This document shows, one piece after another, positions 1-64,000 of a stretch of DNA of 64,000 bases. The notes under the pieces are model-generated. The model saw nothing but the letters and a program-made list of their open reading frames with translations, did not search any database and was not told the origin of the DNA. Both the position numbers and the translations under genes were made by a program. This DNA is from a virus: positions 4,002 to 68,001 of the IMG/VR virus record IMGVR_UViG_3300021197_000245. One strand, written 5' to 3'. Position 1 is the first letter of the stretch. Every line of letters starts with the position of its first letter.

Positions 1-82
1 GCCAATTATGATTATATTCGCTATTTTTATTCTTTTAATTGCTAATCATATTTAAAAACTAAAGAACATTTAAAGCCGATTT

Positions 83-107
83 AAGCCCCGTTTAGCGGGG
101 CTTTTTT
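83..107 (+). terminator. Rho-independent terminator
   Basis: AAGCCCCG-TTTAG-CGGGGCTT followed by a T tract, downstream of a truncated hydrophobic ORF ending at 55. Confidence 0.75.
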
Positions 108-606
108 CTTGCCCGATCTAATCAGTATTAAATAGTTAAACAAGCCCGCCACGGCCGACCAGACACAGCTCCAAACGTATGGCCGGTGAATCATGTATTA
201 ATATAAATGTTTTAATGGGTACTGTTGGAGATCCGCAAGCCGTGGGACGTGGAACTAATACCAGTAATTATAGCCCACGATCTAATCCCGGTTAACAGCT
301 GTTAAAGATTTAAACCCCGGGGAACAGCTGACAAGATCCGCAAGACATCAGGACGGGTTAAAGAGCAGCTCTTTTTATAATACCTGATCCGTGATTCTAG
401 CCCCGCCAATCAGCTGTAAAACGTGAAGGAAAAATTAAAAATAATAAAATTGCTTCATCAATTATTTAAAAAAATGATGAAGGTACCCTATCCAATAGAG
501 GCTAAAAAACTATAAAAAAAACAGTTGACAACAAAAACGAATCGGGGCCCACAGGTTTTCTGCACAAGGGCATGTGCCAAGTTTTTCACAAACAATTATA
601 AATAAT

Positions 607-634
607 TTGATATAGTCGTTAACTATATTATAAT
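607..634 (+). promoter_or_regulatory. Putative sigma70 promoter for terL
   Basis: TTGATA-16 nt-TATAAT about 45 nt upstream of the terL ATG; AT-rich context lowers certainty. Confidence 0.4.
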
Positions 635-677
635 AAACCATAAATCGCATATAATTTTAAGTTAAAGGGACCCCTAT

Positions 678-2132
678 ATGGATGGTACAATGCAAGACGA
701 AAGGCTCTTAAAACTCGAACTAAGATTAGCTCAGTTAGAGAAGAACGAAGAGTGCCAAAAAACATTTTTAACTTTTGTAAAAAGTATCTGGCCGAGCTTT
801 ATTCAAGGTAGGCACCATGAGATAATTGCAGAAAAATTAGAAAGAGTAGCTAGGGGTGAATTAAAAAGATTAATAATCAACATGGCACCGCGACACACGA
901 AATCTGAGTTTGCATCCTTTTTGTTTCCGGCGTGGATGATGGGCCGCAGCCCGAACATGAAGATCATTCAGGCCACACATACGACAGAGCTTGCTGTTAA
1001 TTTTGGTAGAAAGGTCAAGAACCTTTTGGAGACGGACGAGTTCAAGACAGTATTTCCAGATGTAAGCTTGGCGGTAGACAGTAAAGCGTCCGGAAGATGG
1101 GATACGAATAAGGGTGGTATGTATTATGCGGTGGGTGTTGGCTCGAACTTAGCTGGTCGTGGTGGAGATTTAATCATAATCGATGATCCTCACTCGGAAC
1201 AGACGGCTATGAGTAACAATGGTTTTGAAGATGCGTGGGATTGGTATACTGGGGGCCCCCGACAGAGGCTCCAGCCGGGAGGTAGTATAGTTATAGTTCA
1301 AACGAGGTGGTCAGAAAAGGATTTGACGGGTCAGTTGGTTCGCTCAATGGCAAAGGATCCCCTAGCGGATCAGTGGGAGATAGTGGAATTACCTGCTATT
1401 TTTGATAATGGGGAACCTTGTTGGCCTGAATATTGGAGTTTAGATGATTTAACGGCGGTAAAAGCGTCTATTCCGCCTAGTAAATGGAATGCACAGTACC
1501 AGCAGCAGCCTACTGGTGAAGAAAATGCGATAATTAAGAGAGAATGGTGGCGGAAATGGGAGAAAAAGAGTGTTCCTAACCTACAATATGTGATTCAAAG
1601 CTATGATACGGCTTTCTCGAAACGTGAAACGGCTGACTTTAGTGCGATAACGACATGGGGAGTGTTTTATCCAGAGGAAGTAGGGGGTCAACCTGCTTTA
1701 ATTTTGCTTGATAGTGTGAAAGACAGGTGGGATTTCCCGGAATTGAAGAATATTGCCTTAGAGCAGTATAATTATTGGGACCCCGAGACAGTAATTATAG
1801 AAGCGAAGGCTACGGGGCTGCCGCTCACACATGAATTGCGTAATATGGGAATACCTGTTGTTAACTTTACACCGAGTAAAGGTAATGATAAGGTATCGAG
1901 AGTACATGCGGTGTCTCCTTTGTTTGAAGCAGGGATGGTTTGGGTCCCTGACGAGACTTTCGCGGATGAGATGATAGAAGAGGTTGCAGCTTTTCCAAAT
2001 GGAGAGTATGATGACCTTGTGGATAGCATGACACAGGCCTTAATGCGCTATCGTCAAGGTAATTTTGTACAGCTACCGACTGACGATTGGGAAGAAGGCG
2101 ATGGGTCGGCTCAGGTAAGGGCTTATTATTGA
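678..2132 (+). CDS. terL: Terminase large subunit
   Basis: Walker A-like INMAPRHTKSE, Walker B LIIIDDPH, C-terminal RNase H-like nuclease motifs SYDTAF and DDLVDSMTQA. Confidence 0.95.
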   Translation: MDGTMQDERLLKLELRLAQLEKNEECQKTFLTFVKSIWPSFIQGRHHEIIAEKLERVARGELKRLIINMAPRHTKSEFASFLFPAWMMGRSPNMKIIQATHTTELAVNFGRKVKNLLETDEFKTVFPDVSLAVDSKASGRWDTNKGGMYYAVGVGSNLAGRGGDLIIIDDPHSEQTAMSNNGFEDAWDWYTGGPRQRLQPGGSIVIVQTRWSEKDLTGQLVRSMAKDPLADQWEIVELPAIFDNGEPCWPEYWSLDDLTAVKASIPPSKWNAQYQQQPTGEENAIIKREWWRKWEKKSVPNLQYVIQSYDTAFSKRETADFSAITTWGVFYPEEVGGQPALILLDSVKDRWDFPELKNIALEQYNYWDPETVIIEAKATGLPLTHELRNMGIPVVNFTPSKGNDKVSRVHAVSPLFEAGMVWVPDETFADEMIEEVAAFPNGEYDDLVDSMTQALMRYRQGNFVQLPTDDWEEGDGSAQVRAYY

Positions 2133-2139
2133 GGTGAAC

Positions 2140-2601
2140 ATGGCTGATAGTGTAGTACGCAACGCAACTAAAGAAGACGATTCTAATATTGGTTATGATG
2201 ATATTGTAAGGATGTTAGAAGAAGACCCATATGCGTTGGATCCTCTGGATCAAGATACTACGACAGCTCCTGAAGAATTTGACGAGCCTATGGAAGAAAT
2301 AGGTAAGAAACTTTTTCAATTCGATGGTAGCGAGTCAGAAGGCGGCTTGGCGGATGCTCCTTTAGGTGGTATTGATCTGTTGAACACTAACTACGTCAAA
2401 CCAAAGTATATACCTTTGGAATATGGCGGGTCCCCCGGAATAGAGAGTATAATGAAGAAAACCACTATTGAGATGCAGGAGATACCTGCTGACAGAAAGA
2501 TGTTGGTAATGAACCGCATCATGAAACAAGGTGGTGTAACCCAATCCCGCGACCCACGGCTCATGGCTCAGTTAGCACAGGTTCTTGGAAGAGATGGCTA
2601 A
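2140..2601 (+). CDS. Hypothetical acidic protein, possibly head-internal
   Basis: ORF with GAGG RBS between terL and the next gene; carries GG motifs. Confidence 0.7.
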   Translation: MADSVVRNATKEDDSNIGYDDIVRMLEEDPYALDPLDQDTTTAPEEFDEPMEEIGKKLFQFDGSESEGGLADAPLGGIDLLNTNYVKPKYIPLEYGGSPGIESIMKKTTIEMQEIPADRKMLVMNRIMKQGGVTQSRDPRLMAQLAQVLGRDG

Positions 2602-4363
2602 AGATCAAATAAATTATGAAGATGACTTTACGGTTGAGGACGAGACCGCTTTATCTCGTTTAGAGGAACGGGACAGGGCCCCCGAAGTTAGTTCAGGGGA
2701 CATATACAAGACAGGTGCCTATGCGGGTATGATGTTACCGTCTGCGGGTATCGCAGACTACTTTGGACAATACCCTAATCCTGAAAAAGCAGGAACGCTT
2801 CTTCCTTCTTTTGATGAAAATGTGAACAAAGGTGAATACTTTAATGCGGCCATGCAGTTCTTAGGAGCTGCGGGAGATGCTTCGTATACAATACCTACAA
2901 TAGGGACTGTTACAGGCACAGGGTTAAAAGCGTTAGCTCTTGGAGGTAAGTTATCAAAAGTGCAACTATCTAAGTTAATGGATGGTATTGGTGCCTATAT
3001 GACTAAGACGAATGATCCGATGCTTGCCGTGTCAGGCGGTCCTGATCTTAACATGGGACCCTCGATTACAAAAATGGAAGGTCCTCCTTCTAGTGGAGGG
3101 TCTAACATTACGCAGGACTTAAATCTAGGTTCAGGGAGTTTATTCAGTCCTGAAGTCAAAAAGGGTCGTAAACTTTTGATTGTGTCTTGTAGCGCAGATA
3201 AATGTCCAGATCCTGGAGATATGGAGGCTTTTGATCGTTATACAGGTGATATGTATAAAACTATTAAGAAAGCAGGGGTCCCAGAAGAGAATGTAGATTT
3301 AGCTATTATGTCGGCTAAGTATGGGCTTATAAGAAGAGACACAAAGATACCAAATTACAATGTAAAGATGAATAAGAAGATAGCAAAAAATCTTTTAAAT
3401 GATTCTGATCAGGTAAATCGTATTAAAAATACAATAGATGGTTATGATGAGGTTGTTGTAGAAGGTTCCAACTTATACAAGGGTGTGATCAAAGAGGCAG
3501 CTGGAGACGTTCCTTTAAGAGATTTTAAAATAGATTATGAGAAGAACTTACCAGAGGGTGAGCGCAGTAACTATGGTTCAGGTAGACAAAAGCAGTCTGT
3601 AGGAAATTTTCTAAGGTCTAATACTCCGCAAGAAGTATTTCATTACACTCCTGATGTAGAGTTAGGGTTTACAGTTTTTAATCCAGACAAAGCTTCTAAT
3701 GCTTTAGATGCTCTCGGTACACATGTTGGTACAAAAAAAGCTGCTTCGGATAGGTTTATGGCTTTAGAAGGTAAGGCTATAGCAAATAACTCACAGTTTG
3801 TAACTGGTAATGTTGGTAAAGATGAAGCAGGTAATTTTATTCGCCGTACCACTCGTGGAGGCACATATCCTTTAAAAGCTGATGTAAGTAAACCCTATAC
3901 CCCTGATAAGTTTTATGAAGGACAAGTAAGCGGAATTGGTCCTAGTAAAGAAGTTTGGGGTGAGTCAGATATTTATGGTCATCTTCTTGATGAATATAAT
4001 AAAAACCGTAGCACTAGATACACTATGAGATCTATGGTTGGAGACGAGCCCGACTTTCCTTTTAGTGACTTTCGTAAGTTTATTGGCGAGTTTAGACTAA
4101 AATTAGCTGAAGATGGTTTTACGCATTTGCCTTATTATAATGAAGTTGAAGATTATGGTTCTATCTCTTATGTTATGTTGACGGACAGACCTAAAGGTGG
4201 CAAAGCTGTCCTGAAGGGAAAGTTTGGTAAAAACGATCCGAGAGAAAGAACAAACCCAGACATTATGAAAGAGGATGGCGGTGTGGTATCTTTGAAAGAC
4301 AAAGCGGTCAACATGCACCGCGGCCCACGAGGCATTGAATATTATATGCAATCTGTGGTATAG
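2594..4363 (+). CDS. Multidomain protein: YaaA/DUF6884-like domain plus ADP-ribosyltransferase-like (ART-PolyVal-type) domain
   Basis: LLIVSCSADK..AFDRYTG..Y..IMSAKYGLI..I.NYNVKM resembles DUF6884/YaaA; VFHYT..F..F..GTHVGT..AA.DR..YPL resembles the polyvalent-protein ART fold. Confidence 0.6.
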   Translation: MAKDQINYEDDFTVEDETALSRLEERDRAPEVSSGDIYKTGAYAGMMLPSAGIADYFGQYPNPEKAGTLLPSFDENVNKGEYFNAAMQFLGAAGDASYTIPTIGTVTGTGLKALALGGKLSKVQLSKLMDGIGAYMTKTNDPMLAVSGGPDLNMGPSITKMEGPPSSGGSNITQDLNLGSGSLFSPEVKKGRKLLIVSCSADKCPDPGDMEAFDRYTGDMYKTIKKAGVPEENVDLAIMSAKYGLIRRDTKIPNYNVKMNKKIAKNLLNDSDQVNRIKNTIDGYDEVVVEGSNLYKGVIKEAAGDVPLRDFKIDYEKNLPEGERSNYGSGRQKQSVGNFLRSNTPQEVFHYTPDVELGFTVFNPDKASNALDALGTHVGTKKAASDRFMALEGKAIANNSQFVTGNVGKDEAGNFIRRTTRGGTYPLKADVSKPYTPDKFYEGQVSGIGPSKEVWGESDIYGHLLDEYNKNRSTRYTMRSMVGDEPDFPFSDFRKFIGEFRLKLAEDGFTHLPYYNEVEDYGSISYVMLTDRPKGGKAVLKGKFGKNDPRERTNPDIMKEDGGVVSLKDKAVNMHRGPRGIEYYMQSVV

Positions 4364-4364
4364 T
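4335..4364 (+). promoter_or_regulatory. Putative sigma70 promoter for the portal operon
   Basis: TTGAAT-18 nt-TATAGT with an extended TGn -10, followed by AAGGAG RBS and ATG 4383. Confidence 0.5.
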
Positions 4365-4382
4365 ACCTGAAAGGAGAATTAC

Positions 4383-6803
4383 ATGGCAAGAGAACCAATA
4401 GGCAGCATGATGGAAAATGTCCCATCTCAATTAGATGAGGATGAATTAGCTGCTGAAGTAGAAATAGAGATGCCTGACAGTCTTGACATGGGACCTATCC
4501 CAGAAGACGTGGAGATTATGGAAGAAGATGATGGAAGTGTTGTCGTTGATTTTGAGCCACGAGATCAACGAGGCACGACTGAAGACTTCTATGCCAACTT
4601 AGCTGAAGAGATGCCTGATGGTTTACTTGGAAAGATTGCGAGTGAGCTGACAGGTGAGTTTGACGAGAATAAGAGCGGTAGACAGGAGTGGGAAGATGCT
4701 TTCGCCAATGGTTTGGAATTACTTGGATTTAGCTACGAGGAGAGATCACAGCCCTTCAGAGGTGCGAGTGGGGTTACTCACCCGCTTTTGGCGGAATCGG
4801 CAACGCAGTTTCAAGCCCAAGCCTTCAATGAGTTGTTGCCTCCCACTGGACCCGTGCGAACTACCGTGCTTGGATCAAGCACTCCTGAAAAGGAAGACCA
4901 AGCCCAACGAGTAAAGGAGTTTATGAACTACTACATAACTTGTGTTATGGAAGAGTACACTCCTGAATTAGATCAGATGTTATTTTATTTACCGTTAGCG
5001 GGTAGTACGTTTAAGAAAGTTTATTATGATGAGAACTTAGAACGAGCTGTAAGTAAGTTTGTTCCAGCTGAGAATTTGATTGTACCTTACAACACCACGG
5101 ATCTGGAAACTTGTCCTAATATTACTCAAGTTTTGAAACTGAGCTTAAATGATTTAAGAAAGCGGCAAGTTGCTGGTTTTTACAGGGACATTCCTGTTAT
5201 ACCTGCACAGGGCGAATCGGGAGCCCTGAACGATGAGCTAGAAAGAATAGATGGAATGTATCCATCTCAGATAAATTATGACTGCACTTTATTAGAATGT
5301 CATGTTGATCTGGATCTTGAGGGTTATGAGGAGCTAGACGAGGACGGTGAGCCGACAGGCATAAAAGTTCCTTATATTGTCACTCTTTCTCAGGATAATG
5401 GCCAAATTCTGTCGATTCGCAGGAATTTCAGGGAAGACGATGCAAAGAAGTCTAAGATACAATATTTTGTACATTACAAGTTTCTTCCGGGTTTTGGTTT
5501 CTATGGACTAGGACTAATACATACAATCGGTGGTTTATCGCGAACCGCGACTGCTGCACTAAGGCAGTTGATTGATGCAGGCACGTTATCGAACTTACCA
5601 GCAGGTTTCAAGGCCCGCGGCCTACGGATCAGGGATGATGACGAGCCCTTACAGCCGGGAGAGTTTAGGGATGTAGATGCTCCGGGTGGTGATATAAAAG
5701 CAAGTTTAATGTCATTGCCCTTCAAGGGACCCGATCAGACCTTAATGCAGTTACTAGGCTTTGTAGTTGATGCGGGACAACGATTCGCTACCATAACGGA
5801 CTTGAAAGTAGGCGATGGTAATCAACAGGCAGCTGTGGGCACGACTATAGCGATGTTGGAACAGGGCTCACGGGTCATGTCTGCGGTGCATAAGAGATTA
5901 CATTATGCGATGAAATTAGAGTTCAAGCTCTTATCTAAGGTGATGTCTGAGTTTTTACCGGACGAGTATCCTTACACAATAACGGGTGTTGATGGCAGTA
6001 TAAGAAGACAGGATTTTGATGACAGGGTAGATGTACTTCCTGTTTCTAATCCGAATGTATTCAGTCAGGCACAGAGGATATCTTTGGCTCAGACTAAGAT
6101 GCAGTTAGCTACGTCAGCTCCTGATATGCACAACATGTATGAAGTGTTTAGGGACATGTATGAGGCTTTGGGTGTCAGAGATATAGACCGGGTCTTGAAG
6201 AGAACACCAGAGCCGGAGGCTATACCAAAGGATCCTGCTCAGGAGAACATAGATGTTTTGGATCAGATTAAGCTTACTGTTTTTGAGGGTCAGTCTCATG
6301 AAGCACATATAATGGCACACATGGTTTTTGGATCTACACCTCTTGTAGCTCAGTCTCCACAGATGGCGGTGGCGTTACAGAAGCACATAATGGAACACGT
6401 TAAGATTGGAGCTCGTGAAAGAGCAGCTGTTGACTTAATACAAATGGGAGGTGGTCAGGCTATATCTGAAGAACAGATGATTGATATGGAAGCGAAGACC
6501 GCTCAATATGTTGCAGAAGGTATGTCTCAGTTAAAATCTCTAAGTGCTCAATTAAGTGGAGCTGGTCAGCCGGATCCTTTAGTACAGTTGAAAGAGAAAG
6601 AATTACAACTAAAGGCGCAAGCAGAACAGAATGATTCTCAGGTAGACAGGGCTAAACTAGGGCTTGAAGAGAAGAAGGTCGAGCAGAGAAGCGAGCAGTT
6701 TGATAAGCGAATACAGAGCTCTGAGAGTATAGCTAAGGCTAGAATTGATTCGTCTATGCAACGTGAATTATTAAAACAACAAAACAACCAAGGAGGTCAG
6801 TGA
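4383..6803 (+). CDS. Portal protein
   Basis: 806 aa after terL; HPLLAES..QFQA, GSTFKKVYYD and FLPGFGFYGLGLIH motifs, coiled-coil C-terminus typical of podovirus portals. Confidence 0.9.
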   Translation: MAREPIGSMMENVPSQLDEDELAAEVEIEMPDSLDMGPIPEDVEIMEEDDGSVVVDFEPRDQRGTTEDFYANLAEEMPDGLLGKIASELTGEFDENKSGRQEWEDAFANGLELLGFSYEERSQPFRGASGVTHPLLAESATQFQAQAFNELLPPTGPVRTTVLGSSTPEKEDQAQRVKEFMNYYITCVMEEYTPELDQMLFYLPLAGSTFKKVYYDENLERAVSKFVPAENLIVPYNTTDLETCPNITQVLKLSLNDLRKRQVAGFYRDIPVIPAQGESGALNDELERIDGMYPSQINYDCTLLECHVDLDLEGYEELDEDGEPTGIKVPYIVTLSQDNGQILSIRRNFREDDAKKSKIQYFVHYKFLPGFGFYGLGLIHTIGGLSRTATAALRQLIDAGTLSNLPAGFKARGLRIRDDDEPLQPGEFRDVDAPGGDIKASLMSLPFKGPDQTLMQLLGFVVDAGQRFATITDLKVGDGNQQAAVGTTIAMLEQGSRVMSAVHKRLHYAMKLEFKLLSKVMSEFLPDEYPYTITGVDGSIRRQDFDDRVDVLPVSNPNVFSQAQRISLAQTKMQLATSAPDMHNMYEVFRDMYEALGVRDIDRVLKRTPEPEAIPKDPAQENIDVLDQIKLTVFEGQSHEAHIMAHMVFGSTPLVAQSPQMAVALQKHIMEHVKIGARERAAVDLIQMGGGQAISEEQMIDMEAKTAQYVAEGMSQLKSLSAQLSGAGQPDPLVQLKEKELQLKAQAEQNDSQVDRAKLGLEEKKVEQRSEQFDKRIQSSESIAKARIDSSMQRELLKQQNNQGGQ

Positions 6804-6979
6804 TGGCAAAAAAAGGAAACGGCACAAGCGTGGTTAATTTAGGGGCAGGTGGTTTAAAGGATCTGACCAAAAGAATAATTGGTGCAAAGATTGGATCTGA
6901 TTTAAGTGGAGGCTCAATAACGGGCTCTGCTATGGGAGCAAAATTAATTTTAGGGAAAAACGGAAAGAAAGGCAAATAG
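6803..6979 (+). CDS. Small basic Gly/Lys-rich protein (58 aa)
   Basis: ATG overlaps the portal stop, AGGAGG RBS; translated by hand (MAKKGNGTSVVNLGAGG...). Confidence 0.55.
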   Translation: MAKKGNGTSVVNLGAGGLKDLTKRIIGAKIGSDLSGGSITGSAMGAKLILGKNGKKGK

Positions 6980-6981
6980 CT

Positions 6982-7176
6982 ATGGCTAAAGCAGGTGATA
7001 AAAGAAGTGAGAAGGAACTAAGAAAAGAATTTTTTGATGGTCCTGCCTCAGATTCTATGAGCTTTGAGCAGTTTTTAATAAGAGAAGGTCACGGAGATAA
7101 AGTAAAACCTGTTAAAATGGCGGATGGTGGGGAGGTTTTTGCTCCTAATTCTGACTATTACAAGGATCTTCTTTAG
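6982..7176 (+). CDS. Hypothetical protein with MADGGEV motif
   Basis: Tightly packed ORF in the operon. Confidence 0.65.
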   Translation: MAKAGDKRSEKELRKEFFDGPASDSMSFEQFLIREGHGDKVKPVKMADGGEVFAPNSDYYKDLL

Positions 7177-7178
7177 AG

Positions 7179-7376
7179 GTGACCGCATTTCTTTTGGCAT
7201 GTACTTTAAATGGAATAGCCACGGGTGGTATTCACTTTGAAGATGTCAATATCTGCATAGGTTTTAAAGACAAACTAAACAATCAATCTTTTATGAAAGA
7301 CAATACGCCGCAAAGATATGAATGTATGTGTAAGTTAGTGCCTTTCGTAGACAAAGAGAAAGTGAGGGTTTACTAA
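7179..7376 (+). CDS. Small Cys-containing hypothetical protein
   Basis: GAGG-GTG start, hydrophobic N-terminus, 4 Cys. Confidence 0.6.
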   Translation: MTAFLLACTLNGIATGGIHFEDVNICIGFKDKLNNQSFMKDNTPQRYECMCKLVPFVDKEKVRVY

Positions 7377-7585
7377 TGACAGAAGAAAAAAAGAAATTAA
7401 TAAATTTAGACATTGGTCAAAACAGTTTTGAATTATCCTTGAGAATATTAGGGAATGAATTTGTTGCAATAAAAATTGGTTCTACTAACTTTAGCGGCAA
7501 ACTAATAGCTGGTGGTATTTTATTATTATTTTTTACCTTAGTTTTGTTAGAAGGCTTTGGTTTAAATGAGGTGTTGAAACAATGA
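7376..7585 (+). CDS. Small membrane protein
   Basis: C-terminal hydrophobic helix; stop/start overlap. Confidence 0.65.
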   Translation: MTEEKKKLINLDIGQNSFELSLRILGNEFVAIKIGSTNFSGKLIAGGILLLFFTLVLLEGFGLNEVLKQ

Positions 7586-7818
7586 ATGTAGAGACTTTTC
7601 TGAGGTGGAAAATCCTCCCAAGGTTAATGATGCTCGCCAGTACAGTTATGTCTTGGAGATGTGCTGAATGGTTTATGGAATTGGATTCTCCTACTGCCGC
7701 TCAGTCAGCTTTTGTATCTGTGGTTATGGGTGTAATGACAGGTGTGTTTGGTATATGGATGGGTCACGAACATAAAGGAGATAATAATGTTAACAGCATT
7801 GATAGGACCGGTAAGTAA
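7582..7818 (+). CDS. Small two-TM membrane protein
   Basis: Two hydrophobic segments; ATGA overlap. Confidence 0.65.
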   Translation: MNVETFLRWKILPRLMMLASTVMSWRCAEWFMELDSPTAAQSAFVSVVMGVMTGVFGIWMGHEHKGDNNVNSIDRTGK

Positions 7819-8182
7819 TTTACTTGGTAAGTTTATAGAAGACAAAGACATGAAGAATAAGTTGGCACATGAGGTGGCAACTATGGCAGAGAATCATGCA
7901 CAGGAACTAGCTAAAGGTCAGCTAGATATAAACAAAGCAGAAGCTCAACACAAGTCAATCTTTGTGGCGGGCTGGCGACCCTTTATCGGTTGGACTTGTG
8001 GTGTAGCACTGTGTTGGCATTTTGTCTTAGCACCTGTTACTATGTTTGTGTGTGCATATTTGTCTGTGCAAATACCCGAATTGCCAACTTTTGATATGGG
8101 TTCACTTATGACAGTTTTGATGGGAATGCTCGGATTGGGCGGTTTGAGGACATATGAAAAGCAAAAGGGTTTAACCAAATGA
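7787..8182 (+). CDS. Putative holin (3TM GTA-holin-like), copy 1
   Basis: EAQHKSIFVAGWRPFIGW..LMGMLGLGGLRTYEK signature; AAGGAG RBS before ATG 7787. Confidence 0.8.
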   Translation: MLTALIGPVSNLLGKFIEDKDMKNKLAHEVATMAENHAQELAKGQLDINKAEAQHKSIFVAGWRPFIGWTCGVALCWHFVLAPVTMFVCAYLSVQIPELPTFDMGSLMTVLMGMLGLGGLRTYEKQKGLTK

Positions 8183-8192
8183 AAATGAAGAT

Positions 8193-8294
8193 ATGATTCG
8201 TTTAAACTTAGAATTGTCAAAGTTTTTTTGTAAAATAGGTAATTATTTTTATAGAAAACATGTTACGGGGTTGAGACGTGTCCAAGGACGTTGA
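8193..8294 (+). CDS. 33-aa basic peptide, copy 1
   Basis: MIRLNLELSKFFCKIGNYFYRKHVTGLRRVQGR; homologous to 25850-25951. Confidence 0.6.
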   Translation: MIRLNLELSKFFCKIGNYFYRKHVTGLRRVQGR

Positions 8295-8439
8295 ACTTTG
8301 TTATATTCACAAGATGGCTCTTCAAGAAAATATTGTTGAAGAACCGGTGCCTTTTGCAGGAATTATAAAATTTGTTGAATATAGATGTCCCTTGTGTCAG
8401 ACTACGTTAGATGATATAGAAAGATATACGATAGAATAA
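8278..8439 (+). CDS. Small putative Zn-ribbon protein (53 aa)
   Basis: CYIH...CPLC pattern, GTG start; translated by hand. Confidence 0.5.
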   Translation: MSKDVELCYIHKMALQENIVEEPVPFAGIIKFVEYRCPLCQTTLDDIERYTIE

Positions 8440-8462
8440 GAAGATATTAGGTTTTTATATAA

Positions 8463-8660
8463 ATGAATGAGATTTATCTTGCACAAGCTGTATTTAGGCT
8501 TATAAAAGAAAGAAGAGAACTTATTCGTGAGACGTTAGAATTTGATAATGTAAAAGATATGATGCATTACAAGGGTCTCATGGGAGAGTTAAAGTCTTTA
8601 GATTTTTTAGATAGTGAAATAAAAAATCTTTTAGAGAAGCAAGAACAAGAGGAAGTTTAA
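8463..8660 (+). CDS. Hypothetical protein preceding GroES
   Basis: 65 aa ORF abutting groES. Confidence 0.7.
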   Translation: MNEIYLAQAVFRLIKERRELIRETLEFDNVKDMMHYKGLMGELKSLDFLDSEIKNLLEKQEQEEV

Positions 8661-9080
8661 ATGGAAACATCGGCAACAGAATTAAATGGGGCTTATGTAG
8701 ACCCAAAAGACAGAGTTTTAGACCCTAATTTAATAGAACAAAGTTTAATAGAAAGAATGCCTCAACCTACGGGTTGGAGAATACTTATTTTACCTTACAG
8801 AGGTAAAGGTAAAACCGAAGGTGGTATTTTATTACCAGATAAACTAGTAGAAGAAGGACAAGTTTCTACCCAAGTTGGTTATGTATTAAAAGTAGGATCA
8901 TTAGCGTATAAGGACACAGAAAAATTTCCAGCAGGTCCTTGGTGCGCGGAAAAAGATTGGGTAATGTTTGCCCGATATGCGGGATCTCGGTTTAAAATAG
9001 ATGGCGGAGAAGTCAGAATTTTGAATGATGACGAGATTTTAGCAAAAATTATGGACCCTGAAGACATTTTACATTATTAA
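8661..9080 (+). CDS. groES: Co-chaperonin GroES (Cpn10)
   Basis: PTGWRILI..KTEGGILLPD..G.VLKVG..YAGSRFKIDGGEVRILNDDEILA matches the Cpn10 pattern. Confidence 0.9.
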   Translation: METSATELNGAYVDPKDRVLDPNLIEQSLIERMPQPTGWRILILPYRGKGKTEGGILLPDKLVEEGQVSTQVGYVLKVGSLAYKDTEKFPAGPWCAEKDWVMFARYAGSRFKIDGGEVRILNDDEILAKIMDPEDILHY

Positions 9081-9089
9081 GAGGTAGAT

Positions 9090-9989
9090 ATGAGCGGAAA
9101 AGAAGCACAAGCAGAGTTAGACTTAGATTTAGGAGAAGAAGAAGGTCCTGATGTTGAAGTCACGGTTGAAAGTTCTACTGAAGACCAGCCGTCTGCAGAA
9201 GTTGATTCGGGGTTTGAGACTCAAGATTCTGAAGATGAGTTCAAAAAAAGTGAGAATCAAACTCAAAAGAGAATTAATCGACTTACAAAAAAGATGCGGG
9301 AAGCTGAAAAGAATGCTGAAGAAGCTACTAGGTTTGCGCAGTTAAAAGCTAAAGAAAACCAAGAACTAGCTCAAAGATTAAATCAAATGGATAACAACTA
9401 CGTTGATCAATATAGTGGTCGCGTAGAATCAGAATTAGCTCAGACAGAGTCAGCTTTGAGAAGTGCTATGGAAATTGGTGACACTGAAGCTGCTGTAGCT
9501 GCTCAGAGAAAAATGACACAGCTGGCTGTAGACGCCGATAGAGCGGCTCAGGCTAAGTTAGCTAACGAGAGAAGACAAAAGGTGGCTGCAGAACGTCCTG
9601 TTCCTCAGCAAACAGTAGCTCAACCTGCTCCAAGACCGGACCCTAAAGCAGAGAATTGGGCACAAAAGAATGATTGGTTTGGCGAAGATAGCGCCATGAC
9701 ATATGCGGCATTTGGTATTCATAAAGAACTTGTTGAGTCGGAAGGTATTGACCCGAAGAGCGATGAGTACTATGATACATTAGATAGACGTATGAAGGAA
9801 GAGTTTCCTCATAAGTTTAAAGATGGATCTCAGAGCAAGCGACCCGCCCAGACGGTTGCTTCTGTTAATAGATCCTCGGGAACTGGGCGCAGTAGTGGGA
9901 ACAAGGTTAGATTAACTCAAAGACAAGTCGCTATGGCGAAAAAACTTGGAGTAAGTCTAGAACAATACGCAAAATACGTTAAGGAGTAA
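9090..9989 (+). CDS. Putative capsid scaffolding protein
   Basis: Acidic N-terminus, long coiled coil, C-terminal LT..Q...AKKLGVSLEQYAK; located upstream of the capsid gene. Confidence 0.7.
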   Translation: MSGKEAQAELDLDLGEEEGPDVEVTVESSTEDQPSAEVDSGFETQDSEDEFKKSENQTQKRINRLTKKMREAEKNAEEATRFAQLKAKENQELAQRLNQMDNNYVDQYSGRVESELAQTESALRSAMEIGDTEAAVAAQRKMTQLAVDADRAAQAKLANERRQKVAAERPVPQQTVAQPAPRPDPKAENWAQKNDWFGEDSAMTYAAFGIHKELVESEGIDPKSDEYYDTLDRRMKEEFPHKFKDGSQSKRPAQTVASVNRSSGTGRSSGNKVRLTQRQVAMAKKLGVSLEQYAKYVKE

Positions 9990-9992
9990 AAA

Positions 9993-10481
9993 ATGGCACA
10001 ACAAGACGATATGTTTGAAGGTTCTATTAAACGAACTCCTCGCGCAACACAGACAAGGGAGAAGGCGGCAGCGCGTAAGCCGTGGGCTCCACCATCCATG
10101 CTGGATGCACCACCCGCACCAGATGGCTTTAAACATCGATGGGTAAGAGCAGAAACTCGTGGTTTTAATGACACCAAGAATGTTTCCGCAAAACTTAGAG
10201 AAGGTTGGGAGCTCGTGAGAGCAGACGAATACCCCGATTTTGAAGCCCCTATAGTAGATTCGGGTAAATATGAAGGTGTTTTCGGAGTAGGTGGGTTAGT
10301 TTTAGCTCGCATGCCTGTTGAGACTATTGCAGAAAGAACAGCTTATTTTAATCAAAGAAAAGCTGATCAGATGCAAGCAGTAGATTCAGATATGATGAGG
10401 GAAAACGCACATTCAACTATGACGATCAATCGACCAGATCGTCAATCTCGTGTAACCTTTGGCGGTCCTAAAAAACAATAG
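9993..10481 (+). CDS. Conserved head-module hypothetical protein
   Basis: WAPPS.LDAP..P.GF..RW.R motif; between scaffold and capsid genes. Confidence 0.7.
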   Translation: MAQQDDMFEGSIKRTPRATQTREKAAARKPWAPPSMLDAPPAPDGFKHRWVRAETRGFNDTKNVSAKLREGWELVRADEYPDFEAPIVDSGKYEGVFGVGGLVLARMPVETIAERTAYFNQRKADQMQAVDSDMMRENAHSTMTINRPDRQSRVTFGGPKKQ

Positions 10482-10508
10482 GATGGCCCCATTATTGGAG
10501 TAAAATAA

Positions 10509-11141
10509 ATGGCAAATAATCTAACAGCTGGTTATGGTCTTCGTCCGATAGGAAAGGTAGGTGGCAATCCAAATAATAACGCCACAACTCAGTATGAGAT
10601 TGCAAACAATTATACAACAGCTATATACAATGGCGGGATCGTATGTCCTGCTTCATCAGGAACTATTATTATTTCTGATCAAGCGATATCTCCTTTAGGT
10701 GTATTAGCAGGCGTAGAGTTTGTTGACTCTGTTACTGGTAAAACTACTTTTAAAAACTATTGGCCGGGATCAAACGCAGTAAGTGTGGACACAGACTTTC
10801 CTGTGAAAGCATTCGTCTATGACGATCCTTTTCAACTTTATGCTGTAGTTGCAGATGGTACAAACACTAATAGAGCAACAGCTCTTGCGGATGTTTTTGT
10901 CAACTGTGACATGGCAAGTGTAAACAACGGTAGCACAGCTACTGGTAGGTCTAGCGATATGCTAGATATCAGTACAGCCGCTACAACTAATACACTTGAT
11001 GTAAGGATTGTTGGTCTTTACGAAGATGCAGCAAACGCAGATTATTCTGCGGTTGGTCATCAATACATAGTAAGACTAAACGGTCACTATAATCTTAACA
11101 CAAGTGCGGCGGTTGGTACCTTCGCTACAACAGGTATATAG
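10509..11141 (+). CDS. Putative capsid decoration/cement protein
   Basis: Small-residue beta-rich 210 aa protein directly upstream of MCP. Confidence 0.55.
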   Translation: MANNLTAGYGLRPIGKVGGNPNNNATTQYEIANNYTTAIYNGGIVCPASSGTIIISDQAISPLGVLAGVEFVDSVTGKTTFKNYWPGSNAVSVDTDFPVKAFVYDDPFQLYAVVADGTNTNRATALADVFVNCDMASVNNGSTATGRSSDMLDISTAATTNTLDVRIVGLYEDAANADYSAVGHQYIVRLNGHYNLNTSAAVGTFATTGI

Positions 11142-11155
11142 GGAGGGTTTAAACA

Positions 11156-12067
11156 ATGGCTATATCAAGAGCACAATTAGCGAAAGAGCTAGAACCTGGA
11201 CTTAACGCCCTGTTTGGTCTAGAGTACGATCGTTATGAAAACGAACATGCAGAGATATTTGATGAGGAATCATCAGATAGAGCGTTTGAAGAAGAAGTGA
11301 TGTTAGCAGGCTTTTCAACTGCACCGTCTAAGTCAGAGGGTGGAGCGATTAGCTTTGATGACGCACAAGAAACCTTCACTGCAAGGTACACACATGAGAC
11401 TATTGCTTTAGCTTTCTCAATTACTGAAGAAGCTATCGAAGATAATCTTTATGACAGACTTGCAGGTCGTTACACAAAAGCATTAGCAAGATCCATGGCA
11501 CAGACAAAGCAAATTAAAGCGGCATCTGTGTTAAACAACGCTTTCACTGCTGGAGCTTCCGCAGGTGGCGATGGAGTTGCTTTATTGAGTAACGCTCACC
11601 CAACAATCAGTGGTAATCAGAGCAATATCTTGTCAACAGCGGCAGACTTAAACGAGACTTCGCTAGAACAAGCTTTGATCGACATTGCTGGTTTACAGGA
11701 TGAGAGGGGCTTAAAGATTGCTGTAAGAGGTACTAAATTGATAATTCCAAAAGAATTACAATTTATTGCTGAAAGAGTGTTAAACAGTAACCTAAGAGTT
11801 GGAACTGCTGATAATGATGCAAATGCAATTAAGAACATGGGAATGTTACCAGAAGGTGCCGTTGTAAACCATTTCTTAACTGATACAGATGCATTCTTTA
11901 TCAAGACAGATGCTCCAAACGGTTTAAAATACTTCAACAGAGCAGCTATTAAGACAGCTATGGAAGGTGATTTTGACACTGGAAATATGCGTTTTAAGGC
12001 AAGAGAAAGATACAGCTTCGGTTTTTCCGACTGGAGATGTTTATTCGGAACACCTGGTGCGGCATAG
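11156..12067 (+). CDS. Major capsid protein (Mu gpT-like)
   Basis: MAISRAQLAKELEPGLNALFG N-terminus and KARERYSFGFSDWR C-terminus; strong RBS; followed by a terminator. Confidence 0.9.
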   Translation: MAISRAQLAKELEPGLNALFGLEYDRYENEHAEIFDEESSDRAFEEEVMLAGFSTAPSKSEGGAISFDDAQETFTARYTHETIALAFSITEEAIEDNLYDRLAGRYTKALARSMAQTKQIKAASVLNNAFTAGASAGGDGVALLSNAHPTISGNQSNILSTAADLNETSLEQALIDIAGLQDERGLKIAVRGTKLIIPKELQFIAERVLNSNLRVGTADNDANAIKNMGMLPEGAVVNHFLTDTDAFFIKTDAPNGLKYFNRAAIKTAMEGDFDTGNMRFKARERYSFGFSDWRCLFGTPGAA

Positions 12068-12095
12068 CCTCCAAGCATTTTAATGCACCAGTTTT

Positions 12096-12125
12096 AAGGG
12101 CGGCACTTGCCGCCCTTCTTTTTTT
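12096..12125 (+). terminator. Rho-independent terminator after MCP
   Basis: AAGGGCGGCA-CT-TGCCGCCCTT plus T tract; overlaps a possible TTGCCG-16-TATAAT promoter (12107-12134). Confidence 0.8.
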
Positions 12126-12142
12126 GTGTATAATAAACTAAA

Positions 12143-12187
12143 CCTTGACAGTTGCATGGTGCGACTGACATTTGCCAAGACAAGGAG
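12143..12187 (+). ncRNA. Candidate structured leader RNA downstream of MCP
   Basis: Outer CCTTG/CAAGG stem covers the SD; inner CAGTTGCA-TGG-TGCGACTG hairpin. Confidence 0.4.
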
Positions 12188-12193
12188 ATTGAT

Positions 12194-12820
12194 ATGGCTA
12201 ACACAACTTTTTCGGGTCCAGTCCGATCAGAAGGTGGATTTACTACAATAAGTAAAAACACTACAACTGGAGCAATCACTACACAATCAAGCATTAACTC
12301 AAGTGGTATCTCATCTTTTGATGCGAACACAATGCCAGTAGAAGCTGGTACTGGTATCACAACAGGTTCTGGAACTATTTACAGAAGTTCTGTTCAAAGA
12401 GTTGGTGGTATAATTACAACAAGAATTCTAATTGACTTAACTGGTTTAAGATCAACGGGTGGTGCTGACATCATTGGTGTTAATGGAACTGCTTTAGTTT
12501 GTCACATTGGTCAGATCACTGCTGCAAGAAACGGTACAATCTTAACAGGTAGTATGGAATGTTTTGAAGCACCAGCTGGTGGTGATCCAGACATTAACGT
12601 ACACTCTGCAACAGAAGGTACTGGTGTTGAAGATGGAGCTATCGGTGATTTAACAGAGACATTGTTGGTCAACGCAGGTGATGCAACATTAGGAAGTAAA
12701 GTTTACTTTACTGGTGTTCCTGCGGCAGATGAGTTTCTATATTTAACCACAGGTGCTGCAACAGATGCAGATTACACTGCTGGTAAGTTATTCATTGAAT
12801 TGATGGGCTACGAAGCTTAA
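12194..12820 (+). CDS. Virion structural protein
   Basis: MANTTFSGPVRS N-terminus, Thr/Gly-rich; start moved to ATG 12194 with AAGGAG RBS. Confidence 0.75.
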   Translation: MANTTFSGPVRSEGGFTTISKNTTTGAITTQSSINSSGISSFDANTMPVEAGTGITTGSGTIYRSSVQRVGGIITTRILIDLTGLRSTGGADIIGVNGTALVCHIGQITAARNGTILTGSMECFEAPAGGDPDINVHSATEGTGVEDGAIGDLTETLLVNAGDATLGSKVYFTGVPAADEFLYLTTGAATDADYTAGKLFIELMGYEA

Positions 12821-12832
12821 TAGGAGGTTAGC

Positions 12833-13117
12833 ATGGCATCTAGATCTGATGTAAAAGCATTTAATCACGATCAAGGCGATGACGCAGCAGTTGTAGGACC
12901 TTCTAGGTCAAGAATAAGACAAGTTGTTATATTTGGTAATTCCGCGGGTGCATTGACTATTAAGAATGGATCAGGTGGATCAACTATATTGCTTCAAAGT
13001 TTTCCTACTGGATTGCATACCTTAAACATTCCAGACGCAGGTATTTTAGCTGAAGATGGAGCCTACATACATGGTTTCACTGGTAGTGGTAACAAGTTGA
13101 CTATATTCTTATCATGA
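12833..13117 (+). CDS. Small structural protein
   Basis: AGGAGG RBS, beta-rich. Confidence 0.7.
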   Translation: MASRSDVKAFNHDQGDDAAVVGPSRSRIRQVVIFGNSAGALTIKNGSGGSTILLQSFPTGLHTLNIPDAGILAEDGAYIHGFTGSGNKLTIFLS

Positions 13118-13398
13118 CAAGAAAAGCAGATAAGCAACCGCCAAAAACAAAAAAATATTTCCGCTCCACTAAATCTGGAGCGGGGATGACTAAGGCGGGT
13201 GTTGATCGGTATAGGAGAGATAACCCTGGAAGTAAGTTAAAGACCGCTGTAACAGGAAAAGTAAAAAAAGGGAGTGCGGCTGCTAAAAGAAGAAAATCAT
13301 ATTGTGCTAGAAGTGCAGGGCAAATGAAAAAATTTCCAAAGGCCGCTAAAGATCCAAACAGTCGTTTACGACAAGCTAGAAAAAGGTGGAAGTGCTAA
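13114..13398 (+). CDS. Highly basic small protein (DUF6321-like)
   Basis: RRKSYCARS..DPNSRLRQARKRWKC motif. Confidence 0.7.
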   Translation: MTRKADKQPPKTKKYFRSTKSGAGMTKAGVDRYRRDNPGSKLKTAVTGKVKKGSAAAKRRKSYCARSAGQMKKFPKAAKDPNSRLRQARKRWKC

Positions 13399-13607
13399 TG
13401 CCTAGAGGAAGACCTAAGAAAAAAGTTTTGACAGCTGAAGAAGTAATGTTTGAGTTAGCTAAACACGAATCAGAGTGTAATCTTAGGTATAAGCGCATAG
13501 AAGAACGATTAGAAGATCAAAAGTGTCATTTAAAAGCCCTTGACACAAGAATGTGGGGTCTAGCTGTTTTAATTATAGGAGCGGCTATTGCACAGGAGAT
13601 GTTTTAA
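13398..13607 (+). CDS. Coiled-coil protein with C-terminal TM helix
   Basis: HESECNLRY motif then a hydrophobic tail; similar architecture to 23884-24042. Confidence 0.65.
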   Translation: MPRGRPKKKVLTAEEVMFELAKHESECNLRYKRIEERLEDQKCHLKALDTRMWGLAVLIIGAAIAQEMF

Positions 13608-13828
13608 TGAATAGTAGAGTAAGAACCGGACCAAAACCAAATAAACCCTCTGTAACTTATTTTAAAAAAGGTGGAGCTGCAAAAAGTAAGGGCAGTAAAA
13701 TATGTCCATCAGGAAAAGCGTGGGCTAAAAGAACTTTTGACACATACCCGAGCGCTTATGCAAACATGGCCGCTTCAAAATATTGTAAAGACCCTAACTA
13801 TGCAAAGGGCGCGAAAGGCAAGAAATAA
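13607..13828 (+). CDS. Highly basic small protein
   Basis: ATG overlaps the previous stop; YPSAYAN motif; FKKGG motif. Confidence 0.7.
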   Translation: MNSRVRTGPKPNKPSVTYFKKGGAAKSKGSKICPSGKAWAKRTFDTYPSAYANMAASKYCKDPNYAKGAKGKK

Positions 13829-14157
13829 TGGGTGCTCTTAAAGATTGGGTGAAACAAGATTGGGTGCGAATCGGTACAGATGGTAAGATTAAGGGTAAAT
13901 GTGGTACGTCTAAAGATAAAAAAAACCCTGATAGATGTCTTCCTAGATCCAAAGCAAACAGCTTGTCTCAGTCACAAAGAGCTTCTACTGCACGAAAGAA
14001 AAAAAGAGAGGGTTCTAAAGGCAAAACGGTTGTAGGTAACACTTCAGCTGCCAAAGTAAAAAAAATGAAATATGGTGGGGTTGTTGCAAAAGGTTGTGGA
14101 GCTGTTATGTCTGACCGAAGAAAAAAGACGAAGGGTTCTGTAACTCGATTAACATAA
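13828..14157 (+). CDS. Highly basic small protein
   Basis: LKDWVKQDWV..CG..RCLP motif; C-terminal MKYGGVVAKGCG. Confidence 0.7.
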   Translation: MGALKDWVKQDWVRIGTDGKIKGKCGTSKDKKNPDRCLPRSKANSLSQSQRASTARKKKREGSKGKTVVGNTSAAKVKKMKYGGVVAKGCGAVMSDRRKKTKGSVTRLT

Positions 14158-14166
14158 GGATTTAAC

Positions 14167-14835
14167 ATGACAACATCTAATTCTACCAATTTTGAGCTGG
14201 ACGCAGCAGAATATATAGAAGAAGCTTTTGAAAGATGTGGCTTAGAAGTACGAACAGGTTATGATTTAACAACTGCTCGTAGATCACTAAACTTAATGTT
14301 TGCAGAGTGGGCTAACAGAGGCTTAAATCAATGGACTATAACTCAGAGAACGCAAACTGTAACTTCAGGAGATCGTGAGTATTCTTTAGGAACAGATGTA
14401 ATAGATGTTTTGAATTTAGTTGTGAGACGTTCTGGCACAGATTTTTCCATGACAAGAATTAGTAGATCGGATGAATTATCAATACCTAATAAAGCAACTA
14501 CCGGCAGACCTACTCAGTTTTTTTTAGACAGACAAATTACTCCTAACTTAAAAATATGGCCTACGCCTGAAAATAGCACGGATGTTATTTACTATGACGC
14601 TCTTACTAGAATAGAAGATATTGATTCTCAAACAAATACTGTGGACGTGCCTTTTAGATTTTATCCTTGTTTGTCAGCAGGGTTAGCTTATTATCTATCC
14701 CTAAAAAAAGCGCCTCAAAGAACTCAAATGTTAAAAGCAATATACGAAGAAGAATTTGAAAGAGCTATAGGAGAAGATAGAGATAGATCTAGCTTTACTG
14801 TAAGCCCTCAATACGCTTATTTAAGGTCTAATTAA
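14167..14835 (+). CDS. Putative head-tail adaptor/tail tubular protein
   Basis: IEEAFERCG..ARRSLNL..WANRG motif and position. Confidence 0.65.
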   Translation: MTTSNSTNFELDAAEYIEEAFERCGLEVRTGYDLTTARRSLNLMFAEWANRGLNQWTITQRTQTVTSGDREYSLGTDVIDVLNLVVRRSGTDFSMTRISRSDELSIPNKATTGRPTQFFLDRQITPNLKIWPTPENSTDVIYYDALTRIEDIDSQTNTVDVPFRFYPCLSAGLAYYLSLKKAPQRTQMLKAIYEEEFERAIGEDRDRSSFTVSPQYAYLRSN

Positions 14836-15338
14836 TGAGTAGATTTGCTACAGGAAAACATGCTTATGGAATATCTGATCGATCAGGTATGAAATATAGA
14901 TATCGAGATTTAAAAAAAGAATGGAATGGTTCTTTAGTAGGACCAGATGAATTTGAAGCAAAACATCCTCAATTAGGACCTTTTAGAACAGTTTCTGATC
15001 CGGAAGCTTTAAAAGATTCAAGGCCCAGCCGAACAGAAAACCCCGTAGAAGTTCTTTTAGTACTTAATCCTTTTACTTCGAGTGCATCAGGTTCGGGTGT
15101 AATAACTGTGAGAGAGTTTGGTCACGGACGAACTACAAACGATGTTGTTAGGTTTAGAAAAGTTTATGGTTTTGACGGTTTTACTAAGGCTGTTTTAGAG
15201 CAAGCTTCTGGTTATAGCATTACGGTTGTAACCACAGATACTTATACATTTACAGCTAATGGAGAAACGGCTACAATAGGGGGAATTGTAGGTGGCGGTA
15301 GCCGAGCTACATCCGGACCTGTAACGGTGAGTGCATAA
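14835..15338 (+). CDS. Virion-associated hypothetical protein
   Basis: ISDRSG..Y..LKKEWNG..E.KHPQL N-terminus plus beta-rich C-terminus. Confidence 0.65.
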   Translation: MSRFATGKHAYGISDRSGMKYRYRDLKKEWNGSLVGPDEFEAKHPQLGPFRTVSDPEALKDSRPSRTENPVEVLLVLNPFTSSASGSGVITVREFGHGRTTNDVVRFRKVYGFDGFTKAVLEQASGYSITVVTTDTYTFTANGETATIGGIVGGGSRATSGPVTVSA

Positions 15339-15339
15339 A

Positions 15340-15987
15340 ATGAGTTTTACATTAGCAACATTAAAAACAGCTGTACAAGATTATACAGACAATGATGAAA
15401 CTGTATTTGTGAACAATCTTAATAACTTTATTAAAGCAGCTGAAGAAAAAATATTTAAGTCTGTAGATCTTGATTTATTTAGAAAGAATGTTACATCTGC
15501 TTTTTCTACAAATGATAAATATTTAACACTACCAAGTGATTATTTGTCTTCTTTTTCTCTTCAAATAACAACGGCGGGTAGCGAGAAATTTTTGTTACAT
15601 AAAGACGTTAACTTTTTACAAGAAGCATATAATGGTTCTTCTTCTACAGGAGTTCCAAGATACTATGCACAATTTGACATATCTAATTTTGTCGTAGCGC
15701 CAGTCCCAGACTCTAATTATGCGGTAGAATTACATTATTATTATAGACCCGCTAGTTTGACCGCAGGAGCGGAAGGTGGTACAACTTGGATAAGTACAAA
15801 CGCTCCTTTTGCTTTACTTTACGGATGTCTTGTAGAAGCTTACACTTTTATGAAAGGTGAGCCTGATGTTATAAAAAATTATACGGATTTATATCTACAA
15901 TATATGGAAAGACTAAAGGATTTTGGAGAAGCAAGAGAAAACACAGATGGCTATAGAATGGGTATACCTTCTAGACCAAGAACATAG
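15340..15987 (+). CDS. Putative adaptor/connector protein
   Basis: FI..AE..I..LP.DY..P.YYA..P.PD..Y.VELHY..LLYG.LVEA pattern. Confidence 0.65.
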   Translation: MSFTLATLKTAVQDYTDNDETVFVNNLNNFIKAAEEKIFKSVDLDLFRKNVTSAFSTNDKYLTLPSDYLSSFSLQITTAGSEKFLLHKDVNFLQEAYNGSSSTGVPRYYAQFDISNFVVAPVPDSNYAVELHYYYRPASLTAGAEGGTTWISTNAPFALLYGCLVEAYTFMKGEPDVIKNYTDLYLQYMERLKDFGEARENTDGYRMGIPSRPRT

Positions 15988-15996
15988 GAGTTAAAA

Positions 15997-16428
15997 ATGG
16001 CAACATCAAATGCAGCAACCAATTATCTAGAGAGAAGAATATTACATTATATATTTAAGAATAACTCTCTAAGTTTTTCTAGTCCTGGCGATAGTATTTA
16101 TGTAGGATTAGCTACAGCAGTGAGTGCAGCGGAAACAGGATCAGTTACAGAAGCAAACTTTACAAACTATGCAAGACAACAAGTTACTGCAGCAAACTGG
16201 ACTACAATAGGTGCAGACTCAACAGACACACAAACAGCAACCAATGCAGCGAATATTGAGTTTCCAGCATCTGGTGGAACAACTAATACAATAACACATG
16301 TTATTATTGCGGATGCATCAAGCAGTGGTAATATATTATTTGTAGGAGCTTTAGATGCTAGTAAGGTTATAGCTTCTGGAGATATATTTAGAATTAATGC
16401 AGGGAATCTAACTGTAGAGTTAAAATAA
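15997..16428 (+). CDS. Tail-associated structural protein
   Basis: YARQ.V..N...IEFP..ITH..I.DA.S.GN.L motif common in phage tail proteins. Confidence 0.65.
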   Translation: MATSNAATNYLERRILHYIFKNNSLSFSSPGDSIYVGLATAVSAAETGSVTEANFTNYARQQVTAANWTTIGADSTDTQTATNAANIEFPASGGTTNTITHVIIADASSSGNILFVGALDASKVIASGDIFRINAGNLTVELK

Positions 16429-17555
16429 TGGCACTTGTAATATCAGACAGAGTAAAAGAAACTACCACTACAACAGGTACTGGTACATATACTTTGGGTG
16501 GTGCTGTTACTGGCTTTGAAACTTTTACAGCTAATCTTAGTAACTCTGATACAACGTATTATGCTTGTACTGACAATACGGACTTTGAAGTTGGTATTGG
16601 TACCTTTACAGCTTCTGGAACAACATTAGCTAGAACAACTATATTAGCTAGTTCTAATTCAAACAATGCTGTGAGCTGGAGTTCTGGAACAAGAACTATA
16701 TTTTGTACCTTACCTGCCTCAAAAACAGTGTTCTTAGATGCTAGTGGTAATGCTACAATAGGCGGAACAGTTACAGCTACTGGGTCTTTTATTATTGGAT
16801 CTGCTGATATGAATGAGGCAGACCTAGAAAAATTAGATGGTATTACAAATGGCACAATAGCAGCAAGTAAAGCTGTAGTAGTTGATGCAAACAAAGACGT
16901 TTCTTCATTTAGAAATCTAACTGCTTCTGGTGCAATAACTGCTGGTAGTTTTGTAATAGGTTCAGCAGATATAAACGAAAATGATCTTGAGGCTATTGAT
17001 GGTATTACAGCAGGAACTGTTGCGGCTTCAAAAGCAGCGATAGTTGATACTAATAAAGATATTACTGGTTTTAGAAATATAACTTTAACTGGAGAACTGG
17101 ATGCAGCCACATTAGATATTTCTGGTAATGCAGATATAGATGGTACATTAGAGGCAGATGCTATTACTGTTAATGGTACAGCCCTTAACACTGTTATAGC
17201 AGGTGTTACTGTAACAAACGCAACTAATGCAGTAAACGCAACTAATGCAGTAAACGCAACTAATTCTGCTCATGTATTAGTTACAGACAATGAAAGCACA
17301 AACGAAGAAAATCTTATTGCTTTTGTAGAGGGTGCTACCTCAAGCACAGGTAATGTTGGTTTAGAGATGGATGGTAACTTTGCTTACAACCCAAGTACAG
17401 GTACAGTTACAGCAACTATATTTAAGGGTAACATAGACGCTGTTGATGGTGATTTTGATGGTACATTGGAAGCAGATGCAATTACTGTAGGCGGTGCAAC
17501 ATTAAATTCAATAATACAAGAAGAAGCAACAGCTCTTGCTATTGCATTAGGATGA
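16428..17555 (+). CDS. Tail fibre/shaft protein
   Basis: MALVISDRVKETTTTTGTG N-terminus, internal repeats, ALAIALG C-terminus. Confidence 0.7.
   Translation: MALVISDRVKETTTTTGTGTYTLGGAVTGFETFTANLSNSDTTYYACTDNTDFEVGIGTFTASGTTLARTTILASSNSNNAVSWSSGTRTIFCTLPASKTVFLDASGNATIGGTVTATGSFIIGSADMNEADLEKLDGITNGTIAASKAVVVDANKDVSSFRNLTASGAITAGSFVIGSADINENDLEAIDGITAGTVAASKAAIVDTNKDITGFRNITLTGELDAATLDISGNADIDGTLEADAITVNGTALNTVIAGVTVTNATNAVNATNAVNATNSAHVLVTDNESTNEENLIAFVEGATSSTGNVGLEMDGNFAYNPSTGTVTATIFKGNIDAVDGDFDGTLEADAITVGGATLNSIIQEEATALAIALG
17217..17264 (+). repeat. 18-bp in-frame tandem repeat (NATNAV, about 2.7 units)
   Basis: AACGCAACTAATGCAGTA repeated at 17217, 17235 and partially at 17253. Confidence 0.9.
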
Positions 17556-17569
17556 TTAGGAGATAAAGA

Positions 17570-17935
17570 ATGGCGAATACATTTAAGGTTGTAAACTTTG
17601 CAGCAGAACCAGCCTCGGCAGGAACTCCTTATGTTGCCTATACAGCAGCAGGTGGCACAACTACAATTATACTTGGTTTAGTTTTATCCAATCTACACAC
17701 GGCTCAAGTTACAGCTACAGTAAACTTAGTTAGTGATACTGCAAACAGAGCAGTTACAAACAACACAGCCAACGGAACGAGTGTTATAGTTAAAAATGCA
17801 CCTATACCTGTTGGTGGTGCTTTAGAACTGATGTCTGGTAACAAGGTTGTGTTAGAAACTACTGACCAAATTACAATAGACTGCTCCGTAGCAGATAAAC
17901 TTTCAGGTACGTTGAGTATAATGGAGATAACATAA
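17570..17935 (+). CDS. Small tail structural protein
   Basis: MANTFK..YT....TT..LGL..SN..LSIMEIT pattern. Confidence 0.7.
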   Translation: MANTFKVVNFAAEPASAGTPYVAYTAAGGTTTIILGLVLSNLHTAQVTATVNLVSDTANRAVTNNTANGTSVIVKNAPIPVGGALELMSGNKVVLETTDQITIDCSVADKLSGTLSIMEIT

Positions 17936-17936
17936 T

Positions 17937-19256
17937 ATGCCATACGTAGGAAAAAAACCTGCCGATATAATTGCAACTGCTGTTGACACAACTACAGGTA
18001 CGTTTAGTGGTGAGGTTGATGCTGCATCATTAGATATATCAGGTAATATTGATGTAGACGGAACAACCAACCTTGACATAGTAGATATTGATGGTGCAGT
18101 AGATATGGCATCTACATTACAAGTTGATGGTGCAATTACATCAAGTGCTGGTATGACAATTACAACTGCTGATAATACAGACACACTTACATTAAAATCA
18201 ACTGATGCTGATGCTAATACGGGACCAACCTTATTCATGCAAAGAGATAGTGCTTCTCCTGCTGACGGAGACTCTATTGGAAAAATATCCTTTGTAGGTG
18301 ATAATGATGCAGGCGAAACCACTCGTTTTGCTAGAATAGATAATCAAATAGCTGATGCGAGTAATGGTACTGAAGATGCTTTGATGTTTATAACAACAAT
18401 GATTGGAGGTACAGAGTTAAGTCGTATGACACTTCAGCCTACTGAAGCTGTATTTAATGAAGAAAATGCAGACATAGACTTTCGTGTTGAGGGTAATGGT
18501 GATGCTAATTTATTTGTGGTAGATGCAGGTGAGGATAATGTAAAGATAGGTTCTAGTGCAGGAAATTATGGAATACTCTCTATAAGAAATGAAAATGCAG
18601 GTGCTCAAGAAAGAGGTTTGTATGTTGAACTTGCTCCAGCAAGTGGCACAAGTCCTAATAATGTCGCAGTTTTTTCTGCAACTAATTCCAACATGACACA
18701 GCCATTAGTTAGAATACATCACGAAAATCCTACTGCTGACCAATTACTTTTACAAGCAACAACTACTGGCAGTAATACAGTTAAGTTTTCTGTAGATGAA
18801 GATGGAGATATTTATAGTGCAGGTGGTATTAACTTAGGTGGCACTGGTTCAGCTAATTATTTGGATGACTATGAAGAGGGAACATTTACAGCAGAAGTTA
18901 GGGGTGCATCTGCTCGTGCCAGTACACCTGTGACAGGTCAAGCACATTATACAAAAGTAGGAAATAGTGTAACTGTAAGAATGTATTTTGTAAATGTTAA
19001 TACAACTGGTGCAAGTGGTACTTTTCAAGTAACAGGATTTCCTTTTACTGCTACAAGTTTACAAATAATACCATTTATGTCTTTTGGTCAAGACTACGAT
19101 GATTCAGGTGGTGTTATGAATGTGCAATTATATTTAGAGGGTGGTACAACTGCACAGTTAATTGCAACTAAAGATAATTCTGCTTGGCAAACAACTGGTA
19201 TAACAGCAGGAAGTGGTAAATATTATGTTTTTACAGGAACATATTTAACAGCATAA
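17937..19256 (+). CDS. Tail fibre protein
   Basis: MPYVGKKP N-terminus; LDDYEEGTFT..Y.KVGN.V C-terminal receptor-binding-type domain. Confidence 0.75.
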   Translation: MPYVGKKPADIIATAVDTTTGTFSGEVDAASLDISGNIDVDGTTNLDIVDIDGAVDMASTLQVDGAITSSAGMTITTADNTDTLTLKSTDADANTGPTLFMQRDSASPADGDSIGKISFVGDNDAGETTRFARIDNQIADASNGTEDALMFITTMIGGTELSRMTLQPTEAVFNEENADIDFRVEGNGDANLFVVDAGEDNVKIGSSAGNYGILSIRNENAGAQERGLYVELAPASGTSPNNVAVFSATNSNMTQPLVRIHHENPTADQLLLQATTTGSNTVKFSVDEDGDIYSAGGINLGGTGSANYLDDYEEGTFTAEVRGASARASTPVTGQAHYTKVGNSVTVRMYFVNVNTTGASGTFQVTGFPFTATSLQIIPFMSFGQDYDDSGGVMNVQLYLEGGTTAQLIATKDNSAWQTTGITAGSGKYYVFTGTYLTA

Positions 19257-19284
19257 CCCTATTGGACATAGGGTAGTCAGTCCA
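19256..19284 (+). promoter_or_regulatory. Candidate H-type pseudoknot upstream of an RBS
   Basis: ACCCTAT-TGGAC-ATAGGGT stem-loop; loop TGGAC is complementary to GTCCA at 19280-19284. Confidence 0.35.
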
Positions 19285-19304
19285 TTAACCAAAAGGAGAT
19301 AAAA

Positions 19305-19565
19305 ATGGCATTAACAGAAGAAACAATACAAGACAAAATAGAAATCGTAGGTGACTACAAGCACGTTCAAGTAAGAACTGCCACAGTCATCAAGAGAGAT
19401 GGCACAGAGATAAGTCGTAGCTTCTCAAGGCACGTTGTTGCACCTGATATAAGTGCAACTGACTTAGCCAATGAGAGTACAGAAGTACAAGCAATATGCA
19501 ATGCAGTACATACAGATGCAATAAAGACAGCATATGCAACACATTTGGCTAACCAAGAGGTTTAA
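19305..19565 (+). CDS. Tail fibre-associated small protein (possible chaperone)
   Basis: MALTEET..DKIEIV...VQVRTATVIKRDG.EISRSF.RHVV; follows a fibre gene. Confidence 0.7.
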   Translation: MALTEETIQDKIEIVGDYKHVQVRTATVIKRDGTEISRSFSRHVVAPDISATDLANESTEVQAICNAVHTDAIKTAYATHLANQEV

Positions 19566-19568
19566 TTA

Positions 19569-21698
19569 ATGGCATACATAGGAGTATCTCCTTCCAACGG
19601 AGTTAGGCAAAAGCATACATACACTGCCACTGCATCCCAAACATCATTTAGTGGTGCAGGTGCAGAAGGCATTTCATTAAGCTACCTTGACAGTAACTAC
19701 GTTGACGTATATCAAAATGGTGTAAAGCTAAGTGAAGCTGACTACACATCTACTACAGGCACGACTGTTGTACTTGCTACAGGTGCTACTGTAAGTGACA
19801 TGATTGAGATTATAGTCTATGATGTATTCTCTGTGGCAGACACTGTAAGTAAAGCAGATGGTGGTACGTTTGATGCAAGTGTAACATTTGCAGGTGACAT
19901 CATAAAGAGTACAGCAGGTACAAGCAACTTTGCAGCAGGTGTCAATGCAGGTAACTCTCTTGCAAGTGGTGGTAATTATAATGTGGTAGTTGGAGATGAA
20001 GCAGGTACAGCACTTACTACTGGTGATAGCAATGTGGCGATTGGATTTGAAGCATTAGCGACAGAAGATGCTAATGGATTAAACGTAGCAGTTGGATATC
20101 GTGCTTTAAAAACATTAAATGCTAGTGGAGCAGCATATAATACAGCAGTTGGTTACGATGCAGGTACAGCAATTACAACATCTCAATATAATACTATTGT
20201 TGGTGGATTAGCGGCAGATGCTCTGACTACAGGAAATGAAAATACTGCAATCGGCGTAGGTGCGTTAGGAACAGAAACAGCAGGAGATAGAAATGTCGCT
20301 GTTGGTAATGGTGCTTTAACTACACAGAATACTACTGGTGGTGGAGATATTTATAATGTAGCAGTTGGATATAATGCAGGGACAGCAGTAACAACAGGAT
20401 CTTTAAATACATTTGTGGGAGCATTATCTGGTGATGCTCTTACTACAGGAACTACAAATTGTGCATTAGGCTACCTAACTTTAAGTGCAGATACAAAAGG
20501 TGGAAGAAGCACTGCAATGGGTTATTCAGCTTTAGCAAACCAAAACTTTACCTCTGCAACAGATACTTATAATACAGCTTATGGATTTTTTGCAGGTTTA
20601 AATTTAACAACAGGTAATCAGAATACTTTAATTGGAGGTCTAGCAGGTGATGCATTAACTGATGCAGATAATAATGTTGCAATCGGATTACTTGCTCTTT
20701 CAGCAGATACTAAAGGTAGCAAGTCGATTGCAATAGGTAATAGTGCATTACAAACGCAAAATTTTACCTCTAGTACAGATACTTATAATGTAGCGATTGG
20801 ACACAACGCAGGACTATCAGTAACAACGGGTGTTCAATCTGTATATATTGGTGGTTTAGCAGGAGATGCAGATACTACTGGTGGTAAAAATGTTTATATT
20901 GGCTATACGGCAGGAGGTCTAAATGCAGGTGACCAAAATGTATTTGTTGGAAGAAACGCAGGTGGTGCAATAACTGATGGTGATAAGAACACTATTATAG
21001 GAACATATGATGGTAATGAGGGCGGCTTAGACATAAGAACAGCAGACAATTACATTGTGTTATCAGATGGTGATGGTAATCCGAGATTGATAATTGATGA
21101 AGATGGTGATTGTGCTATTGGCACAACAACAGATGGGGTAAAACTTAAAGTAAAACAAACTACTGGTGGTCAAGTTATTAATACTTTTGAGCATGATGCA
21201 GGTTCAAATCCTTTTGGTTCATTTATGCTTTTTTCTAGTGCTTCTCCAGATAATAATACAAGTTACTTTTTAAAATGTTCTGACGCATCAGCAGCTAGAA
21301 TATTTATTTATTCTGATGGTGACATTCAAAATCACGATAATAGTTATGGTGCTATATCTGATGAAAAACTTAAAGAGCAGATAACAGATGCTTCATCTCA
21401 ATGGGATGATATTAAAGCACTAACAGTCCGTAAATTTAAAATGAAATCTGATGTTGCTACTGGTGATTCCGATGCACATTGGAGATTAGGTGTTGTTGCA
21501 CAAGAATTAGAAACAGCAGGAATGAATGGTCTTGTTAAAAATAATCCAGACCTTGATAAAGATAATGAGGATTTAGGCACAACAACCAAATCAGTAAAAT
21601 ACTCAATACTCTACATGAAAGCAGTCAAAGCATTACAAGAAGCAATGACAAGGATTGAGACATTAGAAGCTAAAGTAACAGCATTAGAAGGAGAATAA
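19569..21698 (+). CDS. Tail fibre/spike with C-terminal S74 intramolecular chaperone
   Basis: N.A.G..AL..TTG beta-roll repeats; SDEKLKEQI..GVVAQELE..coiled coil. Confidence 0.85.
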   Translation: MAYIGVSPSNGVRQKHTYTATASQTSFSGAGAEGISLSYLDSNYVDVYQNGVKLSEADYTSTTGTTVVLATGATVSDMIEIIVYDVFSVADTVSKADGGTFDASVTFAGDIIKSTAGTSNFAAGVNAGNSLASGGNYNVVVGDEAGTALTTGDSNVAIGFEALATEDANGLNVAVGYRALKTLNASGAAYNTAVGYDAGTAITTSQYNTIVGGLAADALTTGNENTAIGVGALGTETAGDRNVAVGNGALTTQNTTGGGDIYNVAVGYNAGTAVTTGSLNTFVGALSGDALTTGTTNCALGYLTLSADTKGGRSTAMGYSALANQNFTSATDTYNTAYGFFAGLNLTTGNQNTLIGGLAGDALTDADNNVAIGLLALSADTKGSKSIAIGNSALQTQNFTSSTDTYNVAIGHNAGLSVTTGVQSVYIGGLAGDADTTGGKNVYIGYTAGGLNAGDQNVFVGRNAGGAITDGDKNTIIGTYDGNEGGLDIRTADNYIVLSDGDGNPRLIIDEDGDCAIGTTTDGVKLKVKQTTGGQVINTFEHDAGSNPFGSFMLFSSASPDNNTSYFLKCSDASAARIFIYSDGDIQNHDNSYGAISDEKLKEQITDASSQWDDIKALTVRKFKMKSDVATGDSDAHWRLGVVAQELETAGMNGLVKNNPDLDKDNEDLGTTTKSVKYSILYMKAVKALQEAMTRIETLEAKVTALEGE

Positions 21699-21699
21699 A

Positions 21700-21972
21700 A
21701 TGAGCAGAACAGCAGAAGAAATAGCACAAGCACATTCAGCTTGTTTAGATGGGGCAGATACAATCAATGTTGTAATTGCTACTCATGCAAAAGGCAGTGA
21801 TGCAACAGATGCAGACTTTGGACATGACATGACACATGACGAGAAGAAGGCAAGGGTTGAACGTAGTGTTGAGTATCTCAAGTATCAGAAAGATAACTTT
21901 GATGATTGGGGTTCAGAGAGTTTTACAGTTATTGATAAAGCAATAGCAGATGCAGACGCATTTACAGGTTAA
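21700..21972 (+). CDS. Hypothetical protein
   Basis: AAGGAG RBS, packed between fibre genes. Confidence 0.65.
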   Translation: MSRTAEEIAQAHSACLDGADTINVVIATHAKGSDATDADFGHDMTHDEKKARVERSVEYLKYQKDNFDDWGSESFTVIDKAIADADAFTG

Positions 21973-21981
21973 GGAGAAGAT

Positions 21982-23571
21982 ATGACTAGAGCATCAGATA
22001 CAGCAAAACTATTAGGAGCAGGTGCTACCATATTAGATGGTACAACTATAAGTACTGCTGATAATACAGAACAGTTAACTTTAACATCAACTGATGCAGA
22101 TGCCAATGCAGGTCCTGAAATTTTATTAGATAGAAACTCAAGCAGTCCTGCTGATTCAGATAGAGTTGGTAAATTTACATTTAAGGGAAGAAATGATGCC
22201 AATCAAACTGTAGAATATGGAAACATTCAATCAAGAATTACAGATGCAAGTGATGGCACAGAAGATGGCAGAATAATAATTCAAAATATTATTGCAGGTG
22301 ATGTTGCAGGAGTGATGGAATCTGATGGCACTGAAACTATATTCAATAATAACAGTAAAGACCTAGACTTTCGTGTTGAATCAAATGGCGATGCTAATAT
22401 GCTGTTCGTTGATGGTGGAACTGATACTGTTATTGTAGGACATAATGTTTCAAGAACAACTATGTTTAACTCAACAGTAGGTGGTTCTTTACAAGTAGAA
22501 GGAACAACTGCTGAAGGTGCTACTGTTTCAATAGCTCGTAATAGCAATGATGATAATGGACCTAACTTAGTTTTTGCTAAATCAAATTCTACATCCAACG
22601 CAGGTGTCACAGTTGTTACAGATGATGCTCTGTTAGGAAGAATCAGTTGGCAAGGTGCTGATGGTAGTCAAACTGTTGAAGCCGCAAGAATTGAAGGTTT
22701 TGTAGATAGCACTCCGGGTGCTAACGATATGCCCGGAAGATTAACATTTAGTACAACTGCTGATGGTGCGGCTACAGTAACGGAGAGAGCAAGACTAACA
22801 TCAGATGGTGTATTTATGGTTGGTCAAACCTCTTTTGCATATGGTGACGTTGGTTGTTCAATGACCTCAAGTGGTCAAGTAGGTGGTACTGCTGATGGTG
22901 ATGTTGCAGGTATTTTTAATAGAAAAACATCAGATGGTCAAATAATAAATTTACGACAGGACAATACTACAATAGGTGGTATATATAGCTCTCCAAGTAT
23001 TGCAGGACCTTTTATAGGTCATATAAATGTTGGTCTTGCTATGTATCATGCAGGTAACTCTGTTTTACCATCTGGAACTGGTGGATTAAGAGATAATGCC
23101 ATTGACTTAGGAAATAGCTCAAACAGATTTGATGACATATTTGCAACTAACTCCACAATTAATACTTCAGATAGAAATGAAAAGCAAGACATAGAAGAGC
23201 TAAGTGAAGCAGAACAAAGAGTAGCTGTCGTTGCTAAAGGTCTAATGAGAAAGTTTCGATGGAAGTCAGCAGTCGCAGAAAAAGGCGATGATGCAAGAAC
23301 ACACTTTGGTATTATAGCACAAGACCTACAAGATGCTTTTACAGCAGAAGGATTGGATGCAAGTGATTATGCAATGTTTACATCTAATACTTGGTGGGAA
23401 AAAGAAATATCTGTAGATGCAGTAGAAGCTGATGAAGAAAATGGCATAGAAGCACAAGAAGCATATACTTATACAAAAATAGCAGAAGAAGAGACTGAAG
23501 GCTACACAGAAAAAACTAGATTAGGTGTAAGGTACAGTGAATTACTAGCCTTTATCATATCGGCTATATAG
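21982..23571 (+). CDS. Tail fibre with C-terminal S74 chaperone
   Basis: TSDRNEKQDI..HFGIIAQDL..GVRYSELLAFII; N-terminal module paralogous to 17937-19256. Confidence 0.85.
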   Translation: MTRASDTAKLLGAGATILDGTTISTADNTEQLTLTSTDADANAGPEILLDRNSSSPADSDRVGKFTFKGRNDANQTVEYGNIQSRITDASDGTEDGRIIIQNIIAGDVAGVMESDGTETIFNNNSKDLDFRVESNGDANMLFVDGGTDTVIVGHNVSRTTMFNSTVGGSLQVEGTTAEGATVSIARNSNDDNGPNLVFAKSNSTSNAGVTVVTDDALLGRISWQGADGSQTVEAARIEGFVDSTPGANDMPGRLTFSTTADGAATVTERARLTSDGVFMVGQTSFAYGDVGCSMTSSGQVGGTADGDVAGIFNRKTSDGQIINLRQDNTTIGGIYSSPSIAGPFIGHINVGLAMYHAGNSVLPSGTGGLRDNAIDLGNSSNRFDDIFATNSTINTSDRNEKQDIEELSEAEQRVAVVAKGLMRKFRWKSAVAEKGDDARTHFGIIAQDLQDAFTAEGLDASDYAMFTSNTWWEKEISVDAVEADEENGIEAQEAYTYTKIAEEETEGYTEKTRLGVRYSELLAFIISAI

Positions 23572-23579
23572 GAGTAACT

Positions 23580-23663
23580 ATGGAAATGGATGCAATGTTA
23601 TTCTGGAACATAATCCTGACTATGGTCGTTGTACCATTCGGTTGGGCATTGTATTATAGATAG
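23580..23663 (+). pseudogene. 27-codon ORF, possibly a truncated membrane-protein gene
   Basis: Good RBS (AGGAG), MEMDAMLFWNIILTMVVVPFGWALYYR then an immediate stop after one TM helix. Confidence 0.35.
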
Positions 23664-23671
23664 GAGAAAAA

Positions 23672-23887
23672 ATGACTGAACAAAAATCAAATATTATAAG
23701 TATAAACGACAAGAAGTATGACGCTAGTGATCTTACTAAAGAGCAGGGATACTGCATAGAGCAGATACAAGAGTGTCAGTCTGAAGCACATAGATTAAAA
23801 AAACAATTAGATAGAGTAACAATCTCTCAGAATGTCTACACAAATAACTTAATAGGACTTCTTAAAGATAAAGAGGTAAAAGAATGA
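23672..23887 (+). CDS. Small coiled-coil protein (fibre chaperone-like)
   Basis: I.INDK.Y...DLT.EQ motif; AGGAG RBS. Confidence 0.65.
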   Translation: MTEQKSNIISINDKKYDASDLTKEQGYCIEQIQECQSEAHRLKKQLDRVTISQNVYTNNLIGLLKDKEVKE

Positions 23888-24042
23888 AGGTATCCGATGT
23901 TAAGGCGCAGATAGACACACATGAAGCTGTCTGTGCAGAGCGTTGGAAAGAAACTATATTAAGAATTAAACGTATCGAGCATATTATGATAGGTACTGCA
24001 GGAACAACAATCGTCCTCTTAGTGGGGGTATTATTAAGGTAA
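23884..24042 (+). CDS. 52-aa protein with C-terminal TM helix
   Basis: MKVSDVKAQIDTHEAVCAERW...IVLLVGVLLR translated by hand; GAGG RBS. Confidence 0.65.
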   Translation: MKVSDVKAQIDTHEAVCAERWKETILRIKRIEHIMIGTAGTTIVLLVGVLLR

Positions 24043-24048
24043 TGAGTA

Positions 24049-24810
24049 ATGGATCCTGTAACCATATCGATAGCAGTAGGTGTCGCTAGCAAAGCTTTTT
24101 CTGCAATTAAGCAAGGATTTGCCGTAGGTCGTGATATTGAACAAATGTCTGGCGATATCGGTAGATGGATGGGAGCTGTATCTGATGTCGATAATGCAGA
24201 AAAACAAGCTAAAAATCCTCCCTTGTTTGGTAAATTGTTTAAGGCTGGTTCTATCGAAGAGGCAGCAATGGCTGCGTACGCGGCAAAAAAGAAACTTGAG
24301 GAACAAAGGTACGAACTCAAGGTGTTTCTAAATATGACTCATGGACCTGGAGCCTACGATGAGTTACTGCAAATGGAAGGTCAGATAAGGAAACAACGTC
24401 AAGAAACAGTCTACAAACAACAACAAATGAGAAGACAGCTTGGTGAAGCAATTACTTGGCTAATCGTTGTGGCAATCATAGGTAGTTTTGTTGCGTTAGT
24501 TGCGTCTATATGGATTAAGGAAACAAGAGCTGACGCATATAAATACACCCCAAAAGATTACACACGACAGCAAAAGATACATCAAGGTAAAATTATATTA
24601 CCAATAATGACTACTTGCAGACTTATGAAACAAAAAGTATTTAAAGACAAAATGGCCTGTATTTATATAGGTGCACAAAAAACCTATGAGATGGAGTTCA
24701 CAGATATATCAATCGGATGTCCCAGAAAATATAAATGTAAGCTTAACCCTAATGGGAAAGAGCCTTCGATAGATAAAGTTATGGAAAGTTTAAGGAGCAT
24801 AGCAAAGTAA
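24049..24810 (+). CDS. Membrane-anchored hypothetical protein
   Basis: Helical N-terminus, central TM, Cys-rich C-terminal domain. Confidence 0.7.
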   Translation: MDPVTISIAVGVASKAFSAIKQGFAVGRDIEQMSGDIGRWMGAVSDVDNAEKQAKNPPLFGKLFKAGSIEEAAMAAYAAKKKLEEQRYELKVFLNMTHGPGAYDELLQMEGQIRKQRQETVYKQQQMRRQLGEAITWLIVVAIIGSFVALVASIWIKETRADAYKYTPKDYTRQQKIHQGKIILPIMTTCRLMKQKVFKDKMACIYIGAQKTYEMEFTDISIGCPRKYKCKLNPNGKEPSIDKVMESLRSIAK

Positions 24811-25125
24811 ATGGCAGCAAAAAAATTACAAGTAGAAAGCAAATATAACGAATATGATTTGGATGGTGACGGCGTTGTTTCTGATGAAGAGATAGAAAAC
24901 GCTAAAGCTATAAAAGAAACTGAGACGCAGTTAAGAAAACAACTAGCACAACTACGTATGGCTAGATACACGTTAATAGCTATGGGTGCGTTTACTTTAG
25001 CTATGTTTATTGTTGACGTGGAACGTGTCAAGGCGTTAGCTGATATAAGTAATTTGTTTTATCTGTCAGGTGCTGGTATAGTAGGTGCATATATGGGTAC
25101 GACTGCTTGGATGAATAAAAAATGA
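24811..25125 (+). CDS. Membrane protein with EF-hand-like motif
   Basis: YDLDGDGVVSDEE then two TM helices. Confidence 0.7.
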   Translation: MAAKKLQVESKYNEYDLDGDGVVSDEEIENAKAIKETETQLRKQLAQLRMARYTLIAMGAFTLAMFIVDVERVKALADISNLFYLSGAGIVGAYMGTTAWMNKK

Positions 25126-25126
25126 T

Positions 25127-25345
25127 ATGTTTAAAGCACTAGTAACAATGTGTGTAATTGGGGCACCTAATAATTGCATGACGCTAGAGGATCAATATGG
25201 ACCATATGAAACAGAATTTGATTGTAAACAAAGAGCACTGGCTATTAGCAGGCAGATTAACAAAGCTTATCCTTTATGGAAACCCTTTAAATATCAATGC
25301 AAAAAACTACCAGCAGGGAGATTAAAATGGAAAACATGGTATTAG
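25127..25345 (+). CDS. Small Cys-containing hypothetical protein
   Basis: Hydrophobic N-terminus, 4 Cys. Confidence 0.6.
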   Translation: MFKALVTMCVIGAPNNCMTLEDQYGPYETEFDCKQRALAISRQINKAYPLWKPFKYQCKKLPAGRLKWKTWY

Positions 25346-25473
25346 AAGCTTGGAATGATCTTTCTTATATAGAAGGAGCTTTATTTACAGTTTGGTTATT
25401 TATTCTTTATTACGGTAAAGTGTGGATAGACAGTAAATTTAAACGAAAGGAATGTACATGCTTACGGCGTTAA
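25327..25473 (+). CDS. 48-aa membrane peptide
   Basis: GGAG RBS; MENMVLEAWNDLSYIEGALFTVWLFILYYG.. translated by hand. Confidence 0.5.
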   Translation: MENMVLEAWNDLSYIEGALFTVWLFILYYGKVWIDSKFKRKECTCLRR

Positions 25474-25853
25474 TAGGACCCGTTTCTAATCTTCTTGGTA
25501 AGTTTATAGAAGATAAAGACATGAAAAATAAGTTGGCACATGAAGTGGCAACTATGGCAGAGAATCATGCACAGGAACTGGCAAAAGGTCAGATAGAGAT
25601 AAACAAAGCAGAAGCAACACATAAATCAATATTTGTAGCGGGCTGGCGCCCCTTTATTGGTTGGACATGCGGCATTGCCCTATGTTGGCATTTCGTACTG
25701 GCGCCTGTCACTATGTTTGTGTGCGCTTATTTAAACGTGGTTATACCTGAATTACCTACATTTGACATGGGTTCACTTATGACTGTTTTGATGGGAATGC
25801 TCGGATTGGGCGGACTTCGCAGTTTCGAGAAGTATAAAGGATTAACAAAATGA
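25458..25853 (+). CDS. Putative holin (3TM GTA-holin-like), copy 2
   Basis: Near-identical protein to 7787-8182; close upstream of the endolysin. Confidence 0.8.
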   Translation: MLTALIGPVSNLLGKFIEDKDMKNKLAHEVATMAENHAQELAKGQIEINKAEATHKSIFVAGWRPFIGWTCGIALCWHFVLAPVTMFVCAYLNVVIPELPTFDMGSLMTVLMGMLGLGGLRSFEKYKGLTK

Positions 25854-25951
25854 TGTGGTTTTGGTTGAGTTTGTCTAAATTTTTCAATAAGATAGGTAAT
25901 TATTTTTACTACAGACATGTAGCGTGTTTAAGAAAAAGGCAGGGCAGATAA
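25850..25951 (+). CDS. 33-aa basic peptide, copy 2
   Basis: MMWFWLSLSKFFNKIGNYFYYRHVACLRKRQGR; overlaps holin stop and endolysin start. Confidence 0.6.
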   Translation: MMWFWLSLSKFFNKIGNYFYYRHVACLRKRQGR

Positions 25952-26409
25952 TGGATTTAGATAAATTACAAAAAGAATTAGCAGAAGATGAAGGTTGCAA
26001 GTATGAAATTTACAATGATCATTTGGGGTATGCGACTTTTGGGATTGGGCATTTGGTTACTGATTCTGATTTAGAACATGGGCAAGAAGTTGGAACAGAA
26101 GTATCTAAAGAAAGAGTCGATGAGTGCTTTGAAGCTGATATTGCAATGACTATAGAAGACTGCAATATATTATACAGTAATTTCAAAGACATACCTGAAG
26201 AAGCTCAATTAGTACTTGCAAATATGATGTTTAATCTTGGTCGTCCTCGTCTGTCCAAATTTGTTAACTTAAAATTAGCTGTAGATTCTGAAGACTGGAT
26301 GGAGGCATCCGTGCAAATGATGGACTCGAAATGGGCAAAACAAGTGCCTAGTCGTGCAGAAAGACTTTGTAGTAGAATGGAGAAGTTATCTTGGCTATTC
26401 AAGCAGTAA
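25951..26409 (+). CDS. Endolysin, T4-type lysozyme (GH24)
   Basis: DEG...IYNDHLGYATFGIGHL catalytic E/D/T pattern; M.FNLG and SKW.KQV..RA motifs. Confidence 0.9.
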   Translation: MDLDKLQKELAEDEGCKYEIYNDHLGYATFGIGHLVTDSDLEHGQEVGTEVSKERVDECFEADIAMTIEDCNILYSNFKDIPEEAQLVLANMMFNLGRPRLSKFVNLKLAVDSEDWMEASVQMMDSKWAKQVPSRAERLCSRMEKLSWLFKQ

Positions 26410-28235
26410 AACTAAAACCTGGAATTAATCGTGAAGGTACTAGATATACTACAGAAGGTGGGTATTACGACGGGGATAAGATACGATTTAGACAAGGTAC
26501 GCCAGAAAAAATAGGTGGTTGGGAGCTTATATCTGATACAACTTTTTTGGGTGTAGGTCGTTCTTTACATAACTGGGTTAGTTTATCAGGTCAAAACTTT
26601 GTAGGACTAGGCACTAACTTAAAATATTATATAGAATTAGGTGGTAATTATAACGATGTCACACCTTTACGTGCTACTGTGTCATTAACCAACCCTTTCA
26701 CTACTACATCTGGGTCTACTACTGTACTAGTCACAGACGCAAATGCTGGTTTTGATGACAATGATTTCGTAACATTTAGTAATGCCTCTGCTGTAGGTGG
26801 TGTAACTATAAGTGGTGAGTTTCAAATAGATATTGTATCTACTAATTCTTACAATATAACTGTATCTTCTGCTGCAAGCTCTTCTGCAACGGGTGGTGGT
26901 ACTGTATCCGCTGCTTATCAGGTAAACACGGGCTCTGCGTTTGCTATACCTTTAACAGGTTGGGGTGCAGGTGCTTGGGGCGCAGGTCAATGGGGTATAG
27001 GAGAAGCATCCGTGAACGAGGTGCGTATATGGAGTCATTCTAACTTTGGTGAAGATTTAGTATTTGGACCTAATAGTGGTAGTATATATTACTGGGATGC
27101 TACAAACGGCGTTAGTACAAGAGCTGTTGAATTATCTACTTTATCTGGAGCATCAAATGTACCAATACTACAAAATATAATCTTAGTATCAGATATAAGC
27201 CGTTTTGTATTTTGTTTAGGTACAAATCCTATAGGCGCTAATACTATAGATCCTACTTTGGTAAGATGGTCTGACCAAGAGGATGCAGCAAATTGGACTC
27301 CATCTGCTACTAATCAGGCAGGTAGTTTAAGATTATCTCGTGGTACTAAAATCGTGGCTGCATCTCAAGCTCGTCAAGAAGTGCTTATATGGACAGACTC
27401 TTCCTTATACTCACTGCAGTATGTTGGTGCACCTGCTGTTTGGGCGGCGACACTAGTCGGTGAAAACATATCTATATCCTCTCAACTTTCTGTATCCTAT
27501 GCAAATGGTGTTGCGTACTGGATGGGTAAAGATAAATTTTACATGTATGATGGTCGTACACAACCATTAAAGTGTGACGTGCGAAAGTATATATTTAATG
27601 ATTTTAACACAAAACAATATGCACAAGTATTTTCAGGCACCAACGAGTCTTTTCACGAGATATGGTGGTTTTACTGTACAGAAGATTCTAACAATATAGA
27701 CAGATACGTTATATATAACTATTTAGAAAAGATATGGTACTATGGCACTATAGCACGTACAGCATGGCTTGACTCTGGACTGCGTGACAAGCCGTTAGCA
27801 GCCACATACAGTAATAATCTTGTAAATCACGAAACTGGTATCGATGATAATGTGAGTGGTACAGCAGCAGCTATAACAGCATACGTCGAGTCTTCAGACT
27901 TTGACATAGGTGACGGTGATAGATTCTCATTAGTAAATCGTGTAGTGCCTGACGCATCGTTTGATGGCTCTACGGCAGATAGTCCCGTTGCAACTATGAC
28001 TTTACATGCACTAGGTGGCTCTGGGTCTGGTCGTAACTCACCTGCTTCAGAAGGTGGATCTAGTAATGCTACTATAACACGCACAGCAACTTCTCCTGTT
28101 GAAGTATTTACTGATTTAATAAACATAAGAGTGCGAGGACGACAGCTTGCCATGCGTTTTGAATCATCTGCGGTAGGCGTTACATGGCAGTTAGGCACAC
28201 CCAGACTTGATATCCGACCAGATGGGAGGCGTTAA
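26391..28235 (+). CDS. Tail nozzle/DNA stabilisation protein (P22 gp10-like position)
   Basis: KPGINRE.T.Y..EG.Y..DKIRFRQG.PEKIGGW N-terminus, beta-propeller-like body, DGRR C-terminus. Confidence 0.7.
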   Translation: MAIQAVKLKPGINREGTRYTTEGGYYDGDKIRFRQGTPEKIGGWELISDTTFLGVGRSLHNWVSLSGQNFVGLGTNLKYYIELGGNYNDVTPLRATVSLTNPFTTTSGSTTVLVTDANAGFDDNDFVTFSNASAVGGVTISGEFQIDIVSTNSYNITVSSAASSSATGGGTVSAAYQVNTGSAFAIPLTGWGAGAWGAGQWGIGEASVNEVRIWSHSNFGEDLVFGPNSGSIYYWDATNGVSTRAVELSTLSGASNVPILQNIILVSDISRFVFCLGTNPIGANTIDPTLVRWSDQEDAANWTPSATNQAGSLRLSRGTKIVAASQARQEVLIWTDSSLYSLQYVGAPAVWAATLVGENISISSQLSVSYANGVAYWMGKDKFYMYDGRTQPLKCDVRKYIFNDFNTKQYAQVFSGTNESFHEIWWFYCTEDSNNIDRYVIYNYLEKIWYYGTIARTAWLDSGLRDKPLAATYSNNLVNHETGIDDNVSGTAAAITAYVESSDFDIGDGDRFSLVNRVVPDASFDGSTADSPVATMTLHALGGSGSGRNSPASEGGSSNATITRTATSPVEVFTDLINIRVRGRQLAMRFESSAVGVTWQLGTPRLDIRPDGRR

Positions 28236-28429
28236 TGGCTGTAGATAACACAAGATATGGTGTAGGTTTCCGTGCTCCAGCACTACCGTTTCCTACCTCC
28301 GAATACGATCAACAAAATGCAGAACAACTTAATAATGTGCTACGTTTGTATTTTACTCAAGTAGATACAGCATTGAGAAACGCTGTTATATCAGACAGAG
28401 CCGAAGCAACAGGGTGGTTTTTAAGCTAA
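28235..28429 (+). CDS. Small virion protein
   Basis: LP....EYD....QL...LRLYF motif. Confidence 0.65.
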   Translation: MAVDNTRYGVGFRAPALPFPTSEYDQQNAEQLNNVLRLYFTQVDTALRNAVISDRAEATGWFLS

Positions 28430-28758
28430 TGCCTAACAAATATGTAAACGCAAAAAAAGATTTATCCAGCACTAGTGTAACAACACTATACACAGCACCT
28501 GCTTTGACCACTGGAATAGTTAAATCTATACTTGTATCCGAAGATTCTGGTAATGCAGATACAATAACTATCACTATAACAGATGCAGAGTCATCTCCTG
28601 CTACATTCAGCCTGTTTAAAACAAAATCTATAAGTGCAAATGGCACTACAGAGCTACTTACTGCACCTCTGGTTGTAGAGACTGGAGAAATACTTAAAGT
28701 AACGGCTGCTACAGCTAATAGACTGCATGTAGTGGCTAGCATATTAGAGGTGTCATAA
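28429..28758 (+). CDS. Small tail structural protein
   Basis: Similar pattern to 17570-17935 (LYT.P..T..VKSI..SILEVS). Confidence 0.7.
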   Translation: MPNKYVNAKKDLSSTSVTTLYTAPALTTGIVKSILVSEDSGNADTITITITDAESSPATFSLFKTKSISANGTTELLTAPLVVETGEILKVTAATANRLHVVASILEVS

Positions 28759-29237
28759 TGCAAACTGTAGACAGTAATGAGAAATTATTAGACATGTCTA
28801 GCATAATGACTATGGCATCGGATCAGCTGGGGTTTATGTATAATGGTAGCTCGTTAAATATAGAAACAATATTGGCTACTTTAGCAAAAGAAACAAGTAT
28901 GCCTGATACCGACGTTGTACAGATAGGAAATACTGTGTTTATTGGTCATACTGGCAAAGGGGACAAGAAATCTAAAATGCACGGGAGACCCCTTAATGTA
29001 GACACGAGTAGAAACTTTATACGCAATATGTTAAAATATGGAGGTTACTTACAAGATAAAGATATAACGCATTATTCTACTTATTTTAAAGGTGAAACGT
29101 TAGTCCCTGCTATAAAAATTATACAAAAACGTTTAATGAGTGTAGATACCAACATGTATTTAGGTCAGCCTGAAGATGACGATGGATATCTTGTTTATGT
29201 AAAATTTGGTGACGACCCTTTAAACGAGATGTTTTAA
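28758..29237 (+). CDS. Hypothetical protein
   Basis: Packed ORF, stop/start overlap. Confidence 0.65.
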   Translation: MQTVDSNEKLLDMSSIMTMASDQLGFMYNGSSLNIETILATLAKETSMPDTDVVQIGNTVFIGHTGKGDKKSKMHGRPLNVDTSRNFIRNMLKYGGYLQDKDITHYSTYFKGETLVPAIKIIQKRLMSVDTNMYLGQPEDDDGYLVYVKFGDDPLNEMF

Positions 29238-29238
29238 T

Positions 29239-32200
29239 ATGGCTCCTATACTCGATCCTATAAAAAAGATTATTAAGAAACCAATCAAATGGATTGGCGA
29301 TAGAATTGAAGATGTCGGTGACTGGGTTGTCGATGAAATAATTGATCCTGTTGTAGAGACAGTCGAAGGCACTATAGATGCTTTATTAGATGACCCATTA
29401 AAAACTATAGCAACGATTGCACTAGTAGCCACAGGAAATGCGTGGGCTTTGCCTCTTTTAGAGGGTGCTGATGTTGCTGTAAATGGTGGTGATATTGGTG
29501 ATATCCTTGAGGCGACTGCTAAAGCCTATGTTGCACAACAAGTAGGGGCAGCCGCAGGTAATTACGCAGGTAAAGCTGCTACGGCTAATATTACTTCGGC
29601 GGCACAGGCAAAAATAGTAGGTTCTATTGTTGCACAAGGTACAGCTAGTGCTACATCTGCTGTTATTTATGGACAAGATCCTGTTGAAGCATTTTTAAAA
29701 GGTGGAGTACAAGCTGGGGTATCTGCTAGTTTAGGTCAGCTATCAGAAAATACAGATTATCAAAAACTACCACAAGCAGCAAAAAATGTAATAGAGACGT
29801 CTATAACGGCTACATTATCAGGACAAGATGTAACTCCTGCAATGATAGCTGGCGCAGTAACTAAAGCTTATGTAACTGCCGAAACAGTAGGATCATACTT
29901 AAATGAGACTGAGTATGATGAGTTTGGAGATGTATTACCTAAAGATTTTAATGATGCACAAGTTGCAGCAATTACAAATGGTATACTAAACACAGCAAAT
30001 GCGGCTTTTGCAGGTGGAGATGTACCGAAAGCTATAATGGACTCTGTAATGAAGTATGGAGCTTCAGAACTTAACAAGACTATAGATAAGACCGTTAAAA
30101 ACACTATAGATAAAGTGACAGGAAACTATGAAGCTACCGCAGATAAAGCACAAGAAGTTGACGATGCGTTAGATGATTACGAAGCTGCTGCTGCTAATTA
30201 TAATTCTATAGCAGATGAGATGAAGCCTAGGTTTGATGAACGTGCTAGATTAAAAGGTAATGTTGATGATTTAAAAATTAAATTGCAAAACCAAGATCCT
30301 GGCTCAAATGTAGATACAGAAAATAGAAACAAATATCAGGCTATTTTAAATGATTATAATGCAGCTGTAAAAACATATAATTCGTATACTACACAGTTAG
30401 ATAAAGACTATAACGATAATTTTAAACCTTTATTAGATAAATATAAAGCTGAAGCAGACACAGCCTATGGTTCTCTTGATAATTTGACTAAGGAGTATAA
30501 CGTACTAAAAGAAGAGTTAATATCTAGCGGAGATCAGCTAGATGATGTGCTTAAACCCGTACAAAATGCAACAGATAAAGCATTTGTATTGGCTATGATA
30601 GGCGAAGACTTTAATGCAGAAGAGTATGCAGCATTAAACGGTTTGGACGATGGTGGTGAAACAGGTGAAGAGATAGATCCATATTATCACTGGCTTACAA
30701 CAGGTAAAGATGAAGGTTTACCTGTAAATACTGAACAATATAACGAATTTTACTCGCAAAAAAGAAGTGATTTATTAAATGAAGCTTTAGGCAAAGCAGG
30801 GTTAAATTTAAGTAACTTAACCAAAGAGCAACAAAAAACTATAATTGATAACTTTGACGCTAATTATGATGATTTACAGTCATTAAATTTAGTAGACACG
30901 GATAATCTTGGGTTGGATATAGGGTCTGATTGGTTAAAAGATATTATAATTAACAACGACACATTGTCCGCAGAAGAAAAAACAGAATATCTTAAAGGTG
31001 TGGATAGTATTAAGGCAGACACTACACAAACAAACGAAGAAAAATTTAAACAAATACAAGAGATAACGTCTTTACCAAATGTAAAAGTAGATTCAGGCGA
31101 AGTAGTTGCAAAAGCAGAGGGCGTAACTGACGAAGATATAGCTAGTAATAAAGCACGGATTCACGTTGGTAAAAATGGGCTAGTAAATTGGGACGATATT
31201 AGTGGGTTAAGCTATGGAAAGTGGGATTCTACTCGTAATATTTTAACAAGAGAAGTGCCTCATCCCACACAACCTGGAGCAACTACTTTAATAAACTCGG
31301 CAACAGGAGAGTATTTAGACCTAAATCCAGATGGTTCTCCGTCAATGCGTATAACTATATACCCTAGCTTAACTCTTGAGGAATTAAGAGGAGAAGATCC
31401 AGCTACTTGGGCTAAACACGTAAATAGTCTTGATTCTAAAGGTGGGTCAGTATTAAACGAGGTAATTAGTGCTGTAAAAGGTGACATGGTTGACCACTAT
31501 GAGTTAGTAAAAAATATATACAAATATGTCGCTGAGACAGATACAGGTAAAGACATAGTTAATAGTGATGCTTTTAAGAATTTAAGTGGTATTGCTGCAG
31601 AAGCAGGCGGAGAGCTATTACAAGCAACAAATACGTTAGTGCTATTAGCAGGAGTAAACCCTGCATCCACTCCTCTTGGTAAATCTGCTAGAGAAATGAT
31701 AGCTCTTGGCGGAGATATGAAGACTGATGAGTGGAAAGCAGCAAAGAAATCTATAGATGACAGAATAGAAGGTGCTACAGGATTTATAGACACAACAAAA
31801 GCCATATTTGGCTCTTTAGCCGACAGTCCTACAGTTTTCTTATCTGAGTTTATAGGTAAAGAAATATTACAAGAAATACCTATATTAGTCGTTAGTGGTG
31901 GAGTAGGAAACGTCGCTAAAAATTTAGCATTAGAAGCAGGTGAAGCATATGCTAAGAAGTTAGCAACAAAAGTTGGTTATAGCACAGCTTTAACTCTTGA
32001 CGCTGTAGAAGCTTTTGGAGGTACAGCAAACGGAGCCTTTGATGATGCGTATGCAACAGGTTTAAAAGCAGGTATGTCAGAAGAAGAAGCTTCTGCTTTT
32101 GCTAAAGACGTTGCTATAAGAGCAGGCACAACCGCAGTTATGGCTAATTTTACTTTAAACAAAATTGGTGGTGCCGAGTTTGAAAAAGCTATGTTTGGCA

Positions 32201-34452
32201 ACAAAAAAGGTGGGTCCGTAGCAGAGGCATTTAATGCTTTTGGTAAAAATGTAGTTAAAGAGTCTGGCACAGAGGGTATTGAAGAGTTTGCTGGGCAAGG
32301 TATGGTAGAATTATCTGTATACGGTCTAGATCCTGACAGAGATATAGCTGGTAATCTTACTACTAACACTATACTTGGCGTGTTAGCAGGTGGTGGTACA
32401 TCATCTACGTTATTAGCAGGTAAAGGTGCATTTAATCAAACAGGTAATTTTGTATCTAATGTAGTATCAAACACTAATTATGAAGTTGATAAAGTACTAA
32501 AAGGTTATGATGGCACACCTGAAGGTCTAACAGCCGCAGAAACACAGTTAAACAACTTAGGACTAGCTAACAATAATATAGTAAAAACTAACTTACTTAA
32601 CATAATGAGCCCGAGTGACTACACAAGTAGTGGTGATGTAATAGATGCGTTTAAAAACGTAGAGGGGGTATATACACCTAAAAAAGGAGAGCAAGATCAG
32701 TTTGTAGGTAAAACGTCTGATACAGACTTTGCATCTGAGTTTGAGACATATATTGATGCAGGCGTTGTAGATAAACAAGAAATATTAGACTTAGCTACAG
32801 CAGAGGGTATAACACTTACAGATGAGCAGATAGCAGAGTTAACAGGTCAAAAACCTGAAGCAGAGTTTATAGCAGAACAGCAGAAGATATTTGATCCTCA
32901 AGCTGTAACAAAAGAAGAAGCTAAAAAATATCTTACAGATCAAGGATATGATCCTACAGATGCCGAAGTTAATCAGTTTGTAAAACAAATTGAAGAGTCA
33001 AAACAACAAGAAGCCATACAACAATACGCACAAGAACGTCTTACCACAAGAGATGAAGCTGTTGCGTATTTACAATCTTTAGGATTTGATACTAATCAAC
33101 TACCCGCTGAATTTATAGATAGTTTTGTAAAACAAGGTCTACAGACTGACACAGAAAAAGAAATAGCTGAAGCTGCTGATCCGTTCTTTGTAGATAGAGA
33201 AGAAGTTTTAGCACAGTTTAGAGCTGCTGGACTGCCTGATGTACGACCAGAAGACGTAGATAAGCTAGTAGGGCAATATAATGAGTCCGAGCTAGAAGGC
33301 AAAATAAACAGAGCCCTGCGTGGTGCACAATACAACGTGCTTAAATATAACATAGGTGCTCCGTCTACAGAAGATACACCTGCTACGGGTATATTTAAAC
33401 AATTAGAAGAGTTAAAAGCTGCTGGTGCTACGCAAGATGAAGCTATAAAAGCACTTAGTGACCAACTTAATATCAGTGTTGAAGAGCTTACTAATCAGAT
33501 AAGCACTGTAGAGGCTGGACTGCAAGAGCAAATATTTGATGTAGGCGATCAAGTATCTGATGTACAAGATCAACTTACTAAGACAGAAGCATCGCTAACA
33601 CAGCAAATACAACAACTTGTGGATGCAGGTGCAACTCAAGATGAAGCTATACAGTCTCTTAGTGACAAGCTCGGTGTTAGTGTAACAGATCTAACTAGCC
33701 AAATAACAGGTATAGAAACTAAGCTAGGTCAAAAAATAACTGATGTAGAATCAGACTTACTTGAACAAATTACTGGTGTAAAGACTGACATTACAGAACA
33801 AATAGCTGATGTAGAAACTGGTATCACAGATGAGATTACGCAGATAGGTGATATAATTGGTAAACCTGCAGGTGAGGTAACTGATGTAGATATTGATTTT
33901 ATTACTGATCTGATAGCTCAACAAGAGGCATTAGCTGATCCGTCTACATTCGAGCTTACCACTGACATGCTTCAGTATGATGTTACAGGTGATGGTAAAG
34001 TAGATGCCGCTGACCAAACTTTACTGCAAAACGCTATGCAAGGACAGGATGTACAGTTTGCACAAGATTCTAAGTTTGCTCCTACAGGTATATTTGGCAC
34101 AATAGCTGATACAAAAGCTGACGTTACTCAAAACTTTACACAACAAGTAGCAGATGCACAGTCACAAATAGAAACAATGCTTACACAACAAGCAGAAGAT
34201 GAGAAACAAAGACTTGCTCTGCAGGCTCAAAGACAACAAAGACAACAGAATGTACAGCAGTTGTATGGTGCTCTGCAACCACAGGCAGTTGAGGTAAAAC
34301 AATCTCCTCTTGCTCAAATAGGCACACCCTACGATTTTCAAAGCATATTTAGAGATCCAGGACAACAATCATTTTACAGAACACCCTACAGAAAAGGTGG
34401 ACAAGTTACAGAAATTAATGATAGATTATTAAAACTTATAGGAGATAGCTAA
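29239..34452 (+). CDS. Large acidic internal virion/ejection protein (1737 aa)
   Basis: Long ORF in the internal-protein block; coiled coils, Gly/Ala-rich segments, dockerin/EF-hand-like YDVTGDGKVDAAD. Confidence 0.75.
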   Translation: MAPILDPIKKIIKKPIKWIGDRIEDVGDWVVDEIIDPVVETVEGTIDALLDDPLKTIATIALVATGNAWALPLLEGADVAVNGGDIGDILEATAKAYVAQQVGAAAGNYAGKAATANITSAAQAKIVGSIVAQGTASATSAVIYGQDPVEAFLKGGVQAGVSASLGQLSENTDYQKLPQAAKNVIETSITATLSGQDVTPAMIAGAVTKAYVTAETVGSYLNETEYDEFGDVLPKDFNDAQVAAITNGILNTANAAFAGGDVPKAIMDSVMKYGASELNKTIDKTVKNTIDKVTGNYEATADKAQEVDDALDDYEAAAANYNSIADEMKPRFDERARLKGNVDDLKIKLQNQDPGSNVDTENRNKYQAILNDYNAAVKTYNSYTTQLDKDYNDNFKPLLDKYKAEADTAYGSLDNLTKEYNVLKEELISSGDQLDDVLKPVQNATDKAFVLAMIGEDFNAEEYAALNGLDDGGETGEEIDPYYHWLTTGKDEGLPVNTEQYNEFYSQKRSDLLNEALGKAGLNLSNLTKEQQKTIIDNFDANYDDLQSLNLVDTDNLGLDIGSDWLKDIIINNDTLSAEEKTEYLKGVDSIKADTTQTNEEKFKQIQEITSLPNVKVDSGEVVAKAEGVTDEDIASNKARIHVGKNGLVNWDDISGLSYGKWDSTRNILTREVPHPTQPGATTLINSATGEYLDLNPDGSPSMRITIYPSLTLEELRGEDPATWAKHVNSLDSKGGSVLNEVISAVKGDMVDHYELVKNIYKYVAETDTGKDIVNSDAFKNLSGIAAEAGGELLQATNTLVLLAGVNPASTPLGKSAREMIALGGDMKTDEWKAAKKSIDDRIEGATGFIDTTKAIFGSLADSPTVFLSEFIGKEILQEIPILVVSGGVGNVAKNLALEAGEAYAKKLATKVGYSTALTLDAVEAFGGTANGAFDDAYATGLKAGMSEEEASAFAKDVAIRAGTTAVMANFTLNKIGGAEFEKAMFGNKKGGSVAEAFNAFGKNVVKESGTEGIEEFAGQGMVELSVYGLDPDRDIAGNLTTNTILGVLAGGGTSSTLLAGKGAFNQTGNFVSNVVSNTNYEVDKVLKGYDGTPEGLTAAETQLNNLGLANNNIVKTNLLNIMSPSDYTSSGDVIDAFKNVEGVYTPKKGEQDQFVGKTSDTDFASEFETYIDAGVVDKQEILDLATAEGITLTDEQIAELTGQKPEAEFIAEQQKIFDPQAVTKEEAKKYLTDQGYDPTDAEVNQFVKQIEESKQQEAIQQYAQERLTTRDEAVAYLQSLGFDTNQLPAEFIDSFVKQGLQTDTEKEIAEAADPFFVDREEVLAQFRAAGLPDVRPEDVDKLVGQYNESELEGKINRALRGAQYNVLKYNIGAPSTEDTPATGIFKQLEELKAAGATQDEAIKALSDQLNISVEELTNQISTVEAGLQEQIFDVGDQVSDVQDQLTKTEASLTQQIQQLVDAGATQDEAIQSLSDKLGVSVTDLTSQITGIETKLGQKITDVESDLLEQITGVKTDITEQIADVETGITDEITQIGDIIGKPAGEVTDVDIDFITDLIAQQEALADPSTFELTTDMLQYDVTGDGKVDAADQTLLQNAMQGQDVQFAQDSKFAPTGIFGTIADTKADVTQNFTQQVADAQSQIETMLTQQAEDEKQRLALQAQRQQRQQNVQQLYGALQPQAVEVKQSPLAQIGTPYDFQSIFRDPGQQSFYRTPYRKGGQVTEINDRLLKLIGDS

Positions 34453-35210
34453 TGGCTGACTTTTGGGATACAATACTAGGTGCTGGTGACACTGCGTACA
34501 ACTACTTAACCAACACTGGTGATAGTGGTTTTCTTGATGATGTAACAGACATATTTCAAACAGATGATGGTAGTATAGATTTTAGAAGCGTGGCAGGTGG
34601 AGTTGGTGGTTTAGCTAGTTTGTTAGGCTCTGCAGGTGTTATTAGTGGTAATAGTTCTTTAGGTAAATTTTTAGGTGTGGGTGGTCCACAAATGACTGGA
34701 TACCAAGGTAAGATACCTACATACACAGCCTCACGACAACAAGTTCCTGGGTCATTTGATCCTAATCGTAGACCTGGAAGTAGTGGACAACGATATTTTA
34801 CAGACGTAGATTATGGTGGCGGGGATACAAGTGGTGCAGCAGCTGCGTTACAAACAGCTAATTTAGCTAACCCTGCAAGGCAGACAATGTCTGTTCCTAC
34901 TCCTGCACCTCAAAATTTAGCTATGGGTGGCATTGCGGGTATGGCACCTCCTAGATATCTTAGAAGTGCTACAGATGGTATGGCAGACAAGATACCTGCA
35001 AGCATAGATGGAAAAGACCCAGCAGCATTAAGTGGTGGTGAGTTTGTCGTACCTGCAGATGTAGTCAGTGGTATGGGTAATGGTAACTCCGACGCAGGGG
35101 CAAAGAATTTATATGCAATGATGGATAGGGTAAGACAAGCTAGGACAGGTACAACAAAACAAGCCCCTGCTATAGACCCTGACAAAATGCTTCCAATGGG
35201 GAGGGCTTAA
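34452..35210 (+). CDS. Internal virion protein
   Basis: Gly-rich; C-terminal DGMADKIPA..LSGGEFVVPADVV domain. Confidence 0.7.
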   Translation: MADFWDTILGAGDTAYNYLTNTGDSGFLDDVTDIFQTDDGSIDFRSVAGGVGGLASLLGSAGVISGNSSLGKFLGVGGPQMTGYQGKIPTYTASRQQVPGSFDPNRRPGSSGQRYFTDVDYGGGDTSGAAAALQTANLANPARQTMSVPTPAPQNLAMGGIAGMAPPRYLRSATDGMADKIPASIDGKDPAALSGGEFVVPADVVSGMGNGNSDAGAKNLYAMMDRVRQARTGTTKQAPAIDPDKMLPMGRA

Positions 35211-35212
35211 TT

Positions 35213-36127
35213 ATGGCAGAAACACAAGTAGATACAACAGGTGCAGGTGCTTTAGCTACAACTAGTGCTGGAAGTACATTAGGTAAACAAACAGGTACAG
35301 AGTCAGCTCTTTCCAACTATGTTGGACCTTATGTTACAGAGATGCTTGGTCGAGGTCAGGCACTTGGAAGTATGCCATATCAGGCGTATCAAGGACCTCT
35401 TACAGCAGGACAAACCGATTTACAAAGCCAAGCTTTTAGTGGTTTAGCAGGATTAACACTACCTACAGAACAGATGGGAGCCTTCACACCAACGAGTTTT
35501 ACAGATACTGGTACTGCTCAACAGTTTATGAATCCATATTTACAAGGTGCATTAGACCCGCAAATAGATGCGGCTAGAAGACAGGCAGAAATACAACGAG
35601 TTGCAGACGCAGGGAGGTTAACTAAAGCAGGTGCATTTGGTGGTTCAAGACAAGCTGTTATGGAGGCTGAAGGTAATCGTGGTTTGTTAGACAGAATAGC
35701 TAGTATTACAGGCACAGGATATGCGAATGCTTATGACAAAGCTATGCAACAGTTTAATACAGAACAGAACTTGCAAAAAGCTGCTCAAGACATGACTAAT
35801 CAGTATGGTCTGGGTACATTACTCAAACAAGCTGACTTAGGTTCATTACAGCGTGGTATTGAAGGTGAAGGCATTGCAGCTGATAGAGCACAGTTTGAAG
35901 AAGAAAGAGATTTCCCATACAAACAAGTACAATATATGCAGTCATTACTACAGGGTTTACCTCTTGCAGCACAATCGTACACATATCAACAACCTACAGG
36001 GATAAGTGAATTATCACAATCTATAGGTGGTGTTCAAAAGTTGTATGATTCAATATTTGGTGGTGATAAAAATACAGGCATTACAACAAATCAAATGGAC
36101 GCAATAGATACAGGTGATGTGGAGTAA
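35213..36127 (+). CDS. Internal virion/DNA transfer protein
   Basis: Gln/Gly/Ala-rich with MNPY and AGAFGGSRQA motifs typical of podovirus ejection proteins. Confidence 0.7.
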   Translation: MAETQVDTTGAGALATTSAGSTLGKQTGTESALSNYVGPYVTEMLGRGQALGSMPYQAYQGPLTAGQTDLQSQAFSGLAGLTLPTEQMGAFTPTSFTDTGTAQQFMNPYLQGALDPQIDAARRQAEIQRVADAGRLTKAGAFGGSRQAVMEAEGNRGLLDRIASITGTGYANAYDKAMQQFNTEQNLQKAAQDMTNQYGLGTLLKQADLGSLQRGIEGEGIAADRAQFEEERDFPYKQVQYMQSLLQGLPLAAQSYTYQQPTGISELSQSIGGVQKLYDSIFGGDKNTGITTNQMDAIDTGDVE

Positions 36128-36130
36128 AAA

Positions 36131-38062
36131 ATGATAGGTGCAAACTTAGGTTCAGACGTACAAGATAGAGTAGATGCTTATAGAGACAACCCTAAAGCAT
36201 TACAAGCAAGATATACGCAGAGTCAAGAGTTACTTGATTTACTTGCTATGCAAAAAATGAAGTCTGAAAAAGCCGCATACGCTCGTGATATGCAGTTAAA
36301 GATGGAGAATAAACCTACAACCATTGCACAACAATATGAAGCTGAGCTTACAGGTCAGACTAAAAATGACATGTTAAAAAATGTTGGTGGCGTGCTTAAA
36401 AATAAACAAGCAATGGCACAAAAAAATATAAACAAGGTAGCAGCTGGTGATCCTAGAGTTAGTGGTGTAGCAGCTAATCCTTTGCCTCCTGTGGTAAAAG
36501 CTGCAGGTGGTGGTATAATTGGTTTTGCTGCAGGAGATCAAGTACCAACTTCTTTAAGTAAACTTATAGAAGAAAAGAAAGCAGAGTTAGAAAAAAGTTA
36601 TAGGGCTGGAGATATAGATTATGCAGAATATTCAAAGGAATTAGAAAAATTAGACGCACCAGCAAAGATGGGACCTGACAGCATAGCTAGAGATGTTTTG
36701 GGTAAAGACGGTGTAATAAGTAGTTTAGTGGCAGATCAAGAATATGACGACCAGTTTATGGTCGGAGGAACAGATGCAGGTGAAAAAGTAAAGCTTACTC
36801 CTGGACCTTACACCACTGCTCTTACTAATAAACTACAAAGCACAAGCCCTATCGGTGAGTTAATGAAACGAAACATAAAAGACAGAGCTAGTGAAATGGG
36901 TGGTCCTGAAGTTGCTTTAAAAGGTTCTCCGCCTATCTCAGAAAAACCTCCCATGGACATAATGGCAGGTGGTACCGCACGTGAAGAAGAACCAGGAATT
37001 GCTGGGTTAAATGTACCTCAAGTAAAGGGGGCAAAGATTGATCCAAATTTAGTTAAATTTGATCCTAATGACGTAAAATATACTGCTCCTGATCGTAGCA
37101 GTGCTATGAAAGATAAAGTAAAAACAGGTATAGAATCTTTAATAGATACAGATAGAGACGATTTAAGAAAGTATCTTGACGTATCTGATGAGCAAAAAGC
37201 AAAGATAGATAAATTTGCGGCGGATAGAGCAGGTATAACAGCTAATTTACTTGACCCTGAAAAACTTAGAAGAGACAGAATTTCTGCTGGTCTATTAGCT
37301 CCTGGTGGAGCTACACTTGGCGAATCTTTAGGAAATATAGGGCGAGGCATATTAGGTGCAGAAGCTGCACAAGCCAAAACCACAATATCTGAGTTTGACG
37401 CTAATAAAGCTATATTCGATAAAGAATTAGCAAGAAGCCAAGGTATTAAGAAAGAAGCTGTGCTAGAAGAAGGAAAACGTGTATCTGCAGGTATTAAAGC
37501 AGGTACATTGTTCAGTAACCAACAAGATCAAAACCTTAGTGAAGATGCAAGAAATACATTAAAAGCTGACGTATCTAATGCTAGAAGTCAGGATGCTGCT
37601 GATTTACGTAAGATGACATATGGACTATCATTAGTTAAAGAAGAAAATAGAGTTAACATTGCAAATCAATTAGCTGCAAATACTGCAAGATCAAATGAGT
37701 TAAAAGCTGAGTTAAATAAAATAACTAAAGAATCTATGAATGTAAGTAAAATGCAAACTAGATTAAGTGATGTAAATAAACAAATATCAAAATCTGCTAT
37801 AGCAGCAACTGAGGCGTATAAGCGTGAATTAGAAATGGCACAGTTAACACTGCAAGCAGCTTCAAAAGATACAAACAGCCCAGAATATAAAGCAGCGGTG
37901 CAATCTATTAATGATATAAAAGGCAGGCAGAAGTCATTATATGAGTTATTAATTAGAGATCTTACAGCGCAAAGAAAAGATATACTTAGAAGATTAGGTA
38001 ATACTGATGGAGGCGGAAGTAAAAATCTTTCCGCTGCAGATAAAATAGCTGGTGTAATATAA
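36131..38062 (+). CDS. Internal virion protein
   Basis: 643 aa helical protein; AAGGGIIGFAAG motif. Confidence 0.7.
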   Translation: MIGANLGSDVQDRVDAYRDNPKALQARYTQSQELLDLLAMQKMKSEKAAYARDMQLKMENKPTTIAQQYEAELTGQTKNDMLKNVGGVLKNKQAMAQKNINKVAAGDPRVSGVAANPLPPVVKAAGGGIIGFAAGDQVPTSLSKLIEEKKAELEKSYRAGDIDYAEYSKELEKLDAPAKMGPDSIARDVLGKDGVISSLVADQEYDDQFMVGGTDAGEKVKLTPGPYTTALTNKLQSTSPIGELMKRNIKDRASEMGGPEVALKGSPPISEKPPMDIMAGGTAREEEPGIAGLNVPQVKGAKIDPNLVKFDPNDVKYTAPDRSSAMKDKVKTGIESLIDTDRDDLRKYLDVSDEQKAKIDKFAADRAGITANLLDPEKLRRDRISAGLLAPGGATLGESLGNIGRGILGAEAAQAKTTISEFDANKAIFDKELARSQGIKKEAVLEEGKRVSAGIKAGTLFSNQQDQNLSEDARNTLKADVSNARSQDAADLRKMTYGLSLVKEENRVNIANQLAANTARSNELKAELNKITKESMNVSKMQTRLSDVNKQISKSAIAATEAYKRELEMAQLTLQAASKDTNSPEYKAAVQSINDIKGRQKSLYELLIRDLTAQRKDILRRLGNTDGGGSKNLSAADKIAGVI

Positions 38063-38066
38063 CGTC

Positions 38067-41000
38067 ATGAGTCGCATAGATAAATATGCAGACTGGCTAG
38101 TTGAAAATCAAGACAAACAAGGCACTCCTGATTTTGAGACTGTAGTCAATGCTTATAAAGAACTTCGTGCCCAAGAATCTGATTCGTTAGTTGATGACGT
38201 CTTTAAACTACAAGAAGTTCCTGAAGATGTACCCATAGAAACAGATTTTATTGATGAGGTAGAAGAAGCCGTAAAAGGTATTGGTGGGGGTGCTGTTAAT
38301 ATATTAGAAAGTGCTGCCTTAGGTGCTATAACTCCTTTTGGCGAAGATACAGAATCTGAATTACGTGAAACTATACAATCTATAGGTGGGGCTGCAAAGT
38401 CTTTATTTGAAGCTGATGAAGGATCAGAGGACTTAGTTGGTCGTAAGTTTGGTGAAGCTTTAGGATCATTTGCAGGTATACTCGGGGCTGCTGCAATTCC
38501 TGGAATTGGTCTACCTGCTGCCGCTACTTTAGCTATAGGTGCTGGTGCTGGCGAGGCAAGTGAACGTGCACGTGCAGGAGGTGCTACAGAGGGTGAACGT
38601 GCTGCAGCTTCAGGTCTGGGTGCTCTTGTAGGTGCTACAGAACTTATATCTCCAATAAGAATAGTACGTGCGTTTAAGAAAGGTGTGGGCGATCAGGCAA
38701 CAGAGAATATATTTAGTAAAGGTAAAAGAATACTACAAGAAGCTGGCGTAGAAGGCACACAAGAATTTTTAGCTGGTGTAGGGCAAAACCTTATAGAGCA
38801 AAATATATATAATCCAGATAAAGGTACGTTTACAGGTAGTGGAGAAGCTCTTGGTTACGGTGCTGGTGTAGGTGGTTTTGTGCAGGCTGTTATGGAAGTT
38901 ATTGCACCATATAGAGCACGAGGTAAAACTACAGAGGGAGCGCCAGATGAGTCAGAACAGACAAAATTATTAGAAGATCAAACAAAACTACAATTAGAAG
39001 ACCAAAGACCTACTGTAGATTTTGGACCTAAACTACAAGAAGATCAAATACAAGGAGAATTATTTGCCGACCCACTTAAAAATATAGAAGGTGATCCAAA
39101 TGTAGTTGAGCCTGAAGCAGAAGTTAAACCAGAAACAGAGGTAAAAGACGATATCCCTGTGCAAAGAGACATGATTGAAGAGCTTGAAGATGCACAGGTA
39201 AAAGGTTTAATAGATGCAGATGAGAGTGCACAACTAAGAGACATGTTAGCTAAAGACGAAGAAGCTGCAATAAAACAGTTAAAGTCAAAAAGTGAAACAT
39301 TAAACAATATAGAATTAAAACAAGTAGCCACTAGATTAGAAAATAAAAGACAAACAGAAACTGCAGTAAAAAGAAACGCGGTGTTAGACCAAGTATTGTC
39401 TGTTTCCGAAACAGGCAGTCAAGTAAATACAGAAAAAGCATTTTCTAAAGCACTATCAGACGCTGGTATAGCTGATACTGCGCCTAATACACAAGAAAAA
39501 GCAAAGATAGCTCGTAAAACTTACGAAATACAAGAAAGAAAGCAGCCAGCAGACGAAGCCCCAGAGTTTCAACGAGCAGATAAAAGATTTGGTAAAGAAA
39601 GAGTAGCAAGAACTGAAATACCTTCATTAGAAAAAGAAGTAAAACCACAAGCTATATTACCTGAAAGGCTAAGTGCTACTGCATCTCAAGACGTTGCTCC
39701 TGTTGCAGAACCTGCTGTAGAACCTGTCGTAGAACCTGAAAAGCCTGTGGATAAAGTTACGACTGATGTAACACCTGATGAGAAGTTAACAGCTGTAGAA
39801 GAGGAAATTATTGCTTCAGGAGAGGCAAATATTCAAAAAACAAAAGATGCAGAAAAAGAGTTATATAAAGGTATAACAGTTAAAAGTAAGCAACAGTTAG
39901 GTGGCAGAGTAACAACCGTATCTGACGGTAAAAAAGATCTTTATTTTTTGAGAAACCCTGACGATGATAGTTTTTACAGATCATCTGCAGATGGCATGAA
40001 AATGTTAAATTTTGATGGGCAGGATTTTAGTAAGAGTGGGAGCACTGCTTTACCTATTTCTGATAACAAAAAAGACGCTAGTGATATACTTGCGAAAGAA
40101 TTAAAAGGTACAAAGCCAGATGTTACACCAGCCCCTGTAGCGCGTCCTGAGTCACCAACACCTGAAAAGAAGTCAACACGTGTTACTAAACGTGATGCGG
40201 GCCCAAAAGACCCAATGGAAAAGATAGGTAAAACTCTTGGGTTTATTACAAAAACACCTAAGAAAGATGTAAAGAAAGATGTAAAGAAACAAATAGCTAA
40301 ACAGACTGATACAAAAGCACTTACAAAACGTTTTGAAAAACAACAAGAAGAAAACAAAAGAAAAGTTATAGCTAAAGAAAAGAAAACGTCTGCGGAAGAA
40401 TTAAAGAAAGAAGGCGTGTCTAAACCTACGACTGAACAGATAGCTACAAAAACTCAAGATAGAAAAGCAAAGACACAATCTAAGAAAACTGCAAAAGCTA
40501 GTATAGATACAGCAGTTAAAGATATTAAACTTACCGAAAAACAAAAAATAAATGAGAAACAACTTGCTACTTTTGTGCAGGAAGACACTACTCAAAAAGA
40601 CAAAGAAAAAACTAATGTTGTTAATCCTAGTCCTGAAAGAGTAGCCGCAGACAATATTGAATTTTATATGAAAGAGTTTCCTAGTCAGGATGCAACTACA
40701 CAATTATCTGTAAATGAATTACAAACAGTGTTGGACTTGGTAAGTAACCCACCACCAGCTAGTGACATAACCACTCCTAGTAGAGATAAAACAGGTAGAG
40801 CGGCTGCATATATTTATTTTAGTAAGCAAGGAAATCCTAGAGATGTGTTAGATGTTATAGCTCATGATATATTCTTTGCACCGCAAGAAGTAGTTTCTTC
40901 CGATTACGAAAGCAAAGCTAGTCGTGAATATTTTTTTAATGCGAACGAACGAACTGCTATGTTGGCTAGAAAATGGATAGATTCCAACTTAAATAAAAGC

Positions 41001-44000
41001 CAAATAAAAATACAAGAAGGCGAGGCTACTTATAAGTTAGATTTTACTAATGTTGACTTTGAGAAGAATACTCCAAATATAGATAAGTTGAAAAAGCTTG
41101 GGTACACAGATAAAGAAATTAAAAAATTTATACCTATAAACCCAGAAACGGGTAAACCAATACCTAGCTTTGATAAAAAAACACAACCTAAAAAGAAAGA
41201 AGTGGGTGCACCAGACGTTACTTTTGTACCTGCAAACAAGACACTTTATAACGCCATACAAAGAGAAGCTAATAATTATTTAGCTACGAACTCTAATGAA
41301 GCCTTGGTATCTCTAGGTGTAAGTAGAAGAGGTGATACCTTTAAAGCTGATATTTTAAAAACGGTGCAAGAGCAGAGAGAAGCCACTGCACCTAGAGCTG
41401 TTATATACAATACTAATGAAGTTGTAAGTGGTCATTTACCTCCTAATGCTAAAAATCCAACTCCTGAAATAAAGGGTATTGTATTTGTTAAAGACGGAAA
41501 AGAAATTTTTGGACCTTTCCCTGAAAATGTAAACCATCCTTTAAAAGATGTAGACTTAAAAGATTATAAATTTTTAGAGACATCCGCAGTAAGTGGACTT
41601 GATATACCAATACATCCTGTAGTCAACAGTTTGTTATCGCAGGGTAAGTTACATGAAGCTTTGGTTGCATTAGGTAATTCAGCCACAAACAAGCGTGTAG
41701 CCCAAATAGCACGTGCATTATCTAAAGTATCGGGCACTACTAAAGTTAAAGTAGTAAGAAATCTTACAGCTGATAACTCAGGTAAAGAAGTTTCTGGTAA
41801 ATTTGATCCTAAGACAAATACAATATTCTTAGACGCAGACACTGGCATCAACTCTCACGTGATACTGCACGAAATGACACACGCAGCCACAACTGAGGCG
41901 TTGGCAAATAAATCAAGTCAAGAAGTAAAGAAGCTAACTGTTTTATTTGATTCCGTAAAAGACATGTTAGACACCGCTTATGGAGCACAAAACTTAGATG
42001 AATTTGTAGCAGAAACTTTTAGTAATCCTGAGTTTCAACAAAAACTTGCTGGCATGAATTATAGCAATACCAATGGGTTACAGACATTTTTTAATACCAT
42101 AGGTAACTTTGTGCGAAAACTTCTTGGTATGCAAACTAAAGATATAAATACTGCACTAAACGAATCCGATCAATTAATACAAGATATATTATCTCCTGCA
42201 CCTAAATTTAGGAACGCAGGTGAACTGTTAATGTTAAATGGTAAAGAGAGAATAAAAAGAGCGGGTGACTACATAGCTAACAAGTACGAACAAACAAAAT
42301 CAGGAGAAACTAAACAACAATTTCAAGAAAGATTAACAAGTTTTCTTAACAGTAAATCGGCAAATAAATTAAAGGCATGGACTTTAAGAGCCTTACCACT
42401 AAAAGCAGTTGCAGATCAAAATGGAGAGTTAAATAAAAAAGCTATAACTAGATTAAAAGAGGAGCTAAACAACGCTACTACAGATGCAGAAAAGAAAGCC
42501 ATAGAAGAAAAATTAGCCATACTAAGAAACAATACAGCTCTACAAGTTAATGATGCGATATTAGATTTAGAAGGGGACTTAGGTAAAGCTGACAGAGAAG
42601 TAGAAGGCACATTAAAAAAATTAGAGCCTTGGATAGTAAGTGCTAAAAAAAGTGGTAAATTAGAAGCATGGAATGACGTAATACATGATAGCACGATAGA
42701 GGGTGTAGATCCTACAGCGGCGGAAGATACTTACAAGAACGATCCTGAGAAATTAGCAACTTATAAACAACTTAAAGCTAAACTTTATGGACTCGGTGGA
42801 GATGCAGTAAGAAACTATATAACTCTTAGAAATGCGTATGAAACTCAGTTTGAGCAACTAAAAAAAGTATTAGAAACAAGAATGTCTGAATTAACAGACC
42901 AAGATACCTTTTCTAAGTTTAAGAAAGATGTATTTAACAAAATATTCGATAAAGCCTCGATTAGACCTTATTTTCCTTTATTTCGTAAAGGGGACTATTG
43001 GCTACGTTACGAAATACCTGTTACAAAATCTGATGGCACAACAACTACAGAGCTAGTTGTAGAAGCTTTTGAAAGTCCTCAAGGCAGAAAGAGGAGAATG
43101 TTTGAGTTAAAAGAAGGTAACGTGGCATCAAATATACAACCTTATACTAATGTTACAGCAACAAGTTTTAAAGATGTGCCTCCTACTTCTTTCGTAGGGG
43201 AAGTAATGGATTTACTTAAAAAATCTAAAGTAGATCAAAAAACACAAGATGGTATTTTAAATTTATTTATAGACGTGTTACCTGAATCTAGTTTTGCAAA
43301 AGGATTTAAAAAAAGACAAGGTATATTAGGTGCTAAAAAAGACGCATATGACGTTCTTAGAGAAAAAGGTTTTGATATTGGAAGACAAACTGCACGTATG
43401 TTACATGGTGCGAAGATTGCAAAACTACAAAAGAAATTAGAAGATGAAACTAAAGAATTAAGGTTTGATGAGGAAGGTGAAGCAAGAGTTAGAGTTCAAA
43501 CAGAAATGTCAAAAAGGGCAGATTTTGCAAGGAACCCTCCACCAGATTATATGGCATCTTTAGCTAACAGACTTGCATTTATAGGTACTATTGGATTTAA
43601 CATATCCTCCGCTGTAGTTAACTTTTCTCAAATACCTCTTATGTTTTATCCTGTGCTTGGGGGGCAGTATGGTTTAAAAGAAGCTAATTCTGCTTTAGGA
43701 AAATCTTCATTATTATTTGTAGGTAGTGGTCTATCCCGTAAAATGAAAACTTTAGACGGAGATAACGTGGATGCAAAAGGCTCCGTATCTATAGATAATT
43801 ATTTTGAGGCTGATGGTGCCAGTTTAGTGGTAAGAAAAGATTTGGAAGCTATATTAAATAAGACAGATAAAGGTAAAGCAAAACTAGAACAACTAAACAG
43901 AATCATACCATTAATTGTACAAGCACAAAATCATGGTCAGCTAGGGCGATCTTTATTTTATGACACTTTAAATATTGAATCTGCAGGAAAAGCAAGGACT

Positions 44001-45242
44001 ACTTGGGATACTGTAAATGCTTGGTCAGCATGGACTTTTCATCACATGGAAAGAATGAATAGACAAGTAGCACTCGTTGCCGCTTATAATTTAGAGTTAG
44101 ACAGATTAAGTAAAAAACCAAGTTCTAAAGAACAAGGTATGTCACTCGCAGAAAAGAAAGAACTTGCTGCCAAAAATGCTATATATTTAACTACAGAAAT
44201 GAATGGTGGTGCAACTTTATCAACCACATCAGGTATTGCTCAAGAAGGAATCGGCAGAGTAGCTATGATGTATAAAGGTTATGGTATGCAAATGTATTAT
44301 ACTATGTATACACGTGCTAGAGATGCAATAAGAAAAGCTAGTGATCCTGACTTGACGGCAGAAGAAAATAAACAACTTAAAAAAGCCGCTATAAAACAAG
44401 TAGCAGGAATACTTACATCTTCGTTTTTACTGGCAGGTGTGCAAGGTATGCCTTTAGTAGGAGCAGCACTATTTATAACTAATTTATTTAAAGATGACGA
44501 CGAAGAAGATGCAGAAACAAATTTACGTACGTTTATAGGTGAAGGTTTTTATAAAGGTCCTATAAATTTTTTTGGTGGTGTAGACGTAGCTTCACGTATT
44601 GGCTTATCCAATCTATTATTCAGAGCAAATCCATATTCAGACCCTGATGCAAATTTGACATCTCAATTATCAGAATTACTTACTGGACCTGCAGGTAGTA
44701 TGGCTAACCAAGTTTACAGGGGTATACAAGAATTAAAAGAAGGTGAGCTAGAAAGAGCAGGTATGAATTTTGTACCAGCCGCTATACGTAACATGTATAA
44801 AGCTGCTATCAAGTATCCAACAGAAGGTGGTATACTAACAAGACGTGGCGATGTTATATATGACGATTTAAATGCTTGGGAGTTAGGAGCACAATTCCTT
44901 GGATTTGCCCCTGCAGAATACACAAAGACACAGGAAATGAATAGAGTTACTAAAACTCAAGATAGAGATATAGTAAGTCAAAGTACTAAGCTACTTAAAA
45001 AATATTATGTTGCTATGCGTATGGGTGACGACACACAAGACATTTTAGAAGACATATTAGAGTATAACAGAAAATACCCTGCCGTTGCCATCACTCCAGA
45101 CTCCATACTTAGGTCTATGAGGATGCACATGAGAACTTCTTTGTTAATGGATAAAGGTATAACTCTATCTCCTAAAATGAGGGCATACTTATTAGCACAA
45201 AGAAATGAGTGGTCAGCGGCATCAATATATGATGAAGATTAA
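38067..45242 (+). CDS. Giant internal virion protein of large-polyvalent type with zincin metallopeptidase motif (2391 aa)
   Basis: ILHEMTHAA (HExxH) with downstream DEFVAE; YFPLFRKGDYW (PLxRFG-like); last gene of the + arm. Confidence 0.75.
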   Translation: MSRIDKYADWLVENQDKQGTPDFETVVNAYKELRAQESDSLVDDVFKLQEVPEDVPIETDFIDEVEEAVKGIGGGAVNILESAALGAITPFGEDTESELRETIQSIGGAAKSLFEADEGSEDLVGRKFGEALGSFAGILGAAAIPGIGLPAAATLAIGAGAGEASERARAGGATEGERAAASGLGALVGATELISPIRIVRAFKKGVGDQATENIFSKGKRILQEAGVEGTQEFLAGVGQNLIEQNIYNPDKGTFTGSGEALGYGAGVGGFVQAVMEVIAPYRARGKTTEGAPDESEQTKLLEDQTKLQLEDQRPTVDFGPKLQEDQIQGELFADPLKNIEGDPNVVEPEAEVKPETEVKDDIPVQRDMIEELEDAQVKGLIDADESAQLRDMLAKDEEAAIKQLKSKSETLNNIELKQVATRLENKRQTETAVKRNAVLDQVLSVSETGSQVNTEKAFSKALSDAGIADTAPNTQEKAKIARKTYEIQERKQPADEAPEFQRADKRFGKERVARTEIPSLEKEVKPQAILPERLSATASQDVAPVAEPAVEPVVEPEKPVDKVTTDVTPDEKLTAVEEEIIASGEANIQKTKDAEKELYKGITVKSKQQLGGRVTTVSDGKKDLYFLRNPDDDSFYRSSADGMKMLNFDGQDFSKSGSTALPISDNKKDASDILAKELKGTKPDVTPAPVARPESPTPEKKSTRVTKRDAGPKDPMEKIGKTLGFITKTPKKDVKKDVKKQIAKQTDTKALTKRFEKQQEENKRKVIAKEKKTSAEELKKEGVSKPTTEQIATKTQDRKAKTQSKKTAKASIDTAVKDIKLTEKQKINEKQLATFVQEDTTQKDKEKTNVVNPSPERVAADNIEFYMKEFPSQDATTQLSVNELQTVLDLVSNPPPASDITTPSRDKTGRAAAYIYFSKQGNPRDVLDVIAHDIFFAPQEVVSSDYESKASREYFFNANERTAMLARKWIDSNLNKSQIKIQEGEATYKLDFTNVDFEKNTPNIDKLKKLGYTDKEIKKFIPINPETGKPIPSFDKKTQPKKKEVGAPDVTFVPANKTLYNAIQREANNYLATNSNEALVSLGVSRRGDTFKADILKTVQEQREATAPRAVIYNTNEVVSGHLPPNAKNPTPEIKGIVFVKDGKEIFGPFPENVNHPLKDVDLKDYKFLETSAVSGLDIPIHPVVNSLLSQGKLHEALVALGNSATNKRVAQIARALSKVSGTTKVKVVRNLTADNSGKEVSGKFDPKTNTIFLDADTGINSHVILHEMTHAATTEALANKSSQEVKKLTVLFDSVKDMLDTAYGAQNLDEFVAETFSNPEFQQKLAGMNYSNTNGLQTFFNTIGNFVRKLLGMQTKDINTALNESDQLIQDILSPAPKFRNAGELLMLNGKERIKRAGDYIANKYEQTKSGETKQQFQERLTSFLNSKSANKLKAWTLRALPLKAVADQNGELNKKAITRLKEELNNATTDAEKKAIEEKLAILRNNTALQVNDAILDLEGDLGKADREVEGTLKKLEPWIVSAKKSGKLEAWNDVIHDSTIEGVDPTAAEDTYKNDPEKLATYKQLKAKLYGLGGDAVRNYITLRNAYETQFEQLKKVLETRMSELTDQDTFSKFKKDVFNKIFDKASIRPYFPLFRKGDYWLRYEIPVTKSDGTTTTELVVEAFESPQGRKRRMFELKEGNVASNIQPYTNVTATSFKDVPPTSFVGEVMDLLKKSKVDQKTQDGILNLFIDVLPESSFAKGFKKRQGILGAKKDAYDVLREKGFDIGRQTARMLHGAKIAKLQKKLEDETKELRFDEEGEARVRVQTEMSKRADFARNPPPDYMASLANRLAFIGTIGFNISSAVVNFSQIPLMFYPVLGGQYGLKEANSALGKSSLLFVGSGLSRKMKTLDGDNVDAKGSVSIDNYFEADGASLVVRKDLEAILNKTDKGKAKLEQLNRIIPLIVQAQNHGQLGRSLFYDTLNIESAGKARTTWDTVNAWSAWTFHHMERMNRQVALVAAYNLELDRLSKKPSSKEQGMSLAEKKELAAKNAIYLTTEMNGGATLSTTSGIAQEGIGRVAMMYKGYGMQMYYTMYTRARDAIRKASDPDLTAEENKQLKKAAIKQVAGILTSSFLLAGVQGMPLVGAALFITNLFKDDDEEDAETNLRTFIGEGFYKGPINFFGGVDVASRIGLSNLLFRANPYSDPDANLTSQLSELLTGPAGSMANQVYRGIQELKEGELERAGMNFVPAAIRNMYKAAIKYPTEGGILTRRGDVIYDDLNAWELGAQFLGFAPAEYTKTQEMNRVTKTQDRDIVSQSTKLLKKYYVAMRMGDDTQDILEDILEYNRKYPAVAITPDSILRSMRMHMRTSLLMDKGITLSPKMRAYLLAQRNEWSAASIYDED

Positions 45243-45460
45243 GTTAGCCGCCAAACACGTACACCTAGCTTCTCGTCTTCTACACGTATCTGCATTTGAT
45301 ACTCCCAACCCTTATCATTCATCACTTTTTTGATTTGGCTAAGTGCTGCCTGGGTGTTAACCGACAGGATGAACACAGAGGAACCTGTTACCATGTCATC
45401 CCAGTTGACTATTATACGAACCCCGTCAGGGTTAAGATCATACTTCTTCAGTATTGCCAT
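45239..45460 (-). CDS. Small hypothetical protein
   Basis: Ends GVRVWRLT; overlaps the primase end; last gene of the - arm. Confidence 0.65.
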   Translation of the reverse strand: MAILKKYDLNPDGVRIIVNWDDMVTGSSVFILSVNTQAALSQIKKVMNDKGWEYQMQIRVEDEKLGVRVWRLT

Positions 45461-48230
45461 CTAATTTCTCTACAGAACAGTCCACGATAATAACATCTGT
45501 TGGAGGCAGGTTCATGTGTGTACCTTTACTTAACCTCATTTTAGTCTTACGTGCTCCTAGTTTCGTATTTAAATCATTCATAAATGAACTGTAATTTATT
45601 TGCTGTTCGCCACACCATATCTTAAGCGGTTTAGGTACTAGATATGCACGTTTTAAATCTGTTTCGTAACGGGCAACTAATTTACCTCTTGGCACTACTT
45701 CGGGAATAACTATCGAATCTACATCTAAGTCTTGCTTGCGTAGGTCATCAGTGCTTTTAATCCATAAAATATTACCATAATGCTCATTAATATAGTCATT
45801 AAGTATCTCTGCTACGCTAACACTCATATCATCTACATGACGTTTATTTTGATTTATTAGCCATATGCCCCATTTAAACGCTTTTTTAGGTTCATATTCA
45901 ATAAGCCCTGCTTGTTTCGCAAGTATAAGACCCGTTACTGTAGCGGCTACAAATGTAGACCAAAATCTATTTTCAGCTTTTAAGTTTGCTCTTATATCTA
46001 TCTTTTCCTGCACCGATGTTAATAGTTTTTTAACACCTTCTATATCTTGCATTATGTATTGCACATACTTTACCCCTGCATGACCATAAGTTTTCAACAT
46101 ATTATTTCTGTATTCATGAGTTTCTTTTGCAGTACTAAACGTTTGTGCTTTAACACGACACTCTAAAATACGTTGTGCTTCTGCCTTGGGCATAGATTTA
46201 ACCATGCTAATCCGCTCTACTATACTGGCGTTAGCTGTAGTTATTGATAATAGACTCCATGGATCGCCACGAAACCTTTCGGTATTACTTCCACTAGACA
46301 TACGTCCACGTTGCCTACCACCTGTAAGTTGGTATGTAAGAACACTTAACTGTCTGCCAGTGGTGTTGGTAAGTTCGTCCATGACTAGTGGTAAGTTATG
46401 ATAAACCTCTCCTCTATTCATTCTAGCATTAAGAGTATCCTGCTCATTGGTCATAAGTTCTTCAGGATCACCCCACAGAGTCAACCCTGTCTGAGCCGCA
46501 GTGGTTTTACCCACACCCGTTTCACCATGTAAATGTAATCCAGCGGCATTTATTGGTGAGAAGTGCATCAAGACAGAACCAAAAGACACGCCCACCACAA
46601 ATTGTTCCATCTCAAACCCATCACGATTGTAGAACGCCATCATTTCTTTCCACTCTTCAAATGTGCCACTCGGATTAAATAACGGAAATAAACCTGCCGT
46701 CTGCGTAGATGGAGGGTTAAACTCTACTCTGTCTTTGTATATTGTTTGATTACCAAGAACAAACGAACTACCCTCATCATCTGTCCAACCGAACTGTCTG
46801 TGTGCTTGATCTGCTACACTGTTAGCTTGTAATTCATTTACCCATGTTGTTGTATATTGCATAATCTCATCCATCTTTGTAACGGCTACACCTTGCATAG
46901 ACATCTGTTTACGAAAGTCGTCTCTTGATGTAACAGCAGTTAACGGCAGAGTAAATTCTCTTACTCCATCTCTAGGTAAGTGTAGTCTCATCACAACTGC
47001 CTCACCAACTTCTGCGTCCCGCAGTCTTCTAACAACATATAAGTCGTTATGATATATTATCTTCTCGTCGGGATCACCATCTGCATTTCGAGTCCTTATA
47101 TATACGCCCCCATTAGCACCTCTAAAATATGGTCTAGGATATGCAGGTATAGTGTATACGTTAGTAGGAGAATTTGGTAGGTCGATCGCAGGTGCTTCTA
47201 CTACATTATCCTCTTCTGTTGCCTCTCTTACCCTCTGACCTAATACTATGGGAGACTTTATCTTACCCCAATGAATACAATCTTTACATATATTAGGACT
47301 ATAATCATCAAATGTATTACATAAATACGGACCTTTTATGGCTTCTACTTTCCTGTTAGTAGCTTCTTGTGTGTAGTCCGAGTGGTGCCTGGATACAATG
47401 TGTGTAGCTTCGTCTCCGTCTACACAGTATTTAGCAATAGATAAACCTGCTCTCCACAAAGGCTCGCTTATATCTTGTTGGTATCTAAGTATGTTCTCTA
47501 TCTGAGCACACCCACGTTTTGCTTTCGTTTTATTTACAATATCTAAGAATACACTCTCCTTGCCACCTAAATATGTGTCGTCGCTAGGTACGTATCTTCT
47601 AGGTATCTCTATCGGATCGTCACCAAGCAATTCGGCAAACTCATCAAAGTCTATTAACGGAGGTGCATCAAGACCAAAAAAAGTTACTTCTGTAGGAGGA
47701 TTTGTCTTGTGATTGTGCGTTGTAGGTACTCGAAGTACACGACACACGTCAGCTGTTACAGCAACATCTGCTAACAAGTTATGCTTTGCACAAAGAGCTT
47801 TAAGGCGGGTAGCAACGGGTAACCAATTTTCTTTACCTACGCTCTCCGTTAATCTCCAATATACATGTACACCTCTACCCGAATTAATCTTTAAAGGGTT
47901 AGGTAATTTTAATTTATCACAAAACTTACGTAACGCATCAAGTGCGTCAGACTGATTTGCATAATCTTTGCTTGGACCACAGTCTAGGTCAAGAAAGAAC
48001 GATTTAAGTTCTTTCATATTGTCTGCTTTTCTAGACCCATCCTTGTCACATGTAGCAAGTCCAAAATAAGAATCGTAACCTTTTTCATCAAGGTCAACGG
48101 CTCCATCAATTAAATGTCCTATCGTAGGATAGAACTTTTGTATTCTACCATTATCGCTAGAACGTAATGCTAACAAACTATACAGACCACCATCTGCTAG
48201 CACACTCTTCAAAAATATATCTGTTTCCAT
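45438..48230 (-). CDS. Primase-helicase (primase-polymerase-type N-terminus, DUF927, P-loop helicase)
   Basis: FFLDLDCG and SGRGVHVYW primase motifs, DVCRVLRVPTT, SEPLWRAGLS, Walker A GETGVGKTT and DELTN; start moved to ATG 48230. Confidence 0.85.
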   Translation of the reverse strand: METDIFLKSVLADGGLYSLLALRSSDNGRIQKFYPTIGHLIDGAVDLDEKGYDSYFGLATCDKDGSRKADNMKELKSFFLDLDCGPSKDYANQSDALDALRKFCDKLKLPNPLKINSGRGVHVYWRLTESVGKENWLPVATRLKALCAKHNLLADVAVTADVCRVLRVPTTHNHKTNPPTEVTFFGLDAPPLIDFDEFAELLGDDPIEIPRRYVPSDDTYLGGKESVFLDIVNKTKAKRGCAQIENILRYQQDISEPLWRAGLSIAKYCVDGDEATHIVSRHHSDYTQEATNRKVEAIKGPYLCNTFDDYSPNICKDCIHWGKIKSPIVLGQRVREATEEDNVVEAPAIDLPNSPTNVYTIPAYPRPYFRGANGGVYIRTRNADGDPDEKIIYHNDLYVVRRLRDAEVGEAVVMRLHLPRDGVREFTLPLTAVTSRDDFRKQMSMQGVAVTKMDEIMQYTTTWVNELQANSVADQAHRQFGWTDDEGSSFVLGNQTIYKDRVEFNPPSTQTAGLFPLFNPSGTFEEWKEMMAFYNRDGFEMEQFVVGVSFGSVLMHFSPINAAGLHLHGETGVGKTTAAQTGLTLWGDPEELMTNEQDTLNARMNRGEVYHNLPLVMDELTNTTGRQLSVLTYQLTGGRQRGRMSSGSNTERFRGDPWSLLSITTANASIVERISMVKSMPKAEAQRILECRVKAQTFSTAKETHEYRNNMLKTYGHAGVKYVQYIMQDIEGVKKLLTSVQEKIDIRANLKAENRFWSTFVAATVTGLILAKQAGLIEYEPKKAFKWGIWLINQNKRHVDDMSVSVAEILNDYINEHYGNILWIKSTDDLRKQDLDVDSIVIPEVVPRGKLVARYETDLKRAYLVPKPLKIWCGEQQINYSSFMNDLNTKLGARKTKMRLSKGTHMNLPPTDVIIVDCSVEKLDGNTEEV

Positions 48231-48335
48231 AGCACCCACCGTATAGTTGATCGCCACCACCCTCCCTCAACAAAGAGTGATGGCTCCTGCCTTAACTAAC
48301 TAGTAAAGATAAAATTAGGGCAGATTAGTTAGAGA

Positions 48336-49004
48336 CTAGTCGTCGTCCCAATTATCAACTATGGATGCTAAATCACCTCCACCTTTTTTAGGCTCGGGAG
48401 TAGGTTTGGTGGCAACCTTTTTAGGTTCTTCTATAGGTGCCTCTTCGTCAAACGGATTCACGTCAGCTTCTTTAGCTTCAAACCCATCAACTGCATTAAA
48501 TGGATTGTCTTCTTTCATAGGTTTTAAATCCACAACCTGCACTGCTTTTAATCTTAATGACACACCGTTATCACGTACGTTATACGGTACACAAGCTATA
48601 GCCACGTTGATTATACTGCCATTAGTTAACATAAACTCTTCGGGTAGCTTAGCATTTTTTGCATCATAATGTGCAGGTTTTCTTGTAGGCTCATTATCAT
48701 AAGAACCTTTTAGTTTAGCCTTATGAGTGTATGTACCATCTTCATCTTTCTTAAATGGCATAGCAAACTTCTCAGGCCAATTTGCTTCTTTCTTTGAATC
48801 ATAAGCTAACTTCATGTGCTTATATAAAGCTTTTGCTTGCGTTTCTGACATACGAAACTGCAATGTATATGCAGAACCTTCATCAGTTGGATTACAAGGA
48901 ACAGACCTTTGCTCAACTGTATCGTACTTGTAAGTACGGTTTATCCTAGGCCACATTGCCTCCACGTTATTAATATTATAATTCATATTGAAATTATTCG
49001 ACAT
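48336..49004 (-). CDS. Putative ssDNA-binding protein
   Basis: GVSLRLKAVQVVDL motif and acidic C-terminus ending WDDD, like T7 gp2.5-type SSBs; replication module. Confidence 0.65.
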   Translation of the reverse strand: MSNNFNMNYNINNVEAMWPRINRTYKYDTVEQRSVPCNPTDEGSAYTLQFRMSETQAKALYKHMKLAYDSKKEANWPEKFAMPFKKDEDGTYTHKAKLKGSYDNEPTRKPAHYDAKNAKLPEEFMLTNGSIINVAIACVPYNVRDNGVSLRLKAVQVVDLKPMKEDNPFNAVDGFEAKEADVNPFDEEAPIEEPKKVATKPTPEPKKGGGDLASIVDNWDDD

Positions 49005-49016
49005 TCTAAATCTCCC

Positions 49017-49253
49017 TTACATGTCATCGTCAAAGTTAACAGCACCTGCTTCCATAAGCACGGGCTCCTCTTTTTTCTTCTCTGCTTTAGTTAGTGCATC
49101 TGCTACATCATCAATACAAAACCTATAAGTACTACCTACTTTTATGTAAGTGTCTTGTGGTATGTCTTGTTGACGAACCCATGCACGGATTGTTGATATG
49201 GAGACAGAGAAGTGTTTCGCCACATCTTCGATTGGTACGTATTTTCCAGTCAT
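49017..49253 (-). CDS. Excisionase/MerR-like HTH DNA-binding protein
   Basis: IEDVAKHFSVSISTIRAWVR..IP...KVG..YRF. Confidence 0.8.
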   Translation of the reverse strand: MTGKYVPIEDVAKHFSVSISTIRAWVRQQDIPQDTYIKVGSTYRFCIDDVADALTKAEKKKEEPVLMEAGAVNFDDDM

Positions 49254-49651
49254 TTTTTCCTCACTACTATTGAATATTCCGTATCTTGATTCAACCCTTT
49301 GGGCATCAGATCGGGGTTATCTTCGAGGAACTGCTTTATGTTAGTCTGATTAAGACGCTTGTCAAAGAACTCAGGAACTTTATTCTCCATGATAAATTCA
49401 TACATGGATTCCCAATCACTTGTCCAAAACTTTGTCTTAGTCGTCCTAAAGAACGATCCCTCTGAAGTCCTTGCACTCTCGACGTTTTGCTCTGTGCAAT
49501 AGTCAAGTAGTCCTTGTCTAAGCCTATCTTGCTGTGCAACAAGAATGGCATCTTTTTCTTTAAATTCAGCAGACATCTTGGCACGCTCGGCTCTTATCTT
49601 AATGAAAGCCTTGGTTAGTTTGTCTACCGACACTGCGTCGTCTTCAGCCAT
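49250..49651 (-). CDS. Conserved replication-module hypothetical protein
   Basis: N-terminal coiled coil, SDWE..YEFI motif; AGGGAG RBS. Confidence 0.7.
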   Translation of the reverse strand: MAEDDAVSVDKLTKAFIKIRAERAKMSAEFKEKDAILVAQQDRLRQGLLDYCTEQNVESARTSEGSFFRTTKTKFWTSDWESMYEFIMENKVPEFFDKRLNQTNIKQFLEDNPDLMPKGLNQDTEYSIVVRKK

Positions 49652-49681
49652 ATTTTTCTCCCTTATGATACTGATACATTA

Positions 49682-49710
49682 TATATAGTGACTATATATT
49701 ACTTAGTCAA
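49682..49710 (-). promoter_or_regulatory. Putative sigma70 promoter overlapped by a 19-bp palindrome
   Basis: Minus strand TTGACT-17-TATATA; ATATATAGT-G-ACTATATAT at 49681-49699. Confidence 0.45.
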
Positions 49711-51079
49711 GTATTTCTTTGTAAAGATCAGTAATTTTTGTGTGGATGTTAATTCTGCTATCTAACAGTCTGTAAACGTGTTTTTCTACGTCGGAACCTT
49801 GTAGTTGGACCACAGTGCACTTGTGCTTTTGTCCAGACCTGTGTACACGTGCATTGGCTTGAGCATAAGTCTCGAGTGACCCGACGGGGGACCACCACAC
49901 TACAGTATTAGCGGCTGTTAACGTGACACCGTGTGCCGCAGAGGCTGGCTGTATCACCAGAACCCGTGGGCTCGATGCTTCCTGAAACTGTTTAAATATG
50001 TTTGTGCGTGCTGACGCACTCACGCTACCCTGAATTATCTCAGTAGATATACCATCTTTCCTTAGTCTATCTGTTAATATATTTATCACATGTTTGAACG
50101 GAACAAACACAAGAACCTTCTGACTAGACTCATCAATAACTTCTTTCAACACTTTGTATCTGTGCTTTATGTCGAACTCAAGTGTTTCACCATCGTCGGT
50201 GTACACTGCTCCCGAAGATATTTGTAGTAACTTGTTCATACCTACTGCGGCATTTACAGCAGTGACTTGTTCACCCGTTATCTCTAATACTAATCTTCTC
50301 TTTAACTGCTCATAATATTTCTTTTGCTGACGGGTAAGCTCTACGGCTCTCTTTACATAAGTCATACTTGGTAAATCTAAGCACTCATCTTTGGTAAATC
50401 GAATCGCTGGTTGTAATACTTTAAATACAGTGTTTGTAGCATTTGCTTTTGGTATCCACTTAAAGTTAGTTATCTTAGTCATAACCATATCTCTGAAAGT
50501 ACCACCAAATCTAGGAACTGCCGTTGGGTTTACTAGCTTAGCTAATCCGTATGCGTCCACTGGACTCTGAGCTGCAGGTGTGCCTGTCATCATCCACAGC
50601 CACGTGTTATCACGTAATAGTTTGTTTAGTGTTTTCCAACGTCGGGTCTGTGCATTTTTGTAATGTGTAGCCTCATCTACAATTACTAAATCAAAACCAC
50701 CATCCTTTATGGAATCGGATACTATCTCTACACCATCGTAATTAATAATTACATAATCAGTGTTCTGTTCTATTATAGCTTTTCTTTTCTTAGCTTCGCC
50801 ATGTGCTACAGCAACAGTTCTGTGTGGAGCAAAGTCAAACAGATCATTTCGCCAAGCACTATCCATAATAGATAATGGACATATAACTAATACACGATTT
50901 ACTTTGCCTTGTTGTATAAGAAAATCTGATGCCCATATTGCACTAGCAGTCTTGCCTGTGCCTTGTTCGTTAAAACAAAAGGACTTCTTGTGTTGTGTGA
51001 AAAATAATGCTGTCTTGCGTTGGTGCTTAAATGGCTTGTGTTTACCCGAAAAGGTATACTTCTGTTGTAGTACTTCCAA
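49703..51079 (-). CDS. SNF2-family helicase
   Basis: EQGTGKT, VICPLS, IVDEAT, MTGTP, HGVTLT, QANARVHRSGQ; TTG start with AGGAG RBS. Confidence 0.9.
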   Translation of the reverse strand: MEVLQQKYTFSGKHKPFKHQRKTALFFTQHKKSFCFNEQGTGKTASAIWASDFLIQQGKVNRVLVICPLSIMDSAWRNDLFDFAPHRTVAVAHGEAKKRKAIIEQNTDYVIINYDGVEIVSDSIKDGGFDLVIVDEATHYKNAQTRRWKTLNKLLRDNTWLWMMTGTPAAQSPVDAYGLAKLVNPTAVPRFGGTFRDMVMTKITNFKWIPKANATNTVFKVLQPAIRFTKDECLDLPSMTYVKRAVELTRQQKKYYEQLKRRLVLEITGEQVTAVNAAVGMNKLLQISSGAVYTDDGETLEFDIKHRYKVLKEVIDESSQKVLVFVPFKHVINILTDRLRKDGISTEIIQGSVSASARTNIFKQFQEASSPRVLVIQPASAAHGVTLTAANTVVWWSPVGSLETYAQANARVHRSGQKHKCTVVQLQGSDVEKHVYRLLDSRINIHTKITDLYKEILD

Positions 51080-51181
51080 TGTATTCTCCTTGTTGCAACA
51101 GATAAAATCTGCGTTTTTCGTCGTTTTTCTAGGGTACAATCACACACGGGACTTTTGTTTTGTGGCTGTACGGGCTTTAAA

Positions 51182-51433
51182 TCAAGCCTTTTTCTTAGTC
51201 TTTCCGTTTCTACTTCTGTTTTTTGACGGACTCTCTAGAAAATAACCGTCTTTGTTACTGCCACCTTTACTTAACATTTTCTTGTGACTAACGTCTTTGC
51301 CCTTTCGCTTAACACCTTTCTTATCTAAAGCACGCCTTGCTTTCTGACGTTCCATACGGTTAGGGTGTTCGTTTCTTTCTTTTTGTTTCTTGTATTCTTT
51401 TTTATAAGGTCTCGGTGATTTAGTGTAAGCCAT
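51182..51433 (-). CDS. Basic HNH-like protein
   Basis: KDVSHKK..SKGGSN....L.....NRSRN degenerate HNH motif. Confidence 0.6.
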   Translation of the reverse strand: MAYTKSPRPYKKEYKKQKERNEHPNRMERQKARRALDKKGVKRKGKDVSHKKMLSKGGSNKDGYFLESPSKNRSRNGKTKKKA

Positions 51434-52098
51434 TAGTTGCTCCCGTTATGTATGCACTCAAGCACAACACAATGTCTTTTACATAACCCACTTGGGTGGG
51501 CGTTCCAAACATTATTGCTATGTGCTACTTCCATGCGTGCATAATTATCTAACCATTTTTTCCATAATGCAGGGGTCATATCGTCTGTATAAGTTTGCTT
51601 TATAAAATTATTAGATACAACGAACAATAACCCTGCATTAATGGTTTTTATTTTAGGGAAATATTTGAAAGTAGCAAGTGCCATTAATTCTAATTGCCCT
51701 TTGTCTGCGTACTTGGCTGACTTGCTAGTCTTATAGTCTACTATCCATGCTTTCTCACCGTGGATGATTACAAGGTCAACTATGCCACGCCACCAAACTT
51801 GTTTTGACGTGAAGCTACACGGCTCCAGATCCTGTGTGAGTCCCATCTTCATCTCACAATGTTTCTCTCCATCCCTAGCTTTAAGAGCCTCAAGCACTGG
51901 TTTCATAAAATTAAATCTTTTAGGTATCGGCTTATCGCTACCGATAAACTCTTCAGCCACTAGGTGAGCCTCCGTACCATAACGCATAGCCTCAGTCTCG
52001 GATTCGACATAGTCCTTTGCTACCTTTAAATGGTAGAACTGTTTGGGACATTGCTCGAAAGACTTTATCCTACTAAATGACCAAGGCGATATGCTCAC
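51433..52098 (-). CDS. PD-(D/E)XK exonuclease (Cas4/RecB-like)
   Basis: WSFSRIKSFEQCP, GIVDL, IVDYKTS, QLELMA, C-terminal C..HC....C. Confidence 0.85.
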   Translation of the reverse strand: MSISPWSFSRIKSFEQCPKQFYHLKVAKDYVESETEAMRYGTEAHLVAEEFIGSDKPIPKRFNFMKPVLEALKARDGEKHCEMKMGLTQDLEPCSFTSKQVWWRGIVDLVIIHGEKAWIVDYKTSKSAKYADKGQLELMALATFKYFPKIKTINAGLLFVVSNNFIKQTYTDDMTPALWKKWLDNYARMEVAHSNNVWNAHPSGLCKRHCVVLECIHNGSN

Positions 52099-53924
52099 TC
52101 ACAATCTCCATAAGTTTTCCCCGTGCCCGATTCGCAATTTATAGGCAGACCATCTGCCCACTCGGGTGTCCAACGCATACATTCTTCTATATACTTCTGT
52201 GCATCTGTTACTTCTTCGTCCTTGACACAACACACTATCGAGTCATGCACAGTTAAAACGGCTCTATGCTTCTTGTTTATCTTTAGCATCTGTTCACCAA
52301 TTATGCAACGTGCTATAGCTTGGCAGACATTCTCCACAACCTTACCACCATATATGCGTGTTCGACCTCGTCTAGTTTGATAACTAAACTCTTCACCCAT
52401 CTCACCCGTCTCATAATCTAAATCTTCATATCGCATAAGTAATCCCGACGGCAAGCGTATAGCATTTTCTTCGGGTACAGTTATTAACACTTTGCCCCTG
52501 CCTAATCGCACGGGTAATTCGTTGTTACTTAACGAAACGAGAATCTGTTGTGCATCACGCCATAACTTGTTTATCTTCCAATTAGTTTCACGGTAAATTT
52601 TTATAACCCTCCGTGCTTCCTTTATGTCCATATCAAACCCAAACGTCTTTAGCTGTGATTGGAACTTCAAGGCTCCCATGCCATACCCAGCACCTAGTAT
52701 AGTAGTCTTACCAACAAATCTCTCGTCTTTTGTTATATCTTCCTCTGCCTTGTTATATATACGTGATGCCATCTTAACATACACATCTTCTCCATCAGCA
52801 AACGCTCTAGTCAGATCATCTTCACTAGCAAGCCAAGCCAAAACTCTAGCCTCTATTTGTGAGGAGTCGGCATCTATAAGAGTATGCCCTTCAGGTGCGA
52901 TAATACTACGTTTAAGTTTCTTACCATTGACACCTCTACTTGGTAGGTTTTGTAAATTTATCTTATCGTCTCCACCCCATCGCCCAGTGTGGGCTGCGTA
53001 ATACTTGACTGGGACGGGCAGGAGACCACGTTTAGCTATGTCTATAAATCTCTGCGTTCTTGTTTCTTCTAATGTAGATTTAGTTCCTAGCCTTGCAGTT
53101 ACCAACGCTTGCACTTTTGGATCGTGATGCGTTTCCAATGCTTTAAATTCTTCATCGGACTTGGCAAATGCAAAGGTCTCTTTACCAGTAGTAAGGCTTA
53201 TCTTCATGGGTGGATCGACACCAAGAGTTTTAAGGACTTCTGCAAACTTATGGTTACTCATCAAATCTTCTTTAGTCACGCCTGAAGAGATAAGCAGTTC
53301 GTCCTTACTGTCACGTGTTTCTATGAGATGATGCTCCAACATCCCCAAGTCAAGGTCTAAGATAGGGTTTATGAACATACGTAATGTTGCGTCTATAAGT
53401 TTAAACTCTTTCCTAGGAAATTTATTACCCATTATGGTAAATAACTTGTACGTCAAGTCTACGTCGTTAATACAATAGTCTCCGTAGTCTGCTAATTCAC
53501 TTTCCGTAAAGTCCTTTCGCCTCTTGCCGATCGCTTGTATGACCTCCGTGCCTTTTGCTCCGATATCATAATTTTCAGCCAATGCCTTGAGACTACTGCT
53601 ACTTTCCACCCCGTGAACACCACGGGAGATACACAAAGTATCGGTATACACCCTAGGACTAATATCAAAGATCCAATTAAGAATAGCACCGTCAAACATA
53701 GTATTGTGAGCAAGCACCATAGACTTCTCCCAATCGAATGTTTGTAAATATTGTTTAAGTTCTTCGTGTGTTCCACTTGCCCACTCCGTTTCCTGATTGT
53801 TAAGTTTGACTCCTATACCAATAACTTCAAACCTAGGGTCACGTATGTACTCCTCGGTTGTCAGCTTACTCAATGAAAACTCTTTACTATAAAAAGTCTC
53901 AAAGTCTAACGTAATTAAATCCAT
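52095..53924 (-). CDS. polA: DNA polymerase family A with 3'-5' exonuclease
   Basis: LDFET, AHN..FD and Y...DV exonuclease motifs; DADSSQIEARV (A), GKTTILGAGYG (B), TVHDS (C). Confidence 0.95.
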   Translation of the reverse strand: MDLITLDFETFYSKEFSLSKLTTEEYIRDPRFEVIGIGVKLNNQETEWASGTHEELKQYLQTFDWEKSMVLAHNTMFDGAILNWIFDISPRVYTDTLCISRGVHGVESSSSLKALAENYDIGAKGTEVIQAIGKRRKDFTESELADYGDYCINDVDLTYKLFTIMGNKFPRKEFKLIDATLRMFINPILDLDLGMLEHHLIETRDSKDELLISSGVTKEDLMSNHKFAEVLKTLGVDPPMKISLTTGKETFAFAKSDEEFKALETHHDPKVQALVTARLGTKSTLEETRTQRFIDIAKRGLLPVPVKYYAAHTGRWGGDDKINLQNLPSRGVNGKKLKRSIIAPEGHTLIDADSSQIEARVLAWLASEDDLTRAFADGEDVYVKMASRIYNKAEEDITKDERFVGKTTILGAGYGMGALKFQSQLKTFGFDMDIKEARRVIKIYRETNWKINKLWRDAQQILVSLSNNELPVRLGRGKVLITVPEENAIRLPSGLLMRYEDLDYETGEMGEEFSYQTRRGRTRIYGGKVVENVCQAIARCIIGEQMLKINKKHRAVLTVHDSIVCCVKDEEVTDAQKYIEECMRWTPEWADGLPINCESGTGKTYGDCE

Positions 53925-54358
53925 TAATCTTCCTCTGCCATAACACATTCATACTCGATACCGACGTAAGCCATGTTATCAACATAGTGATCTTTCTTCT
54001 TCGGACTTGTCATGCGTCTAGCTATCTTGGTGGACTCATGCACTAAAGCAATATCACGGGCAGATAAATCTCGACCCGTTATCGCATTAAATATGTTGGC
54101 TATGTGCTGATGATTTTTAACGGGGTCACCGTAATCTTTGCGTCTGTCTCCGTCAGTGAGGCTCACTGCTTCACGTAACAGATCGCTACGGTCCTGTTTG
54201 TTTAAATGCTTTATGATAACATCTTTTGGTGTGGCTATCTTATTTCTGATTTTTTGGGCATACGACTTAGATACCTTAGTGGCTTTACTTATTTGCGTGG
54301 ATGTAGCCAAGGGATTTTTTAGTAAGTACTTCTGCACCTTAACTTCTTTGTTAGTCAT
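53924..54358 (-). CDS. HTH plus DUF6378-like (nucleotide pyrophosphohydrolase-fold) protein
   Basis: N-terminal PLATSTQISKATKVSKSYA helix-turn-helix; GDRRKDYGDP..N...IA..KIAR..DHYVD..AY. Confidence 0.65.
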   Translation of the reverse strand: MTNKEVKVQKYLLKNPLATSTQISKATKVSKSYAQKIRNKIATPKDVIIKHLNKQDRSDLLREAVSLTDGDRRKDYGDPVKNHQHIANIFNAITGRDLSARDIALVHESTKIARRMTSPKKKDHYVDNMAYVGIEYECVMAEED

Positions 54359-54536
54359 CTTCTCTCCTCACATGATTTTCTGATCGTTCAAAATCTAATG
54401 GTAACTCTAACTGTTCTTCTTCTAAATTCGTGTTATCTATTGATAATTTACAAATCTTGCATATTGCGTACCCATCGGTAAAACATATGTATGCTTTACA
54501 TTTAGGACATAAATCATCTTTCCATCTTGTAGCCAT
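54351..54536 (-). CDS. Small Zn-ribbon protein
   Basis: CPKC...CKIC; AGGAGG RBS. Confidence 0.65.
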   Translation of the reverse strand: MATRWKDDLCPKCKAYICFTDGYAICKICKLSIDNTNLEEEQLELPLDFERSENHVRREDD

Positions 54537-54554
54537 AGTATCCTCCTATAAATT

Positions 54555-54703
54555 TGGTGCCCCCTTTTGCCGAGGGGGACTAGTAGTACGTACTTCTACG
54601 ACAAGGTCAAAGTTCTTTTTTGCAGTTGGAGACGAACCCCCCTTGTTGCAGTGGATATATGCCATGAATACACTAAGGAGTCTCTCACTGCTTAACCCCA
54701 CTG
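54555..54703 (-). ncRNA. Candidate structured RNA
   Basis: About 70-nt multi-helix hairpin (54622-54691) plus a CCCCCT/AGGGGG hairpin ending CACCA on the minus strand. Confidence 0.4.
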
Positions 54704-54993
54704 TAATAGTCATCAAAAATAGACTTCACACTATCTATATTTTCTTCGTTGATGACTACTGCAATTCCTTTTTGTTTCCTAATATCTGTTAAGTTCTTAT
54801 CTTGTAATGCCGTAGGCTTGTTGCCACCTGCTTTGCACTCGATACCAAAGAAGATACCTTTGTAGCATCCAACTATATCGGGCACACCACTAAAGCCATA
54901 ACCACCAGTCACGGGATAAAAGTAGTATGCTCCCATTTCTTTTAACTGTGCTACCACTTTCTTCTTAACCTTTGCCTCGGGTGTCATTACCAT
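54685..54993 (-). CDS. VRR-NUC nuclease (Holliday junction resolvase-like)
   Basis: TPEAKVK, GVPDIV, IECKA, PTALQ. Confidence 0.85.
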   Translation of the reverse strand: MVMTPEAKVKKKVVAQLKEMGAYYFYPVTGGYGFSGVPDIVGCYKGIFFGIECKAGGNKPTALQDKNLTDIRKQKGIAVVINEENIDSVKSIFDDYYSGVKQ

Positions 54994-55280
54994 TATGACT
55001 TATCCTTTTTATACTTAAACCTAAACCCTTGTGTTGCCGACCCATGCTTATGTGCATATGCACTGTTTGGTGAAATTAATTCCGACATTGGAGATGCACC
55101 ATTTGCTACTTCAGTGGGTCTTCTCACAACTCTACCATATTCTATTTCTTTCAATGCTACTGGACTATCCTCAAACCTCTCGTGCATATCTAACTCTTTA
55201 GGTGTCTTTTTTAAATTATCAAGCCTAATCTTTCTTTGTATGTCTCTTATACTTGATCTTACTCTACTGAATTTGTCCAT
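54993..55280 (-). CDS. Hypothetical protein
   Basis: GAGG RBS; packed ORF. Confidence 0.6.
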   Translation of the reverse strand: MDKFSRVRSSIRDIQRKIRLDNLKKTPKELDMHERFEDSPVALKEIEYGRVVRRPTEVANGASPMSELISPNSAYAHKHGSATQGFRFKYKKDKS

Positions 55281-55305
55281 AGTATCCTCTCAAAAAACTG
55301 GTTTC

Positions 55306-55374
55306 AACGGCAAGTAGTGGGGAGATTTAACCCCCCAATCTTGTAGTGACTCACTACAAAATCTACTTGCCGTT
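55306..55374. other. Three-way junction element containing a palindrome copy
   Basis: 12-bp perfect IR AACGGCAAGTAG/CTACTTGCCGTT enclosing a TGGGG/CCCCA hairpin and the 17-bp palindrome. Confidence 0.6.
55342..55358. repeat. 17-bp palindrome copy 1
   Basis: TGTAGTGACTCACTACA. Confidence 0.95.
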
Positions 55375-55617
55375 AATTACAAATCGGTTGTCGGCAATCC
55401 TAGTACCTATGTTATCAAGTGTCGCTTTAGTTTCAAGCATCATTAACAATGATAATCGTTCTTGAACCCATTTAGGACACTTATCCAAAGAACTATAACT
55501 GCCTTTTAGTACCGTGTCAACACATTCTATACCAAGACATGTAATTCTGACAAGTCCAGTATCATTTGATATGTTGACGTGGTACGACGTGTTAAGCTGT
55601 GTTGCCTCACTCATCAT
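55363..55617 (-). CDS. Hypothetical protein
   Basis: P.WVQERL..L..L..IG.R motif; overlaps the upstream gene. Confidence 0.65.
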   Translation of the reverse strand: MMSEATQLNTSYHVNISNDTGLVRITCLGIECVDTVLKGSYSSLDKCPKWVQERLSLLMMLETKATLDNIGTRIADNRFVINGK

Positions 55618-56530
55618 CAGGAGCTGTCACGTAAAACATTGTGGCATCAACACGATATCCTACGTCGTCAACCCAATGATTATTTTCTACCATACTAAGC
55701 ACAGACACCTTACCCATTACATCTTCGGGCACTTTGTCCTTGTCGTACGTGGTAAGGTTTCCTAGATCAGAACGACCATATCTCGCTTTATCTCGTATGA
55801 GAGGCACGACATCAAAGACTTGCTTACCATACTTCTCGTATACACGAACATAGTCTACATCAACACCGTCACTACTAACGGCATTAGCATCTTCTTCTAG
55901 CTTGAAGTAACTAAGCAGATCACTCTCCAACTCTTTGTCAGTAAACTCATGTCCTACCTTAACAAGTGTACGCATGTACTCGAGCATGGGGTTGTACTCG
56001 ATGTTCTTCTCCCTATTACTCTTAGCCAACAAATCAGACAGAGTGTTGTTTCTCTTAACATCCATTGCCGACTTTGTGTTCTTTGACTTGCGACGCATGT
56101 CTGCCTCTGTCCATTCGTCTAGTGCCATGTCCTTAGTCGTTAAGGGACGTAAGTATTTCTTGGCATTGCGAACGGCAGTAGAAAGATTGATAGACATAGC
56201 CATGTAATGTTGATCGTTATAGTCTGCATATTTGTAATTCGCAATATGCCTAGATGATATAACATAGCTACTTTGCATTGCCTTTGCCGTGGTCAAGAAA
56301 TCTCCATAGCCAATATAACCCATGACATAAGGATCGTTAGGCATGTGTACATAAACTCTCCTTTTATCATTAGCATCTTGTGTAAACAAGACACCACGAA
56401 ATGACTTACGTATCTCTGCCATAAACTCTTGTATATCCAAGTTAGAGGCTAGGTAATCCCTAGCCACTTTTTGTTGCTCAACATCAATCTTCTTATTGAT
56501 ATCGCTTACCTTTAATATATTATACGACAT
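55607..56530 (-). CDS. Hypothetical early protein
   Basis: 307 aa; C-terminal VP.DVMGKVSVL..VGYR resembles 55363-55617. Confidence 0.75.
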   Translation of the reverse strand: MSYNILKVSDINKKIDVEQQKVARDYLASNLDIQEFMAEIRKSFRGVLFTQDANDKRRVYVHMPNDPYVMGYIGYGDFLTTAKAMQSSYVISSRHIANYKYADYNDQHYMAMSINLSTAVRNAKKYLRPLTTKDMALDEWTEADMRRKSKNTKSAMDVKRNNTLSDLLAKSNREKNIEYNPMLEYMRTLVKVGHEFTDKELESDLLSYFKLEEDANAVSSDGVDVDYVRVYEKYGKQVFDVVPLIRDKARYGRSDLGNLTTYDKDKVPEDVMGKVSVLSMVENNHWVDDVGYRVDATMFYVTAPDDE

Positions 56531-56709
56531 TATTCATTCTCCCATTTCTTGATTTGTTCTAGTAGTTGTTCGGCATACTCATACCTACCGATGATAATGT
56601 CATCTGTACCATCGGTTACTTCTTCATCTCCGTCTATTATTGGTTGGCTACTAGAGATTTCTCCCTCTAGCATTTGCTTGATCTTATTGACCATTGGTTT
56701 GTATCGCAT
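56530..56709 (-). CDS. Small hypothetical protein
   Basis: Start moved to ATG 56709 (GGAGGAG RBS). Confidence 0.6.
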   Translation of the reverse strand: MRYKPMVNKIKQMLEGEISSSQPIIDGDEEVTDGTDDIIIGRYEYAEQLLEQIKKWENE

Positions 56710-57764
56710 TACTTCTCCTCCGTGTTGGTTAGTATCTGTGCCTTGATTGTCTTGTTGAACCCACATATCTTGTTGATCCAACGATTGTAATGTGCTCTGA
56801 ACTTCTTACGTTCTGACTCATGCTCGTCGAACAATACAGAGTCAAGCAACATATTCCATGCCATGTGCATACGCATTGGATGTTCCTCGTCTTCCATGAT
56901 GATAAGTGCCTGCTCGGGTTTTGGCTCGTACCCCCAAACGTGTTGGTTTTCTTTCACCCACCCTTGTTCTCGTGCATACTCAAGCAACTCTTCTCTCTTC
57001 AACTGGGCAAGATTGTGTTTGGCTTGGTATCTGTCTTGCGATACTGGATCGCCATAGCTATATTGAAAATTCTCAAGGTGTTCCCGAAACATAGGTGCCA
57101 TGACAAGTAACCAAGAATAGTATGAGTCCATAGCTGGCTTGAACTTCTTCTTACGTTCTTTGTCAACTAGCACACGTGGTGGAACAAACGTAAACGAGTT
57201 TGTACGTATCTTCCAACCCTCGCCTGGGACCCTCGTGAACTCAAGATACTTGCAATCATCTTTCTGCACAGTGGTCTTATCTCTATGCCAACCCCAAGAA
57301 TAGTAGTCACTCTTTGGCAGGAAGTATCGCACACCATTTAAGATGACGAACTGCTTGCCGTTGTCCACAACAAAATTTAACTCCCTTGGTAATGCTCGCT
57401 CCAAGAATGAGTATCTGCCATTGTGTGCACCACTGCCCGATCCATTACGTACACGCAGTGTCTCTGTGCCATCAATATTTAGTGTCCACATGATAGGTGC
57501 AAGTGCCTTGCAAGCCTCCATGGGTAAATCTTTTCCATGATAATGATGCTCACTGTATTGGATTGGGTCACCCATGTCGCCATCGTAGTAGGCATAGCAG
57601 TTATCTGAGAACTTGTGTATACGCTCATACTTACGACGTCTGTCGCCGAGTGGTCGTACATCATTCTCAAGTGTGTGTTGCTTACTGACGACTGGATTGA
57701 TACTGTTGTAGTGCGTGGCTACTGCACTGAAAATAGCTAGCCTTGGCATATCATATATTGACAT
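56709..57764 (-). CDS. Hypothetical early protein
   Basis: Start moved to ATG 57764 (AAGGAG RBS, palindrome just upstream). Confidence 0.75.
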   Translation of the reverse strand: MSIYDMPRLAIFSAVATHYNSINPVVSKQHTLENDVRPLGDRRRKYERIHKFSDNCYAYYDGDMGDPIQYSEHHYHGKDLPMEACKALAPIMWTLNIDGTETLRVRNGSGSGAHNGRYSFLERALPRELNFVVDNGKQFVILNGVRYFLPKSDYYSWGWHRDKTTVQKDDCKYLEFTRVPGEGWKIRTNSFTFVPPRVLVDKERKKKFKPAMDSYYSWLLVMAPMFREHLENFQYSYGDPVSQDRYQAKHNLAQLKREELLEYAREQGWVKENQHVWGYEPKPEQALIIMEDEEHPMRMHMAWNMLLDSVLFDEHESERKKFRAHYNRWINKICGFNKTIKAQILTNTEEK

Positions 57765-58311
57765 GTTTAGTCTCCTTTGTTTTTTGTAGTGTCTCACTAC
57801 AGTTTTGGTTGTTGTAATAGTCTTGTCTTGTCGTGTTACATGTGAGGTCATCTGTTAACTCCCACACCATGCGAACACCGACTTCTTGTTCTAGGTTCTC
57901 TACCATCATCTGACTTAGATATGATTCGCTCCCATAACATTCTTCTTCGGTGTCGTCATGTTCTTCGCCACCACGCACAAATCTGTATGCGTAAGTGAAA
58001 TTTTCTCGCTCGTTGGCAAACTGCTTACACACTGTAGCTATGTGTAAGTACGCTTGTATGTCTTTATACTCGTTGTAAAACTTCCAACCAAAGTAATCGA
58101 GACGCATGATAAAACACGTCGTGTCACTATCCAATGCCCAATCGTGGAATGTCCAGTTGCCGTCGTTGTCAACCAAGTCATCGTCGAGGTTTGTCTGAAA
58201 TGGATTGAGTTCTTGCACACGTGGGTCTAGCCGATATACGGCTAGTACCTCTTTCATGTCTTGCAATGTCTCGAACGCAACGACTATGATGCCGTCTGAT
58301 CTATACCCCAT
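57751..58311 (-). CDS. Hypothetical early protein
   Basis: MGYRSD..KFY..F.R.GEE..D.EE motif; start moved to ATG 58311. Confidence 0.7.
   Translation of the reverse strand: MGYRSDGIIVVAFETLQDMKEVLAVYRLDPRVQELNPFQTNLDDDLVDNDGNWTFHDWALDSDTTCFIMRLDYFGWKFYNEYKDIQAYLHIATVCKQFANERENFTYAYRFVRGGEEHDDTEEECYGSESYLSQMMVENLEQEVGVRMVWELTDDLTCNTTRQDYYNNQNCSETLQKTKETKHVNI
57785..57801. repeat. 17-bp palindrome copy 2 (variant)
   Basis: TGTAGTG-TCT-CACTACA; 7-bp arms intact, centre changed. Confidence 0.9.
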
Positions 58312-58483
58312 TGTCTTCTCTCCACCATAGGATAAGCTGTTGCTGTGCGTGTTCCTTTGCCATGTCGCCCAGTTCCTGCTTGATCTTCTTGAGTGCTTGA
58401 CCATTGGTCATACCCTCGTTGGTTAATAGATGATGCAGTAACTCCTCTGCATCGGTGAGTATGTTCTTTATTCTATGTGACAT
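58301..58483 (-). CDS. Small hypothetical protein
   Basis: AGGAGG RBS; packed ORF. Confidence 0.6.
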   Translation of the reverse strand: MSHRIKNILTDAEELLHHLLTNEGMTNGQALKKIKQELGDMAKEHAQQQLILWWREDNGV

Positions 58484-58766
58484 TTGTACCTCCTTTATAA
58501 TATATCACTTGAAACTTATGTAGTGTATGTAACTCCTCTTCCGTCACATTCATTACGTCTTCCACCCAAACAACTTTGTCGCCATACCAAAAATCGCTTT
58601 GGTCTTCATTCTCATGCTCTGCAAAATTGTAATCGTGAAACTCGGATAGTATCGTCAAGTCTGTGATTTTATCTTCATCATAGTCTTGTTTTGTAAAGGT
58701 TTCATAGTAACCCCACATCTCATACTCATCCTCGCCAGTACTAGTTTTTAATCTATATAAAATCAT
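58473..58766 (-). CDS. Acidic hypothetical protein
   Basis: GGGAG RBS; abuts the VWA gene. Confidence 0.65.
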   Translation of the reverse strand: MILYRLKTSTGEDEYEMWGYYETFTKQDYDEDKITDLTILSEFHDYNFAEHENEDQSDFWYGDKVVWVEDVMNVTEEELHTLHKFQVIYYKGGTNVT

Positions 58767-60002
58767 TTATAACTCCCTTGATTTTACGTGAACGTGTGTG
58801 CCTACGTCGGGCACAGTTCCCTCATTGTCGATGATACACCACAAGATCGGACATGCCCACTTGCCCCAACTGCCACCTAGATAGCCGTCGGTCAATACGA
58901 TACATGCTTGAGGTTTGACACCCTCCTTGGTCATGTACTCGGGAACACACTCAATCATTGTGCCACCACCACCTTTTGGTTTGGTTGACTTGACCAAGTC
59001 ATCGAGCTCGTGCAACTCATACTTCTCGTCACCACACACTTCTGTGTCCCAATACAGTATACGTACTTTCTCGGGGTGGACTGTGTCGCATATCTCTTTG
59101 ACTTCTGTAAGAAACCTAGACAGTTCGGGTTGACCGATCGAGCCACTCGTGTCGATAGCAATGACCAACTCGCCAATGCTCTCGGATATCCCACTCGGCA
59201 TATACACACCTGCCGATATGTACCGTCTGTTAGGACGTTGCCACGTGGAGTAATCACTGCCAGTACATGTAGTGACAACGAACTCCCTCAACACTTCTCG
59301 CCAGTCAATCTGTGGTTTGAGCAGATCGACCAAGTCACGATCGCCACCCGAACCAGTCTTGCCAGCAATCAACGCACCTTGACGTATCGCCTCGTCAATG
59401 TCTCGAGCCAAGTCATTCTGTTCTTGTGGGGACAACTCTTTTGCCCCATCCCAGTCATGTTGGTCAAACGATCCTTGTAGTGAGTCACTACCACTTTCGC
59501 CATCGATACCAGTGCCGTTGCCTTGAGTTGGCTGATCTTCGCCACTCTCCTTGCGAGCATGATAGACTTGAGCCGTGTCCATGCCACGATACTTCTCGTC
59601 GAAACAACCATTGGTAAGTTCCCCAGTCATAGTAGCAAAGCCGTCCTTGTTGTCATCACGTAGCTTGACGTTGATAACATAGTCCATGCAGATGTTAGCC
59701 TCATCGGGATTGATGTCGGCTATCCATTTCCACGTGGTAAGATGTTTGTACAACTTGTGATAACTCTCGTGCAGTATGAGAAACCGTAACTCTGCATCGT
59801 TTAGCTTAGATACAAACTCACGGTTGTACATCTCGTCCTTGCCATTGGTACAAGCCGTTGGTATCGAGGGATCATCAATCACAGTACGATCCCCCAGCAT
59901 AAGTATGCCAGCGAGTGCGACATACTTTGGGTTTTGCATAATTGAGATGACGGCTTTCTGCACACGTTGCTCTGCCGTCAACTGTTCACTTGTCATAAAC
60001 AT
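58767..60002 (-). CDS. Metallopeptidase-like plus VWA domain protein (DUF2201-type)
   Basis: TACTNG, ILHESYH (HExxH), MIDAS IDTSGS, GGGGT, LTDGY; start moved to ATG 60002. Confidence 0.85.
   Translation of the reverse strand: MFMTSEQLTAEQRVQKAVISIMQNPKYVALAGILMLGDRTVIDDPSIPTACTNGKDEMYNREFVSKLNDAELRFLILHESYHKLYKHLTTWKWIADINPDEANICMDYVINVKLRDDNKDGFATMTGELTNGCFDEKYRGMDTAQVYHARKESGEDQPTQGNGTGIDGESGSDSLQGSFDQHDWDGAKELSPQEQNDLARDIDEAIRQGALIAGKTGSGGDRDLVDLLKPQIDWREVLREFVVTTCTGSDYSTWQRPNRRYISAGVYMPSGISESIGELVIAIDTSGSIGQPELSRFLTEVKEICDTVHPEKVRILYWDTEVCGDEKYELHELDDLVKSTKPKGGGGTMIECVPEYMTKEGVKPQACIVLTDGYLGGSWGKWACPILWCIIDNEGTVPDVGTHVHVKSREL
59476..59492. repeat. 17-bp palindrome copy 3 (one mismatch, inside the VWA gene linker)
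   Basis: TGTAGTGAGTCACTACC. Confidence 0.9.
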
Positions 60003-60015
60003 AGTCTTTCCTTTC

Positions 60016-60032
60016 TGTAGTGAGTCACTACA
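60016..60032. repeat. 17-bp palindrome copy 4
   Basis: TGTAGTGAGTCACTACA between the AAA+ and VWA genes. Confidence 0.95.
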
Positions 60033-60039
60033 ATAGTTG

Positions 60040-61137
60040 TTACTTTTTGTCTGATGCAAAAAGATAGTTGTTGTCCATCGCCCACTTAGTGAACTTCTTG
60101 TTGGTCATGACCATAGACTGCTTGGCATACTTGGGATTACGTACACCATTGGCGAACATACCTTGTGCCTCTTTGTCTAGTCGCACCATGTAGTCCATCC
60201 AAGCATCGATCCAGTCTTTCTCCAAAGTTGCTAGTGTACGATACACAACCATACACGTGGCTGATGCAGACGTAGGCACCTTGGCGTTCTTTGGGTCTTT
60301 CTTGATACTCTCGAGTGATGGTAGCTGATCGGCAAGTTTGACAAATGCCATCAAGTCCATAGCACCTCGCTCGCCTATCGTACCCATGAGCATAGATGTC
60401 AACGTCGTATCATCTAGCTTGTCACGTTGCTCTAGCCATATACTACATGCCTCAAGAGAACGTGGTGTCACGAAAGATGCTCGTTGTTGCTTGGGATGAA
60501 AGATGTACGGATTGTCATCAGGATTTTTTACATCCTCGAACGAATAGAACAACTGTGGGTTTTCTTTACACCAACCAAGTAATGTCTGATCGATACCCTT
60601 GTTGATCGCCCATGATATCCACTCCATGTTGGTTGGTTTCTTCATCACACTCATGACAATACGATTACGTGCATGTGGTGGTATGAGATCGCCAACTCCC
60701 TCTGCTCCAAGATTGGTTGTAGCAAACACGATACTGTCTTTGTGCAACGTGTAGTTACCAATCTTACGCTCGAGCATAAGTCGTAGCATAGCGTTCTTGA
60801 CCGACGGATTAGACTTGCCATACTCGTCAATCATAAGAATGATCGGCTTGTCGAGATGGACACCAAGTTCTTCGTTGGTCAGATACGACACAAACCCCGT
60901 GCCGTCATCTAGCTTGGCAATGTTCGGTATTGTGATATCGCCCAAGTCTTTAGTCGTGCAGTCAAAGTAGCATGCAGTATGTGTCGGTAACTCGCTAGCA
61001 AGTGTGGACAAGATCGATGACTTGCCCGTGCCCATGTGTCCTTGAACGAGGACTGTTCGTAAGTGACCACCAGTCTTGATCGCATTAACTGTTTGGTCGA
61101 TTGATAGTGAGTACATTTGTATTGCTTGATTAGTCAT
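60040..61137 (-). CDS. MoxR-like AAA+ ATPase
   Basis: GHMGTGKS, LMIDEYGK, ATTN, ARNR, TPRSLE. Confidence 0.85.
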   Translation of the reverse strand: MTNQAIQMYSLSIDQTVNAIKTGGHLRTVLVQGHMGTGKSSILSTLASELPTHTACYFDCTTKDLGDITIPNIAKLDDGTGFVSYLTNEELGVHLDKPIILMIDEYGKSNPSVKNAMLRLMLERKIGNYTLHKDSIVFATTNLGAEGVGDLIPPHARNRIVMSVMKKPTNMEWISWAINKGIDQTLLGWCKENPQLFYSFEDVKNPDDNPYIFHPKQQRASFVTPRSLEACSIWLEQRDKLDDTTLTSMLMGTIGERGAMDLMAFVKLADQLPSLESIKKDPKNAKVPTSASATCMVVYRTLATLEKDWIDAWMDYMVRLDKEAQGMFANGVRNPKYAKQSMVMTNKKFTKWAMDNNYLFASDKK

Positions 61138-61160
61138 GGCATAAGCCTCCTTTTAAGTTT

Positions 61161-61177
61161 TGTAGTGAGTCACTACA
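61161..61177. repeat. 17-bp palindrome copy 5
   Basis: TGTAGTGAGTCACTACA upstream of the AAA+ RBS. Confidence 0.95.
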
Positions 61178-61182
61178 GTTTG

Positions 61183-62091
61183 TTATATATCTAATGATGG
61201 TAACGACTTGATAACTTCGTCAACAGACTTCTTAGTCTCTGCACGTAGGAACTCGTCCTCACGTAGTGCATCGGGTGTAACACCTTGAAGTGTGTCTTCG
61301 AGTTTCATTCGCATAGCCTCCATCTGACTGTCGTTGGTAATATTGCAGACTGATAGTAAGTCAACAATGTCCAACACATTCGTAACAAGTGTGTCACGAA
61401 ATACTTTCTTGCTCTCGTGGCTTGCATAGTCCAACCGTTCGGACATGTTAGACAAGCACTTGAAAGCACGTTGCCATATGTCGTTCATGGCATTGTTTAG
61501 CTGTGTCGTGTAGTACGTTTCGTAATGGCTCTTCATCTCGGTCTGTGCCTCGGTGTTGATGTCCAACCGAAAGTCACCAGCCTCGGGTAGTGGCATGTAT
61601 GACAATCTGAAACCGAACTTACTTGATAGGCTCTCGGTAGTCGGATAGTCATTACGATTGAACAGATCGCCTAGCTTAGCTTGTGCTTGTGTGATCTCCC
61701 AATCATATGCTTGCAAGAACGTGTTAACACAATCGTCGAACGATGCTTGGATCTCGGTCATGGTCTCGTGATACTTGAAGTATGCTTTTGTTGTAAGCAA
61801 ACGTAATCCAGTATCTGACCAAGGCATTGTCATGCCGTAGTGTGTGGTACGAGCAACACCGACTAGTGTGTCGATAGCTTTGAGTTCTGCACAATCGGCA
61901 AGTAATTTCTTGTGGACATTTGCGACACCAGTTTTTGCATAGTTTGCAGATGCAACGTCTGCCGATGCTCGCTTGTCTAGTTTACGTCCAGTCCATTTTG
62001 ATATGCCTAATTCGACTAGTGTTGCCGAACTGGATATTGATGGTGTAGAAATTTGTAGTGAGTCACTACAGTTTTTGTTTAGTGTAGTCAT
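61183..62091 (-). CDS. DUF3150-like protein
   Basis: LVELGISKWTGRK.D..V.KKLL..T.PW..G.RLL..DYP..L..KF pattern; first gene of the AAA+/VWA trio. Confidence 0.65.
   Translation of the reverse strand: MTTLNKNCSDSLQISTPSISSSATLVELGISKWTGRKLDKRASADVASANYAKTGVANVHKKLLADCAELKAIDTLVGVARTTHYGMTMPWSDTGLRLLTTKAYFKYHETMTEIQASFDDCVNTFLQAYDWEITQAQAKLGDLFNRNDYPTTESLSSKFGFRLSYMPLPEAGDFRLDINTEAQTEMKSHYETYYTTQLNNAMNDIWQRAFKCLSNMSERLDYASHESKKVFRDTLVTNVLDIVDLLSVCNITNDSQMEAMRMKLEDTLQGVTPDALREDEFLRAETKKSVDEVIKSLPSLDI
62054..62070. repeat. 17-bp palindrome copy 6 (codons 8-13 of the DUF3150-like gene)
   Basis: TGTAGTGAGTCACTACA, read as CSDSLQ. Confidence 0.95.
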
Positions 62092-62103
62092 GGTTAGTCT
62101 CCC

Positions 62104-62301
62104 TTATTTGTAGTATTGATTGTTGATTGTTGTTGTCGCTTTTACGTTAGGTGTGTCGGGCATGTTGTGCTTTACGTAACGATGTCCGTGTATAGTGAAG
62201 ACTTCCACAAACGCATTGCCTCGCCACTCCCAGTTTGATGTAGTGCCTTTAGGTAGTCGCTTGTAGAACTTCTTGATCTTAGAACGCTTTCTCATAGTCA
62301 T
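62104..62301 (-). CDS. Small basic early protein
   Basis: Start moved to ATG 62301 (AAGGAG RBS), downstream of a strong promoter. Confidence 0.6.
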   Translation of the reverse strand: MTMRKRSKIKKFYKRLPKGTTSNWEWRGNAFVEVFTIHGHRYVKHNMPDTPNVKATTTINNQYYK

Positions 62302-62320
62302 GGTGTAGTCTCCTTTGTTT

Positions 62321-62337
62321 TGTAGTGAGTCACTACA
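62321..62337. repeat. 17-bp palindrome copy 7
   Basis: TGTAGTGAGTCACTACA in the 5' leader of the early operon. Confidence 0.95.
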
Positions 62338-62394
62338 GTATTGTTGAGGCAAGATTGCCAATCGAAAATCTTTGTCTTTCTCGATTATGTGTAT

Positions 62395-62423
62395 ATAGTA
62401 CCACAACTATCGGGAAGTGTCAA
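62395..62423 (-). promoter_or_regulatory. Strong sigma70 early promoter
   Basis: Minus strand TTGACA-17 nt-TACTAT with extended TGn. Confidence 0.8.
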
Positions 62424-62522
62424 GCCGTACGATAACACGTTAGATTACGTTATAGAGTGTGATACAGTGGTATATGATGTAATGTACTGTAATGTTCTGT
62501 AATGTTCTGTTGTGGGTGTGCG

Positions 62523-62535
62523 TAAGTCCTTGATT
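62523..62535 (-). promoter_or_regulatory. IHF consensus site
   Basis: AATCAAGGACTTA matches WATCAANNNNTTR. Confidence 0.45.
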
Positions 62536-62714
62536 ATATTGGAATGTTCTTTTGTTCTTTTTTTTAGGGAATTGGACACCTGCCTCGAGACGCTCACGAT
62601 CGAAAGAACATTTGAAATTATTTCATAAGTAGACTAAGTAAAAAAAAGAAAAACGAACATTACATACTAAAACTAAGATTTACTAAGATTTACTAAGTTC
62701 TACTAGGCAAGTTT

Positions 62715-62731
62715 TGTAGTGACTCACTACA
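62715..62731. repeat. 17-bp palindrome copy 8
   Basis: TGTAGTGACTCACTACA. Confidence 0.95.
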
Positions 62732-62832
62732 GTTTACCATTGCTTACCACTGTAGCATAATGTACGTTTTACACTTTCAAAAAACGAACATTGCAGGAAC
62801 ATTCGCAGAACATTATAAATAAAAAACGAACA

Positions 62833-62958
62833 TTAGGCTCAACGCTACATTAAGAACTGGTTTCATAGGTGTAGTGAGTCACTACAAAAACACAGGAGAA
62901 CAAGTTATAATTCAATGTGTGGTATCACGTTAGGCTCAACGCTACATTAAGAACTGGT
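62833..62958. repeat. 29-bp direct repeat pair
   Basis: TTAGGCTCAACGCTACATTAAGAACTGGT at 62833-62861 and 62930-62958. Confidence 0.9.
62870..62886. repeat. 17-bp palindrome copy 9
   Basis: TGTAGTGAGTCACTACA between the 29-bp direct repeats. Confidence 0.95.
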
Positions 62959-62969
62959 ATCTTAGGCAC

Positions 62970-62992
62970 AAAAAAAGGGAGCCGAAGCTCCC
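62970..62992 (-). terminator. Rho-independent terminator
   Basis: Minus strand GGGAGC-TTCG-GCTCCC-TTTTTTT (UUCG tetraloop). Confidence 0.85.
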
Positions 62993-62997
62993 TGATA

Positions 62998-63168
62998 TTA
63001 AAATGATATTAAAGAAATAAAAGCATATAAGAATAATATAACACCGCCAAGGTATGCAAATATATATGCGAATATAGTATGCCAAGGTGTTCTAAAATCA
63101 TAAACTTTATAACGTTTTATTTTAGGTCTTTTATTTTGTCTTGTAGGTATGTCTTTTAATTGTTTCAT
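62998..63168 (-). CDS. 56-aa membrane peptide
   Basis: GGAG RBS; MKQLKDIPTRQNKRPKIKRY...IFAYLGGVILFLYAFISLISF translated by hand; followed by a terminator. Confidence 0.6.
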   Translation of the reverse strand: MKQLKDIPTRQNKRPKIKRYKVYDFRTPWHTIFAYIFAYLGGVILFLYAFISLISF

Positions 63169-63180
63169 AATTCAAACTCC

Positions 63181-63213
63181 AAAAAAATGGGGCAACGTAA
63201 TTGATGCCCCATT
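63181..63213 (-). terminator. Rho-independent terminator
   Basis: AATGGGGCA/TGCCCCATT stem with a T tract on the minus strand after 63222-63818. Confidence 0.65.
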
Positions 63214-63221
63214 GTAACGTG

Positions 63222-63818
63222 TTAATGTTTAATTGAAACGTTTGTTTCAACAACCTTGTTGATCTGTCCTAGTAGGACAATAACCTTATCAATATCTAAG
63301 GTAGCATCTTCCATGCCTTTTAACTTAGCTATTAACTTGTTATTGTTATAAACAAGAGACTGTCTAAAAGTCTTCTTCTCTTGTTTACCATTGCTACCTG
63401 ATAGCATGTTAGCACGATTGATTAACTGCTTTTTATAGTCAGATAATCGACCTGAAACATTCCTATTAAGGACTGCTTTCATAGTCTTTTGACTTTCAGT
63501 CAATGACTTAGCACCACGTGTTAACGTGTAAGCATACCTTGGATCTAATCCTTTAGCTATGCTTACCTTGAAAGCCATGAAGCTTTCCGCAGGCATGTTA
63601 TTGACGAATGAGTTATCATTCTTTTTAACCTCGCCAATACCAATAACCTCACCTTTAGTATTAGGTGAAACCATGTTAAACCATTGAAAGCCCTCGGCTA
63701 TCAACATATCAACAGTCTTAGCTGTTGAACGAGTAGACTTAGCTAATACTGAGTTATCAGATATTAACTGCTTTTCAAGTTTTTCAGATACTTGCAAACT
63801 GTTTTTCAATGTAGGCAT
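63222..63818 (-). CDS. Basic hypothetical early protein (198 aa)
   Basis: GGAG RBS, own promoter and terminator. Confidence 0.75.
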   Translation of the reverse strand: MPTLKNSLQVSEKLEKQLISDNSVLAKSTRSTAKTVDMLIAEGFQWFNMVSPNTKGEVIGIGEVKKNDNSFVNNMPAESFMAFKVSIAKGLDPRYAYTLTRGAKSLTESQKTMKAVLNRNVSGRLSDYKKQLINRANMLSGSNGKQEKKTFRQSLVYNNNKLIAKLKGMEDATLDIDKVIVLLGQINKVVETNVSIKH

Positions 63819-63868
63819 TTAGCCATCTCCATTAAAACACAAAAAGCTTGATTGCTTTTGATAGGCTC

Positions 63869-63877
63869 ATTATATCA
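63869..63877 (-). promoter_or_regulatory. Extended -10 promoter
   Basis: Minus strand TGA-TATAAT about 50 nt upstream of ATG 63818. Confidence 0.45.
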
Positions 63878-63925
63878 ATATATCTAGTCATTGTATGGTC
63901 TGTTCTACAATTATATAATAAAAAC

Positions 63926-63942
63926 TGTAGTGACTCACTACA
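63926..63942. repeat. 17-bp palindrome copy 10
   Basis: AAAAC-TGTAGTGACTCACTACA-AAAA, flanks inverted relative to copies 5-7. Confidence 0.95.
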
Positions 63943-64000
63943 AAAACCTATAAAACAATATAAACTACAACATTAAATCACTATATATCAGACCCTAGCG

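Follow-up and report, generated by a model that had tools for sequence, protein, structure and literature searches.

A dispersed palindrome in the early region of an uncultured marine phage: a candidate operator array for the early protein p200

Why would one short palindrome be repeated ten times within the early region of a phage, and which molecule would read it? The question is raised by the 17-base palindrome TGTAGTGA(S)TCACTACA in the DNA of an uncultured marine phage (record of 68,001 bp). The window, the whole stretch of 64,000 bases analysed here, corresponds to positions 4002-68001 of that record and holds 10 copies, all within 55342-63942.

The palindrome copies and the early transcription units

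The window was scanned with the pattern TGTAGTGASTCACTACA, allowing up to two mismatches. Every one of the ten coordinates listed in an earlier sequence-only reading was reproduced, and its report that the first 55 kb are free of copies was borne out by the scan of the entire 68,001-base record, in which no further copies were found outside 55342-63942 and a backwards control pattern gave 0 matches. Eight copies are exact and two carry one mismatch each (centre TCT at 57785, last base C at 59476). The chance expectation is 0.01 copies, and none of 100 shuffles gave 10. The array sits within 8.7 kb of one contig end, the record being classed in IMG/VR as 'linear, no end repeats'. The conserved flank TTT-core-GTTT described earlier is present in about 6-7 of the ten copies and does not hold as a rule for all; in relatives the flanks are the outward continuation of the palindrome (T-G...C-A). 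The copies are as follows, with no strand assigned.

Copy 1, 55342-55358: exact, centre C on the plus strand; intergenic, at the end of the early block
Copy 2, 57785-57801: centre variant TCT; 20 nt upstream of the 57764 start, in the 3' end of gene 57751-58404 (CSETLQ)
Copy 3, 59476-59492: one mismatch (last base C); within the DUF2201/VWA gene (GSDSLQ)
Copy 4, 60016-60032: intergenic; 8 nt past the ATPase stop and 13 nt before the 60002 start
Copy 5, 61161-61177: intergenic; 23 nt ahead of the ATPase start at 61137
Copy 6, 62054-62070: codons 8-13 of the DUF3150 gene (CSDSLQ)
Copy 7, 62321-62337: 19 nt ahead of the 62301 start
Copy 8, 62715-62731: non-coding control region
Copy 9, 62870-62886: non-coding control region
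Copy 10, 63926-63942: upstream of the p200 gene

At four minus-strand starts (57764, 60002, 61137 and 62301) a copy precedes the start by 13-23 nt, as had been noticed before, and a GGAG-type ribosome-binding site immediately follows each of these copies. The reading of three copies as the in-gene peptides CSDSLQ (62054), GSDSLQ (59476) and CSETLQ (57785) was confirmed as well. The copy at 57785 falls within the end of gene 57751-58404 and at the same time precedes the 57764 start, and was thus counted twice in that reading; the non-coding copies, given there as three, are in fact four (55342, 62715, 62870 and 63926). On the gene strand, copy 9 is directly followed by a conserved repeat, ACCAGTT...GCG.TGAGCC. 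The early genes and their putative signals are listed below.

63869-63877, minus strand: extended -10 promoter-like element TGATATAAT ahead of p200; a consensus match only, putative
63222-63818, minus strand: p200 gene, 198-aa basic early protein; candidate palindrome-binding homodimer
63181-63210, minus strand: terminator-like hairpin GGGGCA...TGCCCC followed by T7 (seven T), between p200 and the gene for a 56-aa membrane protein
62998-63168, minus strand: gene for the 56-aa basic protein, with a hydrophobic helix at its C-terminus
62976-62993, minus strand: intrinsic-terminator-like site closing the p200 transcription unit
62395-62423, minus strand: sigma-70-type promoter-like site in front of the main early operon (TTGACA-17-TACTAT with TG); 10 of 12 matches
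55363-62301, minus strand: array-bearing early operon encoding a 65-aa protein, DUF3150, an AAA+ ATPase, a DUF2201 peptidase/VWA protein and then seven family-less proteins

Host-type promoter-like sites thus precede both early units. The centre of copy 10 is located about 72 nt upstream of the predicted p200 transcription start, and copy 7 would fall in the 5' leader, at about +59 from the predicted promoter at 62395-62423, near which one RNA-library contig ends (62383), a weak hint only. No integrase or other lysogeny gene was detected among the genes scanned, and the phage looks lytic.

Palindrome types and the p200 gene in related phages

A dispersed palindrome array, taken as a palindrome family with at least three copies, was detected in the same early region of 76 of the 80 related IMG/VR loci. 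The motif scan of the contig and its relatives that had been proposed thus found an array that is regional here and relatives that hold arrays of their own type in the same region. The window's palindrome sequence is common to only two of the 80 loci, L005 and L007, the remaining loci carrying lineage-specific forms of (T)G-TTAG/GTAG...CTAA/CTAC-C(A). An own-type palindrome precedes the ATPase start by no more than 70 nt in 54 of 79 relatives, occupies the DUF3150 N-terminus at the copy-6 position in 57 of 70, follows the ATPase stop at the copy-4 site in 29 of 80, and stands no further than 230 nt before the p200 gene in 23 of the 24 inspected. The peptide encoded by the DUF3150-internal palindrome varies between lineages, and a GTTAGTG-type palindrome occupies the copy-3 site (59476) in a strain from a public run. 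The centres also differ: the L037 palindrome TTAGGGAATTCCCTAA is perfect through the centre in all 9 of its copies, the centres of GTTAGTG-NNN-CACTAAC palindromes are free, and the L063 and L077 lineages keep only the outer GTTAG...CTAAC at fixed spacing around a centre that is not self-complementary. Mixed-type arrays are present in L005 and L076. In complete relatives the arrays occupy only 8-13 kb of about 60 kb, and the proposed regulon would be confined to the early region.

Three independent near-isogenic pairs carry different palindromes, L007/L008 (89-93% nucleotide identity), L079/L084 (91-97%) and L072/L076 (95-98%). The replacement of the palindromes is clean, with flanks identical to within 2-4 nt, and the sole non-homologous block in each pair is the p200 gene of about 200 aa, taking in an adjacent small ORF in L007/L008. 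These comparisons span 11-17 kb of genomes of about 60 kb and therefore leave room for a second determinant elsewhere, for example a virion protein. Among the 18 window genes within 52095-63818, p200 alone has a match (74%) in the relative that shares the palindrome but none in the relative with a different one. For 79 locus pairs with ATPase nucleotide identity of at least 85%, and with a p200 cut-off of 60% identity, palindrome and p200 were both shared in 58 and both different in 16, while a different palindrome with a similar p200 was never found (0 of 79). The remaining 5 pairs, with the same palindrome and p200 below 60%, count against p200 as the reader.

The sequence-only reading had named three candidate binding proteins. 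Its basic protein at 63222-63818, p200, is now favoured, since no other gene changes along with the palindrome type in all three pairs and a symmetric homodimer is predicted for it. The HTH protein at 49017-49253 does not track the palindrome (94% identical in a different-palindrome relative). The third, at 53924-54358, is a Pfam DUF6378 protein rather than the HTH protein it was taken for, and lies in a collinear stretch; the protein is about equally similar in a same- and a different-palindrome relative (76-78% over 91 aa).

The p200 protein is all-helical and basic (pI 9.87; family median 9.41) and was found in 46 of the 47 loci with sufficient upstream sequence. No consistent Pfam or PHROG family and no recognisable DNA-binding domain was detected; Foldseek gave nothing against PDB and BFVD with a cut-off of E <= 0.001, and the highest VIA Z, 6.7, was restricted to a C-terminal helical hairpin. 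The homodimer was predicted with an ipSAE of 0.82, compared with 0.00 for the best of three controls, and the runs had at least 89% of contacts in common with a partner pLDDT of at least 77. This mark was reached by 20 of 30 proteins with structures solved as two copies of one chain and by 1 of 23 with structures solved as single chains, a calibration that is only rough here because the p200 alignment was self-made.

A short motif of p200 follows the half-site sequence. In the window it reads LNRNVSGR (residues 117-124) and is located at the N-terminal end of a long helix (108-140), mostly outside the predicted dimer interface. QQQ[ILV]GA[RK] pairs with the half-site GTTAGTG, QQ.IGS[RK] with GTTAGGG or GTTAGTCC, and N[RKN][QN][PV][AS][SG]R with [GT]GTAGT. 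As a raw count, the presence of QQQ[ILV]GA[RK] agrees with the GTTAGTG type in 43 of 45 sequences; when relatedness is allowed for, the link is not significant (3 independent pairs on supported branches, sign test p = 0.5).

Based on the co-swap and the predicted dimer, we propose with middling confidence that p200, an early protein of the phage itself, binds the palindromes as a homodimer and that they serve as operator-like sites on duplex DNA. The operator array was one of three options raised in the sequence-only reading, which had deduced selection acting on the nucleic acid, and is the best supported of them, its reading by p200 itself being what we infer from these two lines of evidence. 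Duplex DNA would be the target, since palindromes that are perfect through the centre and the lineages with 5-bp outer arms (L063 and L077) fit it better than a hairpin. The probable effect would be repression, which we assume over activation from the positions of the sites alone.

Alternative readings of the palindromes

The palindrome could instead act as a hairpin in RNA or single-stranded DNA, with a 7-bp stem and a 3-nt loop in leaders or between cistrons, stabilising, processing or gating the translation of early messages, either alone or with p200 as an RNA-binding protein. We consider this unlikely, although several observations suit it. Folding of the hairpin yields about -7 kcal/mol and does not occlude the ribosome-binding site. 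In relatives, 148 of 453 copies lie within 45 nt upstream of a ribosome-binding site and start on the gene strand, compared with 10 of 453 on the other strand and 356 of 3300 random positions. The last copy (copy 1) is one arm of a large three-way structure at 55270-55375, the minus-strand fold of 106 nt around it having -42.5 kcal/mol and z = -6.6, and the same arrangement is kept in L007 and L008 with each lineage's own palindrome. RNA-library contigs bridge the copies at 57785, 59476, 60016 and 62321, these being low-depth contigs with possible DNA carry-over. Against these stands the use of one stem sequence throughout each genome with free loops, the reverse of most RNA-hairpin readers. 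The centre cannot pair as a hairpin in perfect-through-centre palindromes and spacer-less 16-mers, nor are the centres complementary in L063 and L077, and changes in one arm go uncompensated, for example in copy 3 (59476) and the GGTAGTG copies from L005 and L007. Moreover, the four non-coding copies of the window lie away from start codons, and an Rfam search gave no match. That copy 2 changes only the loop had been offered in favour of a hairpin; the argument does not separate the two readings, a dimer on duplex DNA leaving the centre free as well.

Quite improbable, in our view, is that the palindromes and the p200 swap are unrelated, the former being linkers for recombination or small mobile palindromic elements that gene conversion keeps uniform, comparable to the promoter-early stem-loop cassettes of T4 or bacterial REP elements. 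The fast-evolving p200 could then be a hypervariable first-entry gene, for example of anti-defence, merely co-varying with the palindrome. The cassette-like replacement, the exchange between palindrome types seen in the mixed arrays, the differing early-gene content between palindromes among relatives, and the strong divergence of p200 even inside one palindrome type all agree with such a view. It fits poorly with the coincidence of all three independent palindrome switches with a p200 swap, the empty class of close pairs, the p200 motif that follows the half-site, and the near-constant presence of p200 behind a palindrome; the genes that were scanned yielded no transposase or HUH nuclease.

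Promoters for a phage-borne RNA polymerase, either the ejected virion polymerase of N4 or a T7-type enzyme, are very improbable. The early promoters of N4, about three sites, form hairpins with a 7-bp stem and a 3-nt loop. The window palindrome shares this geometry as an inverted repeat before early genes near one putative genome end, and the ATPase and VWA genes of the array-bearing operon are distant relatives of N4 gp24/gp25. As in the T7 group, a phage-specific conserved element of about 17 bp precedes genes, and the sense-strand palindrome contains the 9-mer GACTCACTA, positions -11 to -3 of 14 annotated T7 promoters. Two giant virion-type proteins (1737 and 2391 aa) are explained only in part. 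Unlike N4, however, there are about ten sites with uniform stems and free centres, and T7 promoters are non-palindromic and need a T7-type polymerase, none of which was detected in this genome. Pfam RNA_pol (PF00940) gave nothing at E <= 1 in this genome and four complete relatives, whereas it detected T7 RNA polymerase (E = 1e-109), N4 RNAPII (E = 1e-14) and, with a weak E of 0.007, the virion polymerase of N4. In the 2391-aa protein, the first 1550 aa are similar to polyvalent-protein clusters and the C-terminus to DarB; the early proteins of 351 and 307 aa matched no solved polymerase by profile search. In addition, a fully symmetric core would fire both ways, the ribosome-binding site begins 1-3 nt past the palindrome in some relatives, and host-type promoter-like sites already stand where needed.

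Least probable, and highly so, is the earlier suggestion of sites on first-entering DNA for an ejected virion protein or DNA-entry ratchet: the nearness of the contig end, the giant DarB-like protein gene adjoining structural genes, and the annotation of its Pseudomonas phage KPP25 relative as a structural protein of the virion would suit it, but related contigs run through that end, which makes the physical genome end only putative, nothing ties the giant polyvalent protein to palindrome type, and the gene swapped with the palindrome is an early and not a virion gene.

Known systems and the proposed mode of regulation

The proposed control of many operons by p200 through repeated sites resembles that by P1 C1 and by KorA/KorB of IncP plasmids, in which one regulator acts on many operons through repeated operators. 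Dimers read the KorA/KorB operators, which are short palindromes whose arms resemble TTTAGC...GCTAAA. These are circuits of plasmid or prophage maintenance with known HTH or ParB folds, and no homology of p200 to them was found in Pfam, PHROG and PDB searches.

The stoperators of Cluster A mycobacteriophages, in the portions of the reports drawn on here, are 13-bp asymmetric, transcription-oriented sites, 20-30 genome-wide, read by the L5 gp71-type immunity repressor, a monomeric two-domain repressor of temperate phages that blocks elongation upon binding (PMC6550527, PMC9283540). As far as these portions go, both systems have many copies of a short site across transcription units, mostly off promoters, and the sites vary between related phages, tracking the cognate repressor there and the candidate p200 here. 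In contrast, the present sites are palindromes of 16-19 bp limited to an early block of 8-13 kb, and the protein proposed to read them is predicted to be a homodimer and belongs to an unrelated family without a known fold. The lytic phages T1 and Stevie carry dispersed, mainly intergenic repeats of 22 bp that their authors likened to stoperators; unlike the present sites, these are asymmetric and point in one direction, and the part of the report drawn on here proposes no cognate protein (PMC4319613).

For p200 as the reader, the following order of events may be proposed. Host RNA polymerase would initiate at the sigma-70-type promoters, and p200, encoded by the first gene of the early arm, would be made first. 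Its dimer would then fill the ten or so two-fold symmetric sites: one by the p200 promoter, several across the non-coding control region, one in the main early operon's leader, further ones immediately before the ribosome-binding sites of a number of early genes or within two genes, and one at the terminator-like structure ending the early block. Most probably, early transcription would be damped or blocked as a result, by self-regulation together with a roadblock in the manner of a stoperator. The p200 protein and its sites would thus form a matched set, the specificity of which changes fast between otherwise near-identical phages.

Palindrome array of the early region

A scan of the window with TGTAGTGASTCACTACA, in which up to two mismatches were allowed, detected 10 occurrences, eight exact and two with one mismatch, against a shuffle expectation of 0.01 for this pattern. 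All ten coordinates listed in the sequence-only reading were recovered, and the whole 68,001-base record, which is rated complete and of which the window covers bases 4002-68001, contains the same ten copies and none additional, confined to 55342-63942, or 8.6 kb of 68 kb. As that reading also stated, four copies are located 13-23 nt 5' of start codons, but its counts of three intragenic and three non-coding copies are corrected here to two purely intragenic and four non-coding; the copy at 57785 is within the 3' end of one gene and also ahead of the following gene. Within one genome the arm sequence is common to all copies and the centre is free. The centre base is inverted between homologous sites of the window and of the related locus L007, and the seemingly oriented flanks (T before, A after) are palindromic too. 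The genes and predicted sites are as follows.

63222-63818, minus strand: p200, 198-aa protein, first gene of the early arm
After p200, minus strand: membrane-type protein, 56 aa
Between the 56-aa gene and the main early operon: non-coding DNA, ~640 bp
Early operon, minus strand: 65-aa protein, DUF3150, AAA+ ATPase, DUF2201 peptidase/VWA and seven proteins without known family
Past the last copy (55342), replication genes: DUF6378, PolA, PD-(D/E)XK exonuclease, SNF2 helicase, T7 gp2.5-like SSB and DUF927 primase
45 kb of plus-strand genes: packaging, head, tail-spike and giant internal-type proteins
38067-45242 and 29239-34452, plus strand: giant proteins of 2391 aa and 1737 aa, after the tail genes
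62423-62395: sigma-70-type site TTGACA-17-TACTAT with TG, ahead of the main operon (consensus match only)
63877-63869: extended -10 TGATATAAT, ahead of p200 (consensus match only)

The replication-gene block beyond 55342 contains no palindrome copy. The early operon opens with the trio of DUF3150, MoxR-like AAA+ ATPase and DUF2201 peptidase/VWA (58767-62091), of which the ATPase is ~25% identical to N4 gp24-like proteins of Litunavirus.

For comparison, 313 IMG/VR stretches were retrieved with the ATPase, and 80 loci were retained. The palindrome sequence of the window is present in only two of these (L005 and L007), while in 76 of the 80 a palindrome family particular to the locus occurs in three or more copies, the copy number being 5-11 in most relatives. 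The sites across lineages are palindromes of 16-19 bp, including GTTAGTG-NNN-CACTAAC (the commonest type), GTTAGTC..., TTAGGGAATTCCCTAA, TTACGGAATTCCGTAA, GGTAGTCC-NN-GGACTACC, GGTAGTAC-NN-GTACTACC, TTATAGCATGCTATAA and GTTAGGCG-N-CGCCTAAC. Of 79 loci, 54 have a palindrome of the lineage's own type no more than 70 nt upstream of the ATPase start. Such a palindrome was also found in the N-terminal coding region of DUF3150 in 57 of 70 loci, directly past the ATPase stop in 29 of 80, and ahead of the p200 gene in 23 of the 24 relatives inspected. In complete relatives the arrays are limited to 8-13 kb of ~60 kb. A ribosome-binding site and start codon followed within 45 nt downstream on the gene strand for 148 of the relatives' 453 copies, compared with 356 of 3300 random positions and 10 of 453 on the opposite strand. 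Since the positions are conserved while the sequence is lineage-specific, the element is under selection as nucleic acid, in agreement with the earlier proposal. Public RNA runs, which consist of low-depth contigs whose uncovered parts carry no information, include strains in which sites of the window (loose ends at 59459/59477 and 62966) are occupied by other palindrome types.

Two loci carry mixed arrays. In L005, copies of the window type are located upstream of ~7100 and copies of the GTTAGTC type from 7963 onwards; in L076, five own-type (GGTAGTCC) copies are accompanied by one GTTAGTG-type copy before the ATPase gene, a gene that shares 98.9% identity with its counterpart in the GTTAGTG-type locus L072. 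L005 and L076 may be recombinants or chimeric contigs.

Two further elements share the control region. Two direct repeats of ~40 nt (62830-62869 and 62927-62966; gene strand GA(A/T)ACCAGTT-N10-GCG-N-TGAGCC) are present in the window, and a repeat of the ACCAGTT...TGAGCC type follows the control-region palindrome in most relatives, often in 2-3 copies. These repeats look iteron-like and may represent a replication origin or the site of a second conserved protein. The word AATGTTC/GAACATT occurs in about ten copies, in both orientations, at 62478-62840, and also in the control regions of relatives with every palindrome type; being common to all types, it points to a conserved reader. Ahead of the palindrome and the p200 gene, most relatives carry a G-rich motif with four G-runs (GGGG..ATGGGGGTGGGGTGGGG-like), for instance at ~5060-5100 of L007. 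This motif is absent from the 68-kb record, which ends where it should begin (window end, 64000), and that end could be either an assembly break or the genome end.

Co-variation of palindrome type with p200

Three pairs of near-identical loci carry different palindromes, L007/L008 (89-93% nucleotide identity), L079/L084 (91-97%) and L072/L076 (95-98%), the comparisons spanning 11-17 kb of ~60-kb genomes. In each pair the sole block that fails to align is the p200 gene, the block in L007/L008 also taking in the adjacent small ORF. In the L079/L084 alignment the palindromes are swapped cleanly, with flanks identical to within 2-4 nt. Point mutation could hardly achieve such a clean exchange at all sites of genomes that are 94-98% identical.

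The 18 window genes at 52095-63818 were then compared one by one with L007 (same palindrome) and L008 (different palindrome), and p200 alone had a match in the former (74%) and none in the latter. The one other gene that differed somewhat encodes the 65-aa protein (82% in L007 versus 59% in L008), which is missing from many lineages (8 matches in the ORF set) and is thus ruled out as the general reader. Among 79 locus pairs with at least 85% nucleotide identity in the ATPase gene, taking 60% as the cut-off of p200 similarity, 58 shared both palindrome and p200 (at or above the cut-off), 16 differed in both, five shared the palindrome with p200 below the cut-off, and none combined different palindromes with p200 at or above it. 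At the sequence level, the association of site sequence with p200 as the candidate reader is strong. The p200 protein evolves fast even inside one palindrome type. On its tree each non-GTTAGTG type occupies its own long branch, and the palindrome labels require 11 changes, against a mean of 18.6 for shuffled labels (0 of 200 shuffles as low). The presence or absence of p200 offers no contrast, its profile matching in 46 of the 47 loci with enough upstream sequence.

Three proteins had been put forward as readers from sequence alone. The basic protein at 63222-63818, p200, is swapped with the palindrome type and is retained; the other two do not track the type, the HTH_17 protein at 49017-49253 being 94% identical in a genome with a different palindrome, and the protein at 53924-54358, which is DUF6378, lying in collinear sequence.

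The p200 protein has a pI of 9.87 (family median, 9.41), and 41 of the 45 family sequences are linked by BLAST. Its AlphaFold2 model, built from a 38-sequence alignment, is all-helical (pLDDT 82.4, pTM 0.60). Pfam and PHROGs gave nothing consistent on 38 family members, and the p200 profile detected no relative among PDB sequences and 50 matches among 5.8 billion proteins, all nameless marine proteins without Pfam domain. With the model, Foldseek found no match in PDB and BFVD at E <= 0.001, and a wide VIA search only helical-hairpin matches (best Z 6.7), weak or absent matches that do not show a new fold, fold searches being silent on DNA-binding function. A literature search returned the stoperator papers and nothing on this phage group or the p200 family.

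Prediction with two copies of p200 gave a median ipSAE of 0.82 over three runs, and the best of three controls scored 0.00. Among proteins of solved structure, 20 of 30 that are pairs of one chain attained this mark, as did one of 23 that are single chains; the calibration holds only roughly here because the alignment was our own. The runs shared at least 89% of contacts, with a partner pLDDT of at least 77, and the predicted interface is symmetric (residues 6-48, 74-92 and 151-194). The modelling thus predicts p200 as a symmetric homodimer.

A motif that tracks the half-site is located at the start of the long helix 108-140, largely outside the predicted dimer interface. QQQ[ILV]GA[RK] pairs with GTTAGTG, QQ.IGS[RK] with GTTAGGG or GTTAGTCC, and N[RKN][QN][PV][AS][SG]R with [GT]GTAGT in two separate parts of the tree. 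The presence or absence of the first motif agreed with GTTAGTG versus other types in 43 of 45 sequences as a raw count; the phylogenetically independent sign test gave p = 0.5, having no power with only three independent pairs on supported branches.

Duplex DNA, RNA hairpin or promoter

The palindrome might alternatively act as an RNA hairpin. As RNA it would fold with ~-7 kcal/mol and leave the ribosome-binding site free, and the last copy forms one arm of a three-way structure that is kept in relatives with their own palindrome. Against the hairpin, the stems are uniform inside one genome while the loops are free, and changes in a single arm are not compensated; in some palindromes the symmetry is unbroken across the centre, as for TTAGGGAATTCCCTAA in nine of nine copies of locus L037, and the lineages of L063 and L077 keep only the outer GTTAG...CTAAC at fixed spacing, with centres that are not self-complementary. 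The palindromic flanks and the flipping centre base, together with the predicted symmetric dimer, favour duplex DNA as the target, although they do not amount to proof. A role as antisense terminator was rejected, the T-run after the hairpin not being kept in relatives.

The three-way structure itself (55270-55375, minus strand; -42.5 kcal/mol, z = -6.6) has a 9-bp inverted repeat on the outside, which encloses the last palindrome together with a GC hairpin. It is followed by AAACCAGTTTTTT and lies where the early genes give way to the replication genes. Rfam gave no match at E <= 1 in 55000-64000.

Phage-type promoters were also considered. In the N4 type, early genes are preceded by promoter hairpins whose stem is 5-7 bp and whose loop is 3 nt. 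This geometry is seen in the window, but not in lineages with spacerless 16-mers or with 5-bp outer arms only; N4 encodes a giant virion RNA polymerase of the T7-like family, whereas none was found here with PF00940. This Pfam profile (RNA_pol), which a very divergent polymerase could escape, had no match at E <= 1 in this genome or four complete relatives, while the positive controls were matched (T7 RNA polymerase, N4 RNAPII and, weakly, the N4 virion polymerase in its 3512-aa frame). The sense-strand palindrome (62321-62337 and other copies) contains the 9-mer GACTCACTA, which 14 annotated T7 promoters have at positions -11 to -3, a likeness that is treated as coincidence because a polymerase was not found and the element is symmetric: promoters of the T7 group are served by a cognate single-subunit RNA polymerase gene and share a conserved element of 23 bp that is not palindromic and has the start site at the 3' edge, whereas here only the 9-mer is common.

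Of the two giant proteins, the 2391-aa one is of the polyvalent type, with LPD39 and a DarB/PLxRFG-like C-terminus, and its first 1550 aa fall among polyvalent-protein clusters in the ESM Atlas; the 1737-aa one has no PHROG family and only nameless clusters as ESM Atlas neighbours. Profiles of the 351-aa and 307-aa early proteins found nothing among PDB sequences. Host-type (sigma-70) consensus matches are positioned as transcription would require, ahead of the main operon and of p200. One RNA-library contig ends at 62383, near the start predicted for the main operon, which is at most a hint since contigs do not show transcript ends.

Comparison with stoperators and proposed mode of control

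According to PMC6550527 and PMC9283540, a repressor bound at stoperators inside transcription units blocks elongation, and the stoperator sites and the repressor diverge together between phages. The array described here resembles the stoperators of Cluster A mycobacteriophages in two respects: one short site is dispersed in many copies within transcription units, and its sequence co-varies with its reader (the cognate repressor there, the candidate p200 here). Cluster A stoperators are genome-wide, whereas the window's sites are confined to the early block and, unlike stoperators, the sites here are palindromes of 16-19 bp. The Cluster A repressor is a monomeric HTH protein of the gp71 family, in contrast to p200, a predicted homodimer for which Pfam, PHROG and PDB gave no consistent match. 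Among the genes that were scanned, none for lysogeny was seen. On this analysis the system would work like a stoperator network, the nearest working model because most sites are not at promoters, without belonging to that family, since its sites are palindromic and early-confined, its reader is predicted as a dimer of an unplaced family, and no lysogeny gene was seen.

A comparison with 50,697 phage records gave no near-DNA match to the region. Even the closest relatives in culture are distant, PolA being 35% identical to that of Rhizobium phage RHph_TM3_14A and 34% to that of Pseudomonas phage KPP25. No palindrome array was found in KPP25; RHph_TM3_14A (MN988472) carries 31 TTACC-N4-7-GGTAA sites across its first 50 kb, many at gene borders. 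Neither phage was an informative comparison, the p200 profile detecting no homologue in the first 50 kb of either.

In the proposed mode of control, host polymerase would make p200 early, and the p200 dimer would then settle on the palindromes, which are found close to the p200 promoter, in the control region, in the main-operon leader, within early genes as well as between them, and at the structure that closes the block. Judged from site position, binding would repress rather than activate. An activator site at fixed promoter distance was rejected, the palindrome at the p200 promoter being located in the leader in L079 and upstream of -35 in L084. Frequent recombination between co-circulating types would homogenise the coding DNA, while selection would keep the sites matched to their reader; the mixed arrays of L005 and L076 fit this scheme of recombination plus matching.

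A bolder reading, which we consider rather improbable, is that p200 and its palindromes form a self-identity system of lytic marine phages and that p200 is also the founder of a new dimeric sequence-specific DNA-binding fold. The start of its long helix would read the half-site, and an orthogonal, fast-switching pair of reader and site would reserve early-gene control for a single lineage, so that close relatives infecting the same cell would not use one another's regulator or be affected by it (kin discrimination or exclusion), recombination homogenising all except the matched sites and the reader gene.

Dispersed regulator sites are already known in temperate mycobacteriophages. Here, near-isogenic natural phages point to one gene as the candidate reader, and the pair of a 198-aa protein and a 17-bp site is testable, with non-cognate controls ready in the relatives. 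If the proposal is true, it would give a function to an abundant marine phage protein family without assigned role, provide a source of orthogonal protein-operator pairs, and be a clear example of a regulator co-evolving in concert with about ten sites, in genomes that are 94-98% identical.
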